A stretch of DNA of 63,722 nucleotides, the filler included. It is 13 parts of 13 records of this genome, joined end to end, with 100 filler letters (N's around TTAATTAATTAA, not from the genome) between each part and the next. Parts side by side here need not be neighbours in the genome. Positions count along the whole stretch, not along the records: positions 50,138 to 60,352 come from SRR7504441_10880; 12 more parts are not named here. One strand, 5' to 3'. This document shows, piece by piece, positions 1 to 63,722 of this stretch. The notes under the pieces were generated by a model. That model had not been told where the DNA came from. It worked only from the letters and a program-made list of their open reading frames with translations, and did not search any database. Within the stretch, counting starts at the first letter, position 1, and each line of letters begins with the position of its first letter. The translations under genes and the position numbers were made by a program.

Positions 1-1
1 G

Positions 2-4877
<4,876 letters not shown>

Positions 4878-4977
4878 NNNNNNNNNNNNNNNNNNNNNNN
4901 NNNNNNNNNNNNNNNNNNNNNTTAATTAATTAANNNNNNNNNNNNNNNNNNNNNNNNNNNNNNNNNNNNNNNNNNNN
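4878..4977. other. Artificial contig linker (N-run + TTAATTAATTAA + N-run), first of 12
   Basis: Identical 100-nt spacer with stops in all six frames at 4878-4977, 9565-9664, 16803-16902, 22354-22453, 25954-26053, 31192-31291, 34760-34859, 37867-37966, 42879-42978, 46275-46374, 50038-50137 and 60353-60452. Genes are cut off at these points. Confidence 0.98.
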
Positions 4978-5469
4978 GGGGGGGGGGGGCACCGCGTAGA
5001 TCCAGGCCTGGTCGTTGGTTGGGTTGGGCTTGAGCTCGTACTCGGGGTAGATGAAATGGTTGAGCCGGATCTTCCGGGTCTTGTCGACGCGGAGCAACAC
5101 CCGCACTTTGCCGTTCTCCTTATTCTTGAGGATCTTAATGTCCCCCTTGCCGCGCTCCTTCCAGCACTGCTCGCCCTTCACGTCCGCCCCGAACCGGAAG
5201 ACCTTGGCCCGCCTGTGTCGCCCAGTGAGTCGACAACCGGGCGGCCGGCCGCACGATTTGTACAAGACGTCCTCGTCGTCCTCGCCGGAGCACACCTGCT
5301 GCAGCGAGAGCTGGACCAGCGGCTGGAACTCGGCCCCGCACTCCTCCTCCAGAGTCTCGCCCGCATCGCCGCCGTCGTCGGCCTCCTCCTCGGCTGTCGC
5401 GTTAGTGTTGGCCGCCGGCACCGCGAACAAACCGCCCTCCGCGGGCTGGATATTGCCAAAGAGGCTCAT
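4978..5469 (-). CDS. RANBP1: Ran-binding protein 1 (RanBD domain), 3'-partial
   Basis: Motifs [39 protein letters not shown] and KIRLNH. Removing the in-frame 42-nt GT-AG intron at 5213-5254 restores the consensus. Confidence 0.9.
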
Positions 5470-5936
5470 CTCCTCGGCTTGGTTCGAATGTGCCGCCGGG
5501 CCGGTCTCGAGCTTGGGTTTGGCAACGGAAGATTGCCGAAAGCTCCAAGTCAGTCCTGGCGAGAATGCACGTCCGCCGGGACAAATAGACGCGGCCGTGA
5601 CTCGAGCGCGTTCATGAAGCTCACGGTACTAATTGGCCGGTCCAGCTTGTTGGCCGCATCATGTTAGAAGACTTTGTCGATCTCACGCCCCGTCGGGGCT
5701 CGTGTACCCCGCGTATCCGCGCTTGAATCCATGTACAGTCATGCTTGAATCAAGCTTGAATACCGCCCCAGCCGCGCACCACTGTCACTTGGGCCGCTCC
5801 TGCTGCGAGGCCGTGAGAGTTCAAGTAGTGAGAGCGACCCAAGGATTACCCAAGGATACATGTAGTGCTTGCCGCCCTGCTACCGCCCTGCCCGGCCTGT
5901 CCGGTACCTGAAGCTTCTTCAACGGCGGCCACCGAA

Positions 5937-7153
5937 ATGCGGCAGCAGAGCGTCACAGCGGGAATTGCGGCGCTCGTGCTGGGGGTGGCAATGGCCACCG
6001 ACGCGCCCACCGACATGCCCACGAGTGGGCCACGGTGCGGCGGGTACGACCAGTCGTGCTACATGCTGACGGTGACCGACGTCTGGAGCTCGACTGTGGG
6101 CAAGAACGCGGCAAGGCTGGCGGCCGCCGCGATCGTCGGGATGGTGGTCGGGATCCAGCGCGAGTTCGGGTACCTGCTCAACCGGTTCATGCTCAAGATG
6201 AAGATCACCGAGGCCCGTGAGCTCGCCCGCAAGAGTCGGCTGGCCGGCAGCGGGCTCCAGACCCACAGTGAGTCGCTGGCCGGCCCGGCTGACTGGCGGC
6301 CAGTGCTGGTGGCGATCGGGTCGTGCCTGTTCACCTTGGTCTCCAGCCAGGGCTTCGCCAAGAACCTGCCGTACAGCCTGGGCAACGTGGTGGGCGACCA
6401 GTCCCGGATCGCGGCCGCGGTGGTGACTGGGGTGGGTTTCCTCGGGGCCGGGAGCATCATCAAGGAGGGGGGCAAGATCCGGGGGCTGGCCAGCGCCGCG
6501 TCCATCTGGGTGACGGCGGCGCTCGGGATGGCAGCCGGTGTGGGCGACCAGAACCACCGCAAGTACTGGCTGGAGACAATGATGTCACTTGGAATTGTGG
6601 TAGTCACACTCCAGTTCCTCGGGGTGATCGAGCACGCGGTGCACAACCATTTCCAGCGGGTGACCAAGGACGTGCTCGAGTGCTGCTGTGTGTTTGACCT
6701 GGGATCGATGGCTGATGGGGCCGCTTCAGAGGAGGCTATCGCTGACTTCGTGGTGAGTGCTTGCCTGCCGCGGGGGTGACCGGGCGCAGGACAAGGTGAT
6801 GGTGCTCACCGCGGACGAGATCGGAGCGGTGACTGACGCGAGCACCTGTGTCCGGCACGAGGATGGCGCGGTCCAGCTCGAGCACACAATGGTGGCCGAG
6901 GTGCGCCTGGAGCTTGACTCGCCGTCGGTCAAGTTCGCGCTGCTGATGCAGAGCTTGCCCGGGTTCGTCAGGGCCTCGACCAGGCGCGCGGCGGCCGGGG
7001 CCTGCTGAGTTGCTGGGCAGCCTGGGGGCCACCAGGAGGCGCGTGGGCAGGAAGCAGAGCGAGCAGTACGGAGCCGTGGCGCCGGTGCACGAGCTGCAGA
7101 CGCCTACTAGTCTCAAGGTGGACACACACGGGAGCAGCGAGCGGCTAATCTGA
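5937..7153 (+). CDS. MgtC/SapB-family membrane protein with signal-peptide-like N-terminus
   Basis: Motifs GLQTHMLVAIGSCLF (after removing intron 6268-6303) and RIAAAVVTGVGFLGAGSII...GLASAASIWVTAALGMAAG. Further introns at 6753-6789 (GT-AG) and 6984-7020 (GC-AG). Stop at 7151-7153. Confidence 0.85.
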
Positions 7154-7507
7154 GATCTAGAGACTTATGGTGCCACCTACACTATGCGTACGCTCAAGCG
7201 AATGCAACGTGGATCGATTATGTTGGATTACGTAGATTTTTCGTTTTAGTTGGCCTTAAATGTTACGTTGTGCACAGCTGCAGCTGTCGCTGTTGCAATT
7301 AAGCTGTTGTGAGCAGCTCTTACTTAAACAGGCGTGTGATCATGAGCATGGCCGTGCTTACATGGATCGAGCAGTTGTGCCCAGCCCAGAGCTAATACTA
7401 TTAATGGAATCCGGCAGATGGCTGCTTGAGCCGATGTCAACCGACTACACGTACGAGATAGTTGTCAGATAATTGGTGCGTGCAGGATTCCTTAACGACG
7501 AATCGCG

Positions 7508-9318
7508 TCATGCACTACTGCTGGCATCGACTTCCCCTGTGCAGATGCTCATCGATAGCACAGCCGTTATGGGCTAGCTGGCTCACCGGGCTGGTGCGCT
7601 TTATCCTTGGTCTGACCAAGCTCGTTAATGACCCGGGCGAGGCTCGGCTTGATCTCAGCCGGCGGCGGGAATTTCCTGTGCACAAGCCGGTTAGTCTGAA
7701 GGTCTCTCTAGCGAGCACCTGTCCCACTCATCCCGGCAGCTCCTGTACTTCTGCAGGTGGGTTCTAACCTGCTCTGCGCTCCGTGAACCGACTGCTTCGG
7801 CCACCGCCAGATGCAGAGCGGCTGTGTCAATCGGCCCGTCATACCCGAACTTGACTAGAGATTCAACAAATGCCTGGTGCTCTGTTGGGCTCCAGTATCT
7901 CGGCTTGTCTATCGGCCTCTCGGGCTGTCCATCAGGCTGACCAGCGCGCATCTCCCACTCGGCAGGGGCCTGCACGCCGCACTCCAGACGCCCCGCCTCC
8001 GCGGTCGTATCCGCGAGGTGCTCCTCAGCAGCCGCCACTGCCGCCCGGGCTTGCATATCCTTCTCCACAGCGGCGTTGTATGTTGCCAGCGCAGCCTGGT
8101 ATCCGGGATCCTCCCTGATCCAGCCGCCGGTCTCCAGCTGGTTGAATTGCCGCGGCCTCAGCTGCACTGGAGCGGCTGCGGCCGCGTCTAGTTCGGCGGC
8201 GGCGGCCTCTGCCTCATCCTGGCGTTGCTTTAGGGCCGCGCGGGCGGCGGTCGGTTGATCCTCCTCGAGCGGGTCAGTGTAGAATGCGTCGAGCATGCTT
8301 TCTAGCGCCGCCTGCGAGCCGACCATCCCAGGCTCGCACGCGACTGCCGGGGCGGCCAGCCGACAGGCCGCCTGGATGTCGGGGCGCTCTGGCCTCAGGG
8401 CCAGCCGGGCGTTGAGCAGTGGTGTGTTCTGAGCCCTTGCCTGCGCCAGCGGAAGCATCCTCAACCTGCAGGGCCTAGTCAGCAGGCCCGATGACCGGCT
8501 CACCAGAGCGCGTCGCTCTCTCGGGCCGCCGTGGCGAACCGCTTGCAGATCAGGCTCGCCAGCCATATCACCTGGGCTCCGCGGTCTCTAGCAGTTCGCA
8601 TCAGCGCCAGCAGCACGCCAGCGGTGAGCGATTGGTCGAGCGGCCAGCTGCCGGCCGGCCTGCGCTGCTTCTTGGCCCGATGGGTCTGGCAGAACCCGTA
8701 TCCGCCCTGCACAGCTTGGTCCAGGCAGCCGCGCTTCCTGCAGAGCCGGGCCGCGGTCTTCCTCAGGTGGGTGCTAGTGTCTCTGTGATTGATGGCGAGT
8801 GCCTCGGCCCTCAGCTGGGCGAGCAGCGCGCTGGAGTCGATCCGGCTCGCGCTAGGGTTGCAACCGGCGCACTGGTACGGGGGCTGGGCAGTGGCGTAGG
8901 CTGAGGCGTTGCAGCCGGCACAGGCGACCACTGGTACGAACTTGATCTCCCGCAGCCCGGTGTCGAGGCCCTGATAAAGGACCGGCTGGCTTACCGCCGC
9001 CGCCCGCAGCCGCTCGCGGATCAGCGCCGGGCGGTTGGTGGCCTGTGGCCCGCTGAGCAGCTGGATCAGAACCAGCCCCTCCTCGGCCGGTGGTACGAGT
9101 CCGCCGTCGGCACCCGTCTGGAAGGCTCGACGGGGCGCCGGCTGCTCCGTGGCGTGATCATCGCCGGAGCCTGGGCACCCCCGGTAGCTCTGCACGAGGG
9201 AGACCTGCCTCGTCATCTCGCCGGCCTCTGGGGGCGTCGGCATGGGGACTATAGCCCCGAGGTCATCGAGGGACAGCTGCGTGCTACCCGCATGCACAGA
9301 GGAGGTGCTCGCCGGCAT
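7508..9318 (-). CDS. Putative transcriptional regulator: Cys/His zinc-finger-like motifs + F-box-like motif + SHAQKY-class Myb domain
   Basis: CRKRGCLDQAVQGGYGFCQTH; SLICKRFATAARESDALW; intron 8466-8503; Myb repeat WSPTEHQAFVESLVKFG...VGSRSAEQVRTHLQKY. Two more short introns are inferred near 7550-7720. Confidence 0.6.
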
Positions 9319-9664
9319 GGCTCTTCAGCCCCGGTTGCGAGCTCCGTTCCCGGCCCCGACCATCGTCCGTTAGTCGGCAGCCACCCGGCACAGGCCGCCT
9401 TGAACAAACCACACCCGACGCCCCACCTCCGTGCTTGTCGGCCGTTGAGAACTCAGGCTGTTGTTTGGCCGGAAGTCATTGGCCACCAAACGCTGAATCC
9501 GCGCTCTGGGGGCAGTCCATCGCGTTGGTAGAGACGAGTGTCGCCGGTCCGCTGCACCAGAATGNNNNNNNNNNNNNNNNNNNNNNNNNNNNNNNNNNNN
9601 NNNNNNNNTTAATTAATTAANNNNNNNNNNNNNNNNNNNNNNNNNNNNNNNNNNNNNNNNNNNN

Positions 9665-12600
9665 CGCGCCGGTCAGACTTGGCCATGCATGTCAAGTACG
9701 GCAGGATCACACGCAACATCAACACCGATGCCAGGTGGCAATCTAATGATCTGACAAGCTCTTAACATTGTGTGCGCAGATTCATAAGTCGGGCGTTCCA
9801 GTTCTTCGACACTGACAATGAGCGAGTGCTGGACTTGGCCCACTTTGCCACTGGAGTTGCCAAGCTGTCCTCGACTGTGGCCTCGGATCAGGCTGAGCTG
9901 CTCTTCTTCCTGACTGACCTCAACAACGACCAGGTCCTGTCTTTGGGTGAGGTGAGTCAATTCACACTTGAGTTTGTCGAGTTTTTCTGCAAGCTGGTCC
10001 AGAACACGCTGGACGCCGAGCATCAGGCACTGGTCGACTCCGGGTACTCGAGCAAGCACATAATTAACCAGCTGGCCACAGTCCAGGCGTTCCTCGATGA
10101 TATCGACAGCGTGGTTTCAGAGCAGGTGGCTGAGACATTCAAACTGCTCGATCTCAACGAGGACAAGGCTGTGTCGCGCGACGAGTGGATGGGCCAAGTG
10201 AACGCTATGCCCAAGTTCTACAACAAGCTACGCAACATGTGTGTTGCTGTCCTGGCTGAACAGCCAGTCTTCCTGTTTGCCCAACTGGAGGGCCAATCCT
10301 CGATTGCAGCTTTGGAGCAGCTAAAAGGGCTCGGGATTGAAGACAAGTCGGCTCTGGTGCGCCTAGCAGCCGAAGAGGGGCTCACCAGCCATGCTGTGCA
10401 GGTGGTGGTGGATCTGTATCAGCATTTTGGTTCCAAAGACATGAGCTCTCACTTCCCAGGATTGTCTGAGAAGGGCTTCTACAAGGCTATACTAATGGGC
10501 CTGGCCTTGGGCTTCATAGGCCCGGCTGTTGCTGAGCCAGAAGAGCGCTCCAACGCCATCAAAGCCAGTTCTATGTTGCTCGCTGGAATTGATGTCGACA
10601 GTGGATCAAACCTGCTTGCACGGGCATTTGCCCAGTGTGCGGGCACCTCTGTGAAAGCTATCTCCCTGACCCAGTTCGGCAGCTTCTATGCAAAAGTAGC
10701 TTCAGAGATGGACAGCACTGGCCAGCAAACCATGATTGCTAAGATTTTGGGCTGGCAGCAAGGAGCCATAGTTGGCAGACAGCCAGCTCGCCAGGCAGTG
10801 GGCAATGTGACTGAGTGCCAGAAGATGCTAGTTCAGCTGTGGTCGAATGCGCTTCGCTATGGATATAACGAGGCCTCCCTTGCTCAAGGGCTCACACCTA
10901 CAACCATGCATATGAGGATTGCGGCTCTCCGGCACTCAGTGAAGAACAGTGTCGAGAGTCATATGGCCCAGCTGTCCACGGGAGGATTCATACATGGAGA
11001 CAAGGGAGTGTTGTTCAGGGACTATCAGTCTTGTGAAGGTGCCGTGTTTGAACAGCTTGGTCGCGCCTTCTGCAACAGTCTGTCTGGATGTGATAGTCTC
11101 GTAGTCGACACCTCATGCATTGCTGGGGAAGGATGCCCGGAGCTATTTGATGTGGATTTGACCCTGGAGCAGAAAACATGTCTTCAAGAGCTATTCGCCC
11201 ACCATGCTGAGGACAAAGTGCTTCGTGTCGATAGCTTTAACATGTTGCTAGTCGAGGCGTTCAGCTACTCTCTGCTTAGACACCGTACTCTCGACACAGA
11301 GGCTGTTACCTGGCTGCGCGCGCAGATCAGCAGTGGAGCCATGCTTTCAGAACTGGATTTTACCTCGCCGCTATTTTATCGGTCATGGGAATGGTTCGAC
11401 GAAGACGCAAAAGGTTTTGTTGACCTTGCAGACCTCGGCTCCAAGATCAGTGCCATATCCTCCACTGATAATGCCGCCAGCAGCAAGTTTTTGTTCTTCC
11501 TGTCAGACCTTAACGACAATGGCAGCATCTCGGAGGAAGAGATGTTGGCTGTCTACAAGCACTTCTTCGAGCTCTATGGTACTCTATCCAAGAACATTCT
11601 GCAATGCGATGGACAGAGGCTGGTAGAATCGGGGATGCCCTCTTCCGAGCTCGATCAGCGGCTCAAGTATATCGCAGATTCGACGCAAGAGATCGAAGAA
11701 AGCATGTTTTCCGAGATGCTCTCTGCTTTCGAGGTTCTGGATCGTAACCGGGACCGAAGGATAGACTACAACGAATGGTCATCGGCCAGAAGTGAGCTAC
11801 CAAAGGTGATCTTGCTTACCCCGTGTGGCTCAGACTGTGGCAGGTTTACAATAAGCTCCAAGTGATGGTCGAAGGTATGCTGCGCAACACCGAGCGCACA
11901 AGCAGCTCTTGCACCCAGAACCACCCAATCACCATCACCGTGAAGGCTCGACAAATAGTTCTTGGTATGGGATTCTCAGATGAAGACACTGCTACGATTG
12001 TTGACATGTGGATGAACTATTCTGATAGTGGTAGAGTCATGAGCGACCACAGTTTCTACGAACTCCTTGTTGAAGGCTTTGCAAGAGCTTTCTGTAGCTC
12101 TCAGGACCAGAGTCTTCCACACGCGCTACGGTACACATGGACTATTGTGTCGTAATTCATTTTGCCTTTTAGGTATGCAGCAAAAAGTGGGGCACTGACG
12201 GATGGACTTGACTTGTCCATATCCATCTTTTGGCGCACCTTTGAGTTCTTCGACAAACGATCCGACGGGGTATCATCCTGTAGTGCTCCGACTGTCGACC
12301 CCTGAGCTAGTGTGGGCAGGCGCTTGATCTGCAGGCATTTGCAACTGGGATACGGACAGTTGTACTGTCTAGCCCAGAAGAGCGGATGGATTTTATTTTC
12401 TTCCTGATCGATCAAGACAACAACGGATACCTTGACGAGGCAGAAGTGCTCAAGGTTATGAAGGAGTTCAGCGTCCTGTTTGCTCAACTGGCGATTAATG
12501 TCGTGAAGGTCCTCCTCCTGTGTCGCCTAACACTTACCTCTGGTTGCTTACAGACAGAGACTCCCCTGCTTATCAGTCAGGGGGTTTCGTACCCTGCAGT

Positions 12601-15331
12601 GCACTCGATGCTGGATTTCCTAGAGCAGAAGCTGATCGATGCCAATGGCCACGCTGTAAAGCAGTTTGAGGAGACTTTCGGTGCTCTCGACCGCGACCAC
12701 GACAACCAAATTTCTGTCGACGAATGGAACACATGGCAGCACTGTCTCCCGGAGTGCTATGCTCATTTGAAGCTCATGTTTGGCGGAATCATCCGGTAAT
12801 CGCCTAGAACTGAACTCAGAAGCTCAGATTGGTCTGGTACAGGAAGCTCGATGATTCTGTTATCCACTTCGACAAGTTGACTCCCGTGTGCCTCGACACA
12901 CTGGCGGCAGCATACAACCTGTCGCTGTCAGAAGAGGAGCTCGCAAGAGCTGTCGACTTGTTCGATGCGCATTCTGGGCCTACTGGAATGGAGCAGGAGG
13001 ACTTCGATAAATTCCTGCTCGAGGTCCTAGGCTATAGCTTCCTGTGTCGCAGGCGCTCGCCGGCTGCTCTGCGGCACCTTCGAAAGTGTGCCCTTGATGG
13101 CCGCCTTACTGTGCCGGATGACGACGTTGGGTTTTTCAAGCGTGCCTGGAACTACTTCTCCCCTGCAGGGAGGGCATTGTCGCTTGAGGAGTTTGCACGT
13201 GGCTTAGCGCGAACCTGCAGCACCGATGTGGACATGCGTCGACAGTTCCTCTTCTACATGATCTCGACCGACTCAGCTAACATTACCACATCTGTCATGC
13301 GCGAGTTCCTCATGCGGCTGGTGCTGATGCGCGGCGCGATACAAATACAAGTTGTTCATGCCGAGCGGCCGTTCCTGATGCACATGGGGGTCCCGGGGGG
13401 AGCAATAACAAGGCAAACTGCACAGGTGAGCCAGACTGATCGGCGCAGGCTGATTGTGGGGACTGAATAGGTGGCTGAGATGATGCTCTCTGCATCCGAG
13501 CTGGTGGAAGAGCAGGTCGATGACGTCATTCGGCTTCTGGATGCTGATTATGACAATGCTGTCTCCGCAAATGAGTTGAGCCAGGCTGTGGAGCTGCCTG
13601 CGATACTGGCGTTGTTTGATCAGATGCTGGTGGCTGTGCTGCACGATATTCCAAGGGAGCCCAGTCCACTGTTGAGTGGCAACGATGCCCCAGGAAGCGC
13701 GCTGGCACTGGTGGGTCTGGGCCTGTCTCAGAGTGAAATGCTGCGCATCAGCGATCTGTTTGCTGCACACTCCGTGGATGGGCTTATGGACCGCAGGCGA
13801 TTTGATGATATGATTCTGGAAGGTCTAGCATATAGCTTTATTTCCAGGAGCCACGACGACTCCTGCCGGATGTACCTCCGGCTCTGCATCGCCAATGGCA
13901 AGCTACGGCGTGGAGTCGACACCTCCTCGCCTATCTTTTGGCGATCGTTCGAGTACTTTGATGCAGACGGGAACCAGGCCATTACCTTACGAGAGCTCGG
14001 GTCAGGAATGGCGCGTGCCTACAAAGGCGAGCCAGCTGCACGCGCGTCTTATCTGCACTTCATAACGGACATAAATAATAATGGAGAGCTCACGTATGAT
14101 GAAGTCATTGAGTTTTTCCGGTACTTTGCGGAGCTTTTTGCTGCGCTGGGATCCAACACGCTCAGTGTGGAGAGGCCCCACCTGCTCAGACAGGGGGTTG
14201 CACCTGAGGTTCTGGATCGCCAGATAGATAACATGAAGACGCAGCTGCTCTGCTCCGACGCCTATATTCAGGAAACGACAAGGCAGACATTTGCCGACTT
14301 TGACAAGAATAGAGACGCCCGAATTAATCACGACGAATGGGTGAACAATGTGGACAAGCTGCCAAAGCTCTACATGAAGCTCTCCAACATGTTCTCAAGC
14401 ATCATGCAATGCGAAGCTCCGGTGTTTCCTCAGATCGAGCAAGAGCTCGTGAACCATGAATTGATGACTCCAGAGCTGCGAGGCCTCGGGTTGACCCAAC
14501 AGCGGGCCTCGACTGTGCTCGATTTGTGGGAGACATACTCGACATCAAACCAAATGTCGCCAGCTCAACTGAACGCCTGCTTGTGCGAGTGCTTTGCCAG
14601 GCACTTTGTCTCAAGTTTCTCTGCGTGCACAATGGAAGCAGAAGAAGCGCTCATCACCCACCAGTTAGTCACACTGAGGGATGGTCAATGGGCTGAGCTC
14701 CGGGAATGGAGCTGTTCTGGCAGCCTCAGCAAAGGTTTTGACCCGGCGAGCATGGCGCTCCTCGGTCGCATCTGGCAGTTTTTTGATACACACCACGTCC
14801 GGAAATTGGATTTGAGGTCCTTTGGGATTGGGATCTCCAAAATATGTTCATCCAAGTTCACGACCATAGCACAGTTTCTGTTCTTCCTGACGGATACCAG
14901 CGGCACGGGCCTGCTCGGGCAGGATTCGCTCGAGACGTTCACCACTTCCTTGACCAAACTACGGCTGCAGCTCCACCTGAACCTGCTGGAGGTATGTTAT
15001 TGCTTGCTGGTGCCAGTGCTGAGCTATTGGTCAGGTGGCAACAACCGATTTACTAAAGCAGGGCATGGAGCAACATATGGTGCAGCAGGCCACTCAGGTG
15101 CTGAGTGAGCGGTTGAAGAACGTGCAGCAGGTGGCAGAGGAGACTGTAGTAGAAATGTGCAAGCTGTTAGGCCGTGACAATGCAGACTCCATTACATTTG
15201 GAGAGTTTATGCACGAGGGCGCGGTGTTCAGCAGACTGCCGGTAGTGTATCAAGAGATACATCTAATGTGCAAGCATGTATTACGTGACGTGCGAAACGG
15301 TGTTCCAAGCAGTTACGAAATGTACGTATAA
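9665..15331 (+). CDS. Giant multi-EF-hand protein made of tandem NCS/calcineurin-B-like modules; 5'-partial, multi-intron
   Basis: Repeated R.F.FFD.D...(EF)...FLFFL.D.N.NG motifs (DLNNDQVLS, DLNDNGSIS, DQDNNGYLD, DINNNGELT, DRNRDRRID, DKNRDARIN). ORFs 9772, 11823, 12386, 12829, 13471 and 15035 are joined by about 38-50-nt GT-AG introns. Confidence 0.8.
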
Positions 15332-15555
15332 TGCGCAGTCGGTACCACCGTCAACGCAAGCATAATAGTCATAAAATAGGGTTCACTTAAAATTAAAAAT
15401 ATCGATTCATTTGATCAATACTTGTAGATGATCCTTCAACTCTAATCTTGATTTAAATAGCCGTAATTACTCGTACGAAAGCATACATGTAATGATTAAT
15501 AATCATCATAATTACAATTATACATTGGTTATACGTCAGTGGATCACAATACTAC

Positions 15556-16753
15556 TCAACTGATTGAACAGCCATTGCACGACTCGCTTTCACTATCAAT
15601 ACCCACGCTTGAGTCGGCTTTGAAGCCTCTTGGAGAACTGAATAGCATCTGGCTAGTTGCATACTGCACTGCACGGCTATTCTCTTTTATGGCTGCAATC
15701 TGCACCTTGCGGTCTGCACGCAAGGCATTTGAAGCGTACTGGAGGGCCAGACCGTTCTGTTTGACAGCAGTCAGCGCTATCTGCTTGTCATCTCTCAGCT
15801 GCTCGGAAGCGTGCTCCAGTGCATTGCCGTCATTCCGCACCGCGGCAAGCACAACCTCCCTATCAGCCCGGAGATCTATGCTCCCCAGCCTGAGCGCCAG
15901 CCCGCAGCTGGAAACCGCAGCCATCAGCACGGCCTTGTCGCTCCTCATGGCCTCGGATGCGTACCACAGCGCGTTCCCATCGCTCCGGACCGCAGTAGTC
16001 ACCACCTCCCGGTCACTTCGCAGGCTCTCTTCAGCATACGCCAGAGCAAGCCCGTTTTGGTGGACTGCCGTGGTCACGACCTCCCGATCGGCCCGCCATT
16101 CTTCTTGGGCAAAGGCCAGCGCGAAGCCGTCCTCGACCACCGCGCTGAGCACTTCCTGATGTAGGACCAGCCCCGTCCCTCCGGTTGGGGACATCCACCA
16201 CCGGCCGAGTGTGCTCCGCCTCCTGATCCGGCGCAGGCCGTTGGTAGACATTCCGTCCGGGGGCGACCGGCTCTCTTGGGCGGGCCTGTTGCGCGCCTCG
16301 TCCCTACGCTCGCGGGGGAGGCTGGGCTCCCCGTCCCTAAGCTCTTGGGGGGGGCTGTTGAGCGCCGCGTCATCTAGGGGAAACACGCCAGCGAACGGCT
16401 CGTCCGCGGGCTGGTCTATCAAGCGCAGGAAGTGCTCGTCGGTGCTCGTCCACGTCGAGCTCTCGCTGGTGGTCGGGATGGGGCAAGGGTCGCTCGCCCG
16501 CCTGAATCGGCTAAGCGGGTTGGGGCTGGCCTGCTCCGGCGTGGGGATGGCCCGGGAGGGTGAGCTCTTGGTCGCTTGATCGATCGCCCTATTGGCTTGT
16601 GTTATCTGGGAGATGATGGTCTGGACCGACGGGTGAGGCCGATTCGGGCTCTCTGGCGCGGACATGCGCCTGATGAGATAAGGCGGGCGTCTCTTCGCGC
16701 TCGAGTCCGTTGTGACGCCAACGGAACGGAGAGCTGATGCAGCTCTCGACATG
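15556..16753 (-). CDS. DUF4116-type repeat protein with low-complexity N-terminus
   Basis: Six about 25-aa repeats of the form DREVVLAAVRNDGNALEHASEQLR. The start codon is uncertain. Confidence 0.8.
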
Positions 16754-16902
16754 GCCTCCTTTGCTTTTGCTAAGTCCGGCACTCACTGCGCCCATGGCGG
16801 CCNNNNNNNNNNNNNNNNNNNNNNNNNNNNNNNNNNNNNNNNNNNNTTAATTAATTAANNNNNNNNNNNNNNNNNNNNNNNNNNNNNNNNNNNNNNNNNN
16901 NN

Positions 16903-19900
16903 GGCGGAGGGCTGCTGCGCTTTTGTATTGAGAAGCACAGATGCGTCTTTTGCCGTCTATGGGGCCTTACACGGGACATCCATTAATCAGGATGGCCGCA
17001 CCGCGACCTTGACCTCTCCAAATGGTCCATCCCAACAGCGTATGCTCCAAGCTGCACTGCACCGTGCGGGCATCTTGCCTCTGCAGGTATGTGTGCTAGA
17101 GGCACACGGTACAGGCACAGCTCTTGGCGATCCTATCGAGGTTGCAGCTCAACGTACTACGTTGAGTACTGATCGGAACTCCGCAGAGGTGCTCGTCACT
17201 GGTGCTGGAAAGAGCATCTTTGGACACCTGGAGGCGTGTGCAGGATCAGCAGGGTTGCTAAAGCTCATTCTGGAATTGAGCCACGCTCAGGCACCACAAA
17301 ACATGCATCTGAAACACCGTAATCCCCACATCGATGTCATAGACTACGATGCACTGTTTCCTGGCTGCATCATCCAGGGTGGATACCGCAAAAAGAATTT
17401 TGGTGGAGTCAGCGCCTTTGGCTTTGGTGGAACCAATGCACATGCTCTGCTCAAAACGCCAACTGGACAGTTGAATACATTGATGTCTAGATTGGACATG
17501 AAGTACAAAAGAGAACCGTTCCCCTGGTGGAGACATCAGGTTTCCAAGAACAAGAATGCCTCGGATGCTAACTTGAGTGCTGGAATTACTGCCTTTGAAT
17601 ACTATGCACCGAATCTCTGCTGCGCAGTCGCTGAGATCGAGGAATGGCATGAATGTACGGGTCGGTACACTCAAGGGAGAGGCCAAGAGCACATAGGCTT
17701 TTGTAGTGACGATGAAGATACGGTATCGATGGCAATGACTGTGTTCGATCGCTTGGTTCAGACGCATACCTTAGATCTCTGTACGATTGGGAGATTGGAG
17801 GTTGGCACGGAGAGCCAAGTTGACCGAGCAAAGTCAATCAAGTCGTTCATCATGGCGTTTTTTGAACCTGAAGGCCTGTTTGACGTGGAAGGCGTTGATA
17901 CATACAATGCGTGCTACGGAGGTACAAATGCACTCTTCAGTACTGTAGGGTGGTTGCAAAGCTCAGCATGGGATGGCAGGCAGGGTGTGGTAATATGTGC
18001 AGATGCAGCTGTGCACCCACAAATAGAGGGGCTGCATACAATTGGAGCATCTGCTATTGCGATGCTTGTCGGCGCCCGAAACGGATTAGTCCTGGAGTCG
18101 AGAAGGGTCTCATTTATCAAGCATGCTTGGGACTTCTACCGTCCAATTGGCTGGCACAACAATGATGCACTTGTGGATATAGACACAGCCAGCCGTCAGT
18201 ATGAAGAGGCACTCCTTTGGTGTGAGCGTCAGTATGCTACCACTCTGGCGACACCAGACTTGCTTTCAGCATTCGACCAAGTCTTGTTCCACTGTAATGC
18301 TCCGTACCATTCGAAGAGGAATTTAAGGCTGATTTGTGAGGATCTGTATGGCAAGATGCCTCGCGAACAGCATGAAACTCTCTATCAACAATATGTAGAA
18401 CCTGGGGTTGCCATCTGTAAGCAAAATGCAACAACTTACACGTGCCCACTATACGCGTGTCTCCTTGCTACGAGTGTGCATTTTGGACCGAATCTGCGAT
18501 CAAAGCGAATTTTGTGTTTTAGCTACGGTTCTGGGTGTGCAGCAAGTATGTTTTCCATCTTTGTTCAAGACATTGCTCGCTATCCCCTCGACGTGTTCTC
18601 ACGATTGGCTTCTCGCAGTTGCAAGTCGGTTTCAGATACACTTAACATGGTAGAATATTTCGAAAATGCACACGGAAGTTTCCCTTTCGAGCCACGACAT
18701 ACTGAAGACAAGTGCTCCGGTACATACTACCTCGACAGACTTGGGGGTGATGGCATCAGGCATTATTCCAAACGACTGGGACAGAATGTCGCTGAGACCA
18801 AATTTGACAAAGGGATTGTTCATATGGAGCTTCTACAGGACTCTGCTCCCTTGGAGCTATTGCATAGTATTAGCGAGAGCTTCCAGGAAGGCCTCATCCA
18901 TATTCTATCCTCTTCTGGTCACGGTCTTAGCTCAGAAGCGTTGACTGAGACCACTACTGCTTCATGTTTAGTTGAATTGATCGCAAAATCATACGCAGTA
19001 ACTGCAGATTCCCTTGCCTTCTCTACTCATACCACTGCAGCAAGTGCTCTTCTGCTGCTGTCTGCTCTCTCAAGTAATTCGATTGATTGTACAAGCACAA
19101 GCCTCCCATCTGCCATTGAACAGTACGCTGATTATATCTGCATGCGCCAGTCTATGCCGAGTGCAGCAACAGGGCCACTTTTGCCAGTAAGGCCAGCTTT
19201 AAACATCTGGCTACCATTTCAAGTGCCTCATATTGTACACATGAGTTTGACTGATGACGATACCACTTCGTTGGCTCCAAGTATGCTGAATTGCAGACAG
19301 ACGCAGGCCATGATCCTACTTGTGGGGAGCTCTCGTCATCCTGCTGGCACGCAAAGCACGGCGCGTCGATTACTGCTCGTGTCAGAAGTCCGCACCAGCG
19401 TCCCAATACTCGCAGTGTTAAGCGGGACAGTTAGTGAGTTTGAAATGCCTGCAATTGTGGCATCAGATTGGCTGGTCTGTACCGCAGATGTCTGCTTTGT
19501 CAGTGAAATCCGCACACGCTTGACCCCAATTAGTTTTGCTGCTGCGGTCGAGCCTGATATTTTAAGTGCTCATCGGCACGCGATGGCAATGGCTGAGTGT
19601 CTGCGCAACGCCCCACAATTGGGTCTACAGCATACACTGACTCTCATGGCCTCGCATTACAGCGCATCACAACATGTCATTCAACAACCACCTTACAGTT
19701 CAGCTGCAATAGAGAAACGCTGTGGCTTCAAGATAGTCTCTGCCAATGACCATTCAGCAAAGACCCTGACTGAATGTGGTCATGCCGGATCGAAACTACG
19801 GCAAATGGGCCGAATGAAGGACCAAGAACAATCGGTGACAGATAAGCCGGTGGATTGTGAGATTCTTCACAGCTCAGCTCACAATACCATACTTCATGCA

Positions 19901-22353
19901 GGAAACGCCTTGTTGGCCACAGTCGACTCACAAGCTGGTCCTTTCGACCTCAAATTTGTCAATGCTGCATGGGAACAGACTGTTTCTTCTTGCATTGTGG
20001 TCTTGGAGTTGAACGACGCTCGCCACTACAATGCCATAGACCTACCGCTTGCCAAGGCCTTAGAGGTGCAGCTTCTGCAGTTGAGAGCATATGCAAGTGC
20101 TGGCGTTGACATCACGGGCGTGGTGTTGCAAGGGAGAGGGGCACATTTCTGCAGCGGCGGCGCGACACAGACAGACGCTGTGATGGCTCAGGCGCTACCT
20201 GGGTCTCTACCGAGCGCATCAGCTACCTACTATGCTTTGAGTTGCTGTCTTGGTGTTATGCGCGAGACGCCATGCCTTGTGGTCTCCAGTGTGCATGGCA
20301 AACTCATTGGTGGTGGGATGGCGACCATGCTTAACACTGACTGGCGGATCTGCTCACATTCTACTAGATTCAACCATGGTAATCTGCCCAGAAATGTGAA
20401 CCCTCTTGCAGGATACAGTTACGGCTTTGGTGCCTTGCTTGGACCATTTCAAGCAGGTAGGCTTTACTTGGAGGACGTTACAATAAGTGGTCGAGAGGCA
20501 CTTCGAATTGGCCTTGTAGATTCACTGGGAAGTAGCAGGTGTCACACTTCCTTGTGTGCACATGCTGCAGTGCATGTATTCGGAAGATTGTCACATCCGA
20601 GTGTAAAAGCAGGCAGTACAATCTCAGCACGGAGAATGCATCAGCAAATGCATGCCGAGAGTGTGCTGCATGCGACTTGCGCTCTCAGAAATATTGTTGG
20701 CACTGCTAAGGTCTACGATCGATATAGGCTCGTGTGTGATAAGGACCTCTCTGTAACTGTTGTGAAGGACCCTATGAGGACTCTGTTGCCCGTGGACGGC
20801 GTGGAGGTGCGCATGAGCGTGTATGGTCTCAACTTCAGAGAGGTGCTCTTCAAGCTCGGCATGGTTCCTATCAAAGACAATACAGTCGGGGTCGAAGGTG
20901 CGGACATAGTGACTAGAGTCGCTGCTGGTATAGACGAGGTGGAGGGAGGGCAGCGCGTCTTTGGTTGGATTGGTTCCGGGTTCGGGACTCACAGCCTGAG
21001 TTCAGGTAAATTCATGTGCAATATGTTGCCAACAACGAGCATGGAAGAGGCATCCAGTGTGTTCACTGGCTGGATCACTTGCAAGCACGCCCTGGGAGAC
21101 CTCTGCGCAAATCTGGCTGTGGGTGACTGTATCACTGTCCATGCTGCCACCGGAAGCGTTGGGATTGCAGCCACAAGCCTGGTCAGGAATCGAGGGGCGC
21201 GAGTCATAGCTACAGCAGGAAATTGCAGGAAGCGGTCCTGGCTATATCAGACTTCGGACGCGCATGTCAGCACAACACGCGACTCTGGTCAATTCAACTC
21301 AGACATAATACACTGGTTTGGCAGTCGTGCCAAACCGATAGCAGTTGTCCTGAATAGTTTGTCTGGCGAGTATATCAGGATTGGCTTCGACATGCTTGCA
21401 TCAGCTGCCCGATTTTGTGAAATAGGAAAACGAGATATCTGGTCCTCTGACAAAGCGCAAATTTGTCGTCCAGACGTGTCTTATCTACCGTTCGACGAGA
21501 GTACCATGATTAATCATCTGATGAAGCTACGTCCAACGCTGGAAGCTGCCAATTCGAGCCTCAATTCTTACACCTGCCCGGTGCAGATTTTTACTTCTGT
21601 CAGTTGCTCTCAGGCTTTCAAGTTCTTGCGCCATGCAGAGCACATTGGTAAGGTGGTGGTCAAGATGCTCGATGTTCGTCTGAACAACAAGGTCGACAAA
21701 TATGCTGTATGCAGCGCAGCGCCAGCAGTTGAGACCCCAGATCTAACTGATTTTGTCTCAGAGCTACGATTAGACAATGCTGCTGCCTGTCGGATGGCAG
21801 TGGTGGCCATGGTGCGTACTCATGTTCACGATCAAGGTTTGAGTAAAGTTGAACTTGACGACCCCTTGCTTGACCATGGAATAGACTCGCTTGGCTCAAC
21901 TGAAGTGGTAAACCTGATTCAACGCGACATTGGCACGTCAATTGATGTACCGTCTACTTTAGTCTTCGACTTTCCAACCATAAACACGATAGGGGACTTC
22001 TTGACTGCTCATTTGGCCGTTGAAGTTCCAGTTTCACCAACAAAAGTGATACATAACGAGTACACTCCGGTGACAAATCGACGGGCTTCTACTTTGATGT
22101 TAAGTGCCCAGGATTCCATATCTCCCGGTGGTTCCAGCTCATCGATCAGCGCATGGCTCGCGCTTTGTCATGCAAATGAAAGTGCAACTAGGGTTCCGAC
22201 TCAGCGTTTTGATATTGGATCTGTCTCTGAGCCCCTGAGTGCTCAGCATGGACACTTCGTACATGGCGCAGAGCTTTTCGATCGCACTTTTTTCCGCATG
22301 GGTGTTGTCGAGGTCGAAGCCACCGATCCTACACATCGCCTCCTACTCGAGAA
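16903..22353 (+). CDS. Modular type I polyketide synthase fragment: KS(C-half)-HMG-CoA synthase-ECH(degenerate)-ECH-ER-ACP-KS(start); partial at both ends
   Basis: KS: EAHGTGTALGDPIE, KSIFGHLE, SAFGFGGTNAH. HMGS: GRLEVGTES, NACYGGT, SYGSG. Crotonase: GAHFCSGG, VHGKLIGGG. ER: GLNFREV, HAATGSVG, HIGKVVV. ACP: GIDSLGS. The next KS begins VPTQRFD...FDRTFF...DPTHRLLLE. One uninterrupted frame. Confidence 0.93.
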
Positions 22354-22836
22354 NNNNNNNNNNNNNNNNNNNNNNNNNNNNNNNNNNNNNNNNNNNNTTA
22401 ATTAATTAANNNNNNNNNNNNNNNNNNNNNNNNNNNNNNNNNNNNNNNNNNNNAAGGGGGAATGCAAGACGATCGGAACTCCCCGTACTTAAAATGTTAG
22501 TCATGATTGTACTCGCGATCGTCCGTTTCGTAGACCATACAGTACTGGTAGTAATAACTGTATACTATAATCAATTAATTCAGAATGGATTACATAATGT
22601 CATACACTCTACAACAACTCAAACACGTCGTTCGAGGGATACTTCACCTACCAGTACTAGTCCCTCCTTCAGACTGGACTGGACTACGTACGACAACTAG
22701 TTACCGAAGTGTAATAAATTCTAGATCTCATGATCGGTATGGCTGTACTTACACGATGATTGTACCTGATGTCGATTCAGTAAACTAAGTATAACGTCGT
22801 TAATGATGTGCTATGATCGCAACCTCCATGAATTGA

Positions 22837-25800
22837 TCAGTATCCAACACATAAAGCTGCGAATTTGGAGCTTGAATCTGCTTTGAGCTTTTGTGGACTG
22901 TCATCTTCGACAATCAACCCGTCCTCGAGATAAATGACCCGATCATAGTTCATGATCCTGCCAACAACACTCTCAGACATTTTTTTACTTTACCACTCAC
23001 GTATCGATGCGGTGGGCAATTGTTAGCACTGTCATGCCTTGAAGATTTTGCAAGAGCGCTTCTTGTATCTGGGCATCTGTCTTCAAATCAATGGACGCTG
23101 TAGCCTCGTCCAGCACCTGGTTCAGGGGCTAAGTGTCTGGTCATTTGGCAGGATCAGACCAAGATCCGACTGCGGCGAAGGAGAGCACGCGCCAGACAGA
23201 CAAGCTGCCGTTGCCCTATGGAGAGATTGGCGCCACCGCTCTCCAATGGCATGTCCAGCCCCTGAGGATGGTTGCGGACAAAGTCGCCCAAGGCGGCGTG
23301 CTCGAGCACCTGGAGCATCTGCTGCTCAGCCTCGTTGTCGGTTGCAAATGGGTCGAGATTGTAACGCAGTGATCCTGAGAAGATGACCGGTTCTTGAGGA
23401 ATGCACGAAATCGCAGATCGCAGCGCTTGCAGAGGTACGGTCGTAATGTCACGGCTGCCTATTGAGATTGTTCCCGATTCCGGCCGAGTCATGAGGAAGA
23501 GCATTGAGAGCAGCGTGCTCTTGCCACTACCTGTTCGACCACAGATTCCGACGCGCTCTCCCTCGTTGATTGAAACTGTTACACCGTTGAGCACCAAAGG
23601 AAGCTCCGGACGGTATCGCATACGAACGTTACTGAACTCTAATCCTGTGACTAGCAGTTTAGTGAGAGCAGTGTAGCCAGGGCACCTGCGTGGGCAGGCC
23701 ATCGCTCCAGTGCGATATCGGGGTCGGGTTCAGCTTCAAGTGAGCAAAGTCGATCGAGCCGTTCAACGGCGACCATTTGGGTCTCGGCGCTCGTGAACTG
23801 TACACAAATTGTTAACGCTAAATTCTGCACGGGCACAGGCTACAATCGAAGCGCACCTGTCGAATCAGCCAGTTGAGGTAATCGGTAAAGGTGACCACAT
23901 AACTCAGCGCCAGACCGGCCATGCCTGCGTTGATGTTCCCATTATGGAATTCAAAGACGACCAGCATTGCCGTGCCGAGCACAAGCACGTTCCCGATGAA
24001 CTCCAACCTTACTGCGAGCCAGCGATTAGCCACTACACCCACAAATGCCGGCTTGAGGTTATAGTCCATCCTCTCAGAGTTCTCAGAAAGGAACCGGGGT
24101 TGGTCACGAAATGTGGTGATCGTGTCAACTCCGCTAAGCGTCTCGGCAAACGCAGTGTAAATGGGACTCAGTGAAGTCGAGGTGAGCCGCTGGACCTCCC
24201 TCGAGCTGTGGCGGTAATACCTTGCTACAGTGTAATAAATGTAAGCAAGCGGCACCAGCAACAGGCCGAGGAATGGAGTGGCGGCGAGAGCAACCCCGAG
24301 GGTACTGAGTAGGTTGAACAGCGAGAGCAGCATGCCCTGCAATGTCATGCGCATCTGCACGTCAATTACTTGCAGATCCTGAGAGAACCGGTTGATGATG
24401 CGGCCAAGCGGGTTCTCATCAAAGTATTTAACCGGGGTGTGGAAGACACTTGACAGAGCCTCGCCGTGGACACGCCGCCCTGCTGCAATGGTAGCGAAGG
24501 CAATTGTCGTGGCACGAGCCCAGATTAGTAGCATGGCCCCGGTTGCGAGTGCGGAGTACACACCTACGTAGTAGTCGGAGCTTTGCGCGCCTGGTTTGTC
24601 TGCATGATTGGACCAGTTGCTCAGCCAGACTGACGACCCTACCTGCAGCCCAGCCGCGAGAGCATAGATAAGCAGGGTAAACAACAGCAGCCGAGCAGTC
24701 AATGCCTTGGCATATCCGACCCAGATATGCTGTTTTACAAGACCCTCTTCGCTGTCTTCTTTCTTGGCAGCTGTGACGTTTGTGCCCTTTTTCTGCTTTA
24801 AGAGGTCTGCAGGCTCACTGGTCTTGCCTAAAGTCTCGCTATCCCCAGCTTTTTCCCTCCTGATCTTAGAAGTGCCCAGTGTCTCGTCAATGTGCGACTC
24901 GACCTGGTCCCAGCTTCCCTGCGCCGCAATTTTGCCATTATCCACATGCACTACCAGATCGCAAACCGGCAGCCATTGGATATGGTGTGTTGCTATCAAC
25001 ACGGTCTTGTCTCTAAGTAGCCCCTGCACGCAGCGTTCCATAATCCATTCCCCCACTCCACTGTCTACCGCACTAAGGATGTCGTCCATCAGGTAGATAT
25101 CCGCATCGACGTAACAGGCTCGGGCCAAGGCCACGCGGGCCCGTTGGCCGCCACTCAGGGTGACGCCTCTTTCTCCGATCTGGGTTTCTTCGTGGTCTGC
25201 CAAGGCTCGAAGGTCGTCCATCAGAGCACAGGCCTCCACAACACGATGAAATCTAGCCTCGTCAAAGGCGCGACCAAACAAGATATTCTCCTTGACGGTA
25301 GCATTCTGTATCCATGGCTGCTGCGCACAGAACGCCACCGAACCCCGGAGTACCACTTGGCCGGACTCGACTGGCATCAAGTTTGCCATGGCAGCGAGCA
25401 AGGAAGACTTTCCACAGCCAACTTTGCCCGTAATCCCTACCAACGCACCTGTAGAAACCCTGAGCTCAATCTCCAACAGTCTGAAGGGCTCGGCGGTAGC
25501 CTCTGCCTCCGGATCCTCGGTCGGTGCGGCTGCCCACGCAAATGAGGCGCTATTGGCAATCTCTACCGCATGTTCTCCAGGTTGGGTGCTCGAGTAGTGG
25601 CCGATTGCAAGCTGGGAGAGAGGGACAGGGTCTTTGGGCAACTCGTATGCGCGCTTCTCGTCTGCATTGAGGAAAGCGCTCAGTCTGGTGACAACTACTG
25701 ATATGTCAATTATCCGATTGATTGAGCCTGGGATCATACTCAAAGGGAAACGCAGCAGATTAAACAATGCCATCGATGTGAACGCTTTTGTAGCGTTGAG

Positions 25801-25953
25801 TGTGCGGCCCATCACCAATGTGTACACCAGGAACGTGGCGACTGTGACGAGCAGCGGCGATCCACCCCAGAGGAAGGCTCCAAAGGCGCCCCATAGGGCG
25901 TTGCCCTTGACTTGCTTCATTTCTTCCTGCCTCTTCTTGTCAATCGCCTGCAT
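22837..25953 (-). CDS. ABCC/MRP-family ABC transporter, 5'-partial
   Basis: NBD1: [25 protein letters not shown]2 follows. NBD2: [29 protein letters not shown]. Four short introns lie in the 3' part; stop at 22837-22839. Confidence 0.95.
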
Positions 25954-26440
25954 NNNNNNNNNNNNNNNNNNNNNNNNNNNNNNNNNNNNNNNNNNNNTTA
26001 ATTAATTAANNNNNNNNNNNNNNNNNNNNNNNNNNNNNNNNNNNNNNNNNNNNCTTACCTCCCCGGCCTCAGCACCCGGCATTAAAATCGGAACTCCACC
26101 AATGCTACTCCTAACGGCAGGCGGTTGGGGTTGGCAGTCTTGGCACGCGTACAGTAGACGGTAGCTATTACTCAAGCCGCAGCACAACCCAGATAAGCCA
26201 GCCGAGGTGCTGTGCCTGTCCTCGTGCCTCGCTGCCGTTCCGCCCGCCGTCCCATCCATTCGCTAACCTATCCCTCCTTGCTAGCTAGCTGTTCCGGTCT
26301 GTTCTGGGCCAGGTGCGGGTGGGTCGCTGCCGTGTATACCGTAGCTTGCCGGTGTGCAGCCTGCTGGTCCAGCCGTTGACCGGTACCTGAGCACCATGAG
26401 AACTGCTTGCTGCATGCAGGGCTGTCCGGATTCTGACCGC

Positions 26441-27256
26441 ATGATCACCCCGATCGCCACGGTTCTCAAGCAGCATCTCACCGGCGGACCTCAGGCAGCA
26501 AGACGCAGCGTCCTGGTTACTGGTGGTGCAAGTGGGCTGGGATATGCAATTTCCAAACGCCTAGCAAAGGATGGATATCATGTCACGATCGCTGGTAGGA
26601 ATGCCGACGCCGGCAACCGAGCCGCCGAGGAAATCGACGGTCTCTTCGTTCAGACCGACGTCACCCAGCCCGAGCAGGTGGCCCGCGCCGTGCAGGCCGC
26701 GGCAGATGCCAATGGCGGCGTGCTGCACGCCCTTGTGAACAATTCGGGAGTGGTTGGTCCTCAGCAGACTTACGCAGACTACGACATCCAGGACTGGAAG
26801 CGAATCATCGACGTCAACTTGAACGGCGTCTTCTACGGCTTGAAGTATGGCCTTGCGCAAATGGCTTCCCAGGAAGAAGGCGGAGGCTATGCCATCGTCA
26901 ACATGTCGTCCACAGCTGGAAATCGAGGCATCGCCAACTTGGGACCTTACACGGCAGCAAAGTTCGCGGTTCAGGGCATGACAATGGCGGCTGCAGCAGA
27001 GTACGGCCCGCAGCAGATTCGCATCAATGCGGTCGCCCCTACTGCGACAGAAACACCCATGATCAAGACGTTCATCGAATCGGCTAGTGATCCGGTGGCC
27101 GCCAGGGCCGCGGCAACGGCCACTAACATCTTGCCCGGGATGGTACAGCCTGGTGATGTTGCGGGGGCCACTGCGTTCCTGCTCGGTCACGACGCAAGGT
27201 ACATTACTGGACACACGCTGCCCATATGCGCCGGAGCACTAGCTAAGCTCGGGTAG
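26441..27256 (+). CDS. Classical short-chain dehydrogenase/reductase
   Basis: TGGASGLG, NNSG, NMSS, YTAAK, IRINAVAP. The start is uncertain (26396 or 26441). Confidence 0.92.
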   Translation: MITPIATVLKQHLTGGPQAARRSVLVTGGASGLGYAISKRLAKDGYHVTIAGRNADAGNRAAEEIDGLFVQTDVTQPEQVARAVQAAADANGGVLHALVNNSGVVGPQQTYADYDIQDWKRIIDVNLNGVFYGLKYGLAQMASQEEGGGYAIVNMSSTAGNRGIANLGPYTAAKFAVQGMTMAAAAEYGPQQIRINAVAPTATETPMIKTFIESASDPVAARAAATATNILPGMVQPGDVAGATAFLLGHDARYITGHTLPICAGALAKLG

Positions 27257-27436
27257 AGACCAAGTTTAGAGCTTGGGTAGATTCTTGAGCAAGACTAATA
27301 ATTACTTGTATTTTTAATTAATTACGTACATTTTTAGTTGTTACTTGTATAGTACATTAATTTTAGTCCTGGAAGTCGTGATGGAAGTTATTAAAAGTCT
27401 ACATGACTTTTCTTGACGGAATAAGTCGCATCAAGT

Positions 27437-29420
27437 CTACAGTTTGCTCACAGTCACGGTGGTGAGCGGCTGGTAGTTGCTGAGCGGCATGTTGGTGCTC
27501 AGCGGGCTAGTGTTGACGTGCGTGCTCACGTTGTTTGTGATTACATGCGCCGTGTTGATGTCAGCCACCGTTGGCGTGCCCATCAGCCGCATGCACATCT
27601 CCAACTCGTCCTGCAGCAGCTGCACAATCTGCCGCCTCACTCAGCCAGCCACAGCCTTCAGCCCGCACCCTCTTTACGCCATCCTCCCCGTAGGCCGCCA
27701 GCCCGTACCTGCCCGCAATCAGCTGGGCCAGCCAGGTGGCTCACAGGGTCGGGCGGCCGATCCCAACAGCTTTGGCCCCGAGAGCAATCGCTTTGAAGAT
27801 GTCTGTGCCTGCCCCGCGAGCTCGGGCACAGGGCCCGCCTGCAGCCCACCCCGCCGGATCCCGCCGTCTACAAAGACCTCGACCTGGTCTGCCAGCCCAG
27901 CTGCGCGGAGCGCTGCCATCACCTGCACTCTGTCTGCTGATGGGGGTGGTGCTGTCATAGCACCTCGACTAGAATCTCAATCCCCGACCTCGCGGTGTCC
28001 AGCTGGCGCCCTCCGTGGTTTGAGCACTGCCCGTGCTGGTGAAGGCCGGGCAGCTGTCAGGCTCACCACAATCCCCTGAACACCATGTGCAACAGCCAAC
28101 AGTGCATCTTCGGCACATTGCACACCCTGCCCACCAGCTAAGCACAGCTACGCAAGGCGGGGCACCTTGAGGATCACAGGCATCTTCGTGACCGACTTGA
28201 GCCAGGCCAGGTCGTCCCATGAGAGCGACGGGTCGATGAACTGAGAGATGGCCCTGCCTCTGGGCTCAGCCACAGCCCGTCGGCCGCTCGCACCGGGCTG
28301 TGCCCTGGCTCCTGTCGACCTTGCCCTCGTCGTCGTCGTCAGCCTGCACGTCACTCGCCTCTGCACAGCAGCACTGTCGCTGATGCCGCTTCGACCGGGC
28401 AAGCTACCTAGCGTCATCTTGGTGCGCATGTCTTTCTCCCTCCTTCCAAGCTGTGGTGCATCCACAGTCACGAACAGCCCTTTGCAGCCACCCTGCGGGG
28501 CTGCTCGCCCCCCCGACAGCCGGCCGACCGGCCACCTGCTCGGCCTGCTGGATCATCTTGCGGGTGAGCTCTCGGTTCTGATTCACATACAGCTGGTAGA
28601 AGTTGGGCTGGTCGTCGCGGCGCGCAGTCAACATCTGGTCGAGAGAGTTGGACGCCAGCGTGGGCAGCATGTACGGTATGCCAGCGTCGTGCGCTGCCCG
28701 CACCAGCGCGCACTGGCAGGATAGGTCAGCCCGGCCGAGTAGTCGGCCGCACCTCGCCGTCCGGGTGGGCGAGTTTGGCCAGCGCCGTGGCTGTGATGTA
28801 CAGAGGGAGCGAGCAGGGCTGCCCTAGCATGCGCGAGCGCATGTCAACAGTCTTGACATTCACCAGCACCCGAGGCCTGCGGCTGGCTCAGGCTGGGGCG
28901 CGCGGGGCGATTACTTGAGCCAGAGGCGCTGGAAGGCGAGCATGTTCTCGCGCATGGTCACCTCGTCGTCCCCTCCCGACGAGTAGTAGGCCCAGGCTTC
29001 CGGGCTCATCACGGACTGGGCGATCGACTCGAAGTCGAACACGTTAAGACACGCCCGCAGAGGCGGCTTGCCCGTGGAAGGCTTTGCTGGTACCAGCGGT
29101 ACTGCAGGCTCCTGCTCCGGCTCGGATGCGGGGACTGTGGCGAGGTCCAGGTCGCCAACTGGCACCGCGTGAGCAGGGCCGGGCGGGGGCAGCGCACTGT
29201 GCAGGTGGTCGAAGCCGAGCTTGGAGACAATGTCTGGCGGGTGGATTGGGTTGAAGGCCCCGGAGCCGTCCTTGCCGGCCCATTTTGTGATGACCCGGGC
29301 GCCGCCGGGGTGCTCAGGGAGGAAGGTGGTGAGGTCGTACACCTTGCTGTTGATCACCACCCAGCAGTCTCCCTTGCTGTTGTGCTGCTGCACCTCGCTG
29401 AAGCTGATCGAGCGCACCAT
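27437..29420 (-). CDS. Flavocytochrome b2 / L-lactate dehydrogenase (cytochrome b5 + FMN alpha-hydroxy-acid dehydrogenase), C-terminal SKL
   Basis: The b5 domain has HPGG and FNPIH. After removing 12 GT-AG introns the FMN domain reads AWAYYSSG, YITATALAKLAHP, FYQLY, TVDAPQLGRREKD, ILKGVQ, SNHGGRQLD, DGGIRRGTDIFKAIALGA and GIGRP. It ends VSKL*. Confidence 0.93.
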
Positions 29421-29750
29421 GTTGTGCTCGAGCCTCGACGACCACTCAGTCAGGACTTGGGTTTTTAACGGCATCGTTCTGCAACCCAGGCTTTTGAACG
29501 ACAGCACTCGTACGAACAGTATTGTATATAGACTGTATATAGACTGGTCAGTGTTCAGCGTGAATTGATAGAATTGATAATCAATCGAATAGATGATGAA
29601 TAGTTAAGTTTATTTAAGACGAGCTCCTCTAGAATCTATGTAAGAATCTATCTGCGGTCCGCCCAAGCGCGCGTCACACGAGGTCGAGGATGACTGTGGC
29701 AACTCAAGTGAGTCGCTCCTCGATCCTCGTGGTGTGACGACTACAAACTC

Positions 29751-31191
29751 TCAGTTGTACTGCTTGGGCGGCCGCTTCACTTGGAACACCCGCAAATTGC
29801 CGCTATAATCGGCACAGAACAACATCTGCCCACCGCACGCTCAACCGGGGCGGCCCTTGAAGGCCAGCTACCTGCCCCTGGGCGGCCTCGTTCTGGCCGT
29901 ACTCGAGCGCACAGACATTGTGCGGTGCGAAGACGGCCACGGTCACCTGCGGCGGGCTCAGCGCGAGGGGGTGCGGGGCGGACCATGGTGGTTGAGGCCT
30001 TGAACATCTCGTGCGACTCGTTGTGGTCCTCCCGACTCGACTGGAACAATCCGGGCTTGAAATCATTCAACTTGTTCCACACGACCACGTTGCTGTCTTC
30101 CGAGCCGCAGACTATGTACGCCATCCCCTCGCTAAAGCTGGCTTGCACCGGCAAGTCCGTGTTGGCCACGCCAATGAATTTGCACACGAGCGAATAATCT
30201 CGCGTGTCGAACAGCCGGATTCGTGAATCGTTGGTGGTCACCTGGTCCCGAGCGGTCAGCCCAGCCGATTCGAATCAAGCTCACCAGCAGCTGATCGCTC
30301 ACCCAGTGCAGCCCAGTGACCTTCTTCCGGTCCTCCGCCCGCTCGCGCTTGCCGGCACACGCGTCGAATTCCGTTACAAACTTGAGCCCTTCTGTCTGAT
30401 AGAACTGGCCGCTCGCTCGCAGCCTGAGCGAGCCTGGGGGCACCTTGCACATCCCGTTGTAGCAGCCTGCGAGCGCCATGTGCCCATCGCTAGAGAAGGC
30501 AGCCGAGGTGCACCAGGCGTTGGTCGGGGCCCACTCCACGCACCTGCATGCACTCGCCGCCAGCCAGCGAGGCCGAATCACTTCTTGTCTGGGATGTTGA
30601 AAAGCCTGATTCGCATCTCCTGATACGAGGCCGACAGAAAGTAACTGCGGCCAGCTCAGCCGGGTCTAGCCGGCCGGGGACCGCTCGTCCTTCGGGTGGA
30701 AACAGACAGCGGTTACGTATCCGTTATGCCTGAACGTGGCGAGGCACTCTGCTCGAAGCACATGCCACAGCCGGACAGTCTTGTCCATCGAGGCCGAGAG
30801 CAGGAAGTTGCCGGCCGACCAAGCCGTGTCGAGCACCTCCTTCTTGTGCCCGCAGAACGACCGGTACGGCCGAGGCTCGACCACGCTGTTCTCATTCCCT
30901 CCTACTACCCATACCTGCCAGTCCGACTAAGCACCGACACAACGCTCTGGCGGCACCCTAACCACCATGTCGTCGCCGGCTGAGCTGAGATACTGCCCAT
31001 CCCTAGAGAATGCCATCGTCCAGATCTGCCCTCCGGCTCGCCGCCACCCGCGGCCGCCGCCGCACAGCGCCCGAGTGCTCCTGCAGCTGCTGCTGAAGCA
31101 CCAACCCGTTCAACTCCTTCTTGTTCTTCCGTGACACTGTGACCTTCTCCGTCACCAGCGTCTCGCCCTCCGCCTCGCTATAGGCGGCGAG
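29751..31191 (-). CDS. WD40-repeat protein, WDR44-like, 5'-partial, multi-intron
   Basis: HSGAIWTMAFSRDGQYL, FCGHKKEVLDTAWS..FLLSASMDKTVRLWH, FRHNGYVTAVCFHPKD, VTTNDSRIRLFD, ASFSE..YIVCGSED. Confidence 0.88.
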
Positions 31192-31342
31192 NNNNNNNNN
31201 NNNNNNNNNNNNNNNNNNNNNNNNNNNNNNNNNNNTTAATTAATTAANNNNNNNNNNNNNNNNNNNNNNNNNNNNNNNNNNNNNNNNNNNNGAATAGTTG
31301 TAGTTGTAACAACGTTTACATGTATCATACTGAGCTTGGCCA

Positions 31343-33336
31343 GCAAGTACGCAGTACTCGGCCTCAAAGCCGTCGAGCGACTCCACAGTGTGTCCACTGA
31401 CATCACTGGCCACGGGTGAGACAGGCTCAAGCTCAACGGCTCGTGGCTGAGTCAGGCTGACCTGTGTGAGCATGGGACGGTGCACTGAGACTCTCCGGTC
31501 TCGAGGCGAGCTGCAGGAGACGCTCAACCGGGACATCGCCCGGATCTACGAGGAGGTGCCGGAGCTGCCTGCTCGCCCGCCCGATCTGCTCTCGCTGGTC
31601 CGCCGGATCGAGGACCTCGGGCGCAAGATGCTCGAAGGTGACACCTCGCGCGAGGAGACCCGCGAGCACGGCAAGCTGCTCGAGACGTTCAGCCAGCTCA
31701 CTGACCGACTGGTCGAAGCCTCGGAAACCTTCCGGGCCGCGTACGAGCCGTTCGCCGCCGAGTCGGCTTGGATGCTCCTCGGGGACCGGCTGAGCGACTG
31801 TCCTGGGTTCCAGGCCGCCGCAGCCGAGCCCGCGGTGCTGGCCCTGTTCATGCGGGTCTCGGACGAGTGCCGGGAGTCGAGCGAGCGCCGGTGCGACTTT
31901 CTAGACGCTGTCACCGTCTCGCGAGCTGAGTTCAGCAACATGCAGTTCCAGGTTGCGAGCCGGGCGCCGGGCCGCGATTGGTTGGGTCCAGAAACTGCGG
32001 GACTTGAACAAGCTGTCCCAGAGCATCATGGCGGTGGCCTTCCCGCTGTACCCGCCCACCGAGGTAGTTCCCGACATCGACTCTGACTTCCTCGGGCCTG
32101 GCTCTGTGCCAGCTGGCAAGGCATCCAGCCACTCCATCAGGGCTGACACCGCCGCGCAGGTTGTCTCCCGGTACCACAGTGAGCTGTCTAAAGCCAAGGA
32201 GCGCTACGCGATGGACCTCATGGACTGCCTTGGTGTGTCCAAGGAGCAAGCCAAAGAGTGCGCTGGCACGCCTGCAGAATACCCGCACTCTATGTTCCAG
32301 CAGGCTCGGCCCCGGGCGCCGGGGGCTGAGCGGTGGGCAGGTCCAGCGGATGGGACTAGCTTGGGCCAAGACCGACGCGGGCGAGCTGGCGCGGTTGTCC
32401 ACCCTGGAGCTGATCGACGGAGCGCTCGAGTCTGAATGGCTTGCACCTGTTGCCAGCAAGCTCCGGAAGCTGAAGACGCGGCGGAAGCCGTTGCTGACCC
32501 TGGCCAGCCCGACGGCGGCGGTTGTGGACATGGCGCTGTATCTGGAAGAGCGCGAGTGGCGAGGATGGGCGGAGGACGGGACGGCTCTGCTGCCGGAGTG
32601 GGTTGTGGCTCAGATCAAACATCTCGGTTTCCAGGGCAAGATGGGCGAAGGGGAAGGCGGCAGTGTTTGCAAGGTGAACGGTGCCAGCATTGCGGTGAAG
32701 ACCATCACTGCCGGGCTGACGAGGAACGGCCGGGGTTCGGGATCGCTGGCGCTGGGCATCTACACTCGCGTGACTAAATACGGCTGCCCGCAGAATCTGG
32801 CAGGATTCATGGGGTTTTGGCTAGATAAGGGCTGGATCTACTTGGTGATGCGAGCCGAGGGCTGCAATGTAGACGTTTGCGGGGAGTCGGTGAGAGTGAT
32901 CAGTGTGGATGATGTGTACAGTCACGTTACGAGTCTGACTGAGCAGCCGAGCCCGTCACTGCGTGAGGTGAATTCTATCGAGTTTTTGGACGGATCCCAC
33001 TGGTCGGAGCGGACGTTGAACGACCAGTACCACCGCACCTTCCCGGCGGACCTGTACTTCTCAATGCTGGCCCAGGCCCTAGGAGTGTGCCCAGTGCAAG
33101 CTAGAGCTGAGGCGAGTCAAGGAATGGCGCTCGAGCTGCACAAGCGCACGAGGCAGCAGGTCGTCGCGCTGTTCGCCACGCAGACGCTGCTGTGCGTGAG
33201 AGACATGCACGCGCTTGATTGTGTTGCTGGTGATCTGCGCACCCGAGGGAATTTCCTGCTCAGTGCGGAGCACAGCTTTAGAATGATTGACTTTGAAAAA
33301 GGCGCCCTCTACCAAGACGAATGGTTCAGTAAGTGA
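31343..33336 (+). CDS. Helical N-terminal region + atypical protein-kinase-like domain, 5'-partial
   Basis: Introns at about 31415-31455, 31952-31991 and 32304-32340 (GC-AG) join three ORFs. Motifs GEGEGGSV, IAVK, DMHALDCVAGDLRTRGNFLL and MIDFEKG, with a stop about 12 codons later. Confidence 0.6.
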
Positions 33337-33487
33337 TCAATTACTATGCATGGTAAGTCATCGACACGATGAGTTGTCTGACGCTAGTCTGACACGAGAT
33401 TGAATTGTAAGAACACGGATAAACGAGTAATGTCATTGAGAAAAATGGCACACGACTTTATTACGACATTATGATTAATTACTTAGG

Positions 33488-34759
33488 CTAGTGTTCCTTC
33501 TCAGGCGCCATTTCTTTGAAGTCTTCAGGCGCTATTTCTTTGAAGTCTTGTTTCGTACCTCTCTTGGCGGGCGGGACGAATTTTAGGCCAAGCATCTTGA
33601 ATATCCCCTCCTCCGAATGTTCAGGAAGAGCAATATACTCCGCCTCCCAGTACTTCACATAGCCCTTGCCCTGCTCTTTTCTTCTCCTACACGGCCGCAC
33701 GCCGTGGTCCGAGAGGGTGAGCTCCAGATCAGTCCTGTCCAGCCCGTCCTTCTCGAGACTGACCATGACTGGAGAGTCAACTGGTGGGTGGAGTTTGCGG
33801 CAATAATAGCGAATCGACCTGTCAGACAGCTATCAATGCATCAATACAACTGGCACACCGGTTGAAGTGCTCCCCACTCGTAAAATAGAGTAGGGCAAAT
33901 GGGTACGAGATCGGTGGGTAGACTTTGATGTCAATCCGCCGGTGCTGACGCCCCTCGGCCACTCGGCAGATTCCCATGTACATGTCTGACTGCTCATCGA
34001 TGATCACAGGTCCGCCAATCCGCTCATTGATGACGGGGCTAGGCATAGTCAAATGGTCAGTCAGCAGGCCAGCTTGTGCAAGCCTTGCCACCAGCCTCGC
34101 TAGCAGCCCCTCCAGTCTGGACGGGTCCCTATGCGAAATCAACATGTCCACGTCACCACAATCCGGGCTGCCCCTGCGGTAGCTCCCACAAGTATGCAGC
34201 GTGGCCTCCGGAACTAGAACTTGCAGCTCTCGCACCACTATTGCCTCGATCTCCTGCACCTCCGACCGCGGCATCCGCTCCAGAAGGTCGTGGTAATGCT
34301 TTATCCCGATCCGCTGCTGCTGCGTGGGCGAGCCGCGTGATAACACATCGTCGAGCGACCGCAGCCCGTTAGCAAACCAGGCTCGCGCTGTGGGTTCGCC
34401 TGCGCCCCAGATGTTGGTAAACAGGTCGACTACCCGCTGATCCGGGTCCGCCCGGTGGGCGAGCACACGCTGGTGCGTGCCGGTTTGGACAATCTCTACG
34501 ATCTTTTGGTAAGTCTTTCCCCCTTTTGTGACCCCCTTGCACTCGCCAATCCCGCTCTTTTCAACGTCTTCAACCGTCTCAAGCCGTTTCGGCAGCCTGG
34601 ACACAACCGTAATAGCAGTTTTGTAAGCGATCACACGCCAATCATTCTGGCCTTTGGCACGCCCGAGGTCGCTCTGCGCTGCCCGCTGCATCTCCTTGAG
34701 CACGCTCGTGACATGCTCATTCTTGTTTTCGACATCCACTCGAGGATTCTGGCACCACA
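33488..34759 (-). CDS. Family X DNA polymerase (lambda/beta-like), 5'-partial
   Basis: 8-kDa and HhH regions (FTNIWGAG), GIKHYHDLLERMPRSE, CGSYRRG...GDVDMLI, RRIDIK and ALLYFTSG..FNR. One intron at about 33820-33859. Confidence 0.93.
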
Positions 34760-34909
34760 NNNNNNNNNNNNNNNNNNNNNNNNNNNNNNNNNNNNNNNNN
34801 NNNTTAATTAATTAANNNNNNNNNNNNNNNNNNNNNNNNNNNNNNNNNNNNNNNNNNNNCCCCCCCCCCCCCCCCCCCCCCCCCCGCGTGGGCCGACTGA
34901 GCTGGCTTG

Positions 34910-36423
34910 CAGCTGCTCGCGGGGTTCCTAGACACCGTCCCCACCTGGCTCGTTATGGTCCGGTTACATCATATTAGCTGGCCGAGCGGCTGGCCAGATC
35001 TGGTGGCTTCCGGACTATTACAAGACACACATCGCACAGGACGGCGCGCCGGGCGGGTCGGTTTGGTCCGAGCGGCGGGCAGGCAAGCCGGTGCTGGAGG
35101 GGATTGCGGTCGGCGAGCTGCACAGATATGGCGACACGCACAGGCGGGAGACAGTCCAGGCGCTCACTCCGTGGGGGAACGACATGACCGAGCTGCAAGA
35201 GGCGCCGGTGGAGCCAGGGCTCACCCCGGGCTGGTTTCAGAAAGGTCGGCCGTCGCTGGCGGGTGGTGCCAGGAACGTGCGGTCAGGTGGCCCGCGGCAT
35301 GTGCTTTACATGCACGGCGGCGGCTTCCTCGCGGCCAACGCGCTACTGCTGATGCCGTCCATCACGCCGGTGGTCCGGGCAGGCTTCACAGTCTGGTGCG
35401 CCTGCCGTTGGGGTCCATTTGATCCGGTGGGAGGTGCATCAACTACCCACTCTCGCCTCAGTCGCAGCACCCTACAGCAGTCGTCTCAGTGCTCCGAGCG
35501 CTCAACTGGCTCACTACCCGTAGGAACGTGCACCAAGTGGCCGACTCGGGCCCGGGCAGGCCCGATCCGCCGGCAGGTGATGGTGATGGGCGACTCTGCA
35601 GGCGGACAGCTCGCAATGACCGCCACGGGTGCCGGCCGGCTGCCGCTCCCTGCGAGCCCCACGAGCAGCACTGGCGTCCAACCCCAAGCTGCTGAGAGAG
35701 CTGGTGGCCAGCTCGCCAGACCTGTGCGCATCCATCGCCGACTGGCGGTCGGGGCGTTACGCGAGATATGTATAATTCGTGGATTCGTAGGTTCCCGAGG
35801 ATCCCGGCTGTGGTGTCACTGTATGGCGTGCTGGACCACCAGTCGTGGACCCCAAAGGACCGGCGGCTGACCCAGCTCACCTGGCTGGAAAACAAGCTCT
35901 CACAGTTCGCACTGGAGCTGTGCACATGGAGCTATTGCAAGTTCCCGGCCTGCACCGCCGCGACATGACTGGCTGAGCAGGAACAGGGAAGCTGCTGGCG
36001 GGAAGGTGCTCTTCTGCGATTTTGTGCCGGAGCTTGAGGCGTTCCCGCCGTCGCTGCTGGTGCGAGGCTGCGGGCCGGATTCAGAGGCCGCTGGGGCAGG
36101 TTTGTGGCGATTTGGACATTCTGGTGCATTCGTCGCGGCGGGCGGCGGACATGCTGACTGAACGTGGCTATGTGAGCACAATGTCGGAGTACAACGCGCG
36201 TCACGCGTTCATGGGGCTCCCACCGGGTGCATCCCTGGGCTGGACGGCGCGACGGGGGACAGCGTTGCATCTGGGGGCCCCGACGTGGAAGACTCACGGG
36301 ATGCTCGCATGGCGGGAGGTGATAGAGTTTTTAAACGAGCAGCACGAGATCAGCTTTAGCAGCCCCAAGCCTAAACAGGCCCAGCCGGATGATGGCTCGA
36401 TCACGCGGGCCACCAGACAATGA
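34910..36423 (+). CDS. Alpha/beta hydrolase, hormone-sensitive-lipase-like esterase; 5'-partial, multi-intron
   Basis: LYMHGGGF, INYPLSP, MGDSAGG, DLDILV and catalytic-His region HAFMG, assembled across short introns. Confidence 0.85.
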
Positions 36424-36763
36424 CCGAGCATGTTTGCCACTACAATCAGTATCTAGTCAATTACATGTACTCAGCACCGGAAGTTAGAAACATGGTACGG
36501 TAGGATTATGGCAGTACTGTCATGTATCATGTTCCTAAATGTGATGTGAGGAACAGTAGGCTAACGATCTTAACTCATTGCCTATTGTCCCGCTGCTTGC
36601 GTACTGACACTCATAGAATCCGCAGTTATCTGATGTGAAGGGCAGTTACGACGAGTCCGTGATTGTACATGTACCTAGACTTTGTAACAACGATCAGTCC
36701 TAATCATCAGTGTTGGCAATACGCCGGCCGGCTTTAATACGCGGCTTTAAGCGCAATGAAGTT

Positions 36764-37783
36764 CTAGTAGAATAGCCTTGTACCAATAGTGCTCGCGAGC
36801 AATCCCGTAGGTGCTAGTGGCAGAGCATGCTTCCGGACTCCGGCCTCAAACTCGCCCCGATGAATCACGCCGTCCCCGTTAGCGTCCCAAAGCTCGAACG
36901 GCTCGAACGGCCCTCCGCCTCTGGAGAGCAGCGCCCGGGTCTCGACCAGTCCTTGCCGGATCGAGGCCAGCTTGGAGGCTGCGTGCACGGCCTGGTCTGC
37001 GGCTTGCATGCTGGTCGCCATGGCCGCATGCCCGGGGTCCGGCCGGAGCGGCTGGGTCCGCCAGTCGACGCATTGCATCTGGAGCCGATCAAGCCGGAGC
37101 ATCGACTCTGCCAGCTGAGTACGGACCAGGTGCCCTGAGTGGTCCGGTGGGCTGTGCATCGCACCAGCCCGCCAGCCGTGCGGCGCCCGGCTGAGCTCCT
37201 GCATCTGCATTGGGGTCTGGTCCAACCCAACAGCTGAGGGGACCGCCCGGCCGCCTAGCCCGCTGCTGTCCACCCCGCCGCTGTGCCCCCTGCTGTCCAG
37301 TCTGCCAGCGCCGAGCCTGCTGCCACCGAGCAGCCCGTTGCGGTCTTTGGCCTCGATTTCGCCCCGATCCTTTACGCCGTCGCGACCGGTTGCACCGCGA
37401 TAGTAGGCCCCGGCCCGGTTAGCGATCATATCCCTGGCCTGGTCGCCGTCCCAGTGCTTCAACCGGCTTTTGCGGGGCACCGGCTGCGGCCGGCCGACCC
37501 TTGCGAGCATGTCGTCCAGCCAGTCCTCGACCACACTCAGGTCGTCACTCGCGCTCGGTCTGCCCGGGCTGGTGCCGATCGCCCCGGTCTTGCAGGTCGG
37601 CCTGAGCTGGTCGCCCCAGCTGGAGATGATTTGATCGCGCAGCATGGTCATCGACTCGGCCGGCAGCCAGCCGGGCGAGGCTGGGCCCCTGCGCGGTGGG
37701 TTGGCACGGCGTGCGGGCCGCGGGCACCTGGACCGGCCGCCATGCCGCGGCAGGTCTGGCCGGATCTGGCTGGGCGCGCTCAT
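36764..37783 (-). CDS. Hypothetical protein with a C-terminal EF-hand
   Basis: 339-aa ORF flanked by AT-rich intergenic DNA, with FELWDANGDGVIHRGEF. In-frame introns are possible. Confidence 0.5.
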   Translation of the reverse strand: MSAPSQIRPDLPRHGGRSRCPRPARRANPPRRGPASPGWLPAESMTMLRDQIISSWGDQLRPTCKTGAIGTSPGRPSASDDLSVVEDWLDDMLARVGRPQPVPRKSRLKHWDGDQARDMIANRAGAYYRGATGRDGVKDRGEIEAKDRNGLLGGSRLGAGRLDSRGHSGGVDSSGLGGRAVPSAVGLDQTPMQMQELSRAPHGWRAGAMHSPPDHSGHLVRTQLAESMLRLDRLQMQCVDWRTQPLRPDPGHAAMATSMQAADQAVHAASKLASIRQGLVETRALLSRGGGPFEPFELWDANGDGVIHRGEFEAGVRKHALPLAPTGLLASTIGTRLFY

Positions 37784-38488
37784 CTGTACATATGCATAGC
37801 TCGGTAGATCTATCAGGTACCGGTACTAGTACTTTAGTACCGTAATTTTCCTTATTTAAGACCTGANNNNNNNNNNNNNNNNNNNNNNNNNNNNNNNNNN
37901 NNNNNNNNNNTTAATTAATTAANNNNNNNNNNNNNNNNNNNNNNNNNNNNNNNNNNNNNNNNNNNNCGGGTCGGAGGCCGAGATGAACGCCATCGATCAC
38001 CACTACAACATTTTCATCAAGATCAAGCAGCAAGCCACCAAAGCAATCACCAACATCAAGAATATGATAAAACTCCCTAAAATAGGTTAAGGGCGAACTA
38101 TAGGCACTAATTATAATGTTCGTGCATATAGATAAGCTTAGTTCATGCACACGCTATGCACACGCTGCATGCCAAACTCATGGCATTGCAGGACGTCACT
38201 AGAAATTAATAAAATAATTTACTTGATAACTAAATCTTAATGGTTCCACCCCAGGTACTACCACGCCCCCCCGGGAGCAGCTGGGGACGCCGGAAAGGTC
38301 TCGGCTCTTCGGCCCGACACGTCCTCCGCAGATCAAACAAATCGTGAACAGATCATCCGAACTCGCGCCACTTCTTGCTCGGTTTTGTCCGTTGACAACG
38401 CGCGGAGGTGTGCCGGGGGCCGCGGGACGTGCTGAATCCTTAGCTAGGACACGGGGCTGGGCGAGGGCTGACGGGTGCGGCACAGGCG

Positions 38489-38813
38489 ATGCAGATATTC
38501 CTCAAGAACAAGTGGCCCGGTGCTCGGATCTCGCCGGCCGGCCGGAGCGGGGCCGCAGGCGCGATGACCTACATGATTACTGTTGACGACGCCGAGGGCA
38601 TGACCTACGGCGAGATCAAGACCAAGCTGGAGAACGAGGAGGGGTACGGGGTAGAGTCCATTGTGCTCACGTACGAGCCGGCCGGGGTTGTTCTCAAGAA
38701 CGAGTGGAAGGCAAGCCCCAGCCGGGCGGGGTCGAGCCCGGGCATAGGTGGGCGCAGAAGAGGGATGCACCTTAGGCGAGCGGGCCGAGATCCTGCTCAC
38801 CAAGGCCGAGTGA
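38489..38813 (+). CDS. Small ubiquitin-like (beta-grasp) protein without C-terminal GG
   Basis: Splicing 38520-38558 (GT-AG) and 38711-38747 (AG|GCAAG...TAG) gives MQIFLKNKWPGAMTYMITVDDAEGMTYGEIKTKLENEEGYGVESIVLTYEPAGVVLKNEWKVGAEEGCTLGERAEILLTKAE*, which follows the ubiquitin pattern. Confidence 0.65.
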
Positions 38814-39209
38814 GCCGGCACCGCTGGCCGCTGCAGCGCTTGCCACCCGCGTGAGGAGAGTGGTGCAGTGGCGCCGAACGGCCGCGGCGTGCGGATAGGG
38901 CAGCATCTAGGCGAGTAGGAGCGGGTGCGCGGTCCAGACAGCAACGGCGAGGACACGTTCTGGCACCAATATTTAAAGCCCCGGTTGCTTCCATGAATTT
39001 TATTATTACCGGCGAGTTGCTATTGCATATACGGTAGCGAGTCGCGTGTTCGGCTGATGCGGCTGATCATCGGCGGGCTTCATGTTGCCCGGTTCTCATC
39101 CGCAGCCATTGTAACTTGTTGCTAAAATTGTCTACACTCTGTCCGTTAAACATGTACCGAATTCTAGTCAGAAAATTACGAACATAATTATGTAGGATTA
39201 ATGTAAGAT

Positions 39210-40942
39210 TCAATGCAAATTGAATGTCTTGTTGCCGCTGTGCGGCTCCACCACCAACACTGTGCTCACCACGGCCCCGTTCTCCACCTGCGTCCCATCA
39301 GCGGCCCCACCGCCGCTCACTGACCTGCGGCTCGTCCACCGCAAGCACTTGGCCCTCGCCGCCGCAGCCGAGCATCCCTTTGTGCCCTCGCAGCTTAAAC
39401 TCCTGGTGGGTGTGTGCCTTCCGGCCCCACGCCTGGAAGAGCACCGGCTGCAGATCGCAGCTGGCCGTGCCCACAAACACCGGCCACTGGCTGACCGACG
39501 GCTTCTCCGCCCTCGGTTTGCCCCAGAGCGAGACTCGGAGCTCCGCGTGAGGCGGCACGTCGCCGTTCAGTCCAAACACCAGCAGGTTGTGCTTGGAGAG
39601 CGGCAGCACCAGGTCGGCGGCAGTCCTCTGGGCCATCCTTACCTGCCCGGGCTGGCCCCCGCGCCCGCGGTCCGGCCACACCTCGGCCATCTTGAACGCC
39701 TTGCCATGCAGCTCCACCATCACAAAAAGCCCAGCGAGCGGACGGGAGAGTCCGACTGCCTTCGGGACCCGGATCAACCCAATCTTGAGCGCCACGGTGC
39801 AGTCCGGCGGGCGCATGCACAGGTGTGCCACCAACTGCACTGCCTTAGGGTGGGATGGCAGCAAGTGATGTGAATCGACTGGCTGGTCCATCTCCACCTC
39901 CGTGTTCACTGTATCCATACCCACCCAGCCGCTAGCCGCCTGCAGCGAGTAATACGGCACTACCCCTGCGCCGGCCACTCACGTCCGCCCAACCGCCGAT
40001 GTACCGTCCCCGCTGCGAAGCACTCCACCGGCGACGTACTGCAGTGTCGCAGCTGTCTCGAAAGCTTGGCCTACCGAGCCGGCCAGCCCCTCCACTTGTC
40101 CGATCTTGGACGGCTCCCAGTCGGATCCGTTGGTCCGCTCCACGAAGAATGTGCGGAGCGTGTCCACTTGGACTGCATACACTGCTTTGACCTGCCTCGG
40201 CTGCAGGCCCGTCCAGCGCTAGCGGCACCTTGCAGAAGAGCGGAGGCCTCCCCGTTTCAAAATGCTGCCGGGCCTCCACCTCGCCGGATGCAATCTTATC
40301 CTGTACGAGCATCATTTCTGAGCAGTACTCGTTTCTGAGCACTCTGTCCGTCAGGATCTTAGCCCCCAGTTGCAGCGCTTCGAACTCATCCCGGAATGTC
40401 TCGCCCTTCCGGTCCGGGTGGCAGCTCAGAGCCTGTTTCCGGCAATGCTTCTGGCAGACTTCGTCACTCTGCTCGTGGGCCTCGAGCGCCGATCGGCCGT
40501 CGCGCTTCCGATTGAACAGTGCCACCTCCAACGTGCTCTGCTGAAGATCCGCTGCGTTCCGCTTGTCCTCGTATGCGTCCCAGAGCGCCTTCAGGCGCGT
40601 CTTGTCCTCGCCGTCCTTCTCCTTTTTGTTGGCCTTTTTGCTGTCCCGCACCGCCCTCTCTTCCTGTTTCGCGGCCTTCATGGCATCCCGGGCCGCCTTC
40701 TTGCCCGCCTCCAGCTCCTCCTTCAGCCGCTCCACGGTGTTCGCGCTACGGACTCCACGGCCGGCCACGGCGAGCTCCTTCGCCAGCACCTCGATCAAGG
40801 TCCTGGGTGCCTGTACCATCGGCATCAGCGGGATCCTTTCCACCATCGTGGCCACGGCCGCCAGCTCGTCCGACGACTTCATGCCCAGGTGGTCCCGTTC
40901 ACTCTCGACCTCCTGCCGCCTCTCGGCCGACCCTCCCGCCAC
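39210..40942 (-). CDS. DnaJ-domain protein with coiled-coil N-terminus and possible C2-like C-terminal domain; multi-intron, start uncertain
   Basis: CRKQALSCHPDRK....FEALQLGAKILTD..LRNEY (HPD motif). Downstream ORFs are linked by short introns. Confidence 0.65.
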
Positions 40943-41294
40943 CTCTCGGCCCGACCAGCTTCTTTGAACTTTGACCTTGCGCAGACCCAGCGCAGGCCTT
41001 GAATGAGCGGATCACGCCTGCATGTCGTGTACTCGTATGTCGACGTCCACACAACACATTGTACAAAGTAAGTACGAGTACATGAATCAGTGTACAGTAA
41101 GTAGGCTTCATGATCGGTTTTAATTAAGATTGGTTGCGCCAAGCTACTGTAAGAATTTCACCATACATAATTAATAATAATAACTTTATGTTCGTAATTT
41201 TCTGACTATAAAATGGATGCAGAGTAAAGCTTCAAATAGGGCAACCACTATAATGCAAGCATTACTTATTGTCGTGAACATTGATCAGCCTGCT

Positions 41295-42878
41295 TCACAA
41301 CGTAGGCGCTCGCTCGAGATGTTGCTTCTGGCCAACAAACCAGTCGTGCTCAGTTTCCCCAACCTCGGACGTGAGCCAGCCATGTCCGCACACGTCAGTG
41401 GAACTCATCCGGTATTGCGCGTCTTCGACTAGCATGTGCTGAATCAGGTCGGCGCACCCGCCAGGCAGCTCCTCTTGCTCGAGCTTGAGTTGCTTGAGAC
41501 CGCTGGCAGCCGGTGTGTGCATCGGCCACGGATGCTTAGCACGCAGCATGATGAACATCACCACACCGAGCGACCACACATCAGCCTTCAGGCCATAGTC
41601 CATCGATCCGAGCTCGGGCGCGGTGTAGCCTTTGGTCCCAATCAGCCCGTACTTGTCTTTGGCCGGCATTCCGTTCGAGATTGACATGTCGAAGTCAGAG
41701 AGCAGCAGCGAGGTGGGGTCCTGTGGCTTCTCTAGCAGTACGTTCTCAGGCTTGATATCCCTGTGGATCACGTCAAAGCTGTGCACATGCTGCAGCGCCT
41801 CAGCCAGCCTGACCATCCCCTGCTGAGCCTCAAACTCTGTCAACGGCCCACGCTTCTTAATGTAGTCAAAGAGCTCGCCTCCAGCCGCAAAGTCCATCAC
41901 AATGTAGCACTGGAATGAGCCCGGAGTGAACAACACCTCCTTGAGCGTTACGATGTAGCTGTGGCCCCCGACTGCGCCGTGGATCCGAAACTCGTCTTCC
42001 AGCTTCTTAATCTCCTCGCGGTCAGTCGAATCGCACTCGACCACCTTGACCACCACAGGGCACTTGGCCCCGCCCTTGACCCCGTTGCTGGTGTAGACGT
42101 CGCAGTTCTCGTTACTGCATAGCGCTTTACGAGCGCTGTACTTCTTATCGACCTCGCTCAAGTCAACTGTTGAGACTAGCTGCCCAAGCTGCTCGTCTGT
42201 CAGCAGCTTGGACGCTGCAGCGGCTGCCTCGTTCGACTGTGCCTCCTCCGGGGCGCTCTTGGCGCCCTTGGGCGCTTTGGCCTTGCGCTGGTAGCTTCGT
42301 CTTAGAGCAAACACGGCATAATTCACGTTCGAAAGCTGCTTCCACTTCTTCTTTGCACCAGGCCAGAAGGCGTCACTCAGCGACGGCTGCTCTTTGGAAG
42401 CGATGCCCGTCACAAACTCCGAGCCGATGACTTGCCTGGCGGAGGCGCGCATGGTTTGGTCCGGCTGGAGCATCCAGTGGAGCAGCTCGAGCGCGGCTGC
42501 GGCCTGGCCCTCCAGCTGTGCCTTGTGGGCCAGCCCAAGCCCATCGCACACCCGCTGCTTGTTCTGCTCGGACTCGGATCGAGGGAACGGGCTGCTCCCT
42601 GTGAGCATCACGTACAGCACAACCCCCAGCGACCACACGTCCACGGGGTATCCATACGGCTGGCTCAAGAGCAGCTCCGGCGCCACGTACCCAGCGGTGC
42701 CAACACCAGCCGCTGTCGACTCGGCTGCCGCCACCGTGCTGGCAATCGCGCAGTCAAAGTCGGAGAGTACTGCCGATTCAGGGCTTTCGCGTTGCCGGAG
42801 TAGCACGTTCTCTGGCTTAATATCCCGGTGTATGAACCCGAGGCTGTGCACATGCAGAAGCGCTGAGCCTACGCTCGC
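41295..42878 (-). CDS. Tandem two-domain CAMK-like Ser/Thr kinase, 5'-partial
   Basis: Two copies of HRDIKPENVLL, SDFD, GT.GY.APE and DVWSLGV in one frame. Confidence 0.9.
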   Translation of the reverse strand, partial: ASVGSALLHVHSLGFIHRDIKPENVLLRQRESPESAVLSDFDCAIASTVAAAESTAAGVGTAGYVAPELLLSQPYGYPVDVWSLGVVLYVMLTGSSPFPRSESEQNKQRVCDGLGLAHKAQLEGQAAAALELLHWMLQPDQTMRASARQVIGSEFVTGIASKEQPSLSDAFWPGAKKKWKQLSNVNYAVFALRRSYQRKAKAPKGAKSAPEEAQSNEAAAAASKLLTDEQLGQLVSTVDLSEVDKKYSARKALCSNENCDVYTSNGVKGGAKCPVVVKVVECDSTDREEIKKLEDEFRIHGAVGGHSYIVTLKEVLFTPGSFQCYIVMDFAAGGELFDYIKKRGPLTEFEAQQGMVRLAEALQHVHSFDVIHRDIKPENVLLEKPQDPTSLLLSDFDMSISNGMPAKDKYGLIGTKGYTAPELGSMDYGLKADVWSLGVVMFIMLRAKHPWPMHTPAASGLKQLKLEQEELPGGCADLIQHMLVEDAQYRMSSTDVCGHGWLTSEVGETEHDWFVGQKQHLERAPTL

Positions 42879-43069
42879 NNNNNNNNNNNNNNNNNNNNNN
42901 NNNNNNNNNNNNNNNNNNNNNNTTAATTAATTAANNNNNNNNNNNNNNNNNNNNNNNNNNNNNNNNNNNNNNNNNNNNGTAGCGCAAGCCGCGCAACGGA
43001 TAACGGTCGTAGTTGTAGGCGGGGCAGCAAACTCTATAGCATCAAGAGCGTGCAGCCCGCCAGCTAGCG

Positions 43070-43762
43070 TCAGTGGAGTAGCCCAGCCATGCCAGCTGTC
43101 CTCTGCGCTGGTATCCGACCGTTCTGCCACTCTTCTGAGCCCAGCCCAGCTCCCTCGCTACCTTATCGGTGGCTTCCGGGTCTGCTCCAGCGCCCAGCAG
43201 CAGCCGCACTATCTCCTGCTCGGGCCTTATTCGTCAACCGGCTACGGGCCGCACTCTGTTGCCCTGATCGAAGGCCCAGAACAGCGGTCCGCTCCCGTCT
43301 GCGGCTCGAATCATCGCTAGCGCAGGGTCCTCCTAGCCGCGGCGTGGGCTGGCGCCGGCCAATGCGACGCACCTCGACCGCCCGGGCCAACGACTCGACG
43401 TCCCCTTTATAGATCATTTCCCACAGCTGAGCCTGGCCCCGACTCGGCGCCGCTTCGCCGCTCTGTCGCACCGTCGCAGGCGTATCCTCCCATCCGGCCT
43501 GATCCACGGCAGCCGCTGGAGCGGCCACCGGGGCCACTGGGGCGCGGCACCGCGGCCCCCGCTCGTCTGGCGGTGGCTCGGTCGCGTCGACCAGCCGTTG
43601 GAGTGGTTCGCTCATTTGCTCCAGCTCCAGCGGCTGGCCAAGCGGCGGGCTCCGGGTGCAGAACAGGTGGCCATCCCGCTGCCCGTGCGACCGGTGGTTG
43701 GCCGGTACCCCCTTGTCCTCGTCCACTGCCATCGGCGCCCGGGCAGCCAGCGCTTTCTCCAT
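43070..43762 (-). CDS. Ankyrin-repeat protein
   Basis: Spliced C-terminus LWEMIYKGDVESLARAVE|EDPALAMIRAADGSGPLFWAFDQGNR|EIVRLLLGAGADPEATDK|NGRIP. Stop at 43070-43072; the start is inferred. Confidence 0.7.
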
Positions 43763-43822
43763 GAAATAGGGTGCCCGACGGGCCGGGGCGAGTCCGTTGT
43801 GCGACACCAACCACCGGTCGAG

Positions 43823-45513
43823 ATGAGCGGTGAGCAGGAGCGGGCAATCCAGCGGCGGGTGCTCACCCAGGTGGCCACAGTGCTCACCGACGGCAGCCCC
43901 GACGAGCAGGCGCCGCCTGGGCCGGGGACGGCTCGGCCAGCCGGGCCGCAGGCTTTCCTCAAGCTCACCAAGCGTTTCAACAAGGGCAAGGAGGATCCGG
44001 ACGGGTTTGTGGCCCAGGCCTCGCCCGGAACCTTCCAGCCGCGAGCCGGCGGGGCAGGTGAAGCAGGCGCTCGGGGAGGAGGCCGCCGGGCTCGTGTTGC
44101 CTGACCTGGCTTTGATGCTAGATATCTCCAAGCCAGAGCTGGCGGCCCAGGTGCCAGCGCGCTGGCGCCACAGGGCCACCGGGGGGCAGCTGCGTACGGC
44201 GACGGTGGCCGCGCTCGCGGTGCGCGGGCGGGCGGAGACGCTTGTGACACCCGAAATGATTGCACCGCTGGAGCTGATCGGGGAGCTGGTGCTGCTGAGG
44301 GTGGGTGGTAGCGAGGGTGGGTGGCAGGACGCCAAGGGGATTAAGGAGGACATCAGCATGGCACAGGCGGAGGATATCGTGCAGAAGAAGGCCGAGTTCA
44401 ATAAACTGGCCCAGGACCTTTTCAAGCAGCAGTCGCGGTTCATGGACTTGAGGGACAGGCCTGGAGCCAATGTGCCCAGCTCGGTGCTGGAGGATCAGGG
44501 TGCGGGCCCGGCGGCGGCACCGGCTGAGGGCGGGGACAGGGCTAGTGATTGAGTTGGTGGACGTGAGGCACCTGATTGGGTTGAATGTCTACCGGTTGGT
44601 AAAAGAGAGCCACGCTGCCGAGCCAAACACGGAGTTTCAAGCCACTGCGGAGGCAACAGCCAGGCCGGGCGCAGGGCCAGCAAGGGGTCAGGGCGAGCTA
44701 CGCCGGCTGGAGGCCAAGCTGGCCGAGATCGAGCAGCCGGCGGAGGCTGCGCTGAAGCGGGTGGACGAGTGGATGGAGAGTTCAGCATCCAAACCCGACG
44801 CACCTCAGGCCTCTGAGGGCGCTTCATTCTCGTACACGTCATACATGGAAACCCGGGTCATGAAACGGCAGCACCGGGCTGACCCGGTCGGCAGGAAGCT
44901 GCCAGCGCACCTATGACGGCCGAGCAGCCAACATCGGATGAGCCAAACGCACCACGAGGCAGCGACGGCCCTGTGCTAACTGCGGCGATCGAGGGCACCA
45001 GTGCGGCTTTGGCCGGGCTGGCCGGCAGCTGGGCCAGGCGAGATCGATAACGGCAAAGTAACGGTCTACAACATCGCGTGCTCGCTCTCCTTTGGGGAAG
45101 ACAGGGTGCACAGCTGGCAGGTGGCCTGGGCCGCTGCTGGGCAGGAGAGTAGGCAGGTGCAACACCGGTACTCCGAGTTTGTGACGTTGCACAAGCTGTT
45201 TGTTAGGAAGAAGAAGGTGGCAGCGCGGGCACGTGGCTGCTGCGCTCACGAGCTGTGAAGGTGACTTTGCCGGAGATGCCTCCAAAGCATTTGTTTGCAC
45301 ACGGGCCAGCGGTGCCCGTCGCCCGGCGAGCTAGCCGGCGAGCCCGGCGGTAAGGTGGTGCAAGAGCGGGTGGCTGGGCTGGGTCAAGTGCTTGAGGCGA
45401 TGGTTCAAGTCGACCGAGCGGATCCCGACTTGCAAGCGTTCCTCAAGCCACCAGAGGCAGAGTTCCCGATGAGCTTGGACGAGCAAATCAATTCGACCGG
45501 CTTCAAGTTCTGA
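43823..45513 (+). CDS. PX (phox homology) domain protein with helical N-terminus, about 10 introns
   Basis: Spliced PX core: TVYNIAC...SWQ|VQHRYSEFVTLHKLF..K|VTLPEMPPKHLF..|VVQERVAGLGQVLE...LQAFL. Upstream ORFs are joined by GT-AG and GC-AG introns. Confidence 0.8.
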
Positions 45514-45693
45514 GCAAGTCCGATGCTCCGGCCACCTAGGATCAAGCCGCCAAAATTTACTTGTTAATTCTAAATTACATGCGATTTTCTTTATTTTTTT
45601 AATTCACAGCAACGGCAAGGTCGTTCCTGGAAAGGCGCCAAAGCAGGCAGACCGTCAGCGTCGCCGAGCGGGGTAGCCGATCCATCTCCGAGC

Positions 45694-46263
45694 ATGCCTC
45701 GCGCCAACGCCCAGCGGAGCCTCGGCCTGTTCAGCGAGCCCTCGTATCTGAGCGCCGGCGACCCGTACGACCCTCCGAGCGCGTCTGTCGGCCGGCATAA
45801 GGTGGTGTCGCGGGCCAGTGGCGGTGCGAGGGCGAGGGCAGGGGCTAAACATGGTGACGAGCACCATGAAACGGGGCACTATCCCCAAATACGCGCTGTT
45901 CGACAGTGAATTCAAGCGGCTATCCGAAGGCGACGTGTATGTAAGCCGATTGGAAGCCGACCGACGGTGACAGCACAGCCACAGGCCGTGTCGAGCTGCA
46001 TCCGGGGGACAGCTCGCGGAGCAAGGCGATGGAACAGTGCCGGACTTCAAATGGCTTTCAATTCACGTCGCCTACGCGTCGTCGGACCGGTCTGGGCGAC
46101 TGCACTGGCTCACAGCCTTCAGTGGCTGCTTCAACAAGTTCCCGGCAGCCATACCAATGCCACCTCCTCCGCCGCCTCCGCCGCCCGGGAGTTTCCCAGA
46201 AGTACGCGTTTTCATACCACCAGGCCCTGCACGCTCAAGGCCAACCCGATCCACAATGTTTAG
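45694..46263 (+). CDS. Cilia/flagella-associated protein, CFAP96 (C4orf47/DUF4586)-like
   Basis: GLFSEPSYLSAGDPY and, after an intron, ALFDSEFKRLSEGDVYV resemble the recalled CFAP96 N-terminus (GLFSEMEYITVGDKY...YFD..F.RIFEGE.Y). The 3' exon structure is unresolved. Confidence 0.6.
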
Positions 46264-46406
46264 GACGCTTTAATNNNNNNNNNNNNNNNNNNNNNNNNNN
46301 NNNNNNNNNNNNNNNNNNTTAATTAATTAANNNNNNNNNNNNNNNNNNNNNNNNNNNNNNNNNNNNNNNNNNNNGGGGGGGGGGGGGGCGCTGACGGCAA
46401 CGGCAG

Positions 46407-47942
46407 GACGCCAGAGACGAGTTCATTCTGGAGTCGCTGGACCGAGACCTGCACAAGTGCTCCCTCGAGGAGCGCAGTCGGTGAGTGTCGGCCGGGCGGG
46501 CGCTGAGCCATGGTGAAGGAGCCGGAGCCCTATGCCGGAGCCAGAGCCCAGCTCAGATAAAGAGCTCGCGTGGGGAGTCCTCGGCACAGGTGCCAGCGGC
46601 AGGCCCAGCTCTGCGACGGGGTGTGCAGGCAAGATCTGTAACGACTTTTGTGCCGGGTTGATGGCAAACGGGTCACGGATCCGCGCCGTGGCAGCCCGCG
46701 ACCACGAGCGAGCAACTCTGTTCGGCCAGACTGTGGGTGCTGAGCAGGTGAGCGCCCGCCGAGGGCCGGGCCGACCGGGGTCAGGCGTATGGCGCGTACG
46801 ACGCGTTGCTGGCCGATTCTGAGGTCGATGTGGTCTACGTCGGGACGATCCACCCTGCACATTTCGACCTGGTCAGCGCGTTTATAATTACCCGGACCCG
46901 ACGCCGCTGCAGGTGCGGGCGGCGATCGCGGCCGGCAAGCACGTGCTGTGCGAGAAGCCGATGTGCCTCCGGAGCGCTGAGTCCGAGCAGCTTGTGGCCG
47001 AAGCCAACCGGGCTGGAGTGTTCTTAATGGAGGCCATGTGGACGAGGTTCTTCCCGGCCGTCCAAGAGGCCCGGCGGGTGCTCGCCTCTGGCCAGCTCGG
47101 GAAGCCCAGGGCGGTCCGGGCCGATTTTGGGTTCAATTTGCCGTTTGATGAGTCGCACCGGCTGTACAATCGAGCCGACGGCGGTGCGTGGCACGGGCGG
47201 ACAGTGTGAGGCAGGGCAGGCGGGTCTGCCCTGGACATCGGGTGCTACTGTGTGCAGTGGGCCACGATGGTGTTCGGGAACGAGTTGCCGGACACCGTCG
47301 GGTGCTCCGGCCGGCTGGCTCCGACCGGCGTGGATGTGGAGGGCGCGATTGCACTGAGCTGGGCGAACAAGGGGACGGCGAGCCTCATGTTCGGTGTTAA
47401 TGCAGTCTATCCGGGTATATGGCTCCAGTTAGTGTCGGTTGCTGATGGGGCCTGTCCAGAGGAGACAGTGGTCATGTGCGAGAAGGGCTGGCTCAAGCTC
47501 TGCTCGCCCGCCCACGCCCCGACTAGGCTGGAGGTGATGATACAACAGGGCCGGTAGCCAGCGAGTCTCGGGCGGCGCTGAGGGCCGGGGCAGCGCGGGG
47601 GGCGACCTGCGGGTCTATGAGGAGCCGCTGCCACCGGTGCCGATCGAGCTGAATTTCCCCAATTCGCAGGTGCAGAGAGCAGCACTTATGTAGCTAGTAA
47701 TAGTACAGTATTCAGCAGCTGCACAGCAGCGCCTGATTACGCTCGGCAGGGGATGGTGTACCAAGTGCAACACGTCGAGCAGTGCATCCAGGCCGGGATG
47801 ACACAAAGCGACCAGTACTCAACGGATGAATCAATCACCGTGGCCAAGGCAGCGCCAGCGTCCGCCCGTGTGTGCCTGAGGGCCGGTGGTGCAGGTCCTG
47901 GATCAGTTCCTGAGCTCGGTTGGGGTCAAATACCCGGCCTGA
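46407..47942 (+). CDS. Gfo/Idh/MocA oxidoreductase (dimeric dihydrodiol dehydrogenase-like); 5' extension runs off the contig
   Basis: WGVLGTGKICNDF, VDVVYVGTIHPAH, GKHVLCEKP, FLMEAMWTRFFP, ALDIGCY and NFPNSQGMVYQ, across about 9 introns including GC-AG 47849-47894. Confidence 0.9.
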
Positions 47943-48194
47943 TCGCTCGACCCCAGTCACGTGTGAGCTTTGGTGGCCGAATCTCGTACCAATGTCTCAT
48001 TGTATTGCGTTAGTAACGCACATCGGAGTGTAATCTAGGGTCATTCATTTATTCATTAATCTCATTTCCAAGGACCCGAGTCAGAATTATGTCGGAATAG
48101 TGTAGGAACAGTGTAGGAACAATTCTCTTCATTCACATTTTGTTTTAATTTAACAACTATTTCAAATACGTATCAAGGCAGCATTCAGCCTAGG

Positions 48195-49238
48195 CTATTG
48201 ATTGAGAATGACTGGAAGCCAGCCTGCCAGGTACCCGGAGGTGTGTCCTGCTAGCTCGCGCCTCAGGCCCGGCAGCCGCTTCGGATCCAAATCTGATAAG
48301 CTCGAGGCCAGCACCGCCTTGCCCCAAGTCCCGATGTTGTTGTGATCCAGCCGCAGCACGTCCACTGCAGCCCCGGCACGCAGCGCCGCCGCCAGCGCCG
48401 CCGCTCCCTGATTCCGCACAGCATTGAACTGCAGATTCAACCGCGTGATGGAAGCACACCGCGGGAGGACGGCGAACAGCGCCGCCGCGCCCTTGCTCCG
48501 AATGGCGTTGTGATCCAGCTCGATCGCGGTGAGCGCCGCGCAGCCCGGCAGGATCGCGGCAAGAGCGGCCGCCCCACCGTTGCTGATGTTTCCGCAGCTG
48601 AGGCCGAGCTCTGTTAGCCCGGTGCACCCCGTCAAGGCAGCGGCCAGGTCCGCAGCCCCTCGGTCACCGATTTTGAGGTGGGTGAATGCAAGGGTCTGAA
48701 GTGAGGCCGGCAGCGCGGCCGCGAGGGCTGAGACCCCTGGCAGCCGCACGCTACTGCTAGATAGTCTCAGGCAAGTGAGGCCACGACAGCTGGGGAGCGC
48801 CGCCGCCAGCGCCACGGCGCCTTCATCGCCGAACTTGTTGTGGACAAAATCGAGGACGGCCAGATCGAGCTGGGTAAGAGAGCGGCACGCCGGCAGGGCC
48901 AGGGCCAGTGCGGCCATCCCCTCGGCCCCGATGCTGCAGTTGCGCAGACGCAGCCCGACCACCCCCGAGCCCGGAAGCACGCGGGCCAGTTGCTGGGCGG
49001 CAGCCGGGGCAAACCGGCACTCCTTGCTGCGGAACAGCCAGGCCCCGCCCAGGGCCACTGTGCCCTTCGCCCGGTCCAATTCCTCGGCATCCATCGGCTG
49101 GAGACGCCGCGGGATCCGGCGTATCTGCTCACGCCAGCCGCGGCAGCAGAGCGCGGCCCAATTGAGCCCGCGCGACCAGAGCAGCCGAAGGATCCGGTCG
49201 ATGACCTCCTCGCTCAGCTCGCCCAACCCAGTCGGCAT
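48195..49238 (-). CDS. F-box-like + RNI-type leucine-rich repeat protein
   Basis: N-terminal LGELSEEVIDRILRLL...CCRGWR, then 28-aa repeats such as LTQLDL..NKFGDEGAVALAAAL. Confidence 0.85.
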   Translation of the reverse strand: MPTGLGELSEEVIDRILRLLWSRGLNWAALCCRGWREQIRRIPRRLQPMDAEELDRAKGTVALGGAWLFRSKECRFAPAAAQQLARVLPGSGVVGLRLRNCSIGAEGMAALALALPACRSLTQLDLAVLDFVHNKFGDEGAVALAAALPSCRGLTCLRLSSSSVRLPGVSALAAALPASLQTLAFTHLKIGDRGAADLAAALTGCTGLTELGLSCGNISNGGAAALAAILPGCAALTAIELDHNAIRSKGAAALFAVLPRCASITRLNLQFNAVRNQGAAALAAALRAGAAVDVLRLDHNNIGTWGKAVLASSLSDLDPKRLPGLRRELAGHTSGYLAGWLPVILNQ

Positions 49239-49272
49239 GAGCAGCTGATCCAACGGATTTTTACTGGGGCCA

Positions 49273-49971
49273 ATGAGCTCCTTCGCTGAGGTCCGGGCGA
49301 TCACCGGCTGGCAGCGGCCGTCGGCCAAGCACGGCTGTGACCCGGTGGAGGTGCTGCCGGGTCTCTGGACCGCACACTACCACTGCATCGACACCCCGGA
49401 CAAGCTGCACGCGCTGCCCTCCTCCCGGCCGTTCTCTCTGGTGGTCAACAGCGCGCTATGTCAGTGCGAGGCCCGGGACGGCTTCTTCGGGCCCGAGGTC
49501 CACGTATGCGAGGTCCCGCTCGAAGACGATCCAGCCGAGCGTAAGACATTTGACGGCGGCCTGCTGCCGGCCCGGAGTCGTTGCGGAGAGCCCTCGATCG
49601 AGCCCTCCCTGCGGTGCGCCGGGGATGCCCGGGCGCATTTCGACCGAGTAGCCGATTTGATCGAGGACGCCATCTCGGGCGGCGGGGCGGCGATGGTGCA
49701 CTGCCACGCCTCAATAAGCCGGTCAGCGGCCCTCATCGTGGCCTTTATGATGCGCAAAAGGGGGATGCGGCTGTGTGAGGCAATGGCGGCTTTGAAGGCC
49801 GTGTGGGGCGCGACCTGGCCGTGTGACGCGTTTGTGTACCAGCTGATCAGTTACGAAGAGGCGCTGGATAGCGAGAGGCGGCCGTGGTTTGGTCTCAAGA
49901 CTGGGTTGAGCCTCGCGATCGCTTTCCTTGCAGGCGTGGCTGTGGCCCAGCAAAGCCGCCGCAGCAGCTAG
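49273..49971 (+). CDS. Dual-specificity protein phosphatase with C-terminal hydrophobic tail
   Basis: EVLPGLW, VPLEDD and VHCHASISRSAALIVAFMM (HCX5R), with tail GLSLAIAFLAGVAVA. Confidence 0.88.
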   Translation: MSSFAEVRAITGWQRPSAKHGCDPVEVLPGLWTAHYHCIDTPDKLHALPSSRPFSLVVNSALCQCEARDGFFGPEVHVCEVPLEDDPAERKTFDGGLLPARSRCGEPSIEPSLRCAGDARAHFDRVADLIEDAISGGGAAMVHCHASISRSAALIVAFMMRKRGMRLCEAMAALKAVWGATWPCDAFVYQLISYEEALDSERRPWFGLKTGLSLAIAFLAGVAVAQQSRRSS

Positions 49972-50178
49972 TTGGCGCGTAGCTAGCACCACGATGATTT
50001 CACTATAGTCAACAATTTACTGCCGGGACTGTGTATTNNNNNNNNNNNNNNNNNNNNNNNNNNNNNNNNNNNNNNNNNNNNTTAATTAATTAANNNNNNN
50101 NNNNNNNNNNNNNNNNNNNNNNNNNNNNNNNNNNNNNTGGTGAGCCCGGGGGCGGATGCGGGCTGACTCGAGCGGCAG

Positions 50179-50526
50179 GTGGTCAGCTGGTACTCGGCGC
50201 CGGTCTGGCCCCACGTGTATGAGGGGCATGCGTACGGATCGGGCGACATCAAGGACATAATACGCGATGGGTTCGTCCCATGTTACGCCAACAGGAAATC
50301 GCGGCTCGACTGCGATTACCTGATCAAGTGGTACTTCGAGGAGAGCGATACCTTCTGGGACAGCCGATTCAGCGAGCAGCGGGTCCAATTCCCATGTCGG
50401 ACCGGCTACTTTCATGCGCGCGGGCCGAGCGGGCAGCATGTCTGGCCAGGGCAGTGCCCGCGGCCATCTGCTGCTGAGATCTTTCGAAACTTGGTGGCCG
50501 CCGGTCACTTTAGCAAAACCTTATGA
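50179..50526 (+). CDS. Terminal exon of an unidentified protein
   Basis: Preceded by a typical short intron (GTGAG...CTGAC...CAG, 50140-50178) and followed by an AT-rich 3' region. No motif recognised. Confidence 0.5.
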   Translation: MVSWYSAPVWPHVYEGHAYGSGDIKDIIRDGFVPCYANRKSRLDCDYLIKWYFEESDTFWDSRFSEQRVQFPCRTGYFHARGPSGQHVWPGQCPRPSAAEIFRNLVAAGHFSKTL

Positions 50527-50863
50527 TTGCTCTTGATCGCGGACGGCCAGCTTAAGGGGCTACTTCCAGCGGGCGGCCCTGGATCCGCACTGTACAATCG
50601 CGGTCATCAGCTCTGCTTTAGACATTTATACTCTAAAGAGCTGAGAGAGACGGATAGGTTTCATCAATGAAATCTAACTTACTTAATACAGTCATGTTGT
50701 ACGAGTACAATGTTAGTACAATGTATCCGATTCCAAACAACTCAATTGCAATCAGCCATGCTATAATTTAGGAGACACAAGCACTAACAAGTCACTAACT
50801 TAATTAATTAAATTACAAATCAGGTGTCAATGACTAGTCAATGACAGCAGCGTCGCTACTGCG

Positions 50864-52968
50864 CTACTGGCCTTGTATCTGCGCGAGAACCGACTGCAGC
50901 TTCTTCATGTGGTCCTTGAGTAGCTGGGCATACCGGTCCTGGTCTGGCGACTTGCATTTGACCCTGTACTCGAGCTCTTCGATATCAAGTGAGTCGGCCA
51001 GCCCGGCCAGCGTGTCCAGCACGGTCCCGGCATAGTTGGCGCTCGACTTGTCGGGCCGCACAAACTGGTATTTCCACAGCCCGCTCTCTTTGTTCATTGC
51101 GAACTCGGACACGCAGGTCGGCTTGCCTGCCGCGAGAGCTCGGCCCAGCCGCCGGTTGGGGCGCACCGTGCATGTCAGCGGTCAGCCGAAGCATGTCCTG
51201 CGCGCCGCAGTCCACTTGCCGTGTGAAATCAATCACGGCGCCCTCGTCGCCCTGCACCGCCGGTTGGCTGGGGGTGGGGGCTGATCCACCTCGAAGGTAA
51301 ACCAGAAGCCTCCGTCCGGTTGAATAGAGCAGAGCAGGTCAATGGTCATCATCACGCCCTGCTTGTACTTGAGCAGCTCGTAGTCTGTGCCCGGCCGGTA
51401 CTCTCTGTTGGGGCAGAAGATGATCCCATCGGTGTGGTGGTGGTACAGGTGCTGCGGGTGGCTGGCTGAGTACATGAAGTGCCCATCGTGTGATGTCACC
51501 TGCCGGCCCTCGCCCTCGGCCGTTCCTGGCTGCCACCTTCTTCATGATCTCGGCCACGTGCTCCTTTGAGTACCATTTCTTCACAATCATCGGGAGCCCG
51601 GGCGGTTCGGTCAGCCCGTTGCTGTTGGCTTGATAGCCCTTGAGCACCCGCTGGTGCAGAGCGTCAAGCCGGCCGCTGAAGTTAAGCCTCATCAAGCTCT
51701 CGTTCCCGAGCGCCAGGATGTCAAACGCCACAAACACCGGACGCGACAGCTTCCTGCCCGAGCTGAGTCGGCCCGGCCCGGCCTGTTGAGGACCTGTTGA
51801 GGACCAGCTCACCGTCGATCACTGTCCCCGCTGGCAGCTGGGCCAGCTCCTGCAACTGACTAAGCCCGTGCATGTCGAAGCAAACCATCCGCCGGTCGAC
51901 CAGCACCGCCATGCCGCCATTGAGCACCACCACCAGGTACCGCATCCCGTCGGTCTTCTCTGAGACCATGTACTCCCTCGTCTGCACCTCCGGCACGTGC
52001 CGCCGCCGGAACGCGACCGGGTTGGCGCCGGGGAACCCACGCATGTCGTCCCCGCCCAGCCGCTTGCAGGTGTTGGCCACCTGCTGGATCAGGCTGGTGT
52101 CGGTCAGCTGCTTGGTGGAGATATTAGTCGAGGCCACCGGCGGGATCAGTCCGAGGTCCTGCGAGAAAAGCAAATACATCAAGTCCTGCTCGACCCTGCT
52201 GCTCTTGCCCAGCTGAGCCAGCCCCGACTGCTTCAGCTCGAGCTCGATCTCGCACAGCTCCCGCTGCTCGCCGTCGGCGCTCTGCTCAGCCACTTGAGTG
52301 AAGTCGGCCTGCCAGCCGAGCTGGCTGTGGCTCCAGCTGGTCCGCTTCTTGGTCCGCTTAGTCTGCCAGTTGGCCGGGGCCGTCTGTTGCTCGTACGGCT
52401 GCGGGGTCTCGCACACGGCCGCGATCCGTATATCGTACCGGCAGGCTGGGAGCATGATGTCGATGCAGTGCCGGGTGTTGGGCGGGCCTTCCTCGCGCAG
52501 CTGGATCTTCTGCTTGACCTCCTGGGCGAACACGCCCTCGGGGCTCTCGACTACCCTCGCCTGGGCCAGATTGTACGCCACGCTCAGGCTGGGTTGCTGG
52601 CTGAACGGCTCGGGCTGCCGCTGCTGGTTGTATACTCGCCCGCGCCGCAGCCGCTCCTGCAGCTGCTGGTAATCATCGGGTGACACTCCCGGCTCAAATC
52701 GGGGGCTGAACTTTTCGCGGTCCTGCAGCGTGAGCACGTACGGCATGGCCCCCGCCGCGTGCGCGCAGAGCCGCTGCCGGTGCCCGTCGGGCCGAGTCAT
52801 GACGAGCAGCCCCAGTCGGACCTCCACCTCCACCTCGCCCTTGGCCTGCCAGCCGGCCAACTCTGGGGCCAACTGGCTGGCCAACTGGCCGATCGCGGCC
52901 TGCAGCGGGTCCCGTGACCGGCCCGGCGGCGGGGGCGGCCGCTGCCGCTTGGCCGGCGGCTCTGCCAT
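50864..52968 (-). CDS. Bifunctional mRNA capping enzyme: CYTH/triphosphate-tunnel RNA triphosphatase + guanylyltransferase
   Basis: TTM motifs EVEVRLG, DIRIA, RTKKRTSW and CEIELEL. GTase motifs FPGANP, EKTDG, IDGELV, FVAFDIL, TDGIIF, LLKYK and OB-fold RPDKSSAN. Four introns of 37-40 nt. Confidence 0.9.
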
Positions 52969-53056
52969 GCTTGCGCTGGGTGCTCCGCTCGCCGTACCTG
53001 CGCAAGCTGCTCAACTTTCCGTTGGCTGGAACAGGCTGCTGTTGGGACCGGTGAGC

Positions 53057-53793
53057 ATGGAGCTGCTCAAGATTGTGGTGCTGGGGGACGGCGGGGTGGG
53101 CAAGACTGCAATCGTCAACGCGCTGGCCGAGCGCCAGTTCGAGCCGGAGTACCGGCCGACCATCGGTGCCGAGTTCATCACGCGGAGCTCGGAGCTGGCC
53201 GGCCGCCGGCTCACGCTGCAGGTGCGATCGCAGCCTGGCCGGCTCACGCTGCGATGCAGGTGTGGGACTCGGCCAGCCAGGAGCGCTTCCAGAGCATGGG
53301 GCTCGCCTTCTGCCGGGGCGCCGACGGCTGCGTGCTGGCGTTCGATCTAACCCAGCCGAGCAGCCTGGCCCGACTGGAGCACTGGAAGGAAGAATTCATC
53401 TACGCCGGCTGCCCCGACGATCCGGATACGTTCCCTTTCGTGGTGATCGGGAACAAGGCGGACGCCCCCGACCGGCGGGTGTCTGAGGCCGAGGCCAAGG
53501 ACTGGTGCGGCCAGATCCCGTATTACGAGACCAGCGCCAAGAGCGGGCAAGGGGTGGAGCCGGCGCTGGAGGCCATCTGCCGACTGGCCCTCAGGCTGCC
53601 GCTCGAGCCAGCTGCCCAGCCTGCTGCCGCTGTGCCGACCGCACCCAAGCCTGCTGCCACCACCGCCAAGATGGGTGCCTGTCGGGCCCTGCATGCTGCT
53701 CTCAGCGCCAAAGGGAAAGACGCCTGTCGGCCTGCAATCCAGGCGAGTCTGGACCAGGACATCGCCCGTGTGGCCAAAGAGTGCGCGCCCTAG
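53057..53793 (+). CDS. Rab7-like small GTPase (divergent)
   Basis: LLKIVVLGDGGVGKT, YRPTIGAEF, intron 53222-53259, WDSASQERFQSMGLAF.RGAD.C, FPFVVIGNKAD and ETSAK. Confidence 0.9.
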
Positions 53794-53957
53794 TAATCAG
53801 TAGTTTTGCAAGTTTAAATAGGGTGCAATAGGTGCAATTACAATTATACATATCGATAGTCGACACGACTGCCTTACATGAAGGGTCTGGACTCTAGTGC
53901 GTGCCCAGCCCGGCGCCCTCGCATCCTCGAGGCGTCTTGTTGATTAGTTACCGAGGG

Positions 53958-56900
53958 CTAAAACCATTCAGCCTGGGCTTTGAGCTCGGCCTCTGACAGC
54001 CAGCTTGCATGCACGCCAAAGGGGATCCGATTAGGCATCTCGATTCGGGCTACCGGCTCCGAACTGAGTGCCGCGGCATCCCAGATGCACAGCTCGGACG
54101 TGCCAATCCCGTCTTGCCCGGCGCCATTACCGTCAAAGATGAAATCGAGGAGATAGCCGTCGTCTTCGGCCGCTGCCTCGCGCTTCGGGACAAATAATGC
54201 CTCGCCGCCGAGCCTTTTATTGCCAAAGTCCACATCACTCACGATTGACTCGGTCTGCAAGTCGAACTTGACAAACCCGCTGTACATCTCGTCCTCGCCG
54301 CGTCGCATCAAGTAAGCCCACCGCGCCCCAGGCTTGCCCGCAAACTCGCGGTTGACTTCGCATCGCTCGGTCAGCAGATCGGCCGCAGCCGGGACCAGCC
54401 CGCCCGAGACCTGCCCGGACTCAAGATCGAGCACGAACTTGTGCAGCTTGGACGGCGGCTCGTCCGGGGTATGGATCGGCACGCTGCTCGGGTACTCGTC
54501 GAACAGCGGCATGTAGAGCACCAGCTTGCCGTCCTCGGTCTCCCAGCCGTTGACACAGTGCCAGTGGAAGCCTGTCCTGCCGGTGTCGAACCACCGCACA
54601 GCAGAAGGGTCGGCGCATGAGCGAGGAATTAGCCCGAACCGGACCGGGAAGCGCTGGTCAAAGTCGTACAGCTTGCCCTGGGTGAGCCCAGCTTGGTTGA
54701 TCCGGAGCGAGTGGTCCACCAGGATGAAGTAGTTCTCCGTGAGGAAGCAATCGTGCAGGAAGGCGGGCGGGGGCGAGCCGAGCTTGACGGGCATCTGATG
54801 CACTTTGAACGAGGCGTGGTCGACCACCCCGTAGGTGCACACCGGCGAGAACATCCCCGAGCCGATGTAGTGCGTCTGGCCAGCCGGCTGGTCGGTCTTG
54901 TAGTGGGCTGAGAACCGGTCAACTTGCCCGTCTAAATCGTCAAACTCGCCGCTTTGGACCACGCCAGTATTCGGATCTATTTTAATCTGGAACGGTGGGC
55001 AAAGCTCCATCACAGCGTACATTCTCCCCTCGGCATACCAGGTGGAGGTGGCCGTGTGCATCTTGCGATTATCGGCCAGCAGTGGCAGCGCGCCCGCCCG
55101 CATCCGCAAGGCCTGCAACCCGAGCTTGCGCGCCACTGGGATCCCTCCCAACGTCAGGTCTCCAAACGAGGCAAACAGCTCGCGCCCAGCGGCTTCATTC
55201 GCCACAAACCGCGGCGATCGGAGCCACGTGCAGCTGTACTTGAGCTGCGCAGGGTCCTCGCCCTTGAACCGCACGCAATGGATCATGGCGTCGCCGTCGT
55301 ACATGCTGAAAACAACAGGCGTTAGATCATACCAGGCACGGAAGCACTTACTGCTGCTTTCCCGACGGTTCGAAGCGCTGATTGGTGCCGTTCCGTACAA
55401 ACATGCCGTGCAGGTCGCCGGGAATGTCGCCGCTGAGCAGCTTGAGCTGGCTGTGCTGCGCTTCGGCTTTGATAGGCAGCATGTTGCCCCGGCGATACGG
55501 GTTGTCTTGATTGTGCACAGTGGTATCCCCGCAGGCCCCAGTCATGACTGCCACCAGCCGCTCCGCTTGCTCGACCGACGGCGGAGCCGAGCAGCCGATG
55601 TGCGACGGGCACATGAACGGGGACCTGACCACGCACTTCTGGACTCCTTCATACAGCAAGTAGTTACGGACGGCGCCTATCCCCGACTGGACGGCGGCGA
55701 GGTCCTCACCAGGGAAGGCTCCCCAGCTGCCACACTCAAACTGGAAGCAGCTCCCGGTCCAAGTGTTGAGCGCCACGGTCCCGTACTTGAGCTCGGCCAC
55801 CGCCGCCTCCACCTGCTCGGCCGGGCAGCTCGGGTGGGCCACCAGCGAGGCCGAGAGTGAGCCGAGCACCGACCCGTTCACAAACTCGGGCGCTGTCGAG
55901 AGGAAATCGCCAGGCAGAGACACCACCGCGAGCACCGGAGCAAACGCCTCATTCTGGAGCGCGTACGGGTGGCCCGGGCTGCCGAGCGGGCCGCTGGCCT
56001 GGTCGTAATCGATCTGGATGAGCAGCGCGGGCAGGTTAGGTCCGAACTTTGGGTGTGCTGGGCCGGTGGGGACGAGCGACTCGATCTGGCGAGAGGTCGG
56101 ATGCTCCTGCTGGAACCGGCGGTAGCGGGCCGCAGTGCCCGGGTAGTACGGGACGGCAGTCGGCCGCTGGGAGATGACTTGGGTGAGTTTGTCCAGAAAT
56201 TGCTGCTTCTGTGCCCAATTGTCAGAGAGCACGAGCAGCTTGGGCGCGTTGCAGTTGCAGCTGTTATTCTGCAGGAAAGCCGTGGCCAGGTGCCGGGCGT
56301 GGTGATCGAGCTCGGCCTCGCTGAAGACGGCCGGGGCGATCAGCCACGGGGTGATGCACCCGAGTTCGCTGGTGATCGGCTTCTGGAGCACCGGGCAGCT
56401 GGCAGCCTTGTTGGCCGCCTGCTCCTCGCCACAGCCCCACACGATCGCGTCGTGCGTGGCGGTGCCCCCGGTGATGTGCACGTGCTGCACCAGCCGGTGC
56501 TGCACCAGGGCCTTGCCCTCGGCCGCCCCGCCGATGAACGAGTGCAGGTAGCCCTCGCGGATCAGCGGCCCAAACAGGTACTCAACCCACTTGTGGTTGT
56601 ACTCGCGCACGGGGTTGTGCTTGAGCGCCACCACGGCCCCGTCCACGAACATGGTGTACAGCACGTCGCACATGGTCAGGAACCCCTGGTTGCCCGCCCC
56701 GAGCACCGCCGACACCCGCCCGAGCGCCACTCCGCCGAGGTGGTTGCGCCGGGCGTAAAACTTGCCCTGTCGCGCGGCCTCGGCCAGCCAAAGCTCGACC
56801 TGCCACTCCCTCTGGGGCCCGGCGGCGTCGGCCCGGCTCCGGGGGAACACTTTGACCCTCTGGCTGTCCAGCGGCTCGCCCTGGGGCGGGGCGCCGTCGC

Positions 56901-57228
56901 GCATTATCCCGGCCAGCGACTCCATCAGCCCCTCGAGGTCCCGGGTCATGATCCGGGTGTTGAGCAGCATCTCGATCGCCAGCAGTGGCCCGGCCTTGTC
57001 CGGGTCCAGCCCCATCGCCGTCAGCGAGTCGGCAGCCCAAGCCCGGTGGTCGGCCGCCATCATCAAGTCGCGCATCTCGCTCAGCAGCCCGAGCCGCTCC
57101 GCCAACGGCAGCGCCGCCCACCGGCCCTTGCGGCCAGCCAGCCGCTCGATCGCCGCCTCCAGCTCCGAGCCGCCCGAGCGCTCCCCGGGTGCCGGGCCGT
57201 CCGGGTCGGCAGAGCAGGTCGCGCCCAT
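53958..57228 (-). CDS. Aldehyde dehydrogenase - carotenoid/stilbenoid cleavage dioxygenase fusion (about 1074 aa, one intron 55306-55351)
   Basis: ALDH: VLGAGNQ, ITGGTATHD, TSELG and NCNAPK. In the same frame it runs into the CCD start NPYRRGNMLP...GDIPGDLHGMFVRNG.N. Intron GTAAGT...CTAAC...TTTTCAG restores HMYDGDAMIH. The four Fe-ligand His are in SAHYK, FLHDC, HWHCVNGWE and PFGVHASW. Confidence 0.9.
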
Positions 57229-57341
57229 ACAGCAGCTCTATGTGTCGCTCGGGCGTGCCGGCTGTGACATCTAACGGAATTCGGCTCATCGAGCAGCTCC
57301 CAGTGGGCGGATGGCGGAGGGTGTCGATGGTGTGTAGCACC

Positions 57342-57817
57342 ATGGACCTGCTGATAGATTCAGATTGCGGATTCGACGACATGCTCGCCGTGTGCATCGT
57401 CCTTGCTTCGCGCAGAGCGGTGCGTTTAAGAGGTATTACCACCGTGCATGGGATGACCACTCCGGGGCTCGGTGCCACCACAATGCGGCCCAAACCCCTC
57501 AAAAGCTATTGAGGAACGATTCAGACCTACTGCTAAAAGGCGAAGGGACAGTTTGCTGCCTTTATGATCCAGTTGCTGCATGCTATCTATTGGACCCAAC
57601 TGCATTCGAGTCAGAGCGCCTCGACATTGAGGTCCGCCCTGAGAATGGGGCTACAGAGATCGCCCTTGACAACAGCGCGAGGTCTGTCTGTGTGACGTTG
57701 CCAACCAGCTTCAAGGAGCCTTTCGGATACCGTCATATGCTTGAAAGGCTCATAACATCAGGGGCCTCGCAAGATGGTGCAGTGGATAATGACCGCGGCT
57801 GCTGCAGTTGGGTCTAA
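57342..57817 (+). pseudogene. Inosine/uridine-preferring nucleoside hydrolase remnant (N- and C-terminal parts only, out of frame)
   Basis: IDSDCGFDDMLA...GITTVHG stops at 57512. LYDPVAACYLLDP follows immediately in another frame. The central part of the fold is absent. Confidence 0.6.
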
Positions 57818-58239
57818 TCAACCAAAGCCGCCATAATCGATTCAATTTTGAAAGTCACAAGCCAAACCACCAAGGTGATGTTCAGAACACAAAATGATGA
57901 TGTTCAAGACATTGGTGCGATACATGGGCTGTTGTGCCTTCACCTTGAGTTCAAACCGAAAGACGGCTACATGGCGTTTAAAAATCGCGGCCCGATTGTG
58001 TATTAGACCCGACACCATCGAGTCTTTGGACAGTGGGCCGTGTATTAAACCCGACCGGATCCCATGCCGGATCCCGCACCGATGCGGCCTCGGGAGGCCA
58101 GCCGGGCCGCTGAGCGGCTGCGGAACTGTGTAATCTATATGTAATCTAATGTTATAATTATCAGTCAAGCGGCTATCTAGTGACTGGTTCTGGAACGAAA
58201 GCTGGCAAGATCCTTGTTGGGTGCTGGTCACGTTTGTTG

Positions 58240-59422
58240 TTATTGGTCGTCGTCGTCGTCTTTGGACAGGAACCACATGTTAGCCATCCACTTCTCTCCA
58301 GCGAGCACCTGAGCCCCGCAGTGCATCGAGTTCCAGTGTAACACCTGCTCGCCCGGCCCGCCCAACCGGTCCAAGTTCATATTGTACCAGAACACAGCGT
58401 CCCCTGCCCACCGGTCAGGCTGAGCCCGCCCGCAGCCATACCCTTACGGGGCGGCACCACCACGCCGCCGAGCCGGGTGCACTGCTCGGTCGGCTGGCAG
58501 GCCATCTCTAGATCCTCCCAGTCCTGCATCCGCATCCGGCCGGCCTTCGGGTGGTCGGCCCCCGGGAAGGCCAGCTGTCCGCCCACGGCCGGCTGGTTCA
58601 GGAAGAGCGCGAGTGTGGCCAGCCGGATTGGACCGCCCGAGTCAATCGCGTCTGGCGAGCTGTCGTGGTGGCAGCTGTAGTGCCCGCCCACCGGGTACCG
58701 GAGCACCTGGCCCGCCACACACTGTATATACTGCACAGTGCAGTATGGCGCACCTGGAGCTGCTCGAGGTGGCCGCCCAGACCCTCGCTGAACACACGCG
58801 CGCGCTCCTCCAAGAACGAGGTGGCCGCGGAGTCGTACCCGAGCCAACGCTGCGCACTGTGCCGAGTCTTGAGCTCCGGCCGACTCCTCTCGAGCCATCG
58901 CACGTACTGGGCCAAGTCGATCCGCTCGGCCACCAGCCGCTCCAGAGTGAGTGCGGTCCCCGCAGGCAGCTTATACCGGTCCAGGAAGAGCTGGTGCCGC
59001 CCCCGGTGGTTGTGCATCTCCAGCTCGGCCTGCCGCCCGTTAGATCCGTCCGTTGGGCCAGCCACCGAGAGCAGCTCCGCCAGCTCGGCCCCGCTGAGCG
59101 CCCCGTCCCTATCCGCGTCGTACGCCCCGAACAGCCGGGCCATCCGGCGGCTGGCTGGGGGCAGCTTCTGGACCGGCTCCTCCCCGTTCACCTCGCTCGC
59201 GAACATCCCGCCCGTCCGGTTTGCCGCGGCTACAATCGCGTCGGCCTCGTCTTCGCTCAAAAACTGAGACACCAGGAAGATCGGCGGGTCGGTCGCCAAG
59301 GTGGTGATGCTCCGCGGGTGGCCGGTGCTGTTGAGTGTCCGTTGGTGCCCCGGTCGGACCGTTGGGCAGCTCTGCAAGCTGGAGCCCGACGCGGCGGCCA
59401 GCAACAGCGGCCACAGGTGCAT
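58240..59422 (-). CDS. Prolyl 4-hydroxylase with inserted EF-hand (P4HTM-like), signal peptide
   Basis: PPIFLVSQFLSEDEAD, EF-hand DADRDGALSGAE, EQLQ|VLRY..GGHYSCHHDS, FLN....GG..AFP, AVFWYN and SMHC..V..GEKWMANMW. Two introns. Confidence 0.88.
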
Positions 59423-59602
59423 GCCACCGTTTGTCCGTTACAGATCACGTACCATCATCGAATCATGTATTGTGTATGTTATGTTATATGTTATGTTATG
59501 TATTGTGTAAGATGTGTAATGGCTGATATCGATGGGGGGCTATCAATCTAGCTATCGACCAAGCCTCTCACATACTCTAGCAGACCACTCCTAGTAGACC
59601 GA

Positions 59603-60312
59603 TCAGGCGGTCGAGCTTGCAACAATCGGCTTATCCTCGGGATCGTCATGCAACGGGCTCAGCAGCTTCTTGAGCGGCACCTTGCCTTGGAACCAGTTGT
59701 CCATCGACCGTTGCAGGTGCCCGTCCGAGCCCTCCAGCCCGGGCTTGCGCTCAGACTCGGCCATCATCGGTTCGGCCGAGGCTTCCTCGTAGTCTTTCTC
59801 GGCCCGGAGCATCGATCCAGGCGCCACGTAGCAGCACAAGTACATGCCCAGGATGAGCCCGATGGCTGCCAGCACCAGCAGCAAGTCGTACGCGAACAGG
59901 CTGGCAGAGAGCGGCCTGACTTTATCACATAGGCTCATGCACTCCGAGTCGGAGCACGAGTGCGGCCAGCAGTAACCGGCGATAGCGCACAGGCAGGCCA
60001 GCACCGGGAGCGCCACCAGCCCGGCCAGCAGCCGGATCGCCCCGCATTCGCCCACTCCGAGCTCTCGGAACAGCCCGACAACTGGATAGAATCCAAACGT
60101 GAGCCCAGCCGATACACTGCTCAACACACAGAGCGCCAGAAGCAGCCCGCGGGTCGCGTCGCAAAAGTCCTGCCCCGGCTCAGGCCCGGACGCCCGGCCG
60201 ACGCGCCTGGTCGGCCCCACAGTTGGACGGGCTGTCAGCCCACACTATGCCTGCAGCGATTGCCCCGGCAGTGTTGGAGAGCAGCATGAGGAACATCATC
60301 CCAAGCAGCGCC
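59603..60312 (-). CDS. Multi-pass membrane protein of unknown function, 5'-partial
   Basis: Four hydrophobic segments. A GC-AG intron at 60170-60206 joins the upstream exon (MMFLMLL...). Confidence 0.55.
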
Positions 60313-60466
60313 CTGCCCCGCCCTCGGCCCCCCCCCCCCCCCCCCCCCCCCCNNNNNNNNNNNNNNNNNNNNNNNNNNNNNNNNNNNNNNNNNNNNTTAA
60401 TTAATTAANNNNNNNNNNNNNNNNNNNNNNNNNNNNNNNNNNNNNNNNNNNNGTACTATGGCACGA

Positions 60467-61693
60467 TTAATGCAACCGGACTGGGTTCTCCTGGTCATGA
60501 GTATCGGTGCCTATCGCTAACCGCTGGTTAGGCTTCAACTGTGGATGCTCAAACACGAGCTGCATGACCACTCTCTCCGCGTCGCAGCTGTTCCAGGCCT
60601 CGTGCTCAAAGCTATCGTCAAAGAAGTTGATCTGCCCCTCGGCCCAGCTCCGAGTCTCGTTGGCCACCCTAATCCTGGCGCAGCCCTCGCCCGGGACCCT
60701 CAGCCCAAGATGCCACTTGAGTTGAGTATTGCTACTCCCACAGTGAGGCCTCAGGTGGGCCCCGCTCCCAATCGACGACCAGCCCATCCGTTGAATCCGC
60801 ATCCCCGTCGCCGCCAGCCGCCGCCAAAGCGCACAAGCCCTAGGCGCCGCGGTCGCGCAGCCCTGCTCGTCCTTTGAGTGCCCTGGGCCGTTGAGTTCAA
60901 ACCTCCGCCAGTGGCCCCTCTGCGGGTCATGGATGCACTCGCGCTCCTCGCGCATCAGCGGCCGGACCTGCTCGTACTCCGCCGACAGCTCGGCCGTGGC
61001 TGCCATCATCAGCGTGGCGGCCGGCACAAGCCATCCAGCCAGCCCTGCCTCCATCGAGTGCCACGGCCGGGCCAGCAAGCCAGCCACGTACACCCCGGGC
61101 AGCTGGTCCGCCAGATCCCGCGCCCCGCTGGCCAGCACTGCCGCCACGAGCTCATCCGACCGCTTGATCATCGCCGTCCGGACAGCTGCCGGCATCCCAG
61201 TCGTGCTCCGGACTGTCGATCGGAGCAAATCGGCGTGCCGGATGGCGTGCTTGGGCCCAGGGCCGGGGAGCAGCTTAACGCCGGCCTCGTAGCTGTGCAG
61301 CGCCGACACCGGGTCCCCGGCGCACTCCAGGAGGTCCGCTCGCTGCATCATGAGCACCGCTCGAGCCCGGCCCGGCAGCTGCGCCGCCCTGCTCAGGGCC
61401 TTGTCTACCCACTGCACCGCCTCCTGGCTCCGGCCCAGCTGCCGTAGGTCCTCCGCCACCGCCGCGCACCCCACCAGCCACTCCGTGCCGGTTGCGGAGC
61501 CCTCGACGGCCCGCCTGTGGAGCTCCAGCGCGGCCAGCGGCCGGCCCTGTCGGAGCTCGTGATCCGCACGTGCCTCGAGCTGGGCCGAGCTCTCGTGGGG
61601 GGCGTGGTGCAGCCACAGAAGCCCCGCAACCAGCCCCAACAGCCCGAGCAGCCAGCTGCCCAGCCAGCTGCCCCGGCTCCTCTGCCGAGCCAT
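60467..61693 (-). CDS. Aspartyl/asparaginyl beta-hydroxylase-like 2OG oxygenase with TM anchor and TPR-like repeats
   Basis: N-terminal TM segment, TPR-like helices, GLLARPW, HLRPHCGSSN..LKWHLGL and FDDSFEHEAWN. Confidence 0.9.
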   Translation of the reverse strand: MARQRSRGSWLGSWLLGLLGLVAGLLWLHHAPHESSAQLEARADHELRQGRPLAALELHRRAVEGSATGTEWLVGCAAVAEDLRQLGRSQEAVQWVDKALSRAAQLPGRARAVLMMQRADLLECAGDPVSALHSYEAGVKLLPGPGPKHAIRHADLLRSTVRSTTGMPAAVRTAMIKRSDELVAAVLASGARDLADQLPGVYVAGLLARPWHSMEAGLAGWLVPAATLMMAATAELSAEYEQVRPLMREERECIHDPQRGHWRRFELNGPGHSKDEQGCATAAPRACALWRRLAATGMRIQRMGWSSIGSGAHLRPHCGSSNTQLKWHLGLRVPGEGCARIRVANETRSWAEGQINFFDDSFEHEAWNSCDAERVVMQLVFEHPQLKPNQRLAIGTDTHDQENPVRLH

Positions 61694-61737
61694 ACAAATA
61701 ACGGACTTCCGGCCAGCCGATCCAGGCTTGCAGCGCA

Positions 61738-63722
61738 ATGAGGCGGGCTTACCTTGCTCTGTTGCTGGCTGCGCTCGGGCAGGCAGCCCCACCAGCCCCA
61801 TCAGTGGTGCTCACTCAGCCGTCGACCGGCCGCCGCTTCCGGGTGCAGCCGCTCTCGTGCTCGCTGCTCCGCCTGGAGGCGGCCGCGGCCGACGGGATGT
61901 TCGAGGACCGAACCACCTTCCTCGTGCCGAATCGGCGGTGGCCGGGCGCCCCGCGCCTGCTCCGGTCCAACGGCACCCACGCCGCTACCAGCTGCTACTC
62001 GGTCGGGCTCACCGACCGGCTGCTACACGTGTATAACGGCTCAGGCGGCCAGGTGTGGCAGGCGAGCAGCCTGCGGGCCGTCAAGCCGCGCCAGGCCATG
62101 CCGGCCCCCGGCGACCAGTTCGACATGTGGGCGGTGCTCGACCAGCCCCGGTTCGCCGTCCCGAGCCAGGGGCCTCTGCCGGGTAGCGCGAGGCAGTTCG
62201 ATCGAAGCCGGCCGTCGGACGACGCTTACTTCTGGATTAAACCGGCTGGCACGCGGCTCGGGTATACCAAGCTGCGGAGCGACCTGCTCGCGCTGACCGG
62301 CCCGGTGCCGCTGCTCCCGGATTACGCGCTCGGGCTTTGGTTTACGTGGTATCATAACTACACGGCTGAGGCTAAGCTGAGTGAGATAAGAGAGTTTGGG
62401 CGGCGAGGGTTCGAGCTGAGTGTGGCCGGGCTGGATATGGACTGGCGACTGCACCCGTGCTACCCCAACTCGCCCACGCCCAACTGCTCGGACACCCCGC
62501 TCGAGACTGAGCGGCATTACGTGACAAACACAGGCCTGTTCCCGGACATGAGGCACTTCCTTCAGCAAGCCCATCTGCTCAATGTGAGCGTCTTCTTCAA
62601 CGACCACCCAATGCCCCCGTCCCCAGTAACGGACTTTCCCGAGCTCTCGCCGGCCGAGATCGAGTTCCGTTACGAAGGGCTCCGGTCGCAACTCAATGTC
62701 GGGCTCGATTTCTGGTGGTTCGACTGTCATTGGCACGACTTGATCCCAGGACTAAATGACACCGACGGGCAGCTCGACTACGTGGCCTGGGGCCAATACG
62801 TGTTCACCTCGGTCTTGGACGATTTCAACGCCGGAGCCAGCCAGCCGCCGGGCCGGAAGAAGCAGAGGACAGTTATGCTCGGATGCTCGAGCTCGTCACA
62901 TCGCGCCAACCACCGCACTCCGGTCTTCTGGACTGGCGATAACCACTACGACCAGCTGGCACTCGGAGTGGCGCAGATGGTCGACGCCGGAGTGGATCTC
63001 AAGCCTTGGGTACACCAGGACTGCGGAGGGCATCACGGCCCGGGCTCCGTGCTCGAGCCGCTAGCATATCCGGGAGAGGTCTACGCTCGATGGCTGCAGT
63101 TCTGCTCGCTTGGGACCATCGCCCGGCTTCATAGCGACCCGGGCATGTCCCGGCTGCCCTGGCTGTTCGGGCCGGGCGCCGAGAGGATCGCGCGCTCGTT
63201 TGTTCAGCTGCGAGCTCAACTGATGCCCACGCTGGTTGCGGCCGCTCGGCGCACCAGCCAGGATGGCACCCCGATCGTGCAACGATGCGACCTGAGCTGG
63301 CCCGATCTGGCCAGCGAGGGCGCCGGGCTGAGCAGCCAGTATCTGCTCGCTGGGGAGTTGCTGGTCCATCCAGTCGACCCGTTTGCAGGCATCCCAGTGA
63401 ACGACTCCTCAAAGCACACGTACTCGCCTCCGTCTGGCAAGTTTAACCGAAACGCCACAGTCTGGCTCCCGCCGGGCGAGTGGCACCACGCGTTCACCGG
63501 CCAGCGGCTCGAGGGCCCGCGTAATCTTAGCCTGACGGACGTGCCGGTTGACCAGCTGCCTTTGTTTCACAGGGGTGGCGGCATGCTCGTAACCAGCACC
63601 GGCCGAGGACAGGCCACCTGGGACCGGCCGACCCTTGAAATCTGGCCGACCCGTGCTGCTTTTACCAACCAGCCGAGTGCACGGACCGTTGTCGTGCAGC
63701 ATTTGTACCCTCCGAGTGACAG
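61738..63722 (+). CDS. Glycoside hydrolase family 31, signal peptide, 3'-partial (missing from the ORF track because it runs off the window)
   Basis: MRRAYLALLLAALG, LLRLE..DGMFEDR.TF, GPVPLLPDYALGLW, LDMDW, FWWFD (nucleophile), WTGD (acid/base), YARWLQF and VWLPPGEW. Confidence 0.92.
   Translation, partial: MRRAYLALLLAALGQAAPPAPSVVLTQPSTGRRFRVQPLSCSLLRLEAAAADGMFEDRTTFLVPNRRWPGAPRLLRSNGTHAATSCYSVGLTDRLLHVYNGSGGQVWQASSLRAVKPRQAMPAPGDQFDMWAVLDQPRFAVPSQGPLPGSARQFDRSRPSDDAYFWIKPAGTRLGYTKLRSDLLALTGPVPLLPDYALGLWFTWYHNYTAEAKLSEIREFGRRGFELSVAGLDMDWRLHPCYPNSPTPNCSDTPLETERHYVTNTGLFPDMRHFLQQAHLLNVSVFFNDHPMPPSPVTDFPELSPAEIEFRYEGLRSQLNVGLDFWWFDCHWHDLIPGLNDTDGQLDYVAWGQYVFTSVLDDFNAGASQPPGRKKQRTVMLGCSSSSHRANHRTPVFWTGDNHYDQLALGVAQMVDAGVDLKPWVHQDCGGHHGPGSVLEPLAYPGEVYARWLQFCSLGTIARLHSDPGMSRLPWLFGPGAERIARSFVQLRAQLMPTLVAAARRTSQDGTPIVQRCDLSWPDLASEGAGLSSQYLLAGELLVHPVDPFAGIPVNDSSKHTYSPPSGKFNRNATVWLPPGEWHHAFTGQRLEGPRNLSLTDVPVDQLPLFHRGGGMLVTSTGRGQATWDRPTLEIWPTRAAFTNQPSARTVVVQHLYPPSD

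Follow-up and report, generated by a model that had tools for sequence, protein, structure and literature searches.

Eukaryote-type HMG synthase embedded in an AT-less polyketide synthase module with a degenerate ECH1 unit, from a likely relative of Telonema

To our knowledge, β-branching in polyketide biosynthesis is known from a single enzyme lineage (PksG/CurD) that requires five separate proteins. The chemistry of the HMG synthase (HMGS) and of the crotonase-fold enzymes ECH1 and ECH2 is established in bacterial cassettes (PMC10006238, PMC11522927 and PMC7501309, each available in part). In bacillaene (AcpK/PksF/G/H/I), virginiamycin M (VirC/D/E) and curacin (CurB–F) biosynthesis, an HMGS and crotonase-fold domains are found at an AT-less KS–ACP module, as in the contig described here, and in CurF an enoyl reductase (ER) likewise follows the last crotonase. 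According to the available parts of PMC10006238 and PMC11522927, however, these cassettes are made up of discrete proteins with a donor ACP and a KS0, whereas the HMGS of the contig is embedded; it also falls outside the PksG clade, the ECH1 unit is degenerate and the ACP lacks the Trp flag. Multimodular PKSs with an HCS and two ECH domains per module have been reported in Emiliania huxleyi (O'Neill 2020, PMC7073580), which provides the algal precedent for embedded HCS domains that an earlier note on this DNA had pointed to; Euglena gracilis megasynthases are treated in the same paper, the available part of which gives no phylogeny, active-site check or assay for the E. huxleyi PKSs. The contig is a variant of such modules. 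It differs from the E. huxleyi PKSs in its likely heterotrophic telonemid host and in its dead ECH1. Three features were not found in our literature search: the separate HMGS lineage, the apparent lack of a donor ACP and KS0, and the (ECH1–ECH2)×3 repeats of relatives. The same search, to which subscription journals were mostly external, returned no phylogeny or assay of a PKS-embedded eukaryote-type HMGS, and HMG, crotonase and ECH are not mentioned in Shelest et al. 2015 (PMC4661987). A paper retrieved for HCS (PMC12190008) was discarded because the abbreviation there denotes high-content screening.

The window is a stretch of 63 722 nucleotides in which 13 contigs are joined by artificial N44-TTAATTAATTAA-N44 spacers. 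The 5.45 kb contig studied here is isolated and consists of one open frame encoding, in order, KS, HMGS, two degenerate crotonase units, an intact crotonase, ER, ACP and KS (Table 1); its 1816 codons are uninterrupted, with 84 and 85 stops in the other two forward frames. With neither end of the contig closed and its neighbours attached only through the spacers, the window gives no gene context. Pfam and PDB searches bear out the domain identities proposed in the earlier note, the limits of which for HMGS, crotonase, ER and ACP were right to within a few codons. An 898-nucleotide contig from run X1, which may be the source sample, bridges the KS–HMGS junction (16903–17738) with five differences, and the KS–HMGS order is the same in P0002–P0004, L001, L003 and L005–L007; the junction shows no sign of the misassembly that the note had named as grounds for refutation. 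The read-derived pieces from four runs leave 18723–19086 uncovered, and no listed piece covers the entire stretch.

Table 1. Features of the PKS contig, in window coordinates; residue numbers (aa) refer to the open frame.
Feature	Positions	Strand	Evidence
Modular type I PKS fragment, 1816 aa	16904..22351	+	Open frame; N- and C-ends missing
KS, C-terminal half	16904..17473	+	Pfam KS_C aa 19-136 (3e-30)
31-aa KS–HMGS linker, without AT	17474..17566	+	Bridged by X1 contig
HMG synthase, eukaryote type, PKS-associated clade	17567..18778	+	Pfam, TIGRFAM, PDB, trees
Crotonase unit 1, degenerate ECH1 dehydratase orthologue	18803..19213	+	hhalign 97.3% versus intact ECH1 of relatives; alignment
Crotonase unit 2, degenerate ECH2-type copy	19214..19708	+	hhalign 98.2%; hmmsearch 4e-6
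Crotonase unit 3, likely decarboxylase	19955..20689	+	Pfam ECH_1 aa 1029-1208 (2e-12); intact fold
Enoyl reductase, full length	20756..21679	+	PDB best match CurF ER 2.9e-33
ACP, GIDSL with Ser1662	21797..22039	+	Pfam PP-binding aa 1649-1700 (1e-7)
Next KS, start, truncated by contig end	22091..22351	+	Pfam KS_N aa 1740-1816

The upstream KS retains both catalytic histidine motifs (HGTGT at 17105 and KSIFGH at 17210); its catalytic cysteine lies before the contig start, and the relative P0002 has DTACSS. The linker to the HMGS, in which there is no AT, as the note had maintained, includes YKREPFPWW, which we take to resemble a post-AT linker motif. The arrangement is trans-AT-like in that a KS is followed by processing domains and an ACP and no AT comes in between; the AT that serves it may be a separate protein or a single N-terminal domain. 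The ER carries the nucleotide-binding motif HAATGSVG and an EIGKRD motif, and its Pfam match to ADH_zinc_N is weak and below the cut-off. In the ACP, Val1668 occupies Ser+6, presumably the position of the Trp flag on acceptor ACPs, and the flag is absent from all 27 ACP motifs across 15 clade proteins. The flag is described as predictive, with known exceptions, in the available part of PMC10006238.

The HMGS matches HMG_CoA_synt_N (residues 226–391, 1e-50) and HMG_CoA_synt_C (residues 492–623, 9e-22) in Pfam and contains the full catalytic triad of Glu303, Cys337 and His463, shared with human HMGCS1/2 and Brassica HMGS, the closest solved structures. It scores 284.5 bits against the eukaryotic model TIGR01833, just below the cut-off of 286.2, versus 105 bits against the prokaryotic model, and 205–215 bits against the human and Brassica enzymes (human 215) versus 42 for CurD and 36 for PksG. 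Placement in the PksG/CurD clade is rejected (AU p = 2.5e-9). In the trees, the HMGS sits in a PKS-associated clade common to bacteria, Rhodomonas, Aureococcus and Cymbomonas and separate from primary eukaryotic HMGCS with 96–100% SH-aLRT; the mevalonate-pathway enzymes are the sister and not the parent of the embedded clade, in which the GN motif usually seen close to the C-terminus has another residue in place of its Asn. A clade that unites the protist embedded domains with primary eukaryotic HMGCS and leaves out the bacterial PKS-embedded ones is also rejected (AU p = 0.009). The first tree had guessed labels, with six rows tagged primary inside the PKS-associated clade and two tagged embedded (P0006) outside it; later trees drew on 45 and 21 of 374 HMGS domains, and a quick mixture tree was used. 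Judged by these comparisons, the HMGS is of eukaryote type and not PksG, as had been proposed; the accompanying idea of a domain recruited from primary metabolism keeps its eukaryotic character but loses a recent recruitment from the mevalonate pathway of the host.

Residues 634–935 have no Pfam match and contain two degenerate crotonase units where one had been described; both align with intact crotonases of relatives at the hhalign probabilities given in Table 1, with reversed controls at 0.5% or less. In unit 1 the oxyanion loop, one helix and the catalytic Glu are gone; none of seven window-type unit 1 sequences has the loop or the PksH-type Glu, and all nine intact ECH1 domains of relatives keep that Glu. 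The cassette is thus not complete in cis, contrary to the earlier proposal. Unit 3 keeps the oxyanion motifs, but both hydratase Glu positions are replaced (Ala1140 and Asn1160, with Asn at the position of PksH Glu137). It contains His1158 and His1256, the latter motif (ExxxH) occurring as in PksI-type decarboxylases and aligning by sequence, in a gappy region, with the His of three PksI-type proteins; His230 is catalytic in PksI, and PksH and PksI are homotrimers (PMC7501309, available part). A fold search with unit 3 returned generic crotonases (Z 23–25), and neither PksI nor CurF is among the 50 matches listed. The AlphaFold model of units 1–3 (pLDDT 41 from nine sequences) is too poor to judge a pseudo-trimer, and the ESM Atlas returned nothing for units 1–2. 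The His described as universal in branching decarboxylases is missing from the ECH2-type domains of bacterial and six-unit relatives (all 13 proteins that carry an ECH1 motif), so the decarboxylase label is insecure for the lineage as a whole.

In the HMGS clade, the HMGS is accompanied by at least two crotonases and frequently by an ER. The order KS–HMGS–ECH..–ACP recurs in protist relatives (P0002–P0005, P0108, P0253, L001 and L005–L007), and in six-unit relatives ECH1- and ECH2-type copies alternate as (ECH1–ECH2)×3. ECH and HMGS lie in single or abutting frames at 11 of the 15 bacterial-genome loci L081–L095. Bacterial single-module PKSs with the order KS-AT-DH-ER-KR-ACP-ECH-ECH-HMGS (Pseudomonas sp. 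Q1, Dyella, Symploca, Rivularia, and Nitrospirales and Acidobacteriota MAGs), for which our literature search found no description, share the HMGS clade and a homologous ECH pair; unlike the contig, they are cis-AT, with a terminal HMGS, an intact ECH1 and two crotonases only. The bacterial genomes G050 and G051, each a single chromosome with an embedded HMGS, have one FabF-like KS and one HMGS each, so that no KS0 is evident in them. The other three of the five bacterial clade genomes have 2–6 FabF-like matches at 28–35% identity, in a search that discriminates poorly since true KS0 proteins lie at 35–45%. In a close relative, P0270/P0018, the order is degenerate KS – hydratase with both Glu motifs – ACP – KS – HMGS (N-half), and P0026 reads HMGS (C-half) – units 1, 2 and 3 – ACP; members of the P0018 and P0026 clusters lie on contigs of matching size (17045 and 9493), and we infer, rather than read from the DNA, that the two form one continuous module series. 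The hydratase matches FadB/FadJ (1.8e-30). The close relative appears to have a FadB-type hydratase in its upstream module, which is a likely replacement dehydratase.

Since the active site of unit 1 is lost, methyl branching likely needs a domain outside the fragment. We lean, with moderate confidence, towards a reading in which this AT-less protist module produces a saturated β-methyl branch. The embedded HMGS would add an acetate unit to the ACP-bound β-keto chain, probably drawn from acetyl-CoA rather than from a donor ACP; a dehydratase outside the fragment, perhaps a FadB-type hydratase domain in an adjacent module, like that of the close relative, would remove water; and unit 3 would decarboxylate the product before reduction by the ER. 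Units 1 and 2 may be structural pseudo-subunits left from a tandem (ECH1–ECH2)×3 array, in which one chain could have supplied all protomers of two crotonase trimers. Several observations run against this explanation: the contig lacks the FadB-type domain, which in the relative precedes the HMGS module, contrary to the expected order; the ACP lacks the flag, the GN-motif Asn is changed, and three of five genomes have several FabF-like genes.

A broader proposal, which we regard as doubtful, is that protists and scattered bacteria share a second, independently evolved β-branching system with a built-in mevalonate-type HMGS fed directly by acetyl-CoA, no donor ACP or KS0, and crotonases that are single-chain pseudo-oligomers; in telonemids ECH1 would have been lost and one His-bearing crotonase would both dehydrate and decarboxylate. 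If true, this second in-line lineage, perhaps fed by acetyl-CoA, would mean that the same chemistry evolved convergently, and PKS engineering would gain a compact and portable module for methyl branching; the system can be tested by expressing its small single-gene members from bacteria, such as those of Dyella jejuensis and Pseudomonas sp. Q1. Acetate-derived methyl branches of protist polyketides require HCS activity (PMC5725682, available part); the embedded clade supplies candidates for them, and telonemids may be overlooked polyketide producers.

Returning to the module itself, it is unlikely that unit 3 became bifunctional, gaining two His after the decay of ECH1 so that it dehydrates and decarboxylates HMG-ACP in a self-sufficient cassette. 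FxHGN occurs in 14 of 31 motif-bearing proteins and ExxxH in 11 of these 14, both are missing from all 13 proteins that retain the ECH1 motif, and unit 1 is dead in all seven window-type relatives examined. However, the 14 FxHGN proteins are closely related, several belonging to a single cluster, and so reflect a single evolutionary event; unit 1 and unit 3 are both present in only five of them, the second His is missing from unit 3 of Telonema P0168, and the close relative has a FadB-type hydratase available. We consider it quite unlikely that the module goes no further than the aldol reaction and hands over a chain with a 3-hydroxy-3-carboxymethyl (HMG-like) branch, with crotonases and ER decaying or acting on another intermediate. 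The degenerate ECH1 would fit, as would the clade members P0181, P0112, L091 and P0027, which have an HMGS without a crotonase in the same module, and carboxymethyl branches are known from bongkrekic acid (PMC12560621, available part); yet unit 3 and the ER are full length with their motifs retained and 43–50% identity to relatives, in a frame open over 1816 codons.

A eukaryotic host is supported: the closest named relative of the ECH–ER part is Telonema subtile (P0168; ER 43% identical), and the source is likely a marine protist related to Telonema, probably a heterotrophic telonemid. A haptophyte host, our first guess, was dropped once Telonema emerged as the nearest named relative. Our literature search for Telonema and polyketide synthase returned one unrelated paper; a capping enzyme used as a taxonomic marker gave three matches at 28–29% and no taxon, and a dinoflagellate spliced leader was seen in none of the loci searched for it. 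A contaminant of bacterial or other origin in the bin, or a chimeric assembly, is a very unlikely source of the contig. The composition check proposed earlier does set it apart: its GC content (0.50) is below that of the 12 other contigs, its GC3 is 0.48 versus 0.56–0.88, and its tetranucleotide correlations with the others are 0.30 or less; the frame also has no intron, and its HMGS clade occurs in bacteria. Nonetheless, among named organisms the closest relatives are protists (Telonema, Rhodomonas and Aureococcus), the bacterial members differ in layout (cis-AT, C-terminal HMGS), and identity is ∼39% to them versus 50–62% to protist relatives. At low depth, and hence weakly, runs X1 to X4 all contain near-identical pieces of the PKS contig, and X1, X2 and X4, but not X3, also contain such pieces of contig 50138–60352. 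We give hardly any credence to a complete in-cis HMGS–ECH1–ECH2–ER cassette whose HMGS came from the host mevalonate pathway, for although the HMGS is of eukaryote type and the domain order is in place, unit 1 has lost its oxyanion loop, helix and catalytic Glu, and the tree and AU test group the HMGS with bacterial PKS-embedded enzymes and not with primary HMGCS.

The feature occupies an entire contig (5451 bp, GC 0.50), and since the 13 short contigs of the window are joined by artificial N44-TTAATTAATTAA-N44 spacers its neighbours there are not genomic neighbours. A single plus-strand frame runs the full length of the contig without a stop (1816 codons); the other plus frames contain 84 and 85 stops. 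Pfam matches in this frame comprise KS_C, both HMGS halves, one crotonase (residues 1029–1208), an ACP, the start of a second KS and, weakly, an ER; the latter is full length and its best solved-structure match is the CurF ER (2.9e-33). Both His motifs are present in the first KS, whose Cys falls outside the contig. This KS is followed, with no intervening AT, by an HMGS that retains its catalytic residues (Glu303, Cys337 and His463). Misassembly at the KS–HMGS junction, which the earlier note had named as a possible refutation, is unlikely because a contig of sequencing run X1 (possibly the source sample) bridges it with five differences and relatives share the order. The PKS feature is real. 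The overall reading of that note, a complete in-cis cassette, was right about an embedded eukaryote-type HMGS and wrong about completeness.

The HMGS scores 284 bits against the eukaryotic model and 105 against the prokaryotic one; among solved structures, human and plant enzymes score 205–215 bits, CurD 42 and PksG 36. In trees of 104, 45 and 21 rows, which were quick searches with long branches flagged at the root, it falls within a PKS-associated clade (SH-aLRT 99, 96 and 100) that adjoins primary eukaryotic HMGCS and lies far from PksG, represented by locus L169 (checked, CurD-like) and plasmid loci. Union with PksG is rejected (AU test, p = 2.5e-9), which bears out the predicted eukaryotic type. 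Recruitment from primary metabolism, also proposed, is not upheld, at least as a recent event: grouping protist embedded and primary HMGCS without the bacterial embedded enzymes is rejected (AU test, p = 0.009). Named eukaryotic clade members are Rhodomonas salina, Aureococcus anophagefferens, Cymbomonas tetramitiformis and Blastocystis sp.; among the bacterial members (Pseudomonas sp. Q1, Dyella, Symploca, Rivularia, Ca. Kentrum and several MAGs), single-module cis-AT PKSs with an ECH-ECH-HMGS end predominate, and part of the clade is stand-alone HMGS. Acetyl-CoA is a possible HMGS donor: the counts in two bacterial genomes with an embedded HMGS (G050 and G051), in each of which one FabF-like KS and one HMGS and no more were found, fit this, the test being weak in the other three genomes.

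Bacterial single-module PKSs ending in ECH-ECH-HMGS (loci L081–L090 and L095; proteins P0009–P0020) are scattered across phyla, and some also have a TE, an NRPS part or an acyltransferase, which in P0118 is of the carnitine type. Stand-alone HMGSs on short high-GC contigs (L017, L024, L030, L044, L049, L069 and P0147), three of which (L017, L024 and P0147) lie inside the PKS-associated clade, may be trans-acting branching enzymes of protists. Three further proteins (P0112 from Cymbomonas, P0121 and P0124) carry two HMGSs in tandem in one chain, possibly an internal homodimer.

Residues 634–935 have no Pfam match, and profile–profile comparison resolves them into two degenerate crotonase units. 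Unit 1 pairs with the crotonase that comes first, and is intact, in relatives (97.3%) and unit 2 with their second type (98.2%); reversed-alignment controls gave at most 0.5%. The Glu that aligns to the catalytic residue of PksH-type dehydratases (Glu137 in PksH; PMC7501309) is kept in the first crotonase of 9/9 relatives and 5/5 references; in unit 1 this Glu and the oxyanion loop are missing from all seven sequences sharing the studied layout (window type). Unit 3 is predicted to adopt a crotonase fold (pLDDT 76; fold-search Z 23–25, r.m.s.d. 2.3–3.2, about 200–230 residues aligned); it lacks both hydratase Glu residues, and its ExxxH aligns, in a gappy region, with the His position of three PksI-type decarboxylases. 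Thus, the contig has no recognizable dehydratase and its in-cis cassette is incomplete. Four relatives (P0003, P0005, P0108 and P0253) carry six units after HMGS, alternating between ECH1 type (dehydratase) and ECH2 type (presumed decarboxylase), with clear catalytic motifs only in the first and last; the match of unit c is weak (36%). Since PksH and PksI are homotrimers (PMC7501309), crotonase triplication would supply all protomers within one chain, and the window type may be a reduced form of such an array. Six units are enough protomers for two single-chain pseudo-trimers.

A candidate replacement for the lost ECH1, judged from sequence, is found in relatives P0270/P0018, where a degenerate KS is followed by a crotonase with both Glu motifs, matching the FadB/FadJ hydratase domain, then an ACP, a KS and the first half of HMGS. 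Protein P0026 begins in the second half of HMGS and continues through units 1–3 to an ACP; the two clusters have members on contigs of matching length (17045 and 9493), which suggests one gene interrupted by an intron. The position of this domain upstream of the HMGS module is at odds with simple colinearity. Alternatively, unit 3 might perform both dehydration and decarboxylation: the motifs FxHGN and ExxxH are characteristic of the window type and missing from 13/13 proteins that keep the ECH1 motif, but the pattern represents one clade.

Embedded HCS/ECH cassettes have a precedent in E. huxleyi, in which two PKSs each contain three modules with two ECHs and an HCS (O'Neill 2020, PMC7073580), proposed to add β-methyl groups on the model of bacillaene; HCS/ECH is also listed for Euglena (PMC7073580). 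The canonical cassette comprises five discrete proteins (PMC10006238, PMC11522927). In all likelihood the studied module works like it; however, the module does not belong to the PksG family, since its HMGS lies outside the PksG clade, ECH1 is not intact and the ACP lacks the Trp flag. In the literature searched, we found no earlier report of a distinct HMGS lineage, of acetyl-CoA as a possible donor, of pseudo-crotonase arrays or of the lost ECH1, all of which are open to direct test.

Among the proteins compared, the ER is nearest to Telonema subtile P0168 (43%, 253 bits; best bacterial type about 105 bits), to which unit 3 is 50% identical. By composition (GC3 0.48) the contig stands apart from the rest of the window. 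In three of four runs, fragments of this contig and of a high-GC contig are both present; an origin of the two in one genome is weakly supported.

Nine marine metagenome loci (L002–L009 and L011), which encode relatives of the HMGS at 47–55% identity, carry in-frame TAA, TAG and TGA within PKS domains that are otherwise conserved. Where the site is conserved, TAA/TAG stands opposite Gln in 16/22 and TGA opposite Arg, the commonest residue there, in 5/12. Trp remains TGG in 31/33, C-to-T changes are almost absent at His and Pro, and the loci differ at many synonymous positions. The pattern is more like a genetic code that reads UAR as Gln and UGA as Arg than like decay or editing. In the code of Amoebophrya, UGA is Trp (PMC6394959). 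The KS regions of these loci also show frame changes.

Features of the window with their coordinates and strands
Feature	Position	Strand
PKS contig	16903–22353	+
Large protein, HEAT/vitellogenin-N-like part and Cys-rich end	94–4877	+
Long multi-EF-hand gene	9766–15108	+
Protein with two kinase domains	41295–42878	-
Fungal/viral-type mRNA triphosphatase (PF02940) fused to guanylyltransferase domain	51721–53010	-
Aldehyde dehydrogenase-like part running into RPE65/carotenoid oxygenase family domain	53958–57237	-

Only three homologues of the capping protein were found (28–29%). The aldehyde dehydrogenase-like and carotenoid oxygenase parts, in two overlapping frames, possibly form a fusion gene.

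Follow-up and report, generated by a model that had tools for sequence, protein, structure and literature searches.

The cleavage of a carotenoid by a carotenoid cleavage dioxygenase (CCD), followed by the oxidation of the released aldehyde by an aldehyde dehydrogenase (ALDH), is a recurring route to retinoic acid, neurosporaxanthin, crocetin/bixin and perhaps abscisic-type compounds. To our knowledge, CCD and ALDH are separate enzymes in every described case. In the synthesis of fungal neurosporaxanthin, as outlined in an excerpt of the source, the oxygenase CAO-2/CarT yields an apocarotenal and the ALDH YLO-1/CarD converts it to an apocarotenoic acid (PMC5133782). The Synechocystis ALDH slr0091 (SynAlh1) converts apocarotenals and alkanals, according to the extract consulted (Trautmann et al., 2013, as cited in PMC7379126). 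The same two-step logic is found in vertebrates, where BCO1/BCO2 together with ALDH1A lead to signalling acids (retinoic and beta-apocarotenoic), beta-apocarotenals being oxidised to acids by ALDHs, as stated in an excerpt of the source (PMC9003029).

The locus described here lies in a stretch of DNA of 63,722 nt (the window), in the part SRR7504441_10880 (positions 50,138-60,352). The reading that we hold to be probable, though well short of certain, is that it is one spliced two-enzyme gene, in which the CCD cleaves a carotenoid or apocarotenoid and the fused ALDH turns the product into an acid, and that this gene arose once and was inherited as a unit. Like the CAO-2/CarT and YLO-1/CarD pair, the fusion would perform a CCD step and then an ALDH step; however, CarT and CarD are two separate genes and proteins, whereas the protein of the window is one chain. 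On profile scores, its ALDH falls in another branch than CarD, one that diverged deeply and reaches no cut-off of a named family, and its CCD, judged by structure matches and trees, lies closest to plant CCD1/NCED and an algal clade and probably less close to fungal CarT. Synechocystis ACO and slr0091 are likewise a microbial oxygenase and an ALDH, but encoded by separate genes; ACO was among the structural matches, although a more distant one (E about 2e-15). The vertebrate BCO1/BCO2 and ALDH1A are also separate, cytosolic proteins, and in structural comparison the ALDH1A family shares no more than about 16% identity with the ALDH of the window (9qze).

The nearest solved structures to the CCD half are plant CCD1 (Osmanthus fragrans, 7vud/9m6z) and maize VP14 NCED (3npe), which share with it four His and three Glu residues; the identity is low, and no assignment to their subfamily is made. 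Both plant enzymes stand alone and release aldehydes or ketones, whereas the CCD of the window follows an ALDH in the chain. Plant CCD1 has no plastid transit peptide, and neither has the fusion protein. With respect to architecture, the fusion may be compared with PutA, in which proline dehydrogenase is joined to P5C dehydrogenase, i.e., likewise an ALDH domain with the maker of its aldehyde, and the PutA chains 4nm9 and 7na0 are among the profile matches of the ALDH half. However, the partner domain of PutA and its chemistry are unrelated to CCD, and the domain order is reversed. PutA channels its intermediate; in the ALDH-CCD protein channelling is a hypothesis.

Gene structure and splice junction

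The fusion gene is placed on the minus strand of gene-dense eukaryotic DNA, and the coordinates and strand given in the preliminary description proved correct on recheck (Table 1). The unspliced open reading frame starts with the ATG at 57228, with an in-frame stop three codons upstream, and comprises 626 codons up to a TAA at 55350-55348; since this in-frame TAA lies inside the GTAAGT of the intron, an unspliced message would end there. Excision of 55351..55306 leaves 3225 nt, which read as 1074 codons free of internal stops, and restores a split His codon (CA/C, residue 626). Over its last ~55 residues the 626-codon frame already follows the beginning of the RPE65 profile (positions 3-41; E 0.0021, which alone is below the Pfam cut-off), and the second frame, 55304..53961, matches RPE65 positions 47-468 in Pfam (E 4.2e-73). 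When the spliced protein was aligned with 8-10 fused homologues, no gap was found across the splice, where the fused homologues have in common the motif G-K-x-H-M-[FY]-D-G-[DE]-x-M-[IL]-H.

The intron had been called textbook. That the splice fits the frame and the homologues was borne out, but the motif by itself is not above chance: the loose pattern GT[AG]AGT..CT[AG]A[CT]..YAG occurs at 2 sites in the window versus a mean of 2.6 and a maximum of 7 in 30 Markov shuffles. The intron is convincing because the frame is restored and the homology is gap-free, and motif statistics were not used as evidence. The adjoining Ras-family gene contains a 38-nt intron (53222-53259), thus very short introns do occur in this genome.

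One may ask whether the gene is expressed as a fusion here at all, since the intron opens with an in-frame stop and its motif is at chance level. It might be retained, leaving a 626-aa ALDH with a CCD stub, the CCD might be separate or dead, or the join might be an assembly artefact. Against this, exon 2 alone would be deprived of the first ~50 propeller residues, which sit in exon 1 in the ALDH frame, the spliced product runs co-linear and without a gap along ten fused homologues, among them transcripts and one intronless ORF of genomic DNA, and no disabling changes were found in the ALDH half or the CCD half of the joined protein. As for a chimeric join near 55540, which the preliminary description had named as a danger to its claim, the homologues have kept the linker around 55534, and this excludes an assembly chimera. 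Expression in unfused form is therefore regarded as highly improbable.

Table 1. Features of the ALDH-CCD gene and its predicted product (positions along the window).
Feature	Position	Strand	Basis or content
ALDH-CCD fusion gene, whole coding region	53958..57228	(-)	ATG 57228, TAG 53960-53958; 1074 codons spliced
Exon 1: residues 1-625 and two bases of His626	55352..57228	(-)	ALDH, linker, first ~50 CCD residues
Intron, 46 nt, GT-AG, phase 2	55306..55351	(-)	GTAAGT...CTAAC...TTTTCAG
Exon 2: third base of His626, residues 627-1074, stop codon	53958..55305	(-)	remainder of CCD propeller
MGATCS (Gly2, Cys5, Ser6), candidate N-myristoylation and palmitoylation site	57211..57228	(-)	sequence; relatives similar
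ALDH-superfamily domain, about residues 20-565	55534..57171	(-)	profile, AlphaFold2 pLDDT mostly >90
Glu288 (TSELG), aligned to general-base Glu of ELGG motif	56365..56367	(-)	solved ALDHs
Cys326 (second Cys of CNCNAP), aligned to catalytic nucleophile	56251..56253	(-)	solved ALDHs
CCD/RPE65 domain, about residues 572-1074, intron-interrupted	53961..55515	(-)	profile, VP14 alignment, model of P0019
His760 (FSAHYK), putative first iron ligand	54903..54905	(-)	VP14 alignment
His810 (FLHDCF), putative second iron ligand	54753..54755	(-)	VP14 alignment
His875 (FHWHCV), putative third iron ligand	54558..54560	(-)	VP14 alignment
His1058 (FGVHAS), putative fourth iron ligand	54009..54011	(-)	VP14 alignment

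The two enzyme halves

In the ALDH half, Pfam Aldedh (PF00171) scored 45.3 bits in exon 1 (cut-off 23), but only residues 226-354 were matched. When a profile search aligned this half with the solved ALDH 3ty7, E288 fell on the Glu of the ELGG motif, C326 on the catalytic Cys and E427 on the EE-FGP Glu, in agreement with the earlier claim that the catalytic Glu and Cys are present. These three residues, as well as N180 and K203, do not vary in an alignment of 40 family sequences, and Lys203 and Glu427 are presumably equivalent to cofactor-site residues of classical ALDHs. The AlphaFold2 model of this half (pLDDT 88.2, pTM 0.87) was compared with the PDB by Foldseek, and all matches listed were ALDHs (TM 0.60-0.72 by target, identity 13-17%). 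None of the NCBIfam cut-offs for named ALDH subfamilies was reached (the best score was 22.6 bits vs 615), and a single-sequence search found no relative in the PDB. The unnamed branch to which this half belongs counts 562 representatives at E<=1e-30, and a characterised member was not found among them in the literature. Judged by these alignments, the N-terminal ~565 residues have an intact catalytic site and belong to a large branch of the ALDH superfamily that has diverged deeply.

The CCD half was identified by RPE65 (PF03055), which scored 247.5 bits in exon 2 versus a cut-off of 27; the missing start of the profile is the end of exon 1. As had been claimed, all four Fe-binding histidines are present and align with those of VP14, and second-shell Glu726, Glu939 and Glu994 align with VP14 Glu residues. 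None of these four His and three Glu varies across 8 fused proteins, and a role of such residues as ligands is described for VP14 and ACO. The full-length fold was modelled on the closest full homologue, P0019, the CCD half of which is 64% identical to that of the window. The seven-bladed beta-propeller expected of this family is found in the AlphaFold2 model of P0019 (pLDDT 93.7, pTM 0.91; linker pLDDT 87-96), in which both domains and the ordered linker are confidently predicted as a single body, the packing being judged from pTM alone. By sequence comparison, a complete carotenoid cleavage oxygenase of the non-haem-iron type makes up the C-terminal ~500 residues.

The substrate is a separate matter, since stilbene and lignostilbene oxygenases share the fold. 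The fused enzyme might act on a non-carotenoid alkene, i.e., a stilbenoid, an isoeugenol-type phenylpropanoid or another lipid-soluble olefin, and so make an aromatic or other acid. LsdA, NOV1 and CAO1 matched P0019 with TM 0.80-0.86 by target in Foldseek, next to TM 0.83-0.84 for CCD1 and VP14, its best PDB matches (26-28% identity), and the CCD half reached no equivalog cut-off of a CCD subfamily in NCBIfam: the apocarotenoid 13,14-dioxygenase model NF052295 gave 139.8 bits vs 675, and the lignostilbene dioxygenase (LSD) models NF053778 and NF053780 gave 97.7 vs 800 and 72.9 vs 650. However, the apocarotenoid dioxygenase model is the top one, ahead of LSD, and Foldseek E-value and identity for P0019 are best with CCD1 and VP14. 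The PDB search by sequence likewise gave E 2e-42 to 4e-41 for VP14 and CCD1 versus 2e-20 to 5e-14 for stilbene oxygenases, the identity of the CCD half to any solved CCD being 26-31%, and the closest relatives that bear a name are annotated as carotenoid oxygenases of algae and bacteria. A non-carotenoid substrate is hence considered improbable, and the aromatic-acid product that the preliminary description had offered as an option is less likely than one made from a carotenoid.

Fused homologues and the origin of the fusion

The ALDH-CCD architecture was found in at least ten other sequences from several microbial eukaryotes, and one JGI record already carries both enzyme names. All 7 matches of the CCD half that were longer than the domain are fused to the same ALDH (one of them is N-truncated), as are 4 of the 10 longer matches of the ALDH half to a CCD; two further partial fusions are P0175 and P0182. 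The fused forms include a Trinity transcript ORF (P0006) and a 3452-nt mRNA-like contig ending in A8 (L001), in which one ORF spans both domains with 59% and 64% identity to the halves of the window. Among genomic sequences, L002 is intronless and holds a single 1683-codon ORF of the order ALDH-ALDH-CCD, and L003 spans the junction at 65% identity with introns elsewhere. The claim of a single polypeptide, ALDH first and CCD second, behind a 46-nt intron is thus upheld by the order and junction of homologues, transcript-type contigs, the intronless ORF and matching trees.

In the tree of the ALDH half the CCD-fused domains form one clade (11 of 50 rows, SH-aLRT 98), and in the tree of the CCD half the fused CCDs form one 17-row clade (SH-aLRT 81), outside of which the stand-alone algal CCDs fall. 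The two trees branch in a similar order. Since each tree, which the preliminary description had proposed to build, places the fused forms in one clade, one old fusion is suggested. No description of a natural ALDH-CCD fusion was found in full-text literature, although supplements of algal CCD/ALDH surveys may list it. The earlier statement that no characterised fusion of this kind is known agrees with this, but the architecture itself is not unique to the window. A giant-virus origin was considered and found unsupported, as viral contigs gave 26 pattern matches and 0 were confirmed as relatives. In the window, neither a carotenoid gene beside the fusion nor an Rfam match was found.

Proposed function and its meaning

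In the proposed mechanism the oxygenase would break a carotenoid or apocarotenoid at a C=C bond and so free an aldehyde, which the fused dehydrogenase would turn with NAD(P)+ into a carboxylic acid (apocarotenoic acid). The ordered linker would keep the two domains in a fixed arrangement, and the whole would have been passed on as a unit, after a single origin, in a clade of microbial eukaryotes. Such two-step chemistry, together with channelling, is what we infer from conserved active sites and the packed model, with which it is consistent. The prey pigment catabolism suggested in the preliminary description draws no support from these findings. N-terminal acylation would probably hold the enzyme on the cytosolic face of a membrane, as the protein leaves no space for a targeting peptide. 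The acylation consensus consists of Gly2, a small residue at position 6 and a nearby Cys, and MGATCS has all of these. The fit of this candidate site to a myristoylation and palmitoylation motif, pointed out earlier, gains some support from fused relatives: MG with a small residue 6 was found in 4 of 8 fused proteins; P0005, P0006 and P0021 start with MG, and L001, the contig of the closest relative, opens with G-Q-T-C-S-A-D.

Indirect support for the chemistry comes from the company that the two enzymes keep. Among other fusions of the same ALDH family that were examined, the partner is an acyl-CoA/AMP ligase in 6/8 and a GMC oxidoreductase in 1/8, i.e., enzymes one step from an aldehyde or acid. 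On the metagenome contig L004 this ALDH and a CCD are adjacent on the same strand, 25 nt apart, which points the same way; that L004 is a fused gene with an intron was rejected, as the stop, the 25-nt gap and the new ATG make two genes. L004 is the sole ALDH-CCD adjacency found: a CCD was present in 0/76 of the fetched flanks of stand-alone ALDH metagenome loci, and this ALDH was within 6 kb of the related CCD clade in 0/78 bacterial genome loci. Gene neighbourhoods therefore lend the chemistry little backing.

This scarcity of linkage among bacterial members may also be read differently, namely that the two domains are fused and do not act in sequence. The ALDH would then serve other membrane aldehydes (fatty or from lipid peroxidation), be CoA-acylating, or work mainly in oligomerisation or localisation, and the closest non-CCD relatives of the ALDH clade, fused to an acyl-CoA ligase and to a PX lipid-binding domain, hint at fatty or lipophilic aldehydes. 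However, both active sites are strictly conserved across the fused forms, the trees indicate that the halves have evolved together from one fusion event onwards, and the linker is ordered and the body compact in the model. In some lineages, moreover, the ALDH is doubled while one CCD is kept, as would suit catalysis better than scaffolding. Non-sequential action is accordingly rated as unlikely, and sequential oxidation of the cleavage product is preferred.

A bolder version of the sequential reading, which at present must be called doubtful, is that the protein is a membrane-bound, dually acylated, single-chain 'apocarotenoic acid synthase' of a microbial-eukaryote clade. It would take a carotenoid from the bilayer and pass the nascent aldehyde internally to the fused ALDH, of which some lineages would use two modules, and the product, a retinoic-acid-like or xanthoxic/abscisic-type acid, would act as a signal. 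If this were true, protists would possess a hormone pathway of acid apocarotenoids with a design unlike that in animals or plants, and the large orphan ALDH branch would receive its first function.

The confidently packed model opens substrate channelling to direct testing, and engineered hosts may be given the gene, as it stands, as a single-gene part with which to make apocarotenoic acids. As a conserved natural fusion, it may serve as a 'Rosetta stone' that links the orphan ALDH branch with its hundreds of representatives to apocarotenal oxidation, and it hints that protists of marine or fresh waters make an apocarotenoid acid that is as yet unexplored.

Gene structure and continuity of the reading frame

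The fusion gene lies on the minus strand of the window, where the exon 1 frame runs from ATG 57228 to TAA 55350-55348 (626 codons); since an in-frame stop is placed three codons upstream, this ATG is the earliest possible start within the exon. Pfam found an ALDH domain here at residues 226-354 (45.3 bits, cut-off 23) and, weakly, the start of the RPE65 profile (positions 3-41, at residues 585-622), and the second frame, 55304..53961, covers RPE65 positions 47-468 (E 4.2e-73). Removal of the intron, within whose GTAAGT the TAA sits, gives 3225 nt, i.e., 1074 codons with zero internal stops, and restores the split codon of His626. The joined protein was aligned without gaps over the splice with eight fused relatives, which share the motif G-K-x-H-M-[FY]-D-G-[DE]-x-M-[IL]-H across it. 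The preliminary description, in which a 46-nt intron was said to hide a single ALDH-CCD frame and its splicing to rebuild a conserved His-containing motif, is borne out by these results. The intron was also termed 'textbook' there; the splice-signal pattern (loose version) was not above chance in the window (2 occurrences, where 30 Markov shuffles gave 2.6 on average and 7 at most) and is by itself no proof of an intron. It is the fit to homologues that carries the case for the predicted intron. A sequencing frameshift in its place would leave about 15 extra residues, which are present in no relative. The neighbouring Ras-family gene is split by a 38-nt GT-AG intron (53222-53259), therefore very short introns are normal in this genome.

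Database searches revealed ten distinct sequences with the ALDH-CCD architecture (P0003-6, P0019-22, P0175 and P0182), 38-64% identical to the window protein; hence the fusion, whose domain combination had been proposed for a protein search, is not unique to this genome. All seven 'longer' matches of the CCD half have the same ALDH in front (one N-truncated), the CCD stands behind in 4/10 'longer' matches of the ALDH half, and two 'near-length' matches (P0175, P0182) start within the ALDH and continue into the CCD; P0003 and P0004 are ALDH-ALDH-CCD forms. Three independent lines show that the fusion is continuous: P0006 is a fused ORF of a Trinity transcript, contig L001, which carries P0019 (3452 nt, A8 at the end), has a single ORF covering both domains, and contig L002 is genomic DNA with an unbroken, intronless 1683-codon frame and a neighbour gene on the opposite strand. 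The genomic fragment L003 (65% identity) also covers the junction, its introns being located elsewhere. An assembly chimera at the ALDH/CCD join is ruled out, because the linker at the domain boundary (residue ~565, near 55534) is kept in all fused homologues, and the claim of one polypeptide, ALDH then CCD, stands.

Two of these contigs have further features. L002 holds, at 5391-7046 (-), a second RPE65-family gene, convergent with the ALDH-ALDH-CCD gene about 120 nt away and very distant (Pfam E 1e-63; BLASTP against the window CCD E 0.06). L003 closes (about 2020-2101) on repeats of a CTCCTAA-like 7-nt unit, which may be telomeric or simple-repeat DNA.

Features of the window and fusions of the same ALDH branch
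Feature	Position or sequences	Strand	Remarks
Intron of fusion gene	55351..55306	-	46 nt; GTAAGT, CTAAC, TTTTCAG
Ras-family small GTPase gene	53058-53793	+	convergent with fusion gene, about 165 nt between stops
Inosine-uridine nucleoside hydrolase-like gene start	57327-57509 and onward	+	31.1 bits, 61-aa piece, below cut-off of 34.2
RNA triphosphatase (Cet1-type, beta chain) + mRNA guanylyltransferase	51721-53010	-	one ORF
TPR + aspartyl/asparaginyl beta-hydroxylase protein	60467-61810	-	
Glycoside hydrolase family 31 gene	61702-63720	+	runs past window end
ALDH-branch fusions	P0007, P0008, P0010-P0012, P0091, P0138		AMP-forming acyl ligases (PX in two), GMC oxidoreductase

Active sites, fold and N-terminus

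The ALDH half falls in a deep branch of the ALDHs that has no name (1944 representatives at E<=1e-3, 562 at E<=1e-30), most of whose members stand alone, at 540-620 aa. Searched as a single sequence against the PDB, this half gave no match, and none of the NCBIfam models came near its cut-off, but the profile of a 40-sequence alignment of the branch matched solved ALDHs (3ty7, E 1.2e-10). Residues N180, K203, E288, C326 and E427 are invariant in this alignment, and in the profile alignment to 3ty7 E288 falls on the ELGG Glu, C326 on the catalytic Cys and E427 on the EE-FGP Glu; we take these three to correspond to the numbered residues of classical ALDHs. AlphaFold2 modelled exon 1 with confidence over residues ~20-565 (pLDDT 88.2, pTM 0.87), the trailing CCD stub being disordered on its own, and the matches listed by Foldseek are all ALDHs, at 13-17% identity. 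Atlas look-alikes are bacterial.

In the oxygenase half, His760, 810, 875 and 1058 together with Glu726, 939 and 994 fall on the metal site of maize VP14 in the alignment and are invariant across the fused set, so that all four Fe-binding His, as well as the ALDH catalytic Glu and Cys, are present as first described. The full-length model was built for P0019 (1071 residues, 60-sequence alignment; pLDDT 93.7, pTM 0.91, linker pLDDT 87-96), and this pTM over a two-domain chain implies a predicted mutual orientation of the domains that is defined. In the PDB it was matched best by plant CCD1 and VP14 (TM 0.83-0.84 by target, 26-28% identity), with zero solved chains spanning both domains in this comparison. 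The chain was shown to have two intact catalytic domains.

Since the ALDH fold begins at about residue 20, a signal or transit peptide would not fit ahead of it. The N-terminal MGATCS (Gly2, Cys5, Ser6), first considered as an acylation signal, is a candidate site; an MG start is found in four of the eight fused proteins with a judgeable N-terminus (window, P0005, P0006, P0021), and L001 opens G-Q-T-C-S-A-D, one codon short of a start, mirroring the window protein. With these likenesses it is plausible that acylation would tether the fusion protein to the membrane.

Descent of the two halves

Both domain trees, which the preliminary description had suggested, were built on hand-picked subsets of matches. 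The CCD tree (28 rows) takes in every fused form, ten near-length matches (the nearest ones once P0184 is set aside), and eight bacterial or bacterial-like rows chosen among 120 listed; the ALDH tree (50 rows) includes 31 of 150 listed representatives (520-660 aa, among P0025-P0061). Eukaryotic CCD sequences form one group (SH-aLRT 100), every fused form falls in one 17-row clade (SH-aLRT 81), and the stand-alone algal CCDs (Mesostigma viride record Mv16636, P0176, P0178) stay outside the fused clade. The CCD-fused ALDH domains, both copies of the doubled forms included, likewise constitute one clade (11 rows, SH-aLRT 98). In both trees P0019 is the sister of the window protein (59% identity for ALDH, 64% for CCD), and the branching order is similar. 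Each fused clade holds one 'stand-alone' row, P0026 (ALDH) and P0179 (CCD), either of which could reflect a fragment, a fusion split in gene calling, or secondary fission. Taken together, the trees point to one origin of the fusion, with its two catalytic domains inherited together.

Genomic surroundings and proposed function

The window is GC-rich (0.47-0.66) DNA of a eukaryote; its genes are densely packed, their ORFs long and their introns tiny. The nucleoside hydrolase-like gene is divergent from the fusion gene (about 100 nt between ATGs) and continues in another frame, therefore it probably contains an intron as well. No carotenoid genes were found near the fusion gene in the window. GC falls to 0.47-0.55 at 10000-26000, against 0.57-0.66 over most of the remainder, and this part contains EF-hand proteins, an ABC transporter and a PKS-like ORF: a 1848-codon frame at 16859-22405 (+) combines a ketosynthase C-terminal part, HMG-CoA synthase N and C parts, enoyl-CoA hydratase and a phosphopantetheine site, i.e., a polyketide beta-branching cassette in one eukaryotic ORF.

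The oxygenase half would cleave a carotenoid or apocarotenoid, and the fused ALDH would convert its aldehyde product to an acid. Of the possible substrates, one of carotenoid type is more likely than a stilbenoid, because the CCD half is closer in sequence to VP14/CCD1 (E about 1e-42) than to stilbene oxygenases (1e-14 to 1e-20), its top NCBIfam model is an apocarotenoid dioxygenase and those of its relatives that have names carry the annotation carotenoid oxygenase; CCD subfamily tests placed this half in none of the subfamilies. The sequential reading is supported by three observations. Other fusions of the same ALDH branch are with AMP-forming ligases, with or without PX (6/8), or a GMC oxidoreductase (1/8), enzymes adjoining an aldehyde/acid step. 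The metagenome contig L004 carries a stand-alone ALDH of this branch, 40% identical to P0019 (964-2730, +), and 25 nt further a CCD gene (2756-4402, +) whose product has a hydrophobic N-terminus; the arrangement resembles an operon. Two-protein routes with the same oxygenase-then-ALDH chemistry are described in PMC5133782 and PMC9003029, and slr0091 is the ALDH of such a route (as cited in PMC7379126). Against it counts that prokaryotic neighbourhoods showed no general linkage (0/76 and 0/78 loci). L004 is the only ALDH-CCD gene adjacency found. The other ALDH-branch fusions, multi-step aldehyde/acid enzymes, also appear uncharacterised.

UniRef is among the listed sources for none of the ten fused homologues, and JGI record P0020 already bears the names of both activities. 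Full-text searches of the main texts of largely open literature turned up no published account of ALDH and CCD naturally fused, in agreement with the first impression that none had been characterised; the architecture could already be listed in a survey table. Both domains come from known superfamilies and their chemistry is familiar, and the fusion itself is real, conserved and uncharacterised.
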